The translations under genes were made by a program, and so were the position numbers. This document shows, one piece after another, positions 1 through 64,000 of a stretch of DNA of 64,000 nucleotides (positions are counted from its first letter, which is position 1; each line of letters starts with the position of its first letter). The notes beneath the pieces were generated by a model, which saw only the letters and a program-made list of their open reading frames with translations, was not told where the DNA came from and made no database searches. The stretch comes from Macrostomum lignano (lineage: Eukaryota), in contig NIVC01000909.1 in assembly GCA_002269645.1 (NCBI GenBank), positions 304,258-368,257 on the forward strand, read 5' to 3'.

Positions 1-589
1 CAGCGCACAGAAAAACAAAAGTTCCAAAAAAGGGATAGCAAATACCAGAAAAGGGAAGAAAAAAGTCCATGGAAAGCAAAGGGAATTAAACATTTAAAGG
101 ACGAGTGACACGAATAATGACAGCGAATGGAAAAATGAAAAAAAAATCGCATGCAATTAATGAAAAATTTAGTTAAACGAGAGATATAGCAAAGTCAGTA
201 TGGCATTTCGCCTGCCACATTTGCTTAAAATGTAGAAGACAGCACGACTACAGTTATTTATTTACACTATGGTAGCATGCTGGTTGCTGTCTCAGCTTGC
301 TCGTTTATTGATAAATTATTGTTACTATTTTAACTAAGCTAATTACTAACTTTTCTAGCGCCATTAAATGTATTCATGTTTTAGTAGATTTAGACATTTT
401 AGTAGATGTTCAATATTCATTGTACCATGACCTTTGTGCCCGCCGGCCGCCGGCGCCGGGCACTTATTCTTGCCTTTTAATGCCATATACTACATTTAAG
501 CCCGCTTGTGGGAAAGAAATATCGAACAAACTGTCTATGTCAAACTTAATTTAATGCAAATTAGCAGGCAGTTAATGACATTCACTCGC

Positions 590-960
590 CCTTGGATGTA
601 CTCGAAGCAGGCGATAGGTCCAAGCTCAACAAAGTTGGGATTCCTAATCAGAGACAGACCCCACTTGGCCAGCAGAAAACGATGAATAGCAGCCCTCATG
701 CAAACTAGTGTGCTGCAACTATAGGCGGAGCTGTCAGCTTTCTATACAATAGAAAACCAGACTCAGAGTCTTAGGTAGGCCTACTGGCATAAATACCTTG
801 ATGGCATAGTCTCTATGTCAGTGGAAAGACCTCTTTCACTCAGAAAAGCCTTCAGTCTTCCAGAGTAGGCATCTATCTGCTTCTCTATTGATTGTACAAC
901 AGCAGCCTTCTCCAGATTAGTTATCTCTTGGAGGTCTATCTTGTCTAATTCAGGAAACTC
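590..960 (-). mobile_element. Degraded Crypton-like (tyrosine-recombinase DNA transposon / KCTD1-ZMYM DUF3504-related) fragment
   Basis: Minus-strand frame reads EFPELDKIDLQEITNLEKAAVVQSIEKQIDAYSGRLKAFLSERGLSTDIETMPSRYLCQ*AYLRL*VWFSIV*KADSSAYSCSTLVCMRAAIHRFLLAKWGLSLIRNPNFVE. This matches the animal Crypton N-terminal pattern (F..WL.ER..DIE.L..EL..L..FY..VRK.DG..Y...SL..IRAAI.R.L....SII.DP.F). Three in-frame stops. Confidence 0.6.
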
Positions 961-1364
961 ATGTTTAGAAGGAACTCGTTGATGCGTCTTGAGTCAACCA
1001 ATAGAAGTTCATCGTATTATGAGACAGCCGATTCATGACTGCGTCTAGTAAATTGACGAGTTACAAATACAAATTCTAATTCATCAGCATTCAATCCACT
1101 TATCTCGCCCTCTGTGATATTGCTATAGTTGATCATGCTTTTAGATCTAGTTTGTCTTAGTCAAACTGTATACAGTCTGTGGTATGATAAGTCTAATCTC
1201 TTCTCTTCTCTTCTTAAGTTAGTACTGTACTATAGCTAAAAATCTTATTTGGTATTTTGTCTATGGCTTTTGGTGGGGGCTTTGCCACCTTTTCTACTCA
1301 CATTTTCTGTCTACCTTTGTCAAGGGCACAAATTTCTATGGCATAATAATAGTAATATCCATGC

Positions 1365-1442
1365 TTTAAGGGCATTAATAGGAAAGTCAGAGGGCACCGT
1401 AGGCCATAGGCGCCCTCTGATTTTCCCATTAATGCCCTTAAA
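1365..1442. repeat. 78-bp imperfect palindrome (hairpin)
   Basis: tttaagggcattaat-aggaaa-gtcagagggc...gccctctga-ttttcc-attaatgcccttaaa; the arms are reverse complements. Confidence 0.8.
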
Positions 1443-2779
1443 GTATAGATATTAATGTATTATTCTTAGACCATTGCTTATTTTATTCTAAGAAGTATTG
1501 AAACTTGGGAATCAAAGATTCATGCAGAGAGTACTAAGAGTAATTGTTATAACCCTTTAATCCTGGTAATGCCTTAGAGACTAGAAAGAATACATGTACC
1601 TTCAGACTGCTCAGTCAATAATATATAAATGCTATCAGAAGGCTATCAGAACACCACTAGAAAGCTACTATAAAACACTACTAGAATGCTACCAGAAAGT
1701 TACTAGAATTAAGCTACTAGAAAGAGTAGGAATTAATAGAATAAGATTATATATAATTAGAGAGGAAAGATGCCTAGCTATGACAACTTGGTGGTATTGG
1801 CATAACAGTTGGATTTATAAAGTAAGAGCAAAAACAACTAGTACACATACCAATTTTATGCATTTCTTACAAATAAAAATGCAAAACTAATTAGAAAAAC
1901 TTTGAAGGCAATGCCCTCTCATAAAGTATTGGTTGTACTATAAATTTCCTATGTTATAAATAAAGTATAGTCAAACTAGCTTTGCTCTCAGCTGTAGTGG
2001 TTGTAGTTGAACTACCTGTGTTCTTAGCTATAGTAGCTATAATCAAACTAGCTATGCTCTTAGCTTTATTAGTTATAGGCCTAGTCAAACTAGCTATGCT
2101 CTTAGTTATAGTTATATAACTATATAGTTATAGTTAAACTAGCCATGTACTTAGCTCTAGTAGTTATAGTCAAACTAGCAATGCTCTCAGCTGTAGTTGT
2201 AGTTGAAGTAACTTTGCTATTAGTTTTCAACATACCAGTCTATTCAAATATAGCATGGAAATTTTTCAAGAATATTTTTTTGAATTTTTTAGAAATGTTT
2301 AGCTTATATTTAATGGAACATTTGACAACACAATTTGTATATGCATTCTAGTGGAATAAACACAAAACATAAAAAGCCATTTGCTAATAAAAAACTACAA
2401 ACTATTTGCTTTAAATGTCTCACCACAAAGAAAGCAAGGCAGCTTACTTTTCTAATAGACCAAATGTCATTGACTTGATGCTCAAATGCCCTGAATGTAC
2501 CAAATGTATTTAGACGTCTATAGATGTTCACCTATTAAATAAGGGTGATAAAATTTGTCATTTGAAAGAATATTCTTGATATGAAAAATAGGAACTGCAT
2601 TAAAAATATGGTGTATAAATCCATATAAATATAAAACTGTGGCTATTCATATAAACATTAGATAGCAGCAATACATACAAAAAATTCATATAAGTCTTTT
2701 TGAATGAATTAAAGTAGCATGCTATAGTGCAATGGAGTCTAACAAATTGTAAACATTATACTTGAAAGTAAAGCAAAGC

Positions 2780-4020
2780 ATGACTTACTGGCCTAAAGTT
2801 TCACATTGGAGTTTTGTGTGAGTGCAGTGCCTTGCAAATAGAAAATAGTGAGGCACTGGTGCACTGCTTGAGCAACTCTATAAGTAGCATAAGGTGAATT
2901 GACATAGCTTTTGGCCTATAAACCTTCTTAGGAATAGATTTTGCAAGCCAATACCCAAGACTAATCAAGGCCTAGTAGATTGAAATGCAGCTAAAAAAGT
3001 GCAACTTGACATTTAGCTCTTTAGCTATAATAGAAATATGGAGCAATTCAAATAATTAGTAGGATGAGTAGTATACAAGATAAATGAACACAATTAATTA
3101 TGAAATGGTGATGGATTTTTCATCTTTTAATAGTCATAATAGATTAAATAGACCTTTTGAATTTGATGTCCAGAATTCCATACACACTGATCACACTTAT
3201 GGTTAAGATGGTTTAACTTTGAACAAAAATTAAAACACAATATGTTCATTAAAAAAAGATAAAATGATAAAAAATTACTTCTCCTTCATCTCAAATTTAT
3301 ATATTGTTATCACTAGCATGCTTGGGCGCAACCTTGAGATTCACTCGGCCGTTTCTATTGGCAACACACACACATGTATGTCGCTATTGGACAGAAAAGT
3401 AGTCACGTGACTGCTCTCAGCCAATAGCGACTTACATGTGTGTGTTGCCAATAGAAACGGCCGGGTGATTCCCAAGGTTGCGCACGTATGATCACTAGTA
3501 TCCAAAAAAAAAAAAGCTATACAAACTATATAACGTAATCATACACCTTATTCAATGATGAAAATTATATCCATTGAAGCTATTACTAGAGTTGTACATA
3601 GGCATAAGATATGGTGCCTTGTCTTCTCATTGACTTGTTAGAAGTATTGGCCCTATACAACTCTAGAATGGACAATGCAAGCTGCTAAAACCCAGTTACA
3701 AACCCACATTCCATTTTTCAACTAGGTGGAAAGGCTGCTCCTAATGATGCCTAGCAAGGCACTTGGCACAAACCTCATTTAGACCACACATGTAGCATTG
3801 GTATGAGCTTTTTGCTTTGGCACACAGTTGGTAAATTCCTTGTTGATTCTGCATTTTATCAAAGCAATCAAGCAGCTCTTGATGTTTTTGCTACTAGCTA
3901 TCAAAGCAGTCCCGCAATTGCTTTTTTATAGCTAGAACAGTTTAGAAAATCAATAGATTCAGTTTCATGCAATAATGAACTTAGCTCCATGGGTTCTTTA
4001 TCTGCCTAATCAGCATCATG
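2780..4020 (-). mobile_element. Degraded KDZ (Kyakuja-Dileera-Zisupton)-type transposon remnant with CxC cysteine-cluster exons
   Basis: Minus strand ~3660-3850 reads IYQLCAKAKSSYQCYMCGLNEVCAKCLARHH*EQPFHLVEKWN (CxC2-like YRC.DC...C..C....H...PFH.IE.WN). Minus ~2790-2990 reads ALISLGYWLAKSIPKKVYRPKAMSIHLMLLIELLKQCTSASLFSICKAL, between an acceptor ttttttag and a donor gtaagt. No catalytic core recognised. Confidence 0.55.
3317..3490. mobile_element. 174-bp palindromic MITE with 8-bp TSD (P- or hAT-like)
   Basis: Direct repeat atcactag at 3309-3316 and 3491-3498. Termini are CAT...ATG. Arms gcgcaaccttgagattcactcggccgtttctattggcaacacac... are reverse complements of ...gtgtgttgccaatagaaacggccgggtgattcccaaggttgcgc. 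Central palindrome agtcacgtgact at 3401-3412. Confidence 0.8.
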
Positions 4021-6279
4021 GCTTCTAAAAATATAACCACATAAAGGTAGTCATAGAATATTAGTACATACCAAAAATAAGAAGACCATTATTGAATTTT
4101 CATTTGCATTGCTTTCTCCACTGCTATTTAAAATTATTCAATTAGCATAGGCAATGTCTATAATCAATTAAGCTATATTTTTATTTTTACTGGCACAAAA
4201 TTTAACTTCTTTATTAAAATGCTCTTGCTTAAGCAAAAAGTAAAATTAGGAGCTTGATAAATATATACAACACTATACCATGGGCTGAATAAATTGAATG
4301 TATGCAATGAAATGAACAATCATAGGTCAATAATTGTATACTTACTTGGTAAATAAATAAAACAGTTAAGACTATAAAAATGTCTCTTACTAGAAAAAAG
4401 AGTTAAAAAAGAATATAAAATAATTTACTTACTCCAGTGATTGATGAGAAGCTCAAAAATGTTTTTGTGCCTACCCAAATGAAACTGTTATAGTTTTGCT
4501 TTGTTTTCCAACTGAGTGTTGCTTTATAACATATGTTTTTGAAACCTTAGAAGTTGTAAACATTTTAGTTCTAGTTCTAAAAATATAGATTAAAATAAAA
4601 AATATTGGACTGGGTCCTAGCTATCTATAACCTTTATTAATACTGTACATTGCTATGTATACTCAGCCTGACCCTTCCTATTCTAGGGGAATCATTAAAA
4701 TTTAATTGCAGCCCCAATATGGCATAGAAGGTTATTTGCATTAAACCTAGGAAATGTGTCACCTACCCCTTCTAATATATAGCAACCTGCAAGCTAAGGT
4801 TGGGGAGGTTGTTTTTACAAACATGCCACTTCCCCTCCACTGGAAAAGCAAAGTGGCCAAAGAAGGTTAAGAAAAGTGTTTTCTGCTTTTTTTCACAAAC
4901 TTAATATTAAAAATATCAACACTAAAATAGCTTATTTGTTGCATAGGAAAATTCTATATTATAATATTTTGCATTTAAGTTTCCAGCCATCTAGGAGATA
5001 CACATTAAACCCAGCCTACTACTCTATCAATTGATTAGTCTGCTCAGCTTTAGATATAAGATATAATACCATATAAAGTTAAGAAAATATAATTTTTATA
5101 ATAAATATAACAAATAACTTTTTGGAAGACAATAACAAGAAACCAATCTGAATACATATCAACATATTAAAAAAGATACAGAACCCAGAGGAATCTGTTT
5201 TCTTGCCCAATCTCCAACTAATAGACCCAAGAAGAATGGCACTGTAGTAGAGGAAGCTACTATTTAGAACAATTACAAGTAGGCCTTGGATGAACTGGAA
5301 GAGCATCCTGCTTATGCATACAACTTGTGGAGTGGGGACAAAATTCAATACTAACAGCAACAGGAAAGGAGGGAGATAGTTGAGAATGGACTATCCATGG
5401 CAATAGACTTATCACCTAGCAAATTAGCAGATGAAATGTAAGAGGACAAATTTGATTACATTATCAATGTTGTGTAAAAGACCTACCATGGAGAAGATCT
5501 ATGACACTATCAATGTTTATGAGATAAACTATTATTGTCAGCCAAATGGGATTTTCAAGCAAATTGAGCAAAGTTATTAGGAGACATCAATCTATTGAAT
5601 AACTACGACACAAGATGCCTGCAGTAGAAAATAGTTTAGACAAAAAGGGTTAATATATGAAAAGCAAATTTATATAGTATGAATGCCTTTTCCATATGCA
5701 AGTACTTTTGTGTGGGACATTTTAAAGGGTAGAGACCTTCCTCTTGGACCTGATCTAATGATCCAATTGTAGATGGCCAATCTGCATCAGATACTAGTAG
5801 ATTGTGTAGGCAATCTTCTTAAGTTGCTTGCTATGTTGACACAAAGGAGCATGCATCGCCTCTCGCTGAGTGTTCTCAATGTGCTCTCTGTTGACCATTG
5901 ATCCTACCGGAGCTAGTGCTGGAGCTGATGGGGCTGTGCTTAGCCGTGGGCTGCGTGCTGTCCATTTTGGCACCTTTTATGATGTCGGCAGCTGCACAGG
6001 ACGCCTTTCCTGGCTCATGGCAGTGGCTGCTTGGCGGTACCTACTGCTGTACAGGTGCCGCAGCCTGAGCATTGATGATGGCGCACACTTTTGTTGTGTA
6101 GATTTGTCAATGCACAACTGCAAGGTGCTTGTTGTAGCAGCTTGTTCTCGAGGCTGCATGTTCGAGTTGCCCCAAGCAGCACCTCGTCCTTGGGGGCTGC
6201 TTGTGGAGCTTCTGATAAGGCTACCAATGAGGGTGCTGACAAGGCTGCCAATGCTGGAGCTTCTGGCAGTGGTGGCATT

Positions 6280-6510
6280 GAAGCTGGCATATCATCTCAG
6301 CTTCTCGAAGAGTCTCGCAAAAAAGAAGCTTCTCACTGCTGAATGGTTGAAGTTCATGTCAATGCATCAGGAGCCAACTAAACCAGTGCAGACCTTTGCC
6401 TAAAGACTCCATGATATGGCCCACTTTTGCAAGTTTGACAAGCTGGATGTGGAAGACCTATCAAGCAGCTGAGGATGAACTCATACAAGCCATGCTTGTC
6501 AGCAGGCTCT
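6280..6510 (+). mobile_element. LTR-retrotransposon gag remnant
   Basis: WLKFMSMHQEPTKPVQTFA*RLHDMAHFCKFD...EDELIQAMLVSRL matches the gag motif F..R.Q...E.V..F..RL..LA..C.F.....D..IRD.LV.GL; one in-frame stop. Confidence 0.55.
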
Positions 6511-6559
6511 ATATATAATGCACAGCACCACAATCAGATTCTGGAGCACATCCAAGGTT

Positions 6560-7330
6560 CATTGGAGAGCACCAAGGGCTCAGTCTCTTGCTATTTACCT
6601 TGCTATTGAATTGGTGTATAAAAGCAACCCAACATCCATTTCATCATCTATGGACCCTCTCCACCAGTTTTCTCCAAAAAAACCTTCCTTAATCTTAACT
6701 TTCATGCCTTGTGCCCCAGACAGTAGAAATCTGGTCTGATCAGATGCTTGCTTCACAGAGCCTACACCATCTGCAACTCCCGGATCAACTTTGACCAAGA
6801 AATCAGGTTTTTGACCAAATTGCTCAAACAAAACGGTTACTCTTTAATGTGATCTTGACCTGATCACATTGATCTGAGTGAACCAACCGGCATTCTCCCT
6901 TTCAAAAATAGGATTTGAAAATTATTCCACAACTTGTTCAACAGCCAAATTCGCATTATTTACCTCTCTTCTAAAGTTGGCAGTTTTGTCAGTCAGTTAA
7001 AGTCGCGTGTACCCCATGCTCTACGTGCAGGTGTTGTCTTACGTGGTGTCTGCTGGTCTGTGGAAAAAACCAAGACACCTGCACACTAGAATTAGGGAGC
7101 ACTGGCTCAAACCAACAGCCATCCAAACCCACCTTTTGGAATGCAACAGCTGCTCCAGTTGCACACCTGATGAATGCTTTAAAATCATCGACCAATGCCC
7201 ATCTGATTACAAACTCAAGATCTTAGAAGCCTTTTACATAAAAAACCAGTCACCCACCTTTAATACGCATGTACTTCAGCATAGTGGTGCAGGCCATGTT
7301 CTCCATATATTCAAAGTGAGAGAGCACTGA
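6560..7330 (+). mobile_element. Penelope-like retroelement 3' remnant (RT C-terminus plus GIY-YIG endonuclease)
   Basis: LNFHALCPRQ*KSGLIRCLLHRAYTICNSRINFDQEIRFLTKLLKQNGYSL, followed by RHLHTRIREH...AIQTHLLECNSC...FKIIDQCPSDYKLKILEAFYIKNQSPTFN; stops and frameshifts present. Confidence 0.8.
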
Positions 7331-7884
7331 CCTTAACTGCTTACAAAAAAATATTTACTTATTAGTTACATTGACAAAAAATAATTTCTAAATTTGCTTT
7401 GTTCACTGTTTCTCTCATTCCAAACAATATGCCTGACAATGCACTTTGGAGTACAAAATGTGTCATAACAACCTATATGTTGATATTCGGCTTTCTCTTT
7501 ATCTGGCATATATTTAATATAACTGGCATACATTTAGTAGACAAAAATGTTTTAATGAAGCTCTTGGTATGTCCTTTGTTATACATTTAGTATAGACATG
7601 TACTCAACATTCAGAAAGGAGGTGCAAAACCCCTTGCTAGAGTTTAGTGTTCACTTTTGACACACAAAGTAGCAAATTTCAACATAAAGTGAACAGACAA
7701 GTTGAAGAACTTTTAAAGAAGCAAGTTAAAAAACTAAAGTTTTATAACTTATTTTTATACTATCATATTTGATATAATATATTTGGTATAGAATCCTATT
7801 TATTACAAAAAAGCAGTTGGTACCTGTTAATAAAAAAACAAATTTAGCAGTAAAGTAAATTATTAGTTTAATAATTAATTGCAG

Positions 7885-10800
7885 AGCTTCTTTGGTCTTG
7901 TCAGCCAAGGCGCCGAGATCGATATCGTTCTCGATGGCCAGGAGAGCAGAAAAACTGCCGAATTGAAACTAGAAGATGGCAGAAAAGAGCGCCTGCCTCT
8001 CTATTACGATGGAGAAACAGTTAGCGGCAAAGTGAACATATTAGTGAAGAAGTCTGGAACAAAATTGGAGCACCAGGGCATTAAAATAGAATTCGTTGGT
8101 CAGATTGGTGAGCTACTTTAAGTAGTATATTAGATTTTTTCAGTTAAAAATCCTATATTTCTACTCTAAGTAGTTAAATTAACAAATTCTATCAGATCTC
8201 TACTTTGACCGCGGCAATCGACACGAATTCGTCTCGATGGTCAGAGAGCTGGCAAGGCCCGGCATTCTTACCCAGGGGGTCTGTTATGGCTTCGAATTTG
8301 TCAACGTTGAGAAGCCATACGAGAGCTACTCTGGAGCTAATGTTAGACTGAGGTAAGTTTATATCCATCCTATATACTAAAAATGGTCTGTCTGTGTCTA
8401 TGTGATCGATTAGAGAAAAAATGGCCCTCTGGGTATTTCTCAAAATACCCAGATCGAGAATTGTATCGACTAAAAATTTCTCCTTAACCGCAGATACTAC
8501 TTACGAGTGACAGTAGTCAAACGCCTGAGCGATTTAGTCAAAGAGCAGGACATTTGCGTGCACACACTGGCCCAATATCCTGACTTGAATAGTAGCATTA
8601 AAATGGAAGTCGGCATTGAGGACTGTTTGCACATCGAGTTCGAGTATAACAAATCAAAATATCACCTGAAAGATGTCATAGTTGGTAAAATCTTTTTCCT
8701 ATTGGTTCGAATTAAAATTCGCCACATGGAGGTGCAGATTATTCGGAGAGAGTTAGCGGGCTCCGGTCCGGCCGCTCTGAATGAAAGCGAAACTCTGGCT
8801 AAGTTTGAGATCATGGACGGAGCCCCAGTCAGAGGGGAGTCTATCCCTATTCGATTGTTTCTGAGCGGCTACGATTTGACTCCATCAATGCGAGACGTTA
8901 ATAAGAAGTTCTCGGTGAAATACTATTTGAATCTGGTGCTGGTGGACGAGGAGGAAAGAAGATATTTTAAACAGCAGGTAGAGCTTTCATTCACGTCTGT
9001 CATGCTGCTTTTATACGAGGTAGGGTGGTCATGTGGGGATCAGAGTAGGGTGGTCATGTGTGAGTCAGAGTAGGGTGGTCATGTGGGGGTCAGAGTAGGG
9101 TGGTCATGTGGGGGTCAGAGTAGGGTGGTCATGTGTGGGTCAGAGTAGGGTGGTCATGTGGGGGTCAGAGTAGGGTGGTCATGTGGGGATCAGAGTAGGG
9201 TGGTCATGTGGGGGTCAGGGTAGGGTGGTCAGGTGGGGGTCAGAGTAGGGTGGTCATGTGTGGGTCAGAGTAGGGTGGTCAGGTGGGGGTCAGAGTAGGG
9301 TGGTCATGTGTGGGTCAGAGTAGGGTGGTCAGGTGGGGGTCAGAGTAGGGTGGTCATGTGGGGATCAGAGTAGGGTGGTCATGTGGGGTTCAGGGTAGGG
9401 TGGTCATGTGGGGGTCAGAGTAGGGTGGTCATGTGTGGGTCAGAGTAGGGTGGTCATGTTGGGGTCAGTGTAGGGTGGTCATGTGGGGGTCAGAGTAGGG
9501 TGGTCATGTGTGGGTCAGAGTAGGGTGGTCATGTGGGGGTCAGAGTAGGGTGGTCATGTGGGGGTCAGAGTAGGGTGGTCATGTTGGGGTCAGAGTAGGG
9601 TGGTCATGTTGGGGTCAGAGTAGGGTGGTCAAGTGGGGGTCAGAGTAGGGTGGTCATGTGTGGGTCAGAGTAGGGTGGTCATGTGGGGGTCAGAGTAGGG
9701 TGGTCATGTTGGGGTCAGAGTAGGGTGGTCATGTGTGGGTCAGAGTAGGGTGGTCAGGTGGGGGTCAAGGTAGTGTGGTCAGGTAGGGTGGTCAGGGTAG
9801 GGTGGTCATGTGGGGGTCAGGTAGGGTGGTCATGTGTGGGTCAGAGTAGGGTGGTCATGTGTGGGTCAGAGTAGGGTGGTCATGTGTGGGTCAGAGTAGG
9901 GTGGTCAGGTGGGGGTCAGAGTAGGGTGGTCATGTGGGGGTCAGAGTAGGGTGGTCATGTGTGGGTCAGAGTAGGGTGGTCATGTGGGGGTCAGAGTAGG
10001 GTGGTCATGTTGGGGTCAGAGTAGGGTGGTCATGTTGGGGTCAGAGTAGGGTGGTCATGTGGGGGTCAGAGTAGGGTGGTCATGTGGGGGTCAGAGTAGG
10101 GTGGTCATGTTGGGGTCAGAGTAGGGTGGTCAGGTGGGGGTCAAGGTAGTGTGGTCAGGTAGGGTGGTCAGGGTAGGGTGGTCATGTGGGGGTCAGGTAG
10201 GGTGGTCATGTGTGGGTCAGAGTAGGGTGGTCATGTGTGGGTCAGAGTAGGGTGGTCATGTGGGGGTCAGAGTAGGGTGGTCATGTGTGGGTCAGAGTAG
10301 GGTGGTCATGTTGGGGTCAGAGTAGGGTGGTCATGTGTGGGTCAGAGTAGGGTGGTCATGTTGGGGTCAGAGTAGGGTGGTCATGTGGGGGTCAGAGTAG
10401 GGTGGTCATGTGTGGGTCAGAGTAGGGTGGTCATGTTGGGGTCAGAGTAGGGTGGTCATGTGTGGGTCAGAGTAGGGTGGTCAGGTGGGGGTCAGAGTAG
10501 GGTGGTCATGTGGGGGTCAGAGTAGGGTGGTCATGTTGGGGTCAGAGTAGGGTGGTCATGTGGGGGTCAGAGTAGGGTGGTCATGTGGGGGTCAGAGTAG
10601 GGTGGTCATGTGTGGGTCAGAGTAGGGTGGTCATGTGGGGGTCAGAGTAGGGTGGTCATGTTGGGGTCAGAGTAGGGTGGTCATGGACTCGGGGGTCAGG
10701 GTAGGTAATCATGTGGCGGTCAGGATATGGTAGTCATGTGGGGGTCAGGGTAAGGTGGTCATCTGGGGATCAGGTAGGAGGTAATTTGGGGGGGGTCAGT

Positions 10801-11220
10801 AGGTTTGTCAGGTCATGCAAGGAGTCAAGCGAGTCAGCTGAATTTTTAAATCTCTTAATTTTAACCGCACCGCAGGAGATCACTCTGTTCCGCAGAGCGG
10901 AGAAGCGGCGCAGACCCATAGCAAACAGCTACATTGAGCAGGCGATATTTCATCACAGAACTGCTCAATTCGGTCAACAGCAGCAACCAACTACTCGGGC
11001 TCAGCAGCAGCAGTCGCAAGCGACTCCGCCTTTGACAACGCCGGAGGATGCCGCCGCCGCCGCTATTAGTCCTGGTCGCCATGGCGACGCCAACAACTCA
11101 GCAGCTGATAGTCCCGAGTTGGAGTCCGGCTCTACTCACGTCTCGCCAGCTTTGCCAGCCGCGAGATCGGCACCGGGGATTAAGGATGTGCTCGGAGAAG
11201 ATGATGACGATAACTATTGA
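7885..11220 (+). CDS. VPS26: Vacuolar protein sorting-associated protein 26 (retromer subunit); exons 7885-8107, 8196-8352, 8494-8977, 10876-11220; initiator ATG not located
   Basis: Spliced translation SFFGLVSQGAEIDIVLDG...YYDGETVSGKVNI...LEHQGIKIEFVGQI|DLYFDRGNRHEF...VEKPYESYSGANVRLR|YYLRVTVVKRL...IKMEVGIEDCLHIEFEYNKSKYHLKDVIVGKIFFLLVRIKI...EIMDGAPVRGESIPIRLFL...RRYFKQQ|EITLFRR. All junctions are GT-AG and phase-compatible. Confidence 0.95.
8362..8430 (+). repeat. Short dispersed repeat, possibly a Helitron 5' end; second copy ~48195-48275
   Basis: atccatcctatatactaaaaatggtct...gatcgattagagaaaaaa recurs as atccatctactaaaaatggtct...gatcgattagagaaaaaa near 48195. The Helitron assignment rests only on resemblance to TCTATACTAA-type 5' ends. 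Confidence 0.4.
9020..10800 (+). repeat. 25-bp G-rich minisatellite in VPS26 intron
   Basis: Unit tagggtggtcatgtgggggtcagag in tandem. Confidence 0.95.
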
Positions 11221-11354
11221 TGCTGGGCTCGTGTAGGTCGCTCTCGGGGTTCTTTTTGTCTGTTTTTTTTAGGGTCAGCTGCTAGTTCTATTTTGTAAAC
11301 AAATTGGTGTTTGCAAATTAGTGTAGAACAGATAAGAATACCGCAATATCTTAA

Positions 11355-12135
11355 GTTGATAATCCCTATTTATAATCCCATTATAATCCCTATTGATAAT
11401 CCCATTGTAATCCCTATTGATAATGCCATTATAATCTCTATTGATAATGCCATAATGATCCCTATTGATAATCCCATTTTAATCCCTATTGATAATCTTA
11501 CAATGATCCCTATTGGTAATCCCATTAAAATCCATATTAATAATCTCATTAAAATCCCTATCGATAATCCCATTAAAATCCCTATCGATAATCCCATTGT
11601 AATCCCTATCGATAATCCCATTGTAATCCCTATTGATATGCCATTATAATCTCTATTGATAATGCCATAATGATCCCTATTGATAATCCCATTATAATCC
11701 CTATTGATAATCTTACAATGATCCCTATTGGTAATCCCATTAAAATCCATATTAATAATCTCATTAAAATCTCTATTAATAGTCCCATTAAAATCCCTAT
11801 CGATAATCCCATTGTAATCCCTATTGATATACCATTATAATCTCTATTGATAATGCCATTATAATCTCTATTAATAATCTCATAATGATCCCTATTGATA
11901 ATCCCATTATAATCCCTATTGGTAATCCCATTACAATCCCTATTGATAATCCCATTATAATCCCTATTGGTAATCCCATTACAATCCCTATTGATAATCC
12001 CATTAAAATCCCCCCTTGATAATCTCATTAATAATCTCATAATGATCTCTATTAATTATCCCATTGCAATTCCAATTGATGATCTCTATTAATAATCCCA
12101 TTGTGATCCCTATTGATAATACCAAAATGATCCCT
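11355..12135 (+). repeat. 24-bp minisatellite downstream of the VPS26 stop
   Basis: Unit cccattataatccctattgataat, made of two related 12-mers. Confidence 0.9.
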
Positions 12136-13377
12136 ATGGAGGATTATCAATTCTTGAATTGCACCAGCAAAAGTTTGAATTCCTTTCAAATAAAACCAGT
12201 GTTTCGTATCCTGAACTGCTACTTTCTTCCTGTTTGTTTATTTATGCTGTAATAAAATTGTTATAATGCACCAGCCCGATTATAACAAACAAATTTCGTT
12301 GTCTGACAAGCTGCTGTTCTAACTGATATTTCTTTACGAGCACCTTAGCGCAGTATTCAACTTATCTCTGTGTTGTTATTATCCTATAATTGCTACTGAA
12401 TAGTCAGTAGTTGATGTTTTTTAAATCGTCTAAAAATGTTTTCTATAATTGCTTATTTGCTTGCCTCACTTTTCCTCTGGGCTAAGAAGCAATTGTTGTA
12501 AATAATATTTTCTCAATGTTTCCTAATATAGTTCATTGTTGTTCCCACTTAAAAATCAATTTTTCGATACATATCGGTAATCGCTTTGCTAGTCAGTCGG
12601 TTTTTCGACCTTCATTTATTAAAACAAAAATTAATCTGGGGAACTTTAAATTTAGTTTTATTTTTTCTTTGTTGTTTATTAAAAATTCTAGTCAAAAATT
12701 ATGCATACTACTTTTAATCTGGCATTACCTCAGTAATTTAAAGTGTTTGTGCAATGCTTTTTAAAAAAACTTTTTCTCTTGAATTTGGTTTTGTTGATTT
12801 TTAATCGATATCAAGTTTTTTAACTTGGTTAAATCATGAAATAAACAATTCAAAAAAATATTGAGTCGTTTCTTACGAGAAAATAAGGCATAAATGACTA
12901 TTTCAAATGTCTTTATCATAGATTTTATTGCATTCGAATGGGGTTTCGGTGCCTGAAAGTTTTAAATCATAAATTGGATGCAGCAGCCAGTTTAGTAGAC
13001 AAACTAATTGTAAATTTAAACAATTAGAAAATATATATTTAAATTGATATTTTCCAGATCTGTAATGTACAACTTAGATTGTAGGTTTTTATTTTAGATT
13101 TGGCTACAAAATTGTAAATTAAATGAAGTCTTGAAATCCCAATAATCCCTATAACTTGTAAAATTACTGATGCAATTCTAATAAAATATCCAGCGTTGAA
13201 AAAAACTGAATTACAGTCTGACATCCGCGATCCAAATTCAGGATGCCAAAGTTTTAAAATTGATGTGTCATGACACGCCGTAAGAGGGCAGAAATGAGCT
13301 ATAGCTTAGGCTAACTAACTAACTTTTTTCCTAAGGCTATGGCTATAGGTAAGAGTCGCTGTACAATGTACAAGCAA

Positions 13378-13717
13378 GAGACACTGGTTGACAGACAGTA
13401 GACACACTGGTAGATAGACAGTAGACACACACTGGTAGATAGACAGTAGACACACACTGGTAGACAGACAGTAGACACACTGGTAGACAGACAGTAGACA
13501 CACTGATAGATAGACAGTAGACACACTGGTAGATAGACAGTAGACACACTGGTAGATAGACAGTAGACACACTGGTAGACAGACAGTAGAAACACCGATA
13601 GATAGACAGTAGACACACTGGTAGACAGACAGTAGACACACTGGTAGACAGACAGTAGACACACTGGTAGATAAGACAGTAGAACACACTGGTAGACAGA
13701 CAGTAGACACACTGGTA
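13378..13717 (+). repeat. 23-bp minisatellite upstream of Cdx (same family as the Cdx intron 1 array)
   Basis: Unit actggtagacagacagtagacac. Confidence 0.9.
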
Positions 13718-13957
13718 GTCAGTTGCAGTGTGCAAAACAGTTTGCACTAACCAACCTGACCCAAGCGCTCCCTCTCTGTGCTGATTGGGCAAGAGCAAAT
13801 ATTGGAACTGGCCAATTAGAGTAACCAGCGTATGAATTCTTATCAATGGACACAGCCAATGTGTGTTGAAATTTTCGTTAAACTAAACGACGTTATAATT
13901 GACATGCAAAGGCGGGAGATTCTCTCATTGAAACCATCGACCATACAGTAGTTCACT

Positions 13958-16740
13958 ATGCAGTCTCAACCTCAGCAACACTGTCTGCAGAATAGATTGA
14001 TCGGATTGGATAGCTGTTGTCTATGTTGTCATGGTTACAACAATAACAAAAACATAAATTGGGAGCAGCAACATCAACAAGTGTCGGTTAATGTTAATAG
14101 AAACACTAGTAATAATCATATCGCGACCGCGTACACCAGACAGGAGCAACGCCTCTGCGCACTGCATCAGTGCAGAAGTGAGTCTGACGGGGCTTGGGTT
14201 GGTTGGCTGCAAAATAGAGACTGTGGTAGCTTATGGATGGATATGGATCGGCTTGTATCGGGCTTGTAGAGATAGATGATAGAATAGTCAGAAATATTAT
14301 GGCAAATAAACATACTGGTAGAAAGATAGGGTGGATTCAGGGTAAAGAGGGTAGACACTGGTAGATAGACAGTAGACACACTGGTAGACACACGGTAGAC
14401 ATACACTGATAGATAGACAGTAGAAATACTGGTAGATAGACAGTAGACACACTAGTAGGCAGACAGTAGACACACTAGTAGATAGACAGTAGACGACACA
14501 CTGGTAGGCAGACAGTAGACACACTGGTAGATAGACAGTAGACACACTGGTAGATAGACAGTAGACACACTGGTAGATAGACAGTAGACACTGGTAGACA
14601 GACAGTAGACACACTGGTAGACAGACAGTAGACACACTGGTAGACAGACAGAAGACACACTGATAGATAGACAGTAGACACACTGGTAGACAGACAGTAG
14701 ACACACTGGTAGATAGACAGTAGACACACTGGTAGACAGACAGTAGACACACTGGTAGATAGACAGTAGACACACTGGTAGACAGACAGTAGACACACTG
14801 ATAGATAGACAGTAGACACACTGGTAGACAGACAGTAGACACACTGATAGATAGACAGTAGACACACTGGTAGACAGACAGTAGACACACTGATAGATAG
14901 ACAGTAGACACACTGGTAGACAGACAGTAGACACACTGGTAGATAGACAGTAGAACACACTGGTAGATAGACAGTAGACACACTGGTAGACAGACAGTAG
15001 ACACACTGGTGGATAGACAGTAGACACACTGGTGGATAGACAGTAGACACACTGGTAGATAGACAGTAAACACTGGTGGATAGACAGTAGACACACTGGT
15101 AGGTAAAATACATCAATGCTACCTCTAACAACTCCCAACGTACAGAGAGCAACCAAAAGACTCGCACAGAGGACACCTACAGGCAGGTGTACACGCCTCA
15201 GCAGCGATTGGAGCTGGAGAAGGAATATCACTATCAGAGGTTCATCGGGTCGAAACGGAAGAAGGAGCTGTCCCTGCTGCTGCAGCTTACTGAGAGACAG
15301 GTTGGTGTCATGGTAATCAGTTTGTGCCAGGTTTCCTCGTAAATTAATTGAATAAATAATTACAGCTGTCTCTAAAATTCTGGTAGCTTCAGCTCTCTTG
15401 AAGTGGCAACCGATTTTGAAAAATGACAACCGATTTTGAAAAATGACAACCGATTTTGAAAAACAGCAACCGATTTTGAAAAACGGCAACCGATTTTGAA
15501 AAATGACAACCGATTTTGAAAAATTTCAGCCAATGTTGAAAAATGGCGACTGATTTTGAGAAATGGCAACCGTTGAAAAAAGAAAAATGAATGAAAAATG
15601 AAAAAGTGGCAACCGATTTTGAATAGCCAACAATTTTTTAAAAAGGCAACCAATCTTGATAAAAGTGGAAACCGATTTTGAAGAAAGATTGGCACCCCAT
15701 CTCAAAATGGCACCCCATCTCAAAATGGCACCCTGAAGTGATCTTAATTTAAGCATGTTATGCCCAATGTTTTTTTTAGTCTAATGCGAACTTCAGAAGG
15801 TTTTTCTATCAGGAAAGTACAGCACATGCTTGTGCGCCAGTAAAGATCCTATTGCGTGAAGCGAACACCAATGAAATGCGTTATAGAAATCATATATATA
15901 CTAGCGTTCAGTGAGAATGAAGCCTCTCTCCAGTTTTTTCCCGGTTCTCGGCTCTCCGCCTCTTTGCCTCCTCAACTGCTCCGCTAGCTTGCCCCAACAA
16001 TCGGGCCTGAACTCTAATATCCCGATTTAACAGAGATAAATCCGGACAAACGTCAATTCGTGCAACAATATCGATAAGTAGCCTGTGGCTCCATTTTCAC
16101 TGAATTGCTTAACAAATTTGCGTAATTGCGTGATCAATATCCTATTAGGAATTGCTACTAACATTGATTAGTAATAAACATCTTGTTGAAGGTTAGAGAT
16201 CGAGAGAAACAAATCGAACCTCCGACTTATTTGATTCAACAGAAACATCAACGATCATAGTCATCGTCAGAGGGGCACACCCCCGCAACACATTATTCTA
16301 AAACATTTGAACCCCAATCTCAAAATGGCACTCCATCTCAAAATGGCAACCCAATCTCAAAATGGCACTCCATCTCAAAATGGATCTCAAAATGGCACCA
16401 AAAACCTCAAAATGGCACTCCATCTCAAAATGGCACCCCATCTCAAAATGGCACCCCAATCTCAAAATGGCATACATTTATAGGAAAGTATCGGCAACAG
16501 CTATCAATAGTTCTCATAAAACCGTTTCAATTTCAGATAAAAATCTGGTTTCAAAATCGTCGCGCCAAGGACCGCCGACAGGCGAAGCTTCATCAGCAGC
16601 AACTGGAAGCTGGAGCGGCGATGATCTCTGGATCTGCATCATCGGTGAGCGGCAGCAACGCCGCCGCCGCCGCCGCAATCCCATGGTCTAGCAATCCGCC
16701 AGTTATTCCGTTGAAAACAATTGGAACAGCTTTTTATTAA
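13958..16740 (+). CDS. Cdx: Caudal/Cdx ParaHox homeodomain protein; exons 13958-14177, 15146-15300, 16537-16740 (192 aa)
   Basis: Exon 2 reads [50 protein letters not shown] and exon 3 reads [15 protein letters not shown], matching the Cdx signature [24 protein letters not shown]...[16 protein letters not shown]. Donor gtgagt at 14178; branch point ctaac and acceptor cag at 15145; donor gt at 15301; acceptor tttcag at 16536; TAA at 16738-16740. Exon 1 is less certain than exons 2-3. Confidence 0.9.
14350..15102 (+). repeat. 23-bp minisatellite filling Cdx intron 1
   Basis: Unit actggtaga(c/t)agacagtagacac. Confidence 0.9.
15400..15530 (+). repeat. 20-bp tandem repeat in Cdx intron 2
   Basis: Unit aaccgattttgaaaaatgac; degenerate copies continue to ~15685. 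Confidence 0.85.
16310..16472 (+). repeat. 18-bp tandem repeat in Cdx intron 2 (also 15690-15735)
   Basis: Unit caccccatctcaaaatgg. Confidence 0.85.
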
Positions 16741-16929
16741 ACAAATCCTTTCAGTTCATGCAAGTCGTTGTGAACATCATGCCATTTTTTGCGCTGTATT
16801 AAATACATAGCACGTACAAGCGCAAGCAAATAAGTGAATTAGCAATTTGCATCATTTATGCTGTCTTATATGATTGTTTTCACTGAATTCCTACATGGGA
16901 TGTGCGGACACATATACAGTTAGTAATAT

Positions 16930-17525
16930 TAGACATACACGAATGAGAGTAGATTAGACACACATGAGAGTAGATTAGACATCTGAGAGTAGTAGAATAG
17001 ACAACTGAGAGTAGATTAGATACACACATAAGAATAGATTAGACACGCACGAGTACATTAGACACAAATAGGAGTAGATTAGACAACTGGGTGTAGATTA
17101 TACATCTGAGAGTAGATTATACATAACCTGAGAGTATATGAGACACAGACATGAGAGTAGGTTAGACAGACATGAGAGTAGATTAGACACACACACATGA
17201 GAGTACATTAGACACACACACATGAGAGTAGATTAGACACACACACACATGAGAGTACATTAGACACACACACATGAGAGTAGATTAGACGCACACATGA
17301 GAGTAGATTAGACACACACACACATGAGAGTACATTAGACACACACACATGAGAGTACATTAGACACACACACACATGAGAGTAGATTAGACACACACAC
17401 ATTAGAGTAGATTAGACGCACACGCCTGAGAGTAGATTAGACACACACACATGAGAGTAGATTAGACACACACACATGAGAGTAGATTAGACGCACACGC
17501 CTGAGAGTAGATTAGACACACACCT
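16930..17525 (+). repeat. Variable-length (about 21-27 bp) minisatellite downstream of the Cdx stop
   Basis: Unit atgagagtagattagac(ac)n. Confidence 0.9.
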
Positions 17526-17999
17526 AAGAGTTTAAAGTGTTGTACTCTGAAACTGGTCTAAATGAGAAAAAAATGATTGAGACTAGAGCTGCATTCCAGT
17601 GTCACCATAGAGGATGGCACAACAAAGGCCATTGTGGCACAATAGCGGACCAGCATTTCAGCAACAGTCATAAATCTAAATATTACAGCAACATTTTAAT
17701 AACTTCAAGACTCCACAGACGCAGCAGGCGCAGGCAGGCTGCTGTATCATAAATCAGCGCATGCGAGAAGAGCGCCCAGGCGGTTGCTGACACTAATTGG
17801 ATTTGAAGACACTTTGAAAAGTTTTCTTGCAACATGCAGAAGACAACACCCAGTCCTATGCAAAAACTGTTAATAGAAAAGCTTGTGCGACAGGCAAAAC
17901 TGATAATATTTGGAACACAGCAAATGCGAAACCTTTTTTCCAGTCGATTGCTTCCTCAGCGCGTGTTTTGCAATGGGTTAGACTGTTAAATCTATTCTC

Positions 18000-18640
18000 T
18001 GGTGTCCAATCTCTACTCGTCTCGTGTCTAATCTCTATTTTCCTCGTATCTACTATGTCTCGTGTCTAATCTCTACTTATCTCGTGTCCAATCTCTACTT
18101 GTCTCGTGTCTAAACTCTATCTCTTTGGTGTCTAATCTCTACTTGTCTCGTGTCTAATCTCTATTTGTCTCGTGTCTAATCTCTATTTGTCTCGTGTCTA
18201 ATCTCTATTTGTCTCGTGTCTAATCTCTATTTGACTCGTGTCTAGTCTCTACTTGTCTCGTGTCTAATCTCTTTTTGTCTCGTGTCTAATCTCTACTTGT
18301 CTCGTGTCTAATCTCTACTTGTCTCGTGTCTAATCTCTATTTGTCTCGTGTCTAATCTCTACTTGTCTCGTGTCTAATCTCTATTTGTCTCGTGTCTAAT
18401 CTCTACTTGTCTCGTGTCTAATCTCTACTTGTCTCGTGTCTAATCTCTATTTGTCTCGTGTCTAATCTCTATTTGTCTCGTGTCTAATCTCTATTTGTCT
18501 CGTGTCTAATCTCTACTTGTCTCGTGTCTAATCTCTATTTGTCTCGTGTCTAATCTCTATTTGTCTCGTGTCTAAACTCTATTTGTCTCGTGTCTAATCT
18601 CTATTTGTCTCGTGTCTAATCTCTATTTGTCTCGTGTCTT
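18000..18640 (-). repeat. 23-bp minisatellite sharing a core with the 16930-17525 array, in inverted orientation
   Basis: Unit tgtctcgtgtctaatctcta(c/t)tt; its reverse complement contains agattagacac, as does the upstream array. Confidence 0.9.
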
Positions 18641-19549
18641 GTGGTAGATCAATTTTACGAGCGTATCAATCGATTCCTTTATGATATCGATACACAAATC
18701 ATAGATTAGCCCGCGGAGCTCATTGCGCAACCAGGGGCACCATCGCCTCAGGATAATAAATCAACGGCGGGCGAAAGGAAAAGAAAGAAAGAAAATCTGC
18801 GGCACTGCAACCACCGACTGAATGACTTGGCCATGTGTTTCTGACACAGACCAATGCGGGATGCTTGGCGGACTGTTTCCGCCTTTTAAGAATCTTTTAC
18901 GTTCCCATTATCAACAGTTTCAGTTTTAAAAGACGATCCTCAGACTTAGAGCGGAAATGAATAATTGCTTGCCAACTGGATATTGCCCCAGAAAAGATGG
19001 CGTGATTAACGATTGGCGTTTTAATCGAGTTTTCAAGTATATCCAATATACAAGACAGAGATTCGCTTTCAAGCTACTGTAAGTAGAAATAAAAGAAAAT
19101 TGCAAGAAAATAATTTCAAATTGCTTTGCAAAAATATGGACATAGTAGAAGAAAAATAAATTCAAATTTATTTCAGTATCATCATAAAATAGCTCAAACC
19201 CTACAATTGCTGCACAACAATGCATTGGATGCTAGAATAAAACTGAGTGGTCAAATTGGTTGACTAATTTAGTGACAGTGATTGCGTATGCTAGAGAATG
19301 GCTAGAAAATATTATCAAAAACAACACCAAAAATAGTGAAAAGTGTGCAAGTTCATGTGCCAAAAAATAAAGTCATGATTTTAGTATTATTAATATTAGT
19401 AATATTAATTAGTACGCCAATAAAATTATCAACTCTAAAAAAGTATAACAATTGCAATATTAATGATTGACTGCTAAGTAAAGCTCACTGTCCATTCCAT
19501 CACCAGGTTTAACAAAATATAACAAATAGGTTATAAATTTAAAAAGCTG

Positions 19550-21530
19550 CTCACTCTCGGAATCATCTGTTCACTCCCAGAACCACCTGTTCACTCTCAG
19601 AACCACCTGTTCACTCCCAGAACCACCTGTTCACTCTCAAAACCACCTGTTCACTCCCAGAACTACCTGTTCACTCTCAGAACTACCTGTTAACCTCAGA
19701 ACCACCTGTTCACTCCCAGAACTACCTGTTCACTCCCAGAACAACCTGTTCACTCCCAGAACAACCTGTTCACTCCCAGAACTACCTTTGCACTTTCAGA
19801 ACCACCTGTTCACTCTCAAAACTACGTGTTCACTCTCAAAACTACGTGTTCACTCTCAAAACTACGTGTTCACTCCCAGAACCACCTGTTCACTCCCAGA
19901 ACTACCTGTTCACTCCCAGAACCACCTGTTCACTCCCAGAACTACCTGTTCACTCCCAGAACCACCTGTTCACTCCCAAAACCACCTGTTAACTCTCAGA
20001 ACCACCTGTTCACTCCCAGAACCACCTGTTCACTCCCAGAACCACCTGTTCACTCCCAGAACTACCTGTTCACTCTCAGAACCACCTGTTCCCTCTCAGA
20101 ACCACCTGTTCACTCTCAGAACCACCTGTTCCCTCTCAGAACCACCTGTTCACTCCCAGAACCACCTGTTCACTCCCAGAACTACCTGTTCACTCCCAGA
20201 ACAACCTGTTCACTCCCAGAACAACCTGTTCACTCCCAGAACAACCTGTTCACTCCCAGAACAACCTGTTCACTCCCAGAACTACCTTTGCACTTTCAGA
20301 ACCACCTGTTCACTCTCAAAACTACGTGTTCACTCTCAAAACTACGTGTTCACTCCCAGAACCACCTGTTCACTCCCAGAACTACCTGTTCACTCCCAGA
20401 ACCACCTGTTCACTCCCAGAACTACCTGTTCACTCCCAGAACCACCTGTTCACTCCCAAAACCACCTGTTAACTCTCAGAACCACCTGTTCACTCCCAGA
20501 ACCACCTGTTCACTCCCAGAACCACCTGTTCACTCCCAGAACTACCTGTTCACTCCCAGAACTACCTGTTCACTCTCAGAACCACCTGTTCACTCCCAGA
20601 ACCACCTGTTCACTCCCAGAACCACCTGTTCACTACTAGAACCACCCGTTCACTACTAGAACCACCTGTTCACTACTAGAACCACCTGTTCACTCCCAGA
20701 ACCATCTGTTCACTCTCAGAACCATCTGTTCACTCTCAGAACCACCTGTTCACTCCCAGAACTGCCTGTTCACTACTAGAACCACCTGTTCACTCTCAGA
20801 ACCACCTGTTCACTCCTAGAACCACCTGTTCACTACTAGAACCACCTGTTCACTACTAGAACCACCTGTTCACTACTAGAACCACCCGTTCACTACTAGA
20901 ACCACCTGTTCACTACTAGAACCACCTGTTCACTCCCAGAACCATCTGTTCACTCTCAGAACCATCTGTTCACTCTCAGAACCACCTGTTCACTCCCAGA
21001 ACTGCCTGTTCACTACTAGAACCACCTGTTCACTACTAGAACCACCTGTTCACTCCCAGAACCATCTGTTCACTCTCAGAACCACCTGTTCACTCCCAGA
21101 ACTGCCTGTTCACTACTAGAACCACCTGTTCACTACTAGAACCACCTGTTCACTCCCAGAACCACCTGTTCACTACTAGAACCACCTGTTCACTACTAGA
21201 ACCACCTGTTCACTACTAGAACCACCTGTTCACTACTAGAACCACCTGTTCACTACTAGAACCACCTGTTCACTACTAGAACCACCTGTTCACTCCCAGA
21301 ACCACCTGTTCACTACTAGAACCACCTGTTCACTACTAGAACCACCTGTTCACTACTAGAACCACCTGTTCACTCCCAGAACCACCTGTTCACTACTAGA
21401 ACCACCTGTTCACTACTAGAACCACCTGTTCACTACTAGAACCACCTGTTCACTACTAGAACCACCTGTTCACTACTAGAACCACCTGTTCACTCCCAGA
21501 ACCACCTGTTCACTATTAGAACCACCCGTT
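19550..21530 (+). repeat. 20-bp minisatellite (~100 units) just 3' of the dNK gene
   Basis: Unit accacctgttcactcccaga, shifting to accacctgttcactactaga after ~20620. Confidence 0.95.
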
Positions 21531-21584
21531 TCAAACGAACCGAATCAACCAAACCGAACTCTTAGTTCTTCAAATAAAACAGCA

Positions 21585-23179
21585 TTAAGAGTCGCAACTT
21601 TTAGCCAGCACATAACCTGGCTTCTGGTTGCCAAGACAACTATCCTTGGACAGGTGCTGATCAAACAGTATTGCAGGCATATGCCGGTCCCACTGACTCT
21701 TCATATCGTTTAAATCTTGGCTGGCGTCCAACACAAGAACCGGAGCGTTCGGTCGATCAGCTGATTGGTCATCGAGCAGCCACTGCTCATGGAGCTGGTG
21801 CAGGTTCTCCAACAGAGACAGAGTTACGCCTGCGGATTCTTCGCTTCGATTGCGAAGTTTAACGCGATTAAAACAGATTTCGGGCGGGCAGCGAAGGTAC
21901 ACATAGAGGTCAACCTGATTGGCGATGGTTTGTGGTTAGGCGAGTGTAATGTAATGTAGAAATATATTTTATAAAAGAAAGAGGGTGAGAAATAGATTGG
22001 CTCAGTAAGAAATAGAATGGCTTATGACAGAGAAATAGAATGGCTCATGACAGAGAAATAGATTGGCTCAGTGAGAAATAGAATGGCTCATGACAGAGAA
22101 ATAGATTGGCTCAGTGAGAAATAGAATGGCTCATGACAGAGAAATAGATTGGCTCAGTGAGAAATAGAATGGCTCATGACAGAGAAATAGATTGGCTCAG
22201 TGAGAAATAGAATGGCTCATGACAGAGAAATAGATTGGCTCAGTGAGAAATAGAATGACTCATGACAGAGTAATAGAATGGCTCACAAAAGAGAAATAGA
22301 ATGTCTCCTGACAGAGAAATAGAATGACTCATAACAGAGAGATAGAATGGCTTATGACAGAGAGATAGAATGGCTTATGACAGAGAGATAGAATGGCTTA
22401 TGACAGAGAGATAGAATGGCTTATGACAGAGAGATAGAATGGCTTATGACAGAGAGATAGAATGGCTTATGACAGAGAGATAGAATGGCTTATGACAGAG
22501 AGATAGAATGGCTTATGACAGAGAGATAGAATGGCTTATGACAGAGAGATAGAATGGCTTATGACAGAGAGATAGAATGGCTTATGACAGAGAGATAGAA
22601 TGGCTTATGACAGAGAGATAGAATGGCTTATGACAGAGAGATAGAATGGCTCATAACAGAGTAATAGAATGGCTCATAACAGAGTAATAGAATGGCTCAT
22701 AACAGAGAAATAGAATGGCTCATAACAAAGAAACGATAGAAAGTAATAAGCTCAACACTCACACGAAGGTGCTCAGCCCACTGTCCAGTGAGCAGACTGC
22801 GATAATAACAATCCAGCACCTGCATCTCAGCGGAATTCAACAGTCCCTGATTGACGGCATTGGTCATAAAACAGAACCGAGCGGTGTACACCGATCGTTC
22901 CAGCATCTTCACCGGCCGATGTGTGACAAACCGGTGCATATCTAGTCTAGTCAGCATGCAGTACAAATTAAACGAAAAGAACCATCGTTTAGGATCGGTG
23001 TACAATCGTTCTAAAAGATTTACGCCGGCTAGGTTGCACCACTTGTCAATCGGTTCGGGTATGGACTCAACTATACCCTGAGCTGATTTTACTGACGAGA
23101 AATACTCTAGCATAGTGCTCTTGCCCGAACCAATGTTGCCTTCAACTGATACGGTGAATTTCTTATGGCTAGATGACAT
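21585..23179 (-). CDS. Deoxynucleoside kinase (TK2/dNK-like); exons 23179-22763 and 21914-21585; may extend 5' through an acceptor at 23346
   Basis: P-loop VSVEGNIGSGKST; EPIDKW; KMLERSVYTARFCF; EHLR|VDLYVYLRCPPEICFNRVKLRNRSEE; LHQLHEQWL. Donor gtgagt and acceptor aatcag are both phase 0. Confidence 0.9.
22000..22735 (+). repeat. 23-bp minisatellite in dNK intron
   Basis: Unit gagatagaatggcttatgacaga. Confidence 0.9.
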
Positions 23180-23362
23180 TCTTTCATTTCTACTACTACT
23201 GTTGCTTCTATTAGTAGTATCACTAGCAATTGACGATGCCAATCTGTATTGGCCAGATCGAATGCTGGCAGCTAAGTGACGGATTCCGCAGCAGCGCAGC
23301 TGCAAAGTTGAGCATTGTTGCTGTAGGAAGATTTGATGAAGAAAGTCTACAGATAAATGCCT

Positions 23363-23772
23363 AGCAACTGAGGATCTGGGAGGCTGGTCCAGCAACTGAT
23401 GATCTGGGAGGCTGGCCCAGCAACTGATGATCTGGGAGGCTGGCCCAGCAACTGAGGATCTGACAGGCTGGCCCAGCAACTGAGGATCTGGGAGGCTGGC
23501 CCAGCAACTGAGGATCTGGGAGGCTGGCCCAGCAACTGATGCTCTGGGAGGCTGGCCCAGCAACTGAGGATCTGGGAGGCTGGCCCAGCAACTGAGGATC
23601 TGGGAGGCTGGCCCAGCAACTGAGGATCTGGGAGGCTGGCCCAGCAACTGAGGATCTGGGAGGCTGGCCCAGCAACTGATATTCTGGGAGGCTGGCCCAG
23701 CAACTGAGGATCTGGGAGGCTGGCCCAGCAACTGACATTCTGGGAGGCTGGCCCAGTGGCTGAGGATCTGGG
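23363..23772 (+). repeat. 28-bp minisatellite 5' of the dNK main exon
   Basis: Unit gaggatctgggaggctggcccagcaact. Confidence 0.9.
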
Positions 23773-24324
23773 AGTAAAATGTAACTAGAGTGAAATTAAA
23801 ACAAATAATTTAACGCAAAGAGCTAATTTGATTATAATAACATAAATATCTGGTAAGAGCAAACAATGATCACATAATTGTATTTCTTAGAATCTAAAAT
23901 AGACACAGCGAAAAATCACAAGATGCAGATAAACTAGTAGATAGAAGAATTTCCAAACAAGCTACGGAAGTTAAATACTCTTTAAGCAGTGCGTCTGTTA
24001 AAAAAGATAAGTAAACAATTCTGAAACAGATTAGTTTGTTTATAAAACATCATATCTACAATATTGAGTTGTAGAAAAACAGATTATATCACGGCATTAA
24101 TAATGAACGACAAGAAAAAATATCACTTTTATATTTAGCTATTAAAAAGTGTAAAAATGATTGTTTATAATATAGGAAGCCTTTAGTATTGAAGAAGACG
24201 CTGATATCTGTAGCAGAAATTTTATGCAACACGATACATCAGTTTTCAATAAAGTTAAACTGCTATGATATTTCTTGTCATTCTTGGTTTATTGATGCAG
24301 ATGTTTTATCTACATCTTATTCTC

Positions 24325-24745
24325 TCTGCCTATCTCTTACTTCAGTCTCTTGCCTACCTCTCAGTCTCCCTTGCCTACCTTGCCTACCTCTCATTCTCCC
24401 TTGTCTACCTTGCCTACCTCTCATTCTCCCTTGTCTACCCGTCAGTCTACCTTGTCTACCTTGCCTACCTCTCATTCTCCCTTGTCTACCTGTCAGTCTA
24501 CCTTGTCTACCTCTCAGTCTCCCTTTGTCTACCTGTCAGTCTACCTTGTCTACCTCTCAGTCTCCCTTGTCTACCTCTCAGTCTCCCTTGTCTACCTCTC
24601 AGTCTCCCTTGTCTACCTCTCAGTCTCCCTTGTCTACCTCTCAGTCTCCCTTGTCTATCTCTCAGTCTCCCTTGTCTATCTCTCAGTCTCCCTTGTCTAC
24701 CTCTCAGTCTCCCTTGCCTACCTCTCAGTCTCCCTTGCCTACCTC
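24325..24745 (+). repeat. 21-bp minisatellite abutting the SHARK-like stop codon
   Basis: Unit cttgtctacctctcagtctcc. Confidence 0.9.
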
Positions 24746-27700
24746 TAAGCCAATCGTTTCACAATCCATTCAAAGCCCGGCCTCAGAGACGCCGCCTCGG
24801 CCATGCAACGCGCTACGACGTCCTTGATAACTACCACAGCTGCCGCGGGTTCAGGCAGTTCAAGTCGATCTCCTCGGCGCAGACGGTTGAGAATGTCGCC
24901 AGGAGTGCCGGCGCCATGCCACGGCGTGGGCCGCCCAGCTGGACAGCGGCGACAGCAGTGCAGCTCCCAGACGCAGACGCCGAAACTCCAAACGTCGGTG
25001 GACTCGGTTGAGGCTGTCGCAGGTTGAGGATCGGAGAGCGAGACGGCCAGTTCGAGTAGCTCAGGCGGATACCAGCGGCCAACTTCTAGGGCAGTGTTGT
25101 GTCTGGGCAGATCGAAATCCAATTGGGATTTGAAAGGGTTTCAAAGGGGGTTTGAAAATGACGATCTGGGAAAGTTGAAATCCTCAAATGACGATCTGGG
25201 AAAGTTTAAATCCTCAAATGAGGATCTGGGAAAGTTGAAATCCTCAAATGACGATCTGGGACAGTTTAAATCCTCAAATGAGGATCTGGGAAAGTTGAAA
25301 TCCTCAAATGACGATCTGGGAAAGTTTAAATCCTCAAATGAGGATCTGGGATAGTTTAAATCCTCAAATGAGAATCTGGGAAAGTTGAAATCCTCAAATG
25401 ACGATCTGGGAAAGTTGAAATCCTCAAATGAGGATCTGGGAAAGTTGAAATCCTCAAATGACGATCTGGGAAAGTTTAAATCCTAAAATGAGGATCTGGG
25501 AAAGTTGAAATCCTCAAATGACGATCTGGGAAAGTTTAAATCCTCAAATGAGGATCTGTGATAGTTGAAATCCTCAAATGACGATCTGGGAAAGTTTAAA
25601 TCCTCAAATGAGGATCTGGGATAGTTTAAATCCTCAAATGACGATCTGTGATAGTTTAATAGTTTAAATCCTCAAATGAGGATCTGGGATAGTTTAAATC
25701 CTCAAATGACAATCTGTGATAGTTTAATAGTTTAAATCCTCAAATGAGGATCTGGGATAGTTGAAATCCTCAAATGAGGATCTGTGATAGTTGAAATCCT
25801 CAAATGAGGATCTGTGATAGTTGAAATCCTCAAATGAGGATCTGGGATAGTTGAAATCCTCAAATGAGGATCTGGGATAGTTGAAATCCTCAAATGAGGA
25901 TCTGTGATAGTTGAAATCCTCAAATGAGGATCTGTGATAGTTTAAATCCGCAAACGAGGATCTGGGAGAGTTGAAATCCTCAAATGACGATCTGGGAAAA
26001 TTTAAATCCTCAAATGAGGATCTGGGATAGTTGAAATCCTCAAATGAGGATCTGGGATAGTTTAAATCCTCAAATGACGATCTGTGATAGTTTAATAGTT
26101 TAAATCCTCAAATGAGGATCTGGGATAGTTGAAATCCTCAAATGAGGATCTGGGATAGTTGAAATCCTCAAATGAGGATCTGGGATAGTTGAAATCCTCA
26201 AATGAGGATCTGTGATAGTTGAAATCCTCAAATGAAGATCTGTGATAGTTGAAATCCTCAAATGAGGATCTGGGATAGTTGAAATCTTCAAATGAGGATC
26301 TGGGATATTTGAAATCCTCAAATGAGGATCTGGGATAGTTGAAATCCTCAAATGAGGATCTGGGATAGTTGAAATCTTCAAATGAGGATCTGGGAAAGTT
26401 GAAATCCTCAAATGAGGATCTGGGATAGTTGAAATCCTCAAATGAGGATCTGTGATATTTGAAATCCTCAAATGAGGATCTGGGATAGTTGAAATCCTCA
26501 AATGAGGATCTGGGATAGTTGAAATCCTTAAATGAGGATCTGTGATATTTGAAATCCTCAAATGAGGATCTGGGATATTTGAAATCTTCAAATGAGGATC
26601 TGGGATAGTTTAAATCCTCAAATGAGGATCTGGGATAGTTGAAATCCTCAAACGAGGATCTGGGATAGTTGAAATCCTCAAATGAGGATCTGTGATAGTT
26701 GAAATCCTCAAATGAGGATCTGGGATAGTTGAAATCCTCAAATGAGGATCTGGGATAGTTGAAATCCTCAAACGAGGATCTGGGATAGTTGAAATCCTCA
26801 AATGAGGATCTGTGATAGTTGAAATCCTCAAATGAGGATCTGGGATAGTTGAAATCTTCAAATGAGGATCTGGGAAAGTTGAAATCCTCAAATGAGGATC
26901 TGGGATAGTTGAAATCCTCAAATGAGGATCTGGGATATTTGAAATCTTCAAATGAGGATCTGGGATAGTTTAAATCCTCAAATGAGGATCTGGGATAGTT
27001 GAACTCCTCAAATGAGGATCTGTGATGTTTGAAATCCTCAAATGAGGATCTGGGATAGTTGAAATCCTCAAATGAGGATCTGGGATAGTTGAAATCCTTA
27101 AATGAGGATCTGTGATATTTGAAATCCTCAAACGAGGATCTGGGATATTTTAAATCGTTAAATGAGGATCTGGGATAGTTGAAATCCTCAAATGACGATC
27201 TGGGAAAGTTTAAATCCTCAAATGAGGATCTGGGATAGTTTAAATCCTCAAATGACGATCTGTGATAGTTTAATAGTTTAAATCCTCAAATGAGGATCTG
27301 GGATAGTTTAAATCCTCAAATGACGATCTGTGATAGTTTAATAGTTTAAATCCTCAAATGAGGATCTGGGATAGTTGAAATCTTCAAATGAGGATCTGGG
27401 ATAGTTTAAATCCTCAAATGAGGATCTGGGATAGTTGAAATCCTCAAACGAGGATCTGGGATAGTTGAAATCCTCAAATGAGGATCTGTGATAGTTGAAA
27501 TCCTCAAATGAGGATCTGGGATAGTTGAAATCCTCAAATGAGGATCTGGGATAGTTGAAATCCTCAAACGAGGATCTGGGATAGTTGAAATCCTCAAATG
27601 AGGATCTGTGATAGTTTAAATCCTTAAATGAGGATCTGGGATAGTTGAAATCCTCAAATGAGGATCTGGGATAGTTTAAATCCTCAAATGACGATCTGTG

Positions 27701-30700
27701 ATAGTTTAATAGTTTAAATCCTCAAATGAGGATCTGGGATAGTTGAAATCCTCAAATGAGGATCTGGGATAGTTGAAATCCTCAAATGAGGATCTGGGAT
27801 AGTTGAAATCCTCAAATGAGGATCTGTGATAGTTGAAATCCTCAAATGAGGATCTGGATAGTTGAAATCCTCAAATGAGGATCTGGGATAGTTGAAATCC
27901 TCAAATGAGGATCTGGGATATTTGAAATCCTCAAATGAGGATCTGGGATAGTTGAAATCCTCAAATGAGGATCTGGGATAGTTGAAATCCTCAAATGAGG
28001 ATCTGGGATAGTTGAAATCCTCAAATGAGGATCTGGGATAGTTGAAATCCTCAAATGAGGATCTGTGATAGTTGAAATCCTCAAATGAGGATCTGGATAG
28101 TTGAAATCCTCAAATGAGGATCTGGGATAGTTGAAATCCTCAAATGAGGATCTGGGATAGTTGAAATCCTCAAATGAGGATCTGGGATAGTTGAATCCTC
28201 AAATGAGGATCTGGGATATTTGAAATCCTCAAATGAGGATCTGGGATATTTGAAATCCTCAAATGAGGATCTGGGATAGTTGAAATCCTCAAATGAGGAT
28301 CTGGGATAGTTGAAATCCTCAAATGAGGATCTGGGATAGTTAAATCCTCAAATGAGGATCTGGATAGTTGAAATCCTCAAATGAGGATCTGGATAGTTGA
28401 AATCCTCAAATGAGGATCTGTGATAGTTGAAATCCTCAAATGAGGATCTGTGATAGTTGAAATCCTCAAATGAGGATCTGTGATATTTGAAATCTTCAAA
28501 TGAGGATCTGGGATATTTGAAATCCTCAAATGAGGATCTGGGATAGTTGAAATTCTCAAACGAGGATCTGGGATAGTTGAAATCCTCAAATGAGGATCTG
28601 GGATAGTTGAAATCCTCAAATGAGGATCTGGGATATTTGAAATCCTCAAATGAGGATCTGGGATAGTTGAAATCCTCAAATGAGGATCTGGGATAGTTGA
28701 AATCCTCAAATGAGGATCTGGGATAGTTGAAATCCTCAAATGAGGATCTGGGATAGTTGAAATCCTCAAATGAGGATCTGGGATAGTTGAAATCCTCAAA
28801 TGAGGATCTGGGATAGTTGAAATCCTCAAATGAGGATCTGGGATAGTTGAAATCCTCAAATGAGGATCTGGGATAGTTGAAATCCTCAAATGAGGATCTG
28901 GGATAGTTGAAATCCTCAAATGAGGATCTGGGATAGTTGAAATCTCAAATGAGGATCTGGGATAGTTGAAATCCTCAAATGAGGATCTGGGATAGTTGAA
29001 ATCCTCAAATGAGGATCTGGGATATTTGAAATCCTCAAATGAGGATCTGGGATAGTTGAAATCCTCAAATGAGGATCTGTGATAGTTGAAATCCTCAAAT
29101 GAGGATCTGGATAGTTTGAAATCCTCAAATGAGGATCTGGGATAGTTGAAATCCTCAAATGAGGATCTGGGATAGTTGAAATCCTCAAATGAGGATCTGG
29201 ATATTTGAAATCCTCAAATGAGGATCTGGGATATTTAAATCCTCAAATGAGGATCTGGGATAGTTTAAATCCTCAAATGAGGATCTGGGATAGTTGAAAT
29301 CCTCAAATGAGGATCTGGATAGTTGAAATCCTCAAATGAGGATCTGGATAGTTGAAATCCTCAAATGAGGATCTGGGATAGTTGAAATCCTCAAATGAGG
29401 ATCTGGGATAGTTGAAATCCTCAAATGAGGATCTGGGATAGTTGAAATCCTCAAATGAGGATCTGTGATAGTTTGAAATCCTCAAATGAGGATCTGTGAT
29501 ATTTGAAATCCTCAAATGAGGATCTGGATAGTTGAAATCCTCAAATGAGGATCTGGGATAGTTGAAATCCTCAAATGAGGATCTGGGATAGTTGAAATCC
29601 TCAAATGAGGATCTGGATAGTTGAAATCCTCAAATGAGGATCTGTGATATTTGAAATCCTCAAATGAGGATCTGGGATATTTGAAATCCTCAAATGAGGA
29701 TCTGGGATAGTTGAAATCCTCAAATGAGGATCTGGGATAGTTGAATCCTCAAATGAGGATCTGGGATATTTGAAATCCTCAAATGAGGATCTGGGATAGT
29801 TGAAATCCTCAAATGAGGATCTGGGATAGTTGAAATCCTCAAATGAGGATCTGGGATAGTTGAAATCCTCAAATGAGGATCTGGGATAGTTGAAATCCTC
29901 AAATGAGGATCTGGGATAGTTGAAATCCTCAAATGAGGATCTGGGATAGTTGAAATCCTCAAATGAGGATCTGGGATAGTTGAAATCCTCAAATGAGGAT
30001 CTGTGATAGTTGAAATCCTCAAATGAGGATCTGGATATTTGAAATCCTCAAATGAGGATCTGGGATAGTTGAAATCCTCAAATGAGGATCTGGGATAGTT
30101 GAAATCCTCAAATGAGGATCTGGGATAGTTGAAATCCTCAAATGAGGATCTGGGATATTTGAAATCCTCAAATGAGGATCTGGGATAGTTTGAAATCCTC
30201 AAATGAGGATCTGGATATTTGAAATCCTCAAATGAGGATCTGGGATATTTGAAATCCTCAAATGAGGATCTGGGATAGTTGAAATCCTCAAATGAGGATC
30301 TGGGATAGTTGAAATCCTCAAATGAGGATCTGGGATAGTTGAAATCCTCAAATGAGGATCTGGGATATTTGAAATCCTCAAATGAGGATCTGGGATAGTT
30401 GAAATCCTCAAATGAGGATCTGGGATAGTTGAAATCCTCAAATGAGGATCTGGGATAGTTGAAATCCTCAAATGAGGATCTGGGATAGTTGAAATCCTCA
30501 AATGAGGATCTGGGATAGTTGAAATCCTCAAATGAGGATCTGGGATATTTGAAATCCTCAAATGAGGATCTGGGATAGTTTGAAATCCTCAAATGAGGAT
30601 CTGGGATAGTTGAAATCCTCAAATGAGGATCTGTGATAGTTTGAAATCCTCAAATGAGGATCTGGGATAGTTGAAATCCTCAAATGAGGATCTGGGATAG

Positions 30701-33700
30701 TTGAAATCCTCAAATGAGGATCTGGGATATTTGAAATCCTCAAATGAGGATCTGGGATATTTGAAATCCTCAAATGAGGATCTGGGATAGTTTAAATCCT
30801 CAAATGAGGATCTGGGATAGTTGAAATCCTCAAATGAGGATCTGGGATAGTTGAAATCCTCAAATGAGGATCTGGATAGTTGAAATCCTCAAATGAGGAT
30901 CTGGGATAGTTGAAATCCTCAAATGAGGATCTGGGATAGTTGAAATCCTCAAATGAGGATCTGGGATAGTTGAAATCCTCAAATGAGGATCTGGATAGTT
31001 GAAATCCTCAAATGAGGATCTGTGATATTTGAAATCCTCAAATGAGGATCTGGGATAGTTTAAATCCTCAAATGAGGATCTGGGATATTTGAAATCTTCA
31101 AATGAGGATCTGGGATAGTTGAAATCCTCAAATGAGGATCTGGGATATTTGAAATCCTCAAATGAGGATCTGGGATAGTTGAAATCCTCAAATGAGGATC
31201 TGGGATATTTGAAATCCTCAAATGAGGATCTGGGATATTTGAAATCCTCAAATGAGGATCTGGGATAGTTGAAATCCTCAAATGAGGATCTGGGATATTT
31301 GAAATCCTCAAATGAGGATCTGGGATATTTGAAATCCTCAAATGAGGATCTGGGATAGTTTGAAATCCTCAAATGAGGATCTGGGATAGTTGAAATCCTC
31401 AAATGAGGATCTGGGATAGTTGAAATCCTCAAATGAGGATCTGGGATATTTGAAATCCTCAAATGAGGATCTGGGATAGTTGAAATCCTCAAATGAGGAT
31501 CTGGGATAGTTGAAATCCTCAAATGAGGATCTGGGATAGTTGAAATCCTCAAATGAGGATCTGGGATAGTTGAAATCCTCAAATGAGGATCTGGGATAGT
31601 TGAAATCCTCAAATGAGGATCTGGGATAGTTGAAATCCTCAAATGAGGATCTGGGATAGTTGAAATCCTCAAATGAGGATCTGGGATATTTGAAATCCTC
31701 AAATGAGGATCTGGGATAGTTGAAATCCTCAAATGAGGATCTGGGATAGTTGAAATCCTCAAATGAGGATCTGGGATAGTTGAAATCCTCAAATGAGGAT
31801 CTGGGATATTTGAAATCCTCAAATGAGGATCTGGGATAGTTGAAATCCTCAAATGAGGATCTGGGATAGTTGAAATCCTCAAATGAGGATCTGGGATAGT
31901 TGAAATCCTCAAATGAGGATCTGGGATAGTTGAAATCCTCAAATGAGGATCTGGGATATTTGAAATCCTCAAATGAGGATCTGGGATATTTGAAATCCTC
32001 AAATGAGGATCTGGGATAGTTGAAATCCTCAAATGAGGATCTGGGATAGTTGAAATCCTCAAATGAGGATCTGGGATAGTTGAAATCCTCAAATGAGGAT
32101 CTGGGATAGTTGAAATCCTCAAATGAGGATCTGGGATAGTTTAAATCCTCAAATGAGGATCTGGGATAGTTGAAATCCTCAAATGAGGATCTGGGATATT
32201 TGAAATCCTCAAATGAGGATCTGGGATAGTTGAAATCCTCAAATGAGGATCTGGGATAGTTGAAATCCTCAAATGAGGATCTGGGATAGTTGAAATCCTC
32301 AAATGAGGATCTGGGATAGTTGAAATCTCAAATGAGGATCTGGGATAGTTGAAATCTCAAATGAGGATCTGGGATAGTTGAAATCCTCAAATGAGGATCT
32401 GGGATATTTGAAATCCTCAAATGAGGATCTGGGATAGTTGAAATCCTCAAATGAGGATCTGGGATAGTTGAAATCCTCAAATGAGGATCTGGATAGTTGA
32501 AATCCTCAAATGAGGATCTGGGATAGTTGAAATCCTCAAATGAGGATCTGGGATAGTTTAAATCCTCAAATGAGGATCTGGGATAGTTGAAATCCTCAAA
32601 TGAGGATCTGGGATATTTGAAATCCTCAAATGAGGATCTGGGATAGTTGAATCCTCAAATGAGGATCTGGGATAGTTGAAATCCTCAAATGAGGATCTGG
32701 ATATTTGAAATCCTCAAATGAGGATCTGGGATAGTTGAAATCCTCAAATGAGGATCTGGGATATTTGAAATCCTCAAATGAGGATCTGGGATAGTTGAAA
32801 TCCTCAAATGAGGATCTGGGATAGTTTAAATCCTCAAATGAGGATCTGGGATAGTTTAAATCCTCAAATGAGGATCTGGGATAGTTGAAATCCTCAAATG
32901 AGGATCTGTGATAGTTGAAATCCTCAAATGAGGATCTGTGATAGTTTTAGAAATCCTCAAATGAGGATCTGGGATAGTTTAAATCCTCAAATGAGGATCT
33001 GGGATAGTTGAAATCCTCAAATGAGGATCTGGGATAGTTGAAATCCTCAAATGAGGATCTGGATAGTTGAAATCCTCAAATGAGGATCTGTGATAGTTGA
33101 AATCCTCAAATGAGGATCTGGGATAGTTGAAATCTTCAAATGAGGATCTGGGATATTTGAAATCCTCAAATGAGGATCTGGGATAGTTGAAATCCTCAAA
33201 TGAGGATCTGGGATAGTTGAAATCTTCAAATGAGGATCTGGGAAAGTTGAAATCCTCAAATGAGGATCTGGGATAGTTGAAATCCTCAAATGAGGATCTG
33301 GGATATTTGAAATCTTCAAATGAGGATCTGGGATAGTTTAAATCCTCAAATGAGGATCTGGGATAGTTGAAATCCTCAAATGAGGATCTGGGATATTTGA
33401 AATCTTCAAATGAGGATCTGGGATAGTTTAAATCCTCAAATGAGGATCTGTGATAGTTGAAATCCTCAAATGAGGATCTGTGATATTTGAAATCCTCAAA
33501 TGAGGATCTGGGATAGTTGAAATCCTCAAATGAGGATCTGGGATAGTTGAAATCCTCAAATGAGGATCTGTGATATTTGAAATCCTCAAATGAGGATCTG
33601 GGATATTTGAAATCCTCAAATGAGGATCTGGGATAGTTGAAATCCTCAAATGAGGATCTGGGATAGTTGAAATCCTCAAATGAGGATCTGGGATATTTGA

Positions 33701-36700
33701 AATCCTCAAATGAGGATCTAGGAAAGTTGAAATCCTCAAATGAGGATCTGGGATAGTTGAAATCCTCAAATGAGGATCTGGGATAGTTGAAATCCTCAAA
33801 TGAGGATCTGGGATATTTGAAATCCTCAAATGAGGATCTGGGATAGTTGAAATCCTCAAATGAGGATCTGGGATAGTTGAAATCCTCAAATGAGGATCTG
33901 TGATATTTGAAATCCTCAAATGAGGATCTGGGATAGTTGAAATCCTCAAATGAGGATCTGGGATATTTGAAATCCTCAAATGAGGATCTGGGATAGTTGA
34001 ATCTCAAATGAGGATCTGGGATAGTTGAAATCCTCAAATGAGGATCTGGGATAGTTGAAATCCTCAAATGAGGATCTGGGATATTTGAAATCCTCAAATG
34101 AGGATCTGGGATAGTTGAAATCCTAAATGAGGATCTGTGATATTTGAAATCCTCAAATGAGGATCTGGGATAGTTGAAATCCTCAAATGAGGATCTGGGA
34201 TAGTTGAAATCCTCAAATGAGGATCTGGGATATTTGAAATCCTCAAACGAGGATCTGGGATAGTTGAAATCCTCAAATGAGGATCTGGGATAGTTTAAAT
34301 CCTCAAATGAGGATCTGGGATAGTTTAAATCCTCAAATGAGGATCTGGGATATTTGAAATCCTCAAATGAGGATCTGGGATAGTTGAACTCCTCAAATGA
34401 GGATCTGGGATAGTTGAAATCCTCAAATGAGGATCTGTGATATTTGAAATCCTCAAATGAGGATCTGGGATATTTGAAATCCTCAAATGAGGATCTGGGA
34501 TAGTTGAAATCCTCAAATGAGGATCTGGGATAGTTGAAATCCTCAAATGAGGATCTGGGATATTTGAAATCCTCAAATGAGGATCTAGGAAAGTTGAAAT
34601 CCTCAAATGAGGATCTGGGATAGTTGAAATCCTCAAATGAGGATCTGGGATAGTTGAAATCCTCAAATGAGGATCTGGGATATTTGAAATCCTCAAATGA
34701 GGATCTGGGATAGTTGAACTCCTCAAATGAGGATCTGGGATAGTTGAAATCCTCAAATGAGGATCTGTGATATTTGAAATCCTCAAATGAGGATCTGGGA
34801 TAGTTGAAATCCTCAAATGAGGATCTGGGATATTTGAAATCCTCAAATGAGGATCTGGGATAGTTGAACTCTTCAAATGAGGATCTGGGATAGTTGAAAT
34901 CCTCAAATGAGGATCTGGGATAGTTGAAATCCTCAAATGAGGATCTGGGATATTTGAAATCCTCAAATGAGGATCTGGGATAGTTGAAATCCTTAAATGA
35001 GGATCTGTGATATTTGAAATCCTCAAATGAGGATCTGGGATAGTTGAAATCCTCAAATGAGGATCTGGGATAGTTGAAATCCTCAAATGAGGATCTGGGA
35101 TATTTGAAATCCTCAAACGAGGATCTGGGATAGTTGAAATCCTCAAATGAGGATCTGGGATAGTTTAAATCCTCAAATGAGGATCTGGGATAGTTTAAAT
35201 CCTCAAATGAGGATCTGGGATATTTGAAATCCTCAAATGAGGATCTGGGATAGTTGAACTCCTCAAATGAGGATCTGGGATAGTTGAAATCCTCAAATGA
35301 GGATCTGTGATATTTGAAATCCTCAAATGAGGATCTGGGATAGTTGAAATCCTCAAATGAGGATCTGGGATAGTTGAAATCCTCAAATGAGGATCTGGGA
35401 TAGTTGAAATCCTCAAATGAGGATCTGGGATAGTTGAAATCCTCAAATGAGGATCTGGGATAGTTGAAATCCTCAAATGAGGATCTGGGATAGTTGAACT
35501 CCTCAAATGAGGATCTGGGATATTTGAAATCCTCAAATGAGGATCTGGGATAGTTGAAATCCTCAAATGAGGATCTGGGATAGTTGAAATCCTCAAATGA
35601 GGATCTGGGATAGTTGAAATCCTCAAATGAGGGTCTGGGATAGTTGAACTCCTCAAATGAGGATCTGGGATAGTTTAAATCCTCAAATGAGGATCTGGGA
35701 TAGTTGAAATCCTCAAATGAGGATCTGTGATAGTTGAAATCCTCAAATGAGGATCTGGGATAGTTGAACTCCTCAAATGAGGGTCTGGGATGTTTGAAAT
35801 CTTTAAGTTAGGATCTGAAACAATGAAAAAACTCAAATCAGAAACCTGGGAAGAATCTATTCACTCACTTATCAAATCCAGTAGTCATCAAATCAGTCAA
35901 TCCAAAGTCGGACACTTTAGCGACCAGTTTGTCAGCGCCGGAGTCGCTCCCAGTACCGACAGTCAATAAAATATTCCTCGCACTCAGTCGACCATGCCGA
36001 CAGCCTTTGGAGGCCAGATAGGCCATGCCTTGAGCAGCTTGAGCACACCAGCGTCTCAAATCTAGCGGCCTAGATTCTGGCGACTGTCTGATTGCATAGT
36101 CTATGGCCGAACCCGCGGAGCAGAGCTCATTGAGTATCATGAGTTTATTATTAGCCGATTCAAGACAGATGCCAACAAAGCCAACTAGACTCTTGTGTGA
36201 CAACTGAGACAGTTTCACATCGGCTAGAGATTTTAGCGCTTTCGATGAGTCGTTAAATGAACGGACATTGGGCGTTAGAACTTTAATGGCAACATTTGCT
36301 GTTGAATTTGATGCCCTACTGCTGCTATTACTAGTAGTAGTAGTTGAAGATAACAAACGACCGTTGAACATATCAATTTCCGCTGCTGTGTTGCCACTAA
36401 TTCTTGACAATAGCAGCACTTGGCTTAGTGGGATTAATCCCAGCTGCTGGTGGTGAGAGCTTGGCCGAACTGAACTTGGCGGAATGGGGCGCTGAAGCCG
36501 GCAGGGAATTCCGTCAGGGATGCGAGTCAAATAGTCGATTAGGTGACCTGCGGTTGACGCGATGAGAGGGGCCATTTGTTTGGATTGTTTTGAAGGCCGA
36601 TTCTGCAAGGGCGATTCTGCAGGAGCGATTCTGCAGGGGCGATTCTGCAGGGGCGATTCTACAGGGGCGATTCTGCAGGGGCGATTCTGAAGGGGCGATT

Positions 36701-37584
36701 CTGAAGGGGTGATTCTGAAGGGCGATTTTGCAGGGGCGATTCTGAAGGGGTGATTCTGAAGGGCGATTCTGCAGGGGCGATTCTGAAGGGGCGATTCTGC
36801 AGGGGCGATTCTGAAGGGGCGATTCTGCAGGGGCGATTCTGAAGGGCGATTCTACAGGGGCGATTCTGAAGGGCGATTCTACAGGGGCGATTCTGAAGGG
36901 CGATTCTACAGGGGCGATTCTGAAGGGGCGATTCTGCAGGGGCGATTCTGCAGGGGCGATTCTTAAGTGGGGCGATTCTTAATTGGGGCGATTCTTAAGT
37001 GGAGCGATTCTTAAGTGGGGCGATTCTGCAGGGCTTATTTTGAAAGGCGATTTTTAAATAGGGCGATAATATTGAGAGCGAAGCACCGACTCTTATGCCA
37101 ATGAGCTTGCAGACTTTCTCACCCAGACTCGGATGCCTTGGCCCGCCGCCAATGTACCAAGCGTCCCGTTTTCTTCGCAATCTTCGACCAGTAGGCAAAC
37201 CGACAGTTGCAGCAGCAGTAGTAGACACCGGATAGGCGCCAGCATCGCAGTCTATCGCGTATTTATACACTGAACCGGAGCTGGCTAAGCAGAGTACAAA
37301 TCGTTTCTGATGCCTGGACATTAGATTTGTAGGCAAGCTTCGATGGCTAGCGGCAATCGTGCCTGAAGAGGCGCCGCTATCGTCGAAATCATCGGCCGCG
37401 CTGGTTGTGGAGGTCGACAAGCGAACTAGAAAGTCACCGTCTAGCGGCGGGTTGCTCAGCGACCTCATGGCCGCGTCAGTGTCCGCACGGCTGAGGCTGG
37501 GGTGGTACCACACTGCGGTGGACAGCTGGCGCTGCAGGTGCGACTGAGGACAGTGAGGAGGTTTTGGGGGGATTGGAGTTTTAT

Positions 37585-37652
<68 letters not shown>

Positions 37653-38520
37653 GGCAGACAGAGGCAGACAGACAGACAGGCAGACAGACAGACAGACAGA
37701 CAGACAGGCAGACAGACAGACAGGCAGACAGGCAGACAGACAGACAGGCAGACAGGCAGACAGACAGACAGGCAGACAGACAGACAGGCAGACAGGCAGA
37801 CAGGCAGACAGGCAGGCAGACAGACAGGCAGACAGGCAGACAGGCAGGCAGACAGACAGGCAGACAGGCAGACAGGCAGACAGACAGACAGACAGACAGA
37901 CAGGCAGACAGGCAGACAGGCAGGCAGACAGACAGGCAGACAGACAGCTCACCTCCGAGTCGCCATCCTCCAGCCCGTCCTCCAGCTCCTCCGCTGGCCA
38001 ATCAGCCAGATAGTCTGCCAGCTCAGCGAAGCCGAATCTCAGCGCCAATTCGTAGGGCATCTCCTCGTCGGCGTTCAAAGGATGCGCGGCAGCTCCGTGG
38101 CGAAGCAGAGCACTGGCGCAATTCGAGTGGCCCAGAATGGCGGCCTCGTGAAGGGGACTGTTGCCGGATAGGGGGCAGCGGATCTGCGCGGCGATGGGGA
38201 CGATAATTGGGGGAGGGGTTAATTCGCCTAATATTTCTTATCCTTTTCCCATTCTGACTTTACCTTGCCCTCTCTGACTCTCACATTCTTTCCCTGGCTC
38301 TAGCTCTCATCCCGAACTCTCATTCCTGATTCTCTTATCTGACTCTCTCTGTGTCTCATCCCTGATTGATTCTCTCATCTGACTCTCTCTGAGTCTCATC
38401 CCTGATTGATTCTCTCATCTGACTCTCTCTGTGTTTCATCCCTGATTGATTCTCTCATTTGACTCTCTCTGAGTCTCATCCCTGATTCTCTCATCTGACT
38501 CTCTCTGAGTCTCATCCCTG

Positions 38521-38570
<50 letters not shown>

Positions 38571-39507
38571 AGTCTCGTGGTTGATTCTCTCATCGCTCTC
38601 TCTCCGATTCTCATTTCTGGTTCTCTCATCTGACTCTCTCTTATCCCTGATTCTCTTAGCTGACTCTCTCATTACCTGATCCTGCCATCCCCTGACTCTT
38701 CTACCTCCTGACTCGCACCCTGACTCTCCCACAGCATTTTCAAGTGTCAGATTTTGTCCACCTAAAGCTAACCTGTGGATCAGCTTTCCCCAGCGTGAGC
38801 AGCAGCTCCACAACGCTGACAAAATCTTTCTGAGCAGCTCGATGCAACGCAGAATAACCAGCGCAGTCCCACAGTGCCGTATTTGCCCCAGCCTCCAACA
38901 GCAGTCTAACAGAATCGGCATTGCCAGTCTTAGCTGCATCAATCAAAGCTGTAGAACCGGTATCTGCTGATTTCTCATTCACAATAGATATTGACAACTG
39001 ACCACTACTACTAGTAGTAGTCTTAGCCAACTGTAACAAGCTTAACAATAAGCGACGAATTTCTAATGTATCGCCGCGACGTACAGCCTCGTGCAGGGGG
39101 GTGGTTGTGCCATAGACTATCAGCTCCGCGGGCGGAGGCTCCTGCGCTTGTACGTGCCTACCCAACCGTCTGACAATGCCGCCCGATGCTTCAACTAGAG
39201 CCCTACTAAAATCAGTTAGCAACAAATCCAAGCCGAGAAATTTCGATTCAGTTCCTCTTAATTGATAGAAACCATCGTCCAATCGATCAATTGGATAGTG
39301 ATAGATCGAGCCGTCAGTGTGCAGCAATGACAGAACATATTTGCCAGTGGCGCTGGAATATCTAACTAGATAGTCGCCATGGCCGCCTTGAGCGTGTAAA
39401 CGACGCTCAGTTTCTTCGCGACCCAACTGGCCGTGAAACCAGTATGGACGCTGCTTCTGCTGCATGAGATGTTTAAATAATCCAGTTAGTGCCTTGTGTC
39501 TCTTCAT
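24745..39507 (-). CDS. shark: SH2-ankyrin-SH2 tyrosine-kinase-family protein (SHARK/HTK16 type), probable pseudokinase; exons 39507-38773, 38183-37953, 37543-37123, 36547-35869, 25102-24745
   Basis: SH2 ([15 protein letters not shown]...GDYLVRYS); ankyrin repeats ([40 protein letters not shown]); second SH2 (WYHPSLSR...GDFLVRLS); kinase motifs [40 protein letters not shown]. All five exons join with compatible phases (0,0,1,2). Confidence 0.85.
25150..35815 (+). repeat. ~10.7 kb 30-bp satellite (~355 units) filling the last SHARK intron (25103-35868)
   Basis: Unit gaggatctgggatagttgaaatcctcaaat; source of all [10 protein letters not shown] and YPRSSFEDF ORFs. Confidence 0.97.
36600..37030 (+). 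repeat. 14-15-bp minisatellite in SHARK intron
   Basis: Unit ggggcgattctg(c/a)ag. Confidence 0.9.
37584..37946 (+). repeat. (GACA/GGCA)n microsatellite in SHARK intron
   Basis: Direct reading of the sequence. Confidence 0.95.
38270..38720 (+). repeat. CT-rich repeat and (CT)n tract in SHARK intron
   Basis: ctctcatccctgatt...gactctctct units plus (ct)n at ~38523-38568. Confidence 0.85.
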
Positions 39508-39627
39508 TTCTTCTAGGTTTCAGAACATTTTTGCTAATTGACTAAGCAATCTCAATAGAAAAAAAAGTTATTTTTTATAACACCTGCCTTAATGGACAGA
39601 TGTGCAACCAACAGGGGTTCCAATTAA

Positions 39628-39698
39628 GTCAGGTCAAGAATCAAACCCCTGATCTCTCAGTTACAAGCCGATGTTAAACCAATAAGCTACCATCTCCC
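39628..39698 (-). pseudogene. tRNA-derived pseudogene or SINE head (Thr-UGU-like loop)
   Basis: Minus strand ggagatggTAGCTTATTGGtttaacatcggCTTGTAActgagagatcaggGGTTTGATTCttgacc: A box, anticodon-like loop and a decayed B box. The acceptor stem does not pair. Confidence 0.4.
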
Positions 39699-39734
39699 AG
39701 CTTATCTAAGCTGAGATGCTGAGAGAAGCTGAGA

Positions 39735-40667
39735 AAATTGCTAAGATGTCAAGGCTTATGGTATGGGGGGAGGGGAATTGCTTAGATGTCAAGGCTTATG
39801 GGGGGAGGGGAATCGCTAAGATGTCAAGGCTTATGGGGGAGGGGAATCGCTAAGATGTCAAGGCTTATGGTATGGGGGGAGGGGAATTGCTAAGATGTCA
39901 AGGCTTATGGGGGAGGGGAATCGCTAAGATGTCAAGGCTTATGGGGGGAGGGGAATCGCTAAGATGTCAAGGCTTATGGGGGAGGGGAATCGCTAAGATG
40001 TCAAGGCTTATGGGGGGAGGGGAATCGCTAAGATGTCAAGGCTTATGGGGGAGGGGAATCGCTAAGATGTCAAGGCTTATGGGGGAGGGGAATCGCTAAG
40101 ATGTCAAGGCTTATGGGGGGAGGGGAATCGCTAAGATGTCAAGGCTTATGGGGGGAGGGGAATCGCTAAGATGTCAAGGCTTATGGGGGAGGGGAATCGC
40201 TAAGATGTCAAGGCTTATGGGGGGAGGGGAATCGCTAAGATGTCAAGGCTTATGGGGGAGGGGAATCGCTAAGATGTCAAGGCTTATGGGGGAGGGGAAT
40301 CGCTAAGATGTCAAGGCTTATGGGGGAGGGGAATTGCTAAGATGTCACGGCTTATGGGGGAGGGGAATTGCTGAGATGTCAAGGCTTGTGGGGGAGGGGA
40401 ATTGCTAAGATGTCAAATCTTGTGGGGGGAGGGGAATTGCTAAGATGTCAAGGCTTATGGGGAGAGGGGAATCGCTAAGATGTCAAGGCTTGTGGGGGAG
40501 GGGAATTGCTGAGATGTCAAGGCTTGTGGGGGAGGGGAATTGCTGAGATGTCAAGTCTTGTGGGAGAGGGGAATTGCTGAGATGTCAAGGCTTGTAGAGG
40601 AGGGGAATTGCTGAGATGTCAAGGCTTGTAGAGGAGGGGAATTGCTGAGATGTCAAGGCTTGTGGGG
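39735..40667 (+). repeat. 34-35-bp G-rich minisatellite (continues at 44686-44890 beyond the P element)
   Basis: Unit gggggaggggaatcgctaagatgtcaaggcttat. Confidence 0.9.
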
Positions 40668-43600
40668 CATAGATAAAGTATACCATAGATTCCACCCCTG
40701 CCCAGAATGTACACACGCTCGTGTCCAAACTTTGACCACCATAAAACTCACCGTGCTCTCATTGGCTGGCGCGAAAGCCTTCCTTTCAACCCCTTCGATT
40801 TCATTCCCTCACCCCTTCCACACAAGAAAGCTTTATAACTTTAATGCGCGGAACGAAAGGATGTCTTACCAGTTTCAACAGTTTAGCAAGAATGAAGTCG
40901 ACACGCAAGTGTTCCGCTTTGGGCTGCAATTCCGTTCAACGGAAAGGCAGCGTGTCTTTTTTTGCCTACCCAATTAAGCAACCTTCATTACTTTCCGAAT
41001 GGCTGTGCCACGTTGAGACAACGCCTGGATTTGCACCAACGTCCTGCAAATATTTGTGTGAACTGCACTTCAGTGCAGCAGATATTGCCATCGAGTCACA
41101 AGGTGCAAAATCGCCGGGCAGGTTTCGCAAGCGCTTGAGACCTGGAGTTGCGCCAAATTGCGAGTGGAAGGTGGATCCACCTGTTCTGGAGCCTGCGGAT
41201 CCACCTGTTCTGGAGCCTGCGGATCCACCTGTTCTGGAGCCTGCGGAAGAATCTGCTAGCACCGAGCCACCCGTTCTTCACCGCTTCGACGAGGACCCCA
41301 CATTCGAGGAGCAACGAATTAGCGCTGCGGATGCCAAGCGGTTGAAGAACAAGAAGACACTATCTGCTCTGCAACTCCTGCGACGTAAGTTGTCTAGGCG
41401 GCTGGCCTCCCGTGCAAGGAGGTATGCTTTGGCAAAGCAGCGTTCTAGGAAGCTGAAGACCTTCGAGCTCAAGCTGCTGGCCGCTGATCAGGCTTTGCAG
41501 CGTGCGATTGAGCAAAGGAAAGATTCAGAACTTGCAATGAAGCAGTTCCGCTGCCTGCTGACTGCGAAAGGAAAATCTTTGCTAAGCAACCCCATCCGTG
41601 AAAAGGCGGGTGCTTTTATCGAAGAAGTTCGGCGTTTTGCAAGCGAGCTGCACTACTGCTCACCACGTGCGTATGCTAATCTTCGCCGCTACTTCCGGTT
41701 GCCTGCAGATGAGACGATTCGGCGCTGGAACAGATTTGAATGTCAGGCAGGAGTTACTGCTGTGTCCATCGAAAAGGTAAAGGAGTTGTGCTCCGAATCT
41801 GTTGCCATGCGTGACTGGGCACTCGTGATTGACGCGATGCACATTCGCCGAGAAATCTGCGTCAATGTCGGCAGCAAGCGGTTTTCCGGGTTTGCGGATG
41901 TCGGTGCCGGAAGCAACTGCTCCGATGATCAGGAGCTCGCTCGTGAAGCGGTTGTTCTCCTCGCAGTTGGTCTCAGGAGCTCCTGGAAGCTGCCCGTCGC
42001 CTACATTCTGCCCAATTCCGCAAAGCCTGCACAGCAGGCGCACCTGATTTCTCGCACGATTGAGGAGTTGAACAGCGTGGGCGCTGTTGTGCGAGCCCTT
42101 GTATGCGACTGCGCTGCCGTCAACTTGGCGACTGTCAAGCTCTTCGGTGCAAGCATCCCTGAAGCCCCGAGTTTTACCATCAGCAGTCAGCAGCAGCGCG
42201 TTCATGTTTTTTTCGACAACTGCCATCTGCTAAAGCTCGTTCGCAACTCCTTATCCGACTTGGGCTGCTTCGTGCACAACGGATCCAGCATTTCGTGGCG
42301 CTTCATCGAACTGCTACACTCGTGCCAGCAGGCGGAAGGAGGCAGACTCGGCAACAGGCTCAGCACCAGGCACATTGAGTGGAAGAGGCTCAGCATGAAT
42401 GTTTCCCTGGCCGCACAGACGCTAAGTTCATCGGTGGCGGACGCTCTCCAGTTTCTGCAGGATGCGGGATGTCCAGAGTTCCAGGACTGTGGCGCCACTG
42501 TGAGGTTCATCCGCACGATCGACTCTCTGTTTGATGTCTTCAACTCTCGGTGAGTTAAAAATGACACTATATAATTGCACTTCTGTATGTAGCATTGTTT
42601 ATTATATTTGCAAGTATAACATAGTCTGGTCGTAAATTATACTCAATTTATTAGCTGTATATTTAGTACCATGTTATTCTATTTTAAAGTGAAAAATAAG
42701 TCAAATTATTTTTTGTACCAATACACAGGCGAATTCATTATTATGATTACATAATTGAAACTAAATACGACAAATTGCATGTAATAAATTAATAAATGTA
42801 TTAATAAATAAACTATTTCATACTTTCTCCTCTCCCAACAGATCCACTGCAACCTACAGACTAAAAGGCCCCCTGTGGAATTGCCCATCGAGTCTGGCTG
42901 TCACCTTCAATTTCTGGACAGCGCGTGCTCCTTCATTCGTGAGCTGCAGACTGCGGACGGCAAGTCACTTCTGACGAGTCCTTGCCGAATGTGGGGCATC
43001 GGATACTGCTCCAATGCAGCTGCACTACGGCTTCTCGTCGATGACCTTTTTGTGACGGGCGCTGGTGACTGGAAGTTTTTCCTGACCTACAAAGTGTGCC
43101 AGGATCCCCTGGAGCACTTTTTCGGCGAAGTGCGACAGCGCGGCGGGTTCAACAACAACCCAAACGTGGAGCAGTTCCGGTGAGTGCACGGATTACTGCA
43201 TTACTGATTACTCTTTTGCTGCACTCTTATTGCAGTACAATAGTTAATAGGTTATTTCCAGAACAATTACGCATTTATTGTTGCATTGATGATAGAAGTT
43301 CGAGTTTTGGAATTGCAATCTACTCAGACTTACTTAATTATCCCGTTCCAGAGCTGCTTACCGGGCACTAGTTGGCCATCGAGTTGGAAAGCTTGGCTGC
43401 AAGTCACTGATGCCGCAGCTGCGACGATCGGCGGAGCTGCTCCCCGCCTCCACTACGGCCAATTGCGCCGCTGAGGTCTCCGACACCGTGAACCTGCCAT
43501 CTGCGACTGCGCTCTCACTGGTCGGCGAGAACAACGCCGGCTACATCGCCGGCTACATTGGTCGGCAGCTCGTGAGCCGGCTGAACTGCATCTCGTGCAA

Positions 43601-44685
43601 GGAGGCGCTGGTTGGTTCTTGCCAGACGGTGAGGCTGGCGGCAATCAAGGACCAAGGAGGTTTGTTCCGCCCATCTGCTGACTTGTGCCGCTGTGTGCAT
43701 TTCTGTGAGCTTCAACGCCGCGCCATTTCGCTTGGTGCCTTCAACTGCAAGACAGTTGACATGTTGGTCGCATCATCCGTGAGCGCAGCACTCTCCCAAG
43801 GTGTATTCGCTTCCCTGTCCTGTCATCAAGGCTCTGATGAAAATCATCGGTACTTTCTCATTCGGAGCATCAGTGAGAAGTACGCATTTGTTCGACTTGC
43901 CAACTCAATTCGGAGCTTCAACTTGTCAGCCAAGAGCTCAGTGCGCCACCAGCTATGTAAGAAAGTTATTTTTCTTGGACAGTAATTTTGTTTACTTTTT
44001 TTTCATTGGCCAGAAGCCAACGATTGTAAAAACAATACTTGGTTGACGTGTCGCGGTGCTTCGCTTTACTAAAAACTTCATTTACGTGCCAATGGCTTCT
44101 CTCTATTGCGTCCCACTTTTTGAGAATTGAGATGCTCTTCTCAATGATCCAAGTCATAAAAATAATAATCTATCAGGCTGAATATGCTCTGCATTTTGCG
44201 CAATTTTTTATTATGATTTCGCTAAACTGTTTCACAATTTTTGCCAGACTTTTATTTTATGGCTAATGTCGTTTTCCAGTTTGCTCATACGAGTATTAGT
44301 TTATTCACTTCAATGTTATAATAAAACAGCAAAAAAACTGACATTGTCACGACGAATTTTGTCTTGTCTTTGGCTTTTAACTGCATGAGTGTTTATTTTA
44401 ACTACTAAACTGAACTTCTAAGAAAAAAGAAAACTGTTTGTTGCTTCATTTAATCAAGAAAAAGTATGCTAGTGTTGCTGGAAAATTTGAATCACGTTTT
44501 TTATACAAGTTGCAAGTCCTTTAAGGAAGAAAGATAATAGAAAAGCGGAGTTGGGGGAATGTACACACATGGACTCAATGTGCATAGCGTGGCCCAGCCA
44601 ATAGGAGCGCAGTGAATAAAGTGATGGTCACAATTTAGACACTCCGCGAGGGTAGGGGTGGAATCTATGGTATACTTTATCTATG
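40668..44685 (+). mobile_element. Full-length P-element superfamily DNA transposon (4018 bp)
   Basis: Perfect 32-bp TIR catagataaagtataccatagattccacccct (40668-40699 and 44654-44685). Perfect 8-bp TSD ttgtgggg (40660-40667 and 44686-44693). Encodes a THAP-transposase. Confidence 0.95.
40892..43985 (+). CDS. THAP-domain P-element (THAP9-like) transposase; exons 40892-42549, 42842-43179, 43352-43985; apparent 1-bp frameshift near 42870-42895
   Basis: THAP domain CSALGCNS...FFAYP...WL...LCELHF. Catalytic-region motifs VIDAMHIR, LVCDCAAVN, FFDNCHLLKLVRN, YKVCQDPLEHFFGEVRQRGGFNNNP, QFR|AAYRAL, YIAGYI, CISC, GGLFRPS. Donors gtgagt at 42550 and 43180; acceptors cag at 42841 and 43351. Confidence 0.9.
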
Positions 44686-45479
44686 TTGTGGGGGAGGGAA
44701 TTGCTGAGATGTCAAGGCTTGTGGGGGAGGGGAATTGCTGAGATATCAAGTCTTGTGGGAGAGGGAATTGCTGAGATGTCAAGGCTTGTAGGGGAGGGGA
44801 ATTGCTGAGATGTCAAGGCTTGTGGGGGAGGGAATTGCTGAGATGTCAAGGCTTGTGGGGGAGGGAATTGCTGAGATGTCAAGGCTTATAAAAGGGGATT
44901 GCTAAGATGTCATGGGGGGATTGCTAAGATTCTATAGCTTATGAAGTGAGTTGTTGGGATATAAAGTCTTATGAAAGACTTGCTAAAATGCTTTGGCTCA
45001 TAAATTTTTAGATTGCCAAGGGATGGGTCAATTAAGAGTGATTGGTAGGCCAAACATTAAAGGGAAAGAAAAAGGTATAGTTAAGAGATAGCTTAAAGGG
45101 GATGCTGAAATCTTAGGCTAGAATATCTTACACTAGATAGCTAGCTTTTAGGGCAAAAGCTTTGTGCTTTCATTTAAAAAAAACTAAAAATAATGACACT
45201 ATATAATTCTTATTCTTTGAAACACTTATGCAAATTTTTTTCTAAAAGCTTATTTGACTGTGTAATCAAATATCATACATCTATCAAATATTAGAATCTA
45301 TATATCATACAATTATAGTTAGGCCCTAAACTGAATTGAAAATAATTATTTAAAATAAAATAACTAAATATACAAAAGTTAATTCACTATACTTATATAC
45401 TAGAAAAACTAATCCTTGGAATTAGGAATGCCAAATAATATAATATCCTTAAAGATTGATATTGCTACTATATTACCAA

Positions 45480-45700
45480 TCAGGCACTCATTTTGGCATA
45501 ATAGGCACTCTTTTTAGTATCCCAGACACTTATTTTGGCACCAAAAGCACTACATTTTGGCACCCTAAAGAAAAATTATTGATTAGGCCTACCAGAATGG
45601 TTTATAAGGTGGGGTGAGGGACAAAGCATTGGCATTCCCTTCATAGCTTTTATTAGGAGGGGGGACATGTCCCCTCTGTTCCCCCAACTGGGCCTAGTAG
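45480..45700 (+). mobile_element. Degraded copy of the hAT-like MITE found at 48070 and 53595
   Basis: Shares ttttggcaccctaaagaaaa...acaaagcattggcat...atagctttt...gggaca(c/t)gtcc with 53780-53905; TIRs not recognised. Confidence 0.6.
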
Positions 45701-46309
45701 TAATGCAATTATCACCAATTTATGATATGATATATATCCCTTAAGGAATATACTGCTTTAAGTATTGCTTGCTTAAAGCAATAGATCGATTTTAAGCATC
45801 ACAAAAATGGATATCCATCCATTGTCCTACTCCTATTTAGCCATTTAGGGAATACAATCCCAGGATCCTGGGATCCTATAATACTGGGATTTTAATTATG
45901 CTTGAATCCTGGGATTCTAAATTCTGGGATCACACTTGTCTGGGATTAGAAAATCCTAGGATTGACCATTGGGATTCCAATCCTGGTTTGCAATAATTCA
46001 ATCATTCATTCTCAAGTAGTAATATCTGCAGATAAGCTACTTGTCAGGTGAAAATCATAACCCAGTTGTCTTGCTTTGATTTAATAATCTTTTGAAGCAT
46101 GCAGGTTAGTGAGATGGTAGGGCAGCAAGGATACAAAACTGAAACTGAACTGAAGATCATAAGGAGATTTCAGTTCAGGTATAATATATGTGCAACTATG
46201 GCAATGTTGTAGTTTGTTTCGCGTAATTATTTTTACTTTTGAATCCGCGCCAACGTCATGAACAATCAAACAAGTGAACATTAACAGAATTATAACATCG
46301 CAGTAACAG

Positions 46310-46425
46310 GATTAACAGGATATTAATGGGCAATCCAATACAGCACTGCACCGAAGACGTTGGTAGGGTACATGCGACGCCAGAGGAACTCTTCGAGATG
46401 ACTTTCAAAGAGGGCATCGGATGTG
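46310..46425 (-). mobile_element. Merlin/IS1016-family transposase C-terminal fragment
   Basis: Minus strand TSDALFESHLEEFLWRRMYPTNVFGAVLYWIAH*YPV resembles the Merlin terminus GTS...L.SYL.EF.WRR.....F..LL..IA..YP; no TIRs found. Confidence 0.55.
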
Positions 46426-48069
46426 GGATTATACGTGACGAATAAGGCGAATAAGACGGATTTGTGTAGCGGTTAATTTAGATAGTTCACGATTATTTAG
46501 CAGATCGGCAAGCCGCTTCAACCCTTAGACTTTTGCTAGTGCTACTTAAAATTGCTGGATCAGTTAATTAACTAATTGGTGTGCCAAGGTAGACGGCGGA
46601 AGAGTTGGTGTAAGGAGGCCAGACAGCGTCACAGCTAAGGGTTAGCAAGCCTAGGTCTAGAGAAGCGAAGCAAGGGGAAGGGCGAGAGCGGCTGCTGACT
46701 AGTGTAAGCATATATTTAAAGGTAAACAGACAACAACACCCTTAATCCAAAACCCAGACAAACAACCCCCCACGCGGCGCGCAATGTACATGTACAAATT
46801 AATCGATAAATATATCATGCAAGAATAACATACGTCAGTACATGTACATAAGTAGAACTACTTTACGAGAAATAATAACGATATGAATGAAATACAAATA
46901 ATAGAATAAATACATACGAGGCTACAAAAACAAAGCAATTAACAGTAAAAATAGCGCGATAATAATACGTACGAATATTGTGAAATTCATTATTCTTAAT
47001 GAAAGAATACAGTAGTAGTACGGTATGCATATGAAAATAAAGAAATACGATACACGCTTCTACGAATCACACTGTCACATATAAATGATTGGACAGCCTC
47101 CTACTTTGAAAATAAAAGTGAACAATTCGGCTGAAAATGCGTTTCTGAAATTTATGTGGAGTATGAAGGATTTTTACCAATAAAATAACTTTTGTAACGG
47201 TTTAGTAGCTATTGGTGGCTACCTCAACATTTTTCTGGTTGGCTGGACAGTTTCTATAAAAATATGCGATCTAAATTTTCTTTCAACATCAGTAACTTGT
47301 CTTCTGAAAAAAAACTCAAAACCTTTGACTTGTAGATTACTGGTTAATACTACATTTTTACTACACACACTCATCTTGAATTGAAAAAAGAACATAAAAA
47401 CGTCTTTAATTTATAATTTAGCATCACATACACAAAGGGTTCCTCAGAACTAAAATTGCTGAAAAAGATAATCAACTATACTACTACTACAAGTACACAC
47501 ACACGTAGATTCAAAAGTAAAACAAGATGCGTAAAATAATGACTCATCAGCAATTCCCCAAAATTATTAAAACTTATACTCGAAAAGACGAAAACTTATA
47601 CACGAAACATTGAATCCGTGCTTCAATTTGTGTTTCAATTTCGACGCAATTTTGTGCCTGTTATCCTGTTGTATTTAAATAATGTAACATAAAACTTTTC
47701 AAAGAATATAAACAATCGATAGTCTGTTTTATATTGTGCGACAGTTACAAAAAAGGAGTAGTCAGCTGTTGTTTTATGAGCAAAACAGTACATGTAAAAA
47801 GCCTATTGTGACGTCCATTTTACGCATGACATGCCATGTAACATGTAAATTATAGAAATTAATTGTACGCGGGTACCACATGTGGACATTTTTTGTGAGT
47901 TTTAACGCAAAATACATATAGCTATTACCATAAATTCAGGCGTAAATTTTACGCTAAAAATGTAAAATTTGAGTATCACAGCTCACAGAAGTTATATATA
48001 AATTATATAGCTTAATATTACAATGTGCCTGTACATGATTTGTATTTACATGTACCTTGGTACATGCAG

Positions 48070-48496
48070 CAGGGGCGCCGCCACCGGGGGGGGGCAGGAG
48101 GGACGTTTCCTCCCAGTAAAAGCTATGGGGACATGCCAATGCTTTATTAATTTGTCCCCCACCCCACCAGCCTAATTGTGACGGCCGTTATCCATCTACT
48201 AAAAATGGTCTATCGGTAGGTATCTATCTATCTAGGTAGGTAGGTATGCGATCGATTAGAGAAAAAACGGCTCAACGGCTTCAGGGCGACAAAACATAGG
48301 GCCTGCGGCACCAAAATGAGTGCCTGAGGGGCCAAAATGAGTGCCTGCGGCGCCAAAATGAGCGCCGACAACCAACGTGCACCGACTCTGAAAATAATGT
48401 ACATGTAGCTGAATTTACTCTTGCATCTATATGTACACATGTAGAATTCTTAGCTTTGTCCCCCACCATATACAGTAATCCAAGGCGACGCCCCTG
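48070..48496 (-). mobile_element. hAT-like MITE
   Basis: TIR caggggcg(c/t)cgcc ... ggcgacgcccctg; homologous to 53595-53932 in the opposite orientation; no clean TSD. Confidence 0.7.
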
Positions 48497-48604
48497 CATG
48501 ACATGCAAGTAATTTTACTTGGTAAAAAATGGCGTTTATACAAGCACAATCCACAGTACACAATGAAACAAGAGCCCATCAAAACACTATGAAACAACAG
48601 TCTT

Positions 48605-49597
48605 CTAGGCACTGGACCGACAGTTAACCACCCCGGAAAAGGAGATTCCCAAAAATTTCTCCACTTCTTTGTCAGACTCATCAAACGGAGACGAAATCGC
48701 ATACAAAGTTTTGCTACCGTAGTCGGACACGAGCAGTGTGATACCAGTGTCGGACTCGAAAACCGCGACGCCAGACGGAAGCTTAAAAGGTTGCCATGCT
48801 GAAAAAATGCCGATCAAATTCTGCGAAACACTACCAGCAATGTCATAGACAGTGACAGAGTTGCTGGCGAACCCGCAAACGATCACGTGACCTTGGCTGT
48901 CTGCAGCAATCTGGCATAGCAGCGGTGGGCCGTTGATGGGTCCCGAGTGCTCTGTGAGACTCTGCGAGCTGATGCTCAACTTGAAGACGCGGCCGCTTCG
49001 ATTGTCGCTCATGAAGACGTCGTGCTCAGAAGCGGCAAGACTGCCGAGGTCCGACCCGACGAGCAGCGGCTCGGAGCTCAAGTTGACGATGCTCACTGCA
49101 GACAGCTGCTTGCTCAGCACTAGCAGCCGGGGTCCGCTCCGGTCCAGCAGCAAAATGCTGTCGTTGTTTCCAGCTACGCCGCAGATGTTCCAAGAGTCGG
49201 CGCCTTCGTGCAGTCCGAGACGGTCGGCGCCGAGCTGCAGCGACACTCCACCGCTGAGGTCCATCGCCGTGATTCGATCGGGCTGAGCCACGATCACCTG
49301 CTGCAGCTGCGAGTCCCAGTGCAGACCTGTCACCTCCTTGTCCCAATCGATGGAGTCGCAGTGAAGCTGGAACGGACCTGCCGAGCCATCCAGAGGCGAC
49401 ACAAGCAGGTAGTTGAAGATGCTCGGGTCGAATGACATCAGGACGCACGGCTGGGTCAGCGGCGATAAATATTGTTGAGTGCTGTCGGCGTCAGAGGCTC
49501 TGACCACTCGGTTGGACGAGTTGACAGCGAAGCCTCTTGTACAGGTGCACACAGCCAGTCGTTTGGGACTGGCCTTCAGATGAGCAATAAACTGCAT
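48605..49597 (-). CDS. Intronless NHL-repeat/beta-propeller-like protein, copy A (330 aa)
   Basis: Open frame with NHL-like blades (QIAADSQGHVIVCGFASNSVTVYD, LPSGVAV, LLVSDYGS); frame conserved in paralogs. The family assignment comes from motif resemblance only. Confidence 0.7.
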   Translation of the reverse strand: MQFIAHLKASPKRLAVCTCTRGFAVNSSNRVVRASDADSTQQYLSPLTQPCVLMSFDPSIFNYLLVSPLDGSAGPFQLHCDSIDWDKEVTGLHWDSQLQQVIVAQPDRITAMDLSGGVSLQLGADRLGLHEGADSWNICGVAGNNDSILLLDRSGPRLLVLSKQLSAVSIVNLSSEPLLVGSDLGSLAASEHDVFMSDNRSGRVFKLSISSQSLTEHSGPINGPPLLCQIAADSQGHVIVCGFASNSVTVYDIAGSVSQNLIGIFSAWQPFKLPSGVAVFESDTGITLLVSDYGSKTLYAISSPFDESDKEVEKFLGISFSGVVNCRSSA

Positions 49598-50777
49598 GTC
49601 TAAATAGCTTTGATCAGGCTCTTGGCGCTGTTAGTCTGCTTGTTCTTTATAGCTAACCGAAAGATTTTCGGCGGGTTATTGAGCGCAAACAGCAGATGTA
49701 GGCGATATTTACGGAATCTGAATGCGTTTGTCTAATACGGTACTTAATCAGAATCGTTTACAGTCAGTACCGTATTCAGTATACGACTGGATTGTAAAGT
49801 ACCCTTGTCCTAAAAGTAGCGTGAGTATCTATTTTTAGCTCACTGCATCAGCTGTGCTGTACACTCATATCAGTGTACAATAGTTGCACCAACAGTGTAC
49901 AACCGCACGAATTATTGTACCTTCTGTGTCGGCACTTTCTTGCGCTGGGGCCATCTGGAAATTGGAGAGGCCGTTTAAAAAGGAACTTTGTTTATCATCG
50001 TCATAACTTATTTCATCCTAATTATAGCAGAATACTCCTAATGCTGAACTTCAATTTAAAGCTCAACTATACATTTATGATCTGCATAAATGAGTGACTG
50101 CAGCGCCAAATAAAACTAGTGCCGGCGACCAAATTGATGCAATAGCTGGACCAATCTATAGGCAGCTGCACAAAATGCTCCAATATTTTATGCTTGAACT
50201 AAAGTGCATCTTGCACTTTTCAGATAATTATTCTGACCTTCATACATTACATTACTTGTACGGTACTAATTGACTTCTAACAAGCACGATTATAACGCTA
50301 TCTAAAAAACTTATAGGTAAAGTCGAGTAGAGTGCCTGCTCAGCACAACAGTGATAATTTATTTAGTCCATTTGCACTGAATTTAATAAAAAGCAAGAAA
50401 AAACGTTCTTTGCAAATTATTTTTGAAAATTAACTTTTATCTTCCTGTACGTGAAAAATTTCAGTCGGATAATCGTTATCAATATAAAATTACTGTCCTG
50501 ACTCTATGGCGTATAAATTATAAAACCGTCTACACTGCATAAACGGCTACAAGAGACAGAGAGAGCAAGAACCGCAGAAAACCCTTGCAAAAACTGCTCT
50601 GACAGTGGCTGGCAAACTAAATGCAGCTTCACGTGGATTTTCTTTTCAAAGAACATAAATAGAATAATCTGAATTGTGAATCTGCGTTAAATAACTTTAC
50701 CTTACGAATAGACGGTTGCGTTTAACGAGTGAACTACTGTTTATAACAAAATTAATTGACCGAAAGATAACTAAAAT

Positions 50778-51782
50778 ATGCCTAATCAGTCGTCTGCAAA
50801 AATTGAGCACGACTTTCTGAGAGCCAGTCCCAAACGGTTGGCTGTGTGCACCTGTACAAGAGGCTTCGCTGTCAACTCGTCCAACCGAGTGGTCAGAGCC
50901 TCTGACGCCGACAGCACTCAACAATATTTATCGCCGCTGACCCAGCCGTGCGTCCTGATGTCATTCGACCCGAGCATCTTTAACTACCTGCTTGTGTCGC
51001 CTCTGGATGGCTCGGCAGGTCCGTTCCAGCTTCACTGCGACTCCATCGACTGGGACAAGGAGGTGACAGGTCTGCACTGGGACTCGCAGCTGCAGCAGGT
51101 GATCGTGGCTCAGCCCGATCGGATCACGGCGATGGACCTCAGCGGCGGAGTGTCGCTGCAGCTCGGCGCCGACCGTCTCGGACTGCGCGAAGGCGCCGAC
51201 TCTTTGAACATCTGCGGCGTAGCTGGAAACAACGACAGCATTTTGCTGCTGGACCGGAGCGGACCCCGACTGCTGGTGCTGAGCAAGCGGCGACCGATAT
51301 GGAGCATCGTCAACTTGAGCTCTGAGCCGCTACTCGCCAATGCCGACCTTGGAAGCATCGCCGCGTCCGGTAAGAGCATCTTCGTCGGGGACAACTCAAC
51401 TGGTCGCATCTTCAAGCTGTGCATCGAAACGGGGCGTGTTACGGTACACTCAGAAGTAGTATTAGGCTCGCCGCGGCTCTGCCAGATTGCGGCCGATAGC
51501 AGAGGTCACGTGGTTGTTAGCGGATTCACCAGCAACTCGATTGCTGTCCTTAACACAGATGGCAAAGTGCTGCAGACTCTAGCGGAGGTTCGAGGCAATC
51601 CGCTTCGTTTGCCGTCTGGCGTCGCCGTTCTGGAGTCAGGCGGAAGCTTCACCCTGCTGCTGGCCGAATATGGCAGAATGAGGTTGCTGGTGCTGCCTCT
51701 GACCTCATCCTACCTTGATCTGAGCTACCGTACGGAGCACATCTCTGACTTGTGCCAACAGTTTTGCCGAGTACTAAGTTGA
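50778..51782 (+). CDS. Intronless NHL-repeat/beta-propeller-like protein, copy B (334 aa)
   Basis: Near-identical to copy A from ASPKRL to VLSK; C-terminal half diverged but alignable (QIAADSRGHVVVSGFTSNSIAVLN, LPSGVAV, LLLAEYGR). Confidence 0.7.
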   Translation: MPNQSSAKIEHDFLRASPKRLAVCTCTRGFAVNSSNRVVRASDADSTQQYLSPLTQPCVLMSFDPSIFNYLLVSPLDGSAGPFQLHCDSIDWDKEVTGLHWDSQLQQVIVAQPDRITAMDLSGGVSLQLGADRLGLREGADSLNICGVAGNNDSILLLDRSGPRLLVLSKRRPIWSIVNLSSEPLLANADLGSIAASGKSIFVGDNSTGRIFKLCIETGRVTVHSEVVLGSPRLCQIAADSRGHVVVSGFTSNSIAVLNTDGKVLQTLAEVRGNPLRLPSGVAVLESGGSFTLLLAEYGRMRLLVLPLTSSYLDLSYRTEHISDLCQQFCRVLS

Positions 51783-52759
51783 CTTTTTCCGAACGGAAGT
51801 CACTCGTAAACTAAATGTAACTGCAGAGGATTATTTATCATACATCTAAACGTGTAGCTTCATGACTTGTTCCCCTTAACAATATTCTTGTCTTGTCATG
51901 GTTGTATAAATTTCCAAGTAACGTAATAAAGCCATAATTTTCGGTAGTATATTTTTGTAATCAATACTTACACTAATGCGTTGTGTCTGATACCTGGTGA
52001 CAAAACCGACGTAGCACATTTCTGGAGTTAAAATACACTAATTAAATACTCGTACTTTATCCAGAATCAAAAAAACTGAAAATTTTTACTGTCGACTGTT
52101 TCACGGTACGGGTTTGAGGTTTTTGAGAGACAGGGTTGCGTCTGTGTAGTCGTATTGCTGCAGACGTCTATTGGCATAGATGATAGACCCAATTCCGCAC
52201 ACTTGAAATAACTTCACTTTAGTATTTAATGAGCACAGTTTGTACTTTAAGCAACCAAACGGAACTTCTCACAAGCTTGAAACTTCTTGCGGTTAAAGGA
52301 TCTTCTAATCCCTTCAGAAGGTCCCAAACGTTTTGTAAGCTTTATGATTATAAAGCTTCTAAACAATTGATGCATATTTAGTAGCTACTTATCTCACAAA
52401 AAATGTAATTTGACAAATGGCCATGGCTAAGTGTAAGAATATGACTAAGCTAGACTAAGGCTAAGACTAGAAAAGATGCATACCTATTCGCAAATGAATA
52501 TATGAAGCAACCGTAAGTCTGCAACTTGAATAGCCCTCTTGTGTTAGTATATACATAGGAAAATATTTCCTGCACCAGACAGACAATTGTGTTATAGAGT
52601 TCGCATGAAGGGCGTAAAATATATACGACTGAGACCATTAAAGCGCTATAGTTTCTAGATGGAGTTATGGTACACTGCATGAAAGTTACGGAAAATCTGA
52701 ATAACTCGGAAAATTTCTAATTGAATCAAATTGTTCGATATTGCTAAAACATTCTAACC

Positions 52760-53580
52760 CTCGATTGCCGTTCTCAACACAGATGGCAGAGTGCTGCAGA
52801 CTCTTGCGGAGATTCGAGGCAATCCGCTTCGTTTGCCGTCTGGCGTCGCCGTTCGGGAGTCAGACAGAGTCTTCACCCTGCTTGCTGCTGGCCGAATATG
52901 GCAGAATGAGGTTGCTTTTGCTGCCTCTGACCTCATCCTACCTTGATCTGAGCTACCGTACGGAGCACATCTCTGACTTATGCCAACAGTTTTGTCGAGT
53001 ACTATAAGTTGATTTTTTCGGAAGGGAAGTTACTCGTAAACTAAATGTAACTGGATTATTTATCATACATCTAAACTTGTAGCTTCATGACTTGTTCCCC
53101 CTTAACAATATTCTTGTCTCGGCATGGTAGCATAATTTTCCAAGTAAATAATGCCATACAATAACGCGTTGTGGATGATAACTGGTGACAAAGCCGTACC
53201 ACATTTCTGTAATTATAATACACAAATAGAAAATTTTATGCAGTAACATACGCTGACAAATTTGACTGTCCACTATTTTACGGTTCGGGTTTTGGGCTGT
53301 TTGGGAGATACAAGGCTTCTGAGTCTGTAATCATATTGCTGCAGACTTCTCTTTCGTCAGATTGTAATAGAATTGATTACGCACTTTGAAATAACTTCAC
53401 TTAATACGAGGCGTAGTATTTAATGAGCACAGTTTGTACTTTAAGCAAACAAATCTAGACACACAGAGAGTTTAATTTATCTGCTTAACATCTCACAAAC
53501 TTAAGGAACTTCTTGCGGCTGCAGGATCTTCTTAATCCTATCAGAAGGTCTTGATCGTTTTATGAGCTTATTGATTATGA
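52760..53580 (+). pseudogene. Partial duplicate of the copy B 3' end and 3' flank (copy C)
   Basis: Matches ~51537-52340, including ...RTEHISDLCQQFCRVL and the downstream flank; frameshifted near 52860; 5' part absent. Confidence 0.8.
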
Positions 53581-53594
53581 AGCTTTTTAGTAGC

Positions 53595-53932
53595 CAGGGG
53601 CGTCGCCATGGATTTTAAGGTGGGGGGGGGACAAAGTCAAGAATTCAACATGTACATGCATGTAATGTACATGACTAAATTCCTACATTTCCATTATTTT
53701 GAGAACCATGTTGTCAGCTCTCATTTTGGCGCCGCAGGCACTAATTTTGGCGCTGCAGCCACTCATTGTAGCGCCGTAGGCGCTATATTTTGGCACCCTA
53801 AAGAAAAATTTTGATTACCACAACGATTCACAAGGTGTTGGGGGGGGGGTACAAAGCATTGGCATATCCCCCCTATAGCTTTTTCTGGTCGGGACACGTC
53901 CTCCCTGCCCCCCCCCGGTGGCGACGCGCCTG
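53595..53932 (+). mobile_element. hAT-like MITE (338 bp)
   Basis: TIR caggggcgtcgcc ... ggcgacgcgcctg; 8-bp TSD ttagtagc / ttaggagc (one mismatch). Confidence 0.8.
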
Positions 53933-54780
53933 TTAGGAGCTATTTAGCTTAAAAATTTGCTCCAACCAATGGCCATGTCGAAGCTCAAGACTGTATCGCG
54001 ATTGCGTGGGTGTTAACGAAAAGGTTATAGTTATTCGTACGAGCGTACATTAGAACAAGTGAAAATGTACTGCCTCGGTAAAGGAAGCTAACTAAAGTTT
54101 TCTTTTTATTACGAGCGTTAACTTAAAATGTATTCAAAACGCTTCATCTCAAGACGGTCTGCAACGCAGCTCACTGTTGCAAGATCCAGTTTCTTGTATT
54201 TTTAGAGAATCGTCATAAATTCTCACTTGAACATTGCAGGCATTGCAAAATTCCAGGAAATTCTCTGCACAAGACACACATTGTACGCAAATGCATATTT
54301 GCCCTCCTGTGCCAGACTGGAGAGACAAATATTTCCTGCACCCAGGTAGACAATTGTGTTAAAGTTCGCAAGTGCGTAAATTAAATAAGATATTGCGATC
54401 ATTAATGCGCTCTAGTTTCTATACTGGACGAAGGTTATTGAAAATCGGACTACTCGGATTTTCCATAACCATCTAATAGAATTGCTATAAAACTGCTAAA
54501 GAGTTTGAACACTCGGATATTCACCAATTAGGGCACAAAATTTAGATTTTACGAGACAGACTTCTCGCCAGACCCAAGCGGTTTCTGTGTGCACCTGTAC
54601 AAGAGGCTTCGCTGTACCGTAAGCATCGTATTAAGTACCGTATTAGACAAACGCATTCAGATTCCGTAAATATCGCCTACATCTGCTGTTTGCGCTCAAT
54701 AACCCGCCGAAAATCTTTCGGTTAGCTATAAAGAACAAGCAGACTAACAGCGCCAAGAGCCTGATCAAAGCTATTTAGAC

Positions 54781-55479
54781 ATGCAGTTTATTGCTCATCT
54801 GAAGGCCAGTCCCAAACGGTTGGCTGTGTGCACCTGTACAAGAGGCTTCGCTGTCAACTCGTCCAACCGAGTGGTCAGAGCCTCTGACGCCGACAGCACT
54901 CAACAATATTTATCGCCGCTGACCCAGCCGTGCGTCCTGATGTCATTCGACCCGAGCATCTTCAACTACCTGCTGGTGTCGCCTCTGGATGGCTCAGCAG
55001 GTCCGTTCCAGCTTCACTGCGACTCCATCGATTGGGACAAGGAGGTGACAGGTCTGCACTGGGAATCGCAGCTGCAGCAGGTGATCGTGGCTCAGCCCGA
55101 CCGAATCACGGCGATGGACCTCAGCGGCGGAGTGTCGCTGCAGCTCGGCGCCGACCGTCTCGGACTGCACGAAGGCGCCGACTCTTTGAACATCTGCAGC
55201 GTAGCTGGAAACAACGACAGCATTTTGCTGCTGGACCGGAGCGGACCTCGACTGCTGGTGCTGAGCAAGCAGCTGTCTGCAGTGAGCATCGTCAACTTGA
55301 GCTCCGAGCCCAGCTATGACATTGCTGGTAGTGTTTCGCAGAATTTCTTACAGGATGCTGGAGGCAACCCACTTCAAAGGCCTTCTGGTGTTGCCCTGAT
55401 CGAGTTGGGTAATCAGGCTAATCTGATTCTGGCTGAGTATGACCGAAGGCGGTTGCTGTTCCTTGCTAACATTTTCTAA
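54781..55479 (+). CDS. NHL-repeat-like protein copy D (232 aa) with an in-frame internal deletion
   Basis: Near-identical to copy A up to VNLSSEP, then jumps to YDIAGSVSQN and ends in a third C-terminal type; the ~150 bp upstream is an inverted near-identical copy of the copy A upstream region. Confidence 0.65.
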   Translation: MQFIAHLKASPKRLAVCTCTRGFAVNSSNRVVRASDADSTQQYLSPLTQPCVLMSFDPSIFNYLLVSPLDGSAGPFQLHCDSIDWDKEVTGLHWESQLQQVIVAQPDRITAMDLSGGVSLQLGADRLGLHEGADSLNICSVAGNNDSILLLDRSGPRLLVLSKQLSAVSIVNLSSEPSYDIAGSVSQNFLQDAGGNPLQRPSGVALIELGNQANLILAEYDRRRLLFLANIF

Positions 55480-55916
55480 CTAAGGACATAAGTTCTGTGC
55501 TTTATGTACAGATAGTTTTGCGTTTGGTTTATAACTAGTGCGTCTTTCATTATTTCTGTAGCTACACGATTTACGCTCGTATTTATTCCGCCAACTTGTA
55601 CTACTTATACCAGTACCTGGTCTGAAAAGTAGTGCAAAATGTTTTTTCGTTCGGGCAAAAAAGCACTAGCTAAACAAATAAAAAATGACCATTTAATAAA
55701 TAAATTGTCAACTACTATATCGTTTATTTTTTAAAGTCATACAACACAAGCAAGTTTAATACGACTAACTATGACTACTTTCCATAAAATTAGAATCACA
55801 ATATTTTAAAATTACAAACTAGTTCGACAAGTTAACACGGTCTACACAGTTATAAAATCTCAAATGTTGTTAATTAGTCAAAATCCGCGTTACTTCTAAA
55901 TGTTGGAGCGGCGCAC

Positions 55917-56023
55917 TTTAAATCTCCAATATTGCGTTTCAGTCTGGTTTCCAGTGCGATAACAGCCCGCGACATCCGCACCAGGTGCTGAATCACGGGG
56001 TCCGAAGTCTTCGCCGCTGGCAA
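55917..56023 (-). other. Possible orphan exon of an unresolved gene
   Basis: Acceptor ttttctag, open frame LPAAKTSDPVIQHLVRMSRAVIALETRLKRNIGDL, weak donor gtgcgc; partner exons not identified. Confidence 0.25.
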
Positions 56024-56295
56024 CTAGAAAAAGGGAAAGTTAAAATTTTAATTTGCACCAAAAAAATTCACAATTCTTCCTCAATAAACAAAATCGTACA
56101 ATGAAAAAGACTAACAGAAAAAATGCGTTAGATGCTACTTGTTTTATTAATCAGTAGTGAAATTAGACAAATTCACGTCTATAAAGTGTTAGCCAATTAG
56201 TCAGGGTCAATTATATTTGTTACGATTTTAACGATTCAGTCACCACAACAAGAAAACACAGCGCATCTTCGTTTCAAACATGTTTTTCGATTAAA

Positions 56296-56389
56296 TGTCT
56301 GTCTGTCCGTCTGTCTGTCTGTTTGTCTCTGTCTGTCTGTCTCTCTGTCTTAGTGTCTTAATGTCTGTCTGTCTGTCTGTCTGTCTGTG

Positions 56390-56444
<55 letters not shown>

Positions 56445-56566
56445 CTCTCTGTCTTAGTGTCTTAATGTCCGTCTGTATGTCTGTCTGTCTGTCTGTCTGT
56501 CTCTCTGTCTATCTGTCTGTCATAGTGTCTGTCTGTCTGTCTATCTGTCTGTCTGTCTGTCTCTCC

Positions 56567-56652
<86 letters not shown>

Positions 56653-56797
56653 CTGTCTGTCTGTTTGTCTCTGTCTGTCTGTCTATCTGTCTTAGTGTCT
56701 TAATGTCCGTCTGTCTGTCTGTCCGTCTGTCTGCCTGTCTGTCTGTCTGTCTGTCTGTCCATCTGTCTGTCTGTCTGCCTGTCTGTCTGTCTGTCTG
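56296..56797 (+). repeat. (GTCT)n microsatellite with an internal block duplication
   Basis: The block ...gtcttagtgtcttaatgtc... occurs three times. Confidence 0.95.
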
Positions 56798-57197
56798 TGA
56801 CGTGTTCTATGTTATCCCGGGAGCATGTACACATAAAACAAATTTGTAAACAAATAAAATAAAAATAGATCAGAATGTACATAAGTAGCGTATCGAAACT
56901 ATCCAGCAAATATATAGGGGCATTAAGCACTTTCTCCTGACCATCGAGATGGATCAAAGTTCACTATAAAACTGCAACTAGATAGAATTAAGTTAAGAGA
57001 AGAAAGTTCTTAACGAAAAAACTAGGAAACGTATATAACAAGACTTGAAAAATAAAATATTAAAATTTAAAGTTACTAGACAATGTGGTTAAAATAGGTA
57101 AATTTATTATTAAAAGACAAAGAGACAAAGTGAAAGCAGACAGAGATTCAATTATAACATATGTAACAAGGCAATGATTTTCAATATTACTATTGTA

Positions 57198-58233
57198 CGA
57201 GGGGCGTCCGGAAAGTAGTGTTACTTTTGCTTGGTGTGGACGTATGGACAGTCACACTTGCATGCGCTTGGTGTCATTTGAAAGCGGCAAGTCTCTTCTT
57301 TAAAATGACACCAATTGCAAGAGATTTGGATCCGTGCTTCAAGAGATATGGACGATTAAGTAGAGAAAGGTCAGTCATAGACTTACAGAACCTCAAAAAT
57401 GTCAACAGAAAACTTTTACGAGTTTATCGATTTTTTTGTAATCATGGGCTGTCTATGGCCAAATGTGATGCAGTGAACGAGAGGGGCTGTCTCTGCTTTA
57501 CGAGACTTACGAGTTTTACGAGACTTGTAAAACTGCTTCTGCTGCGCCTGCAAAGTTTATTGAAATTCAATTTTCAATTATGAACTGCAAATGGATGTGC
57601 ATTCAAAGACTGGGCAGCGACATGCCATCTTTACACTTTGGAGCTCCGGAACCAAATCGGCTGACATCCACAGGCAACTTTGCACAGCTCATGGCGACCT
57701 TGTTCCCTGAGTTAAAGCGACAGCTTCGAGGGCGAGTTCACAACAGTCGTGATTACTTGGAGAGTGAGGTCAGGAGGATCTTGCTGCACCAGATCCCAAG
57801 AAATGTGTATGCAAACGCCATCGACAAGATGCGAGACCGATGGGAGAAGTGCATCATGTCTCATGGTGACTACGTTGAGAAGACAAGTCTGCCAACCGAT
57901 GAATGATTTTAATGTTGTTCGCTTGTGTGATAATTTGCTTGTTATCTGTTTCACCTGCTTCTGTACTGTACTGTTGTGTTTTTTGTTTTTTCTGGAGTAA
58001 TTACGCTCGTGATAAAAGTTTTCTGTTGACATTTTTGAGGTTCTGTAAGTCTATGACTGACCTTTCTCTACTTAATCGTCCGTATCTCTTGAAGCACAGA
58101 TTCAAATCTCTTGCAATTGGTGTCATTTTAAAGAAAAGACTTGCCGCTTTCAAATGACACCAAGCACATGCAAGTGTGACTGTCCATACGTCCACACCAA
58201 GCAAAAGTAACACTACTTTCCGGACGCCCCTCG
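57198..58233 (+). mobile_element. Internally deleted (non-autonomous) mariner element with ~220-bp inverted termini
   Basis: TA|cgaggggcgtccggaaagtagtg...cactactttccggacgcccctcg|TA. Internal LFPELKRQLRGRVHNSRDYLESEVRRIL...YANAIDKMRDRWEKCIMSHGDYVEK is the mariner C-terminus; the DD34D core is absent. Confidence 0.9.
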
Positions 58234-58599
58234 TAAAAACCGGTTTATCGTGGTAATGTTTTAATAATAGAAGTTACAATTCTAAAAAATCGCATTGAGC
58301 GTAGATAAAAACGTACAAAAACTGTATATTAGTAGTGGATAAATAAGTTGAAAGCTTAAAGAATATCCTATGGCCACAGCTTAGAAAGTGAGTGATAGAG
58401 GAATTCAGTGCATCGATTGAATATGCAACTTGGAAATATTGTTTTAAATGAACTGTTGAAAATTTTCCAGGACAAAAATAGGACGAATAATACGCCATGA
58501 GAATAAATGCTACAATGTTTTTCGACAATTTTAAGTTCTAGAGTGGCCTTTAGGTGTACATTGAGGGCAGAGGCTTAATTTGGTATGGGTTAGATCAGG

Positions 58600-59545
58600 A
58601 GAGTGTTCATTGGGGGCAGAGGCTACTGGGGTAGGGGTTTAGTTAGGAGAGAGAGTACATTGGGGGCAGAGGCTACTGGGGTAGGGATTTAGTTAGGAGA
58701 GAGAGTACATTGGGGGCAGAGGCTACTGGGGTAGGGGTTTAGTCAGGAGAGTGTACATTAGGGGCAGAGGCTACAGGGGTAGGTTTAGTTAGGAGAGAGA
58801 GTACATTGGGGGCAGAGGCTACTGGGGTAGGGGTTTAGTTAGGAGAGAGAACATTGGGGGCAGAGGCTACTGGGGTAGGGGTCTAGTTAGGAGAGTGTAC
58901 ATTGGGGGCAGAGGCTACTGGGGTAGGGGTTTGTTTGGGAGAGAGTACATTGGGGGCAGATGCTATTGGGGTAGGGGTTTCGTCAGGAGAGAGTACATTG
59001 GGGGCAGAGGCTACTGGGGTAGGGGTTTAGTTAGGAGAGTGTACATTGGGGGCAGAGGCTACTGGGGTAGGGGTTTAGTGAGGAGTGTACATTGGGGGCA
59101 GATGCTACTGGGGTAGGGGTTTGTTTGGGAGAGAGTACATTGGGGGCAGAGGCTACTGGGGTAGGGGTTTCGTCAGGAGAGAGTACATTGGGGGCAGAGG
59201 CTACTGGGGTAGGGGTTTGTTTGGGAGAGAGTACATTGGGGGCAGATGCTATTGGGGTAGGGGTTTCGTCAGGAGAGAGTACATTGGGGGCAGAGGCTAC
59301 TGGGGTAGGGGTTTCGTCGGGAGTGTACATTGGGGGCAGATGCTACTGGGGTAGGGGTTTGTTTGGGAGAGAGAGTAATTTGGGGGCAGGGGCTACTGTG
59401 GTAGGGGTTTCGTCGGGAGAGAGAGTACATTGGGGGCAGGGGCTACTGTGGTAGGGGTTTCGTCGGGAGAGAGAGTACATTGGGGGCAGATGCTACTGGG
59501 GTAGGGGTTTCGTCGGGAGAGAGAGGGCATTGGGGGCAGAGACTC
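58600..59545 (+). repeat. ~48-bp G-rich minisatellite just 3' of the LRCH-like stop
   Basis: Unit gagagtacattgggggcagaggctactggggtaggggtttcgtcagga. Confidence 0.9.
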
Positions 59546-59711
59546 TGACGGTACTGAGACGGAATGCACATACCTCATTTGATGCACATGTAGCATCGAC
59601 CACAATAGAGTACGCCAAAAAATCTAATAATAATGAGCTATGTTTTATGAACAAAATGAATATCAAGACCAATGTTCTGTTTCATGATATCGAGATATTT
59701 AAAACACGACA

Positions 59712-62700
59712 TCAGCAAGAAACAGTCCAGCTGTTATTTAGCAAGTAACCGCAGGTTAGAAGCCAGAAGATGAGCAAAGCAATTGCCAGCACTTTGTCTA
59801 GAAACTGTGGCGGTCCTCTGACACGACAGTCCCCTAGTTTTGCCAATAAGGACAAGTTAGCCTGAAAATGTGTTTTTTTACAAGTTAGGAATCGCATTAT
59901 TAACACAAACTACGGTTTAACACCGCACTGCAAGTAGACAATACGGTTAATTTAACTTATTAAAGTTAACAGTTAGCAGGTTAAGTTATGTAACTAAGCA
60001 AAAAACGCTGGGCCCAGAAAAAAATGTCGGTTACTACGAAATTTCTTTCAAGAAAGCAATCGCGAAACTTAATTCAACTACCTAATGTAAGACTTATCGC
60101 TTTCTTAGCAGAGTAGTATATTGCAACAGGATAGTCACCATAGCAACAGGATAGTTCCCATAGCAACAAGATAGTTGTTATAGCAACAGGATATTTCCCA
60201 TAGCAGCATGATAGTTCAATAGCAACAGGATGGTTCCCATAGCAACAGGATAGTGGCCATAGCAACAGGATATTTCCCCTAGCAGCATGATAGTTCCCAT
60301 AGCAACAGATAGTTCCCATAGCAGCAGGATAATTCCCATAGTAACATGATGGTGGCCATAGCTACAGGATATTTCCCCTAGCAGCATGATAGTTCCCATA
60401 GCAACAGGATAGTTGCCATAGCAACAGGATAGTTCCCACAGCAGCAGGATGGTTCCCATAGCAACAGGATGGTTCCCATAGCAACAGGATGGTTCCCATA
60501 GCAACAGGATAGTTTCCAGAGCTACAGGGTAGTTCCCATAGCAAAAGAACCGGCTCCATAGCAACAGGTAAGTTTCATGGCAATGTACGCTTCCAATTCT
60601 CACCTCGGACACTCCCAGCCGCTGGTACAAGTCCAACAGCCGGCCGTGACCACCAGGCGACACCAACGCTTCACCTTCTTGTCCGGCCAGTTCGGCCAAC
60701 TGTCCGAGTAGCTGTCCGTCAATCAAGCGTTCGGCCAGCCTGTCCGACCGATCAGGCAATCGAACTCCGAGCCGATGCTCCACAATGGCGCGCATGGCTG
60801 CCACGGCCGAGGCGTCGGCCGGGCCGAGCTGGTCGCCAGCGACCGGACTGTCCGACTGGTGCGCCGGGGCCGATGGCGCTGCTGGGGCGGAGGCTGGAAT
60901 TGAGGATGGTTTTTTAACATAACGTGATAGCCGAGTAGTTACCATAGCAATACGATCTTGCTGCCATAGCAACACAATAGCTACCCTAGCAACACAGTAG
61001 TTACCCTAGCAACAAAGTAGCTACCCTAGCAATGCATTAGCTATCCTAACAACGCAATAGCTACCCTAGCAGCACAATAGTTACCCTAGCAACCCAATAG
61101 CTACCCTAGCAACCCAATAGCTACCTTAGCAACCCAGTAGCTATCCTAGCAACCCAATAGCTATCCTAGCAACCCAATGGCTACCCTAGCAACCCAATAG
61201 CTACCCTAGCAACCCAATGGCTACCCTAGCAACCCAATAGCTACCCTAGCAACCCAATAGCTATCCTAGCAACTCAGTAGCCACCCTAGCAACTCAGTCA
61301 GCTACCCTAGCAACGTAGCAGCTACCCTAGCGACATAATAGCTACCCTAGCAACTCAATAGCTACCCTACGTAGAAACACAATAGTTACCCTAGCAACAC
61401 AGTAGCTACCCTAGCAACAATATCAACTCGTAGATACTCATAAAACAAATCCAACAATTTCAAATTGCAAAATCTCACCGCTCACTGAAGCGTCAACAGC
61501 GGTTGCATCGAGAATTACAATCGTTGCAGGCCGTCGCCTTGGCAACGTGGAACTACCGCCAAGCCGGCTAGATTGCTGTTCGAGACGTTGCATAACCGAA
61601 TTACTCGAACTGAATTGAAGAGCCGCAGCGCTAGCCGAGAGCTGAGTGGCGCTAGACGAACCCGACGAGACAGTAGAAATTCGCCGCTGCGTCAGCTGAG
61701 GCATCGACTGAAGAAATTGAATCGTTTTTTTGTACAACAAATTAAACAAAAAACGCCCCAACACTCTACTGATAGTAAAAATGCGAAAATTAAAAGGTGA
61801 AAAAAACATTGCGGGCTAAAAAACTAGCAAAAACATTCTAAACAAAACACTTTTGACTCATCAGAATGCATGCCGACAAACCAAATGGGTAAAAACTTCA
61901 TTTTCTAGTCGTTTTATTTATTCTTACACTAAAATATTCATGATTTGCCATGTTTACGGCGCAGTAAATCGTTAATTATTCATTTACCAAGTGCCAATGT
62001 GGAATGCGTTTGCATTCGCTTTTAATTTTTTCACTTCTTTTGTGGACTGCTTGTTTGAGAGAGCGAAAAAATCAGTGATTATAAAAAGGAATTAATTACT
62101 AAAGAGGATTTTTACATTAAAATAAACTTGCACAGTGAAAGATACACTCAAATCCCCAATATCTCAGATCCCACAGACACTCAAATCCCCAATAACTCAG
62201 ATCCCACAGACACTCAAATCCCCAATAACTCAGATCCCACAGACACTCAAATCCCCAATAACTCAGATCCCACAGACACTCAAATCCCCAATAACTCAGA
62301 TCACACAGATTCTCAAATCCCCAATAACTCAGATCCCACAGATTCTCAAATCCCCAATAACTCAGATCCCACAGACACTCAAATCCCCAATAACTCAGAT
62401 CCCACAGACACTCAAATCCCCAATAACTCAGATCCCACAGATTCTCAAATCCCCAATAACTCAGATCCCACAGACACTCAAATCCCCAATAAGTCAGATC
62501 CCACAGACACTCAAATCCCCAATAACTCAGATCCCACAGATTCTCAAATCCCCAATAACTCAGATCCCACAGATTCTCAAATTCCCAATAACTCAGATCC
62601 CACAGATTCTCAAATCCCCAATAACTCAGATCCCACAGACACTCAGATCCCACAGATTCTCAAATCCCCAATAACTCAGATCCCACAGACACTCAAATCC

Positions 62701-63648
62701 CCAATAACTCAGATCCCACAGATACGCAAATCCCCAGTAACTGAGATCCCACAGACACTCAAATCCCCAGTAACTCAAATCCCCAATAACTCAGATCCCA
62801 CAGATACGCAAATCCCCAGTAACTGAGATCCCACAGACACTCAAATCCCACATACACTCAAATCCCCAGTAACTCAAATCCCCAATAACTCAGATCCCAC
62901 AGACACTCAAATCCCCAATAACTCAGATCCCACAGATTCTCAAATCCCCAATAACCCAGATCCCACAGATACTTAAATCCCCAATAACTGAGATCCCACA
63001 GACACTCAAATTCCCAATAACTGTGATCCCACAGACACTCAAATCCCCAATAACTCAGATCCCACAGATTCTCAAATCCCCAATAATCCAGATCCCACAG
63101 ATACTCAAATCCCAGAAAACCAAAAAATCCCATGGATATAAAAAACGAAACAAAACTTACAGACGAAAAATCCTCTAAAATCTGGGAAATCCCAATGGAG
63201 CTAGCACGCAATTTCAAATAGTCCCAATTCTTTAAAAAGAAAACACAAGTGCTCACAGGCAGAGCGTCCCCATTAAAATCGGCAAAATCTTCAGGCGCAG
63301 CAATCAAAGCTCCAGTAGAATTAGCCACCGTTGCATCAGCCGGTTCCTTTGAAGTCGCCGCCGATAAATTCTTTTGATTTCGCCGCCCAACTGAGGACAG
63401 TGCCGCCCCAGATGATGAAGACGGTTTGGCATAGTGCCAAGGCAGTTCGGTACCGGCCCTGCAGGAGGCTAAAAATTTCAACACGTGACTGGGACCGCGA
63501 CAGCACACGTGAGGCGGCGGAGACTGCATGGGATTGAGCTCAAGGTTGAGCTGGGTCAGGCCAGGTCTCATCTCGCTGTAGGCTGGCGGCAAGTTGGTCA
63601 GCTGATTGACAGACAAATCCAGGCAGTGAAGCCGGAGATGGCACCATT
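59712..63648 (-). CDS. LRCH: LRR and calponin-homology domain protein (LRCH-like), 3' part; exons 63648-63257, 61707-61479, 60893-60604, 59861-59712; 5' exons outside the window
   Basis: LRR cap LDLSVNQLTNLP...LNLELNPMQSPPPHVCCRGPSHVLKFL; CH-like AMRAIVEHRLGVRL...ERLIDGQLLGQL...YQRLGVSE|ANL; C-terminal hydrophobic segment VLAIALLIFWLL. Splice phases (0,1,0) are compatible. Confidence 0.75.
60123..60567 (+). repeat. 20-bp minisatellite whose unit contains an RFX X-box match
   Basis: Unit atagttcccatagcaacagg; GTTCCCATAGCAAC at 60154 and 60392, GTTGCCATAGCAAC at 60412. Confidence 0.85.
60936..61420 (+). repeat. Second 20-bp minisatellite with an X-box-like core
   Basis: Unit atagctaccctagcaaccca; variants GTTACCCTAGCAAC. 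Confidence 0.85.
62140..63110 (+). repeat. 33-bp minisatellite in LRCH-like intron
   Basis: Unit actcaaatccccaataactcagatcccacagac. Confidence 0.9.
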
Positions 63649-63814
63649 CTGATAAGGGTTCAAGCAAATATGATGATTCTGACTTGTATTAGCGAATAAA
63701 TAAACACGCTTTATATGCTACTTAGTAAGTAGGTAAACTGTGCGAACGTGTGTATGAGTGCGTGTCTCGAATTGCCGTAGCAACTACAGGTTGAGACCAT
63801 GACGCTCACAGGTC

Positions 63815-64000
63815 TTCACAAATTCGAATCTTCCCAAGTTCGAATCTTCACAAATTCAGATCTTCAGAAGTTCGAATCTTCACAAGTTCAGATCTTCAGA
63901 AGTTCGAATCTTCACAAGTTCAGATCTTCAGAAGTTCGAATCTTCACAAGTTCAGATCTTCACAAGTTCGAATATTCACAAGTTCAGATCTTCACAAGTT
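63815..64000 (+). repeat. 16/32-bp tandem repeat running off the window end
   Basis: gttcgaatcttcacaa / gttcagatcttcagaa units. Confidence 0.85.

Follow-up and report, generated by a model that had tools for sequence, protein, structure and literature searches.

The locus and its gene structure

The window, by which we mean the whole 64-kb stretch of DNA analysed, carries a candidate Cdx/caudal homeobox gene of the free-living flatworm Macrostomum lignano, with VPS26 upstream and a convergent deoxynucleoside kinase gene downstream (Table 1). Over 16.2 kb, the window has 100% identity to copy L004 of the locus (GCA_002269645.1, NIVC01000909.1), and the sole UniProt model for the locus, the partial and unnamed M. 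lignano protein A0A1I8JPZ0, shows 100% identity across the homeodomain.

Table 1. Coordinates, in the window, of the candidate Cdx gene, its parts, and the neighbouring genes
Feature	Position	Strand	Details
VPS26 (BOX15_Mlig014688g2), upstream neighbour	7888..11220	+	Pfam Vps26 9e-79; 100% to PAA86719.1; range from the L004 annotation
Cdx/caudal homeobox gene, candidate	13958-16740	+	Macrostomum lignano contig NIVC01000909.1
Proposed exon 1	13958..14177	+	ATG, 73 codons and 1 base, phase 1; donor GAA/GTGAGT at 14178
Intron 1	14178..15145	+	968 nt; mostly a 23-bp tandem array at 14355-15102
Exon 2	15146..15300	+	N-terminal arm KTRTEDTYR and homeodomain positions 1-44; homeobox start 15169
Intron 2	15301..16536	+	1236 nt, GT...AG, phase 0, homeodomain position 44/45
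Exon 3	16537..16740	+	Homeodomain positions 45-60 (16537-16584), 51-residue tail with an Ala run, TAA at 16738-16740
Possible poly(A) signal ATTAAA	16798..16803	+	58 nt past the stop codon; suggested by sequence only
Deoxynucleoside kinase, last coding exon, downstream neighbour	21588..21935	-	Pfam dNK 4.2e-15

When the six-frame translation of the 64 kb was scanned with a homeodomain HMM, only exon 2 (72 bits, E = 4e-21) and exon 3 (27.6 bits, E = 3e-7) matched, and the spliced protein matched Pfam PF00046 (Homeodomain) with 62.9 bits and E = 2.4e-17; the Pfam score and the restriction of the HMM matches to these two exons place the homeodomain beyond chance. The join of exons 2 and 3 into a homeodomain, as proposed in an earlier sequence-only reading of this DNA, is borne out by the sequence itself and by a phase-0 GT-AG intron at position 44/45, whose borders read CAG/GTTGGT at 15300/15301 and TTTCAG/ATA at 16536/16537. 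This is the general intron position in Cdx genes, and vertebrate Cdx genes likewise have three exons with an intron at 44/45. Exon 2 is flanked by the acceptor cAG at 15143-15145 and by GT at 15301, and its junction with exon 1 is in frame (A+AG = K). The splice sites fit the GT[G/A]AG and CAG motifs reported for M. lignano (PMC8629364).

Tandem repeats are a feature of the surrounding sequence. The 23-bp repeat family of intron 1 is also present 5' of exon 1 (13377-13722), and short tandem arrays lie inside intron 2 (e.g. 15404-15572). A foldback element in intron 2 was rejected, since a search of that intron for inverted repeats found none.

Cdx identity of the homeodomain

The homeodomain is complete at 60 residues, with W48, F49, Q50, N51, and R53 in helix 3 and R5 in the arm. 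Its named database matches are nearly all CDX, caudal, or CHOX-CAD, and it is 65-76% identical to Cdx sequences (61% to one marsupial CDX4-like sequence), against no more than 59% for any Hox, 54% for Pdx1, 44-50% for Post1/2, 41-43% for Gsx, and 44% for Mnx (human MNX1). Among PDB sequences, CDX1/CDX2 scored 76-83 bits, compared with 58-68 bits for the best non-Cdx homeodomains. Human CDX1/CDX2 (PDB 7Q3O, 5LUX, 6ES3, 5LTY), the best matches among solved structures, are 67-69% identical to the homeodomain of the window gene and share with it (i) the N-terminal arm extension, (ii) LELEKE[FY]H, and (iii) the recognition helix WFQNRRAK[ED]R; the window gene differs from them by K3T, V6Q, D10P, T27G, I28S, and A32K, and by having no upstream EWMRK-type motif.

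We defined Cdx-diagnostic residues as those conserved in at least 80% of 22 Cdx sequences and in at most 10% of 39 non-Cdx sequences, and all seven (D2, Y4, V7, R13, K31, A54, and R57) are kept in the window gene. The N-terminal arm extension of the family (KTRTKDKYRVVY) is likewise retained, as KTRT-D-YR. K3, which is invariant in the other 22 Cdx sequences compared, is a threonine here and is the sole Cdx-invariant site to have changed; together with five more, it makes six residues that occur in no other Cdx of the comparison set.

The NJ trees, which are distance-based and cover 54-61 sites, recovered a Cdx clade including the window gene with 85%, 87%, and 88% bootstrap, the 54-position tree having had the Cdx-specific arm removed. 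Only 0-1% of the replicates gave a Cdx clade that left the window gene out, and the gene never grouped with Post1/2 or Mnx. Inside the Cdx clade, the three M. lignano genes grouped in merely 26-41% of the replicates, and a flatworm Cdx clade was not recovered (6% bootstrap). Judged by its sequence, the homeodomain of the window gene is a Cdx homeodomain. The family assignment of the sequence-only reading is thus upheld by the top rank of CDX1/2 among PDB sequences, by the full set of diagnostic residues, and by the NJ clade, in which the comparison with Cdx, posterior Hox, and Mnx that it had called for places the gene.

That reading had also described the homeodomain as divergent, which needs qualification. 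YRQVY and Q23 are present in M. lignano Cdx1 and Cdx2 as well as in polyclad Cdx, with Y20 in three of those four; part of the apparent divergence is therefore a flatworm Cdx signature. The polyclad proteins (Mc_Cdx of Maritigrella/Prostheceraeus crozieri and Dt_Cdx of Discocelis tigrina) have YRQVY, Q23, and the S/T-K/R-RK-SEL region in common with the window gene, to which their homeodomains are 65-67% identical.

Relation to Cdx1 and Cdx2 of M. lignano

Two Cdx transcripts of M. lignano, Cdx1 and Cdx2, have been published in a study stating that the species "clearly has Cdx homologs" (Currie 2016, PMC4815179), and an Ml_Cdx had been reported earlier (Lapraz 2013, PMC4124852). The latter (RNA918_2379) is Cdx1, being identical in the homeodomain region. 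The homeodomain of the window gene, at 76% identity to Cdx2 and 70% to Cdx1, matches neither published transcript, and the gene is therefore a third paralogue, new in that both the published Cdx lists and the GenBank annotation lack it. Most probably, M. lignano has here a third homeobox gene of the Cdx/caudal family, a divergent one, for which we use the provisional name "Cdx3".

Cdx2 (RNA1310_9296.1, PMC4815179 Table S1) comes closest to the window gene in the homeodomain: 48 of 63 residues are the same, and the flatworm-type YRQVY, EKEYHYQ, ERQIKIW, and RRQ are common to both. The two differ outside it: Cdx2 has 399 aa or more, including a long Q/A-rich N-terminus, whereas the predicted N-terminus of the window gene has ~73 aa and no detectable similarity to it. 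Moreover, Cdx2 carries a block 5' of the homeodomain, SSDEALSP...LQQEMIKSWRQKRR, and the window gene has no such block; a tblastn search of the whole window for the block shared by Cdx1 and Cdx2 did not find it. The N-terminus of Cdx1 is conserved with Cdx2 and not with the window gene.

In gene structure, the window gene resembles Cdx1 (PAA67209.1 / BOX15_Mlig012559g1): both consist of three exons, with intron 1 (phase 1, GTGAGT donor) a few codons ahead of KTRT and intron 2 (phase 0) splitting the homeodomain at 44/45, although intron 1 of Cdx1 lies two codons nearer KTRT than that of the window gene. Cdx1 is present in the GenBank annotation, which is transcriptome-based (PMC5730564), and agrees with the published transcript sequence, whereas the window locus is unannotated.

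The gene's 5' end

Between the VPS26 stop codon and exon 2, just two ATG-initiated ORFs run into a GT[AG]AG donor. In both cases this is the donor at 14178, and only 13958-14177 can be joined to the CAG acceptor (exon start 15146). The phase and donor of this exon agree with intron 1 of Cdx1. No homologue of its ORF was found among 5.8e9 proteins, the ORF had zero Pfam matches, and local alignment of the exon with the N-termini of Cdx1/2 gave z ~0, that is, no similarity; BLASTP with the sequence upstream of KTRT found no similarity either. From its phase, the splice motifs, and the structure of Cdx1, we infer that exon 1 (13958-14177) supplies the start codon. The three-exon layout named in the sequence-only reading is that of an annotated gene, Cdx1, and exon 1 itself is a predicted exon.

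A hexapeptide-like motif is common in the Cdx family and is not needed to assign a homeodomain. The window gene has none, whether of the YEWM(R/K)K type or like those of M. lignano Cdx1/2 (KAWKQKKR or KSWRQKRR), and exon 1, as the sequence-only reading had observed, holds no YxWM-type motif. Read-through of the 14178 donor to a hexapeptide-like motif was rejected as a first choice, as it needs a weak CTT/GTATCG donor and the minor acceptor with exon start 15148, and the ORF at 10711-11220, which we had considered as an upstream Cdx exon, is the last exon of VPS26.

Integrity and annotation of the three copies

The locus is present three times in the assembly (NIVC01000909.1, NIVC01000268.1, and NIVC01000245.1), and the reading frame is intact in each copy, with no stop codons or frameshifts and with all four splice sites canonical and conserved. 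Exon 2 is 100% identical across the copies; the exon 1 ORF is kept in all three, the differences being a K31N substitution and an in-frame deletion of 6 nt; and the sole difference of exon 3 in copy L002 is one extra in-frame GCC. The exonic indels are thus only of 3 and 6 nt and lie in trinucleotide repeats. Copies L002 and L005 have an intron 2 of 734 nt and 1256 nt, respectively, and conservation across the copies is as high in the 5' part of intron 1 as in the exons; on these sequences, the three copies differ too little for purifying selection to be shown.

At its C-terminus, the UniProt model departs from the window sequence through a frameshift in a GCC run. This frameshift is absent from all three GenBank copies and is therefore probably an assembly or gene-model artefact. 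None of the three copies has a gene annotated at the locus in the transcriptome-based GenBank annotation, and the M. lignano annotation pipeline discarded transcripts overlapping repeats (PMC5730564). An exhaustive HMMER search found no orthologue with >68% identity outside M. lignano.

Alternative explanations

Three other readings of the locus were weighed, and the one that bears on family identity is scarcely credible. It holds that another ANTP-class homeobox (posterior Hox, Mnx, Gsx, or Xlox) merely resembles Cdx; the six residues absent from all other compared Cdx and a phylogeny built throughout by NJ are in its favour, but the identities (65-76% to Cdx, with the one CDX4-like sequence at 61%, versus at most 59% to any Hox), the near-absence of bootstrap replicates with a Cdx clade that leaves the gene out, and the retention of every diagnostic residue and of the KTRT-D-YR arm extension all argue against it. 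Rather improbable, too, is a different 5' end, in which a spliced leader (SL) would be trans-spliced at the exon 2 acceptor, its AUG would start a protein of ~120 aa, and the 13958-14177 ORF would be non-coding. The M. lignano spliced leader ends in ...TTGCATG, and 30-39% of genes are trans-spliced; the acceptor is a tandem CAGAGAG, in which the AG at 15146-15147 (exon start 15148) would put the SL AUG in the homeodomain frame; the UniProt model begins exactly at SNQK; exon 1 has no homologue; and VPS26 is encoded on the same strand, 2.7 kb upstream. However, the preferred CAG acceptor (exon start 15146) would leave the SL AUG out of frame and lead to an early stop, the acceptor context GTACAG departs from the trans-splice motif [T/C]TNCAG (PMC8629364), and a GTGAGT donor lies upstream in matching phase, as in Cdx1.

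A silent or decaying duplicate, which would have lost its N-terminal region and ceased to be transcribed, and whose intact look would reflect the recent divergence of the three copies, is unlikely. In its favour are the missing gene model at every copy, the missing upstream motif common to Cdx1/Cdx2, the K3T change at a Cdx-invariant arm position with five further substitutions unique in the comparison set, the failure to detect an orthologue elsewhere, and the tandem repeats that crowd both introns and the 5' flank. Yet the three copies are free of stops and frameshifts and have conserved, canonical splice sites; all diagnostic and DNA-contact residues are retained; the 76% identity to the nearest paralogue implies a long divergence over which the frame has stayed open and Cdx-like; and a pipeline that discards repeat-overlapping transcripts (PMC5730564) could explain the absent gene model.

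A third Cdx paralogue and the flatworm ParaHox inventory

The gene probably arose by a duplication within the flatworm or macrostomid lineage, and the block upstream of the homeodomain that is common to Cdx1 and Cdx2 has been lost from it. The short, non-conserved 5' exon at 13958-14177 would give it a start codon and a protein of ~192 aa, which is predicted to be a sequence-specific transcription factor acting on Cdx-type sites. Whether the locus is a third functional Cdx paralogue with a stripped-down N-terminus, missed by inventories and by GenBank and probably restricted in its expression (e.g. embryonic or cell-type-specific), is in our judgement an even call. If this is true, macrostomids expanded and subfunctionalised Cdx, and neoophoran flatworms (triclads, flukes, and tapeworms) lost it.

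The sequence-only reading had treated the retention of Cdx as a surprise, given its loss from planarians and parasitic flatworms, and this did not hold up: M. lignano belongs neither to the planarians nor to the parasitic flatworms, and its Cdx has been published (PMC4124852, PMC4815179). Cdx has been reported in polyclads as well (PMC4124852, PMC9469890), and these genes show that Cdx survived in early-branching flatworms. The window gene is an extra member of a family known in M. lignano, not a lost gene reappearing, and it leaves the view of ParaHox loss in flatworms standing, because it was already published that Macrostomum and polyclads kept Cdx and that triclads and parasites lost it. 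What it does is correct the ParaHox inventory of M. lignano, a model flatworm, from two Cdx genes to three, flag a gene that GenBank leaves unannotated at all three copies of its locus, and add an evo-devo target for the role of Cdx in an animal whose gut is blind.

Many animals have broken ParaHox clusters, and an unlinked position has no bearing on Cdx membership. Neither Gsx, Xlox, nor any other homeobox was found in the 64-kb window (14 kb upstream and 47 kb downstream), which agrees with the earlier statement that no ParaHox cluster is visible here. The locus of the VPS26 paralogue (L003), examined for a paralogous Cdx, has no homeobox within 10 kb. The neighbours had been correctly named as VPS26 (Pfam 9e-79) and a nucleoside kinase (Pfam dNK 4e-15); at the corresponding place, copies L002 and L005 have an annotated deoxynucleoside kinase gene of 287 aa. 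The last intron of VPS26 holds a tandem array of its own, in which a 25-bp unit is repeated ~71 times (9020-10792).

Homeobox exons and their neighbors

The homeobox exons are real and read on the plus strand exactly as the sequence-only reading had described them. Their junction is in phase 0 and falls at homeodomain position 44/45, which bears out the helix-3 intron position given for them. When the whole window was translated in six frames and searched with a homeodomain HMM, exons 2 and 3 alone matched (4e-21 and 3e-7), the third-ranked fragment being noise (E = 0.5). Since two bases from exon 2 complete the last codon of exon 1 (A+AG = K), these exons join in frame, and the spliced protein of 192 aa matches Pfam Homeodomain at 2.4e-17.

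Both reported neighbors, VPS26 and a nucleoside kinase, are present. The same six-frame HMM search found no other homeobox within the 64 kb, in keeping with the statement that no ParaHox cluster is visible here, and none lies within 10 kb of a VPS26 paralogue (74% identity) elsewhere in the genome.

Positions of the window gene and its flanking genes
Feature	Position	Strand	Remarks
VPS26	7888-11220	+	upstream neighbor
Exon 1 (proposed)	13958-14177	+	ATG-initiated ORF; consensus donor GAA|GTGAGT at 14178, 1 base into codon
Exon 2	15146-15300	+	acceptor ...gtaCAG before; GTTGGT after
Exon 3	16537-16740	+	acceptor ...atttCAG before; TAA stop 16738-16740
Deoxynucleoside kinase, last exon	21935-21588	-	downstream neighbor

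Placement in the Cdx family

The six top matches in a PDB sequence comparison are human CDX1/CDX2 (76-83 bits), followed by an engrailed construct (68 bits) and ftz/Antp (58-61 bits). In a set of 5.8 billion proteins, nearly every named match is a CDX, caudal, or CHOX-CAD protein. The reference homeodomains for an NJ tree came from Table S1 of Currie et al., Figure S1 of Lapraz et al., the PDB alignments, and named database matches, with human MNX1, human PDX1, and Drosophila cad added. With the Cdx-specific N-terminal arm taken out (54 sites), a Cdx clade including the window gene received 85-88% bootstrap support, and one without it appeared in 0-1% of replicates. The Tinamus guttatus "Hox-B4-like" database protein was excluded; it looks chimeric, the first half of its homeodomain being Cdx-type and the second half Hox4-type.

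The window homeodomain is 76% identical to M. lignano Cdx2, 70% to Cdx1, and 65-72% to other Cdx sequences, with one exception (a marsupial CDX4-like protein, 61%), compared with ≤59% for Hox, 44-50% for Post1/2, 44% for Mnx, 54% for Pdx1, and 41-43% for Gsx. It is also Cdx-type at all seven positions that discriminate Cdx from non-Cdx in our comparison set (D2, Y4, V7, R13, K31, A54, and R57). Best matches, clade, identities, and diagnostic residues thus place the gene inside rather than outside Cdx, and the family assignment of the sequence-only reading is supported.

As a member of this family, the product would bind DNA as a homeodomain transcription factor; by analogy with CDX1/2-DNA structures, R5 would make a minor-groove contact, and I47, Q50, N51, and A54 of helix 3 would contact DNA.

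A third Cdx paralogue in M. lignano

M. lignano belongs to neither the planarians nor the neodermatans. The surprise attached to finding Cdx in this flatworm does not hold, as the species' Cdx was already published: Lapraz et al. 2013 (PMC4124852) included its Ml_Cdx, Ml_Gsx1/2, and Ml_Xlox in an alignment, and Currie et al. 2016 (PMC4815179) stated that it "clearly has Cdx homologs," with two transcripts, Cdx1 and Cdx2. Cdx is also present in a polyclad (PMC4124852), and Leite et al. 2022 (PMC9469890) reported Cdx and Gsx in a polyclad genome.

Lapraz's Ml_Cdx is identical to Currie's Cdx1, and the window homeodomain equals neither published sequence: 24-30% of its positions differ from those of Cdx1 and Cdx2. 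Judged by these differences, the window gene is a third M. lignano Cdx paralogue, of which the literature searched holds no mention. The novelty thus shrinks from a Cdx in a lineage expected to lack it to a third, previously unlisted paralogue in a species with known Cdx. K3T is the sole change in its homeodomain at a site invariant across 22 other Cdx sequences. Several residues cited as divergent are a flatworm Cdx signature: Q6 (in YRQVY) and Q23 are shared with the two published M. lignano Cdx genes and the two from polyclads, three of which also have Y20.

The epithet "hidden" is fair as regards GenBank, where the interval from VPS26 to the kinase carries no annotated gene in any of the three copies of the locus, but UniProt/WormBase ParaSite holds a partial model. 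This 117-aa M. lignano protein (A0A1I8JPZ0; no gene name, "Homeobox domain-containing protein") begins at exon 2, and the exon 2+3 protein of the window matches it at 100% identity over 81% of the exon 2+3 length. The frameshifted tail of the model corresponds to the +1 frame of the window after a GCC run (16660-16740), which points to an indel in the older assembly, absent from all three GenBank copies.

Gene structure and the 5' end

Annotated M. lignano Cdx1 (PAA67209.1) has three exons, in a GenBank annotation that is transcriptome-based (PMC5730564). Its intron 1 is in phase 1 (...TGC G|GTGAGT ... CGCAG|AG ATG AAG ACT), two codons before KTRT, and its intron 2 is in phase 0 (ERQ|IKIW). 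Intron 2 is the same in the window gene, which likewise requires a phase-1 upstream exon, but its CAG acceptor precedes KTRT by four codons. From the VPS26 stop (11220) to exon 2, just two ATG-initiated ORFs run up to a GT[AG]AG donor, in both cases the one at 14178. The proposed exon 1 is the only one compatible with the CAG acceptor, and its donor and acceptor agree with motifs reported for M. lignano (PMC8629364), which makes it the best available model.

Layout, phase, and splice motifs thus favor the three-exon gene, but homology lends exon 1 no support: no protein among the 5.8 billion shares even three 5-mers with it, a Pfam search gave no match, and its alignment to the Cdx1/2 N-termini is no better than that of shuffled sequence. 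The N-terminal block common to Cdx1 and Cdx2 (SSDEALSP..LQQE..K.W.QK.R..CEM) is absent from the entire window, and without it the gene may act as a truncated or specialized Cdx.

A different 5' end is conceivable, because 30-39% of M. lignano genes are trans-spliced, and the leader they receive ends in ATG (PMC5730564, PMC8629364). The exon 2 acceptor region reads CAGAGAG, and if the leader were joined at the second AG (exon start 15148), its AUG would lie in frame as the start, with the UniProt model beginning exactly at the residues that follow. At the preferred CAG, however, the leader AUG is out of frame, and we regard this arrangement as improbable.

Three assembly copies and integrity of the gene

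The three-exon model can also be followed across genomic copies, which we located in GCA_002269645.1 (Mlig_3_7) via VPS26. The VPS26-Cdx-dNK region is threefold: L002 (NIVC01000268.1), L004 (NIVC01000909.1, the window copy, 100% identical to it over 16.2 kb), and L005 (NIVC01000245.1). Their overall identity of 92-97% is consistent with the duplicated karyotype of the sequenced line (PMC5730564). The Cdx-type homeodomain is intact and the canonical, spliceable exons are conserved across all three: each has an unbroken frame and the full set of four splice sites, and exon 2 shows no differences; exon 1 has K31N in L002 and an in-frame 6-nt deletion in L005, and exon 3 has one additional GCC in L002. 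Intron 2 measures 1236 nt in L004, 1256 nt in L005, and 734 nt in L002. Identity is only ~90%, with gaps, over the 177 nt that precede the ATG and in the L005 3' UTR. This comparison leans toward constraint, but weakly: intron 1 is itself 99.4% identical among copies in its 5' part, and the in-frame exon indels lie in trinucleotide repeats. The older divergence from the paralogues, through which every diagnostic and DNA-contact residue was kept, is the stronger argument for function. The missing GenBank annotation, K3T in the homeodomain arm, and the lack of a detected orthologue outside M. lignano speak against function; we consider a silent relic unlikely.

Repeats and other ORFs in the window

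Tandem repeats abound in the window, as fits the M. lignano genome (PMC5730564). The last VPS26 intron holds ~71 copies of a G-rich 25-bp repeat (9020-10792), beyond which the final exon (EITLFRRAEKRR...), within the 10711-11220 ORF, matches GenBank PAA86719.1 at 100%. One 23-bp family (..ACACTGGTAGACAGACAGTAG..) brackets the proposed Cdx exon 1, with arrays in the 5' flank (13377-13722) and in intron 1 (14355-15102), and could be the reason that repeat-filtering annotation dropped the gene.

Farther downstream, a 30-bp unit, AAATGAGGATCTGGGATAGTTGAAATCCTC, is repeated in tandem ~354 times (94% matches) in one 10.6-kb array at 25156-35817, whose GC skew, strong and constant, gives rise to long spurious minus-strand ORFs. 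An ORF at 38740-39507 (-) with an SH2 domain and ankyrin repeats is probably an exon of a larger signaling gene. At 40844-42553 and 43410-43985 (+) lie an ORF for a P-element/THAP9-like transposase, with THAP, Tnp_P_element, RNase H-like, and GTP-binding insertion domains, and a second ORF that matches the THAP9 C-terminal domain slightly below the Pfam threshold; 33-34-bp tandem arrays (39766-40667 and 44686-44912) border the element. An ORF of ~330 aa with weak NHL-repeat similarity occurs three times (48608-49630, -; 50775-51779, +; 54748-55476, +), with nearly identical N-terminal halves, two copies being inverted relative to each other and the third truncated or recombined. Finally, a leucine-rich-repeat-like ORF at 62861-63688 (-) continues in frame into a 33-bp tandem array (62144-63113).
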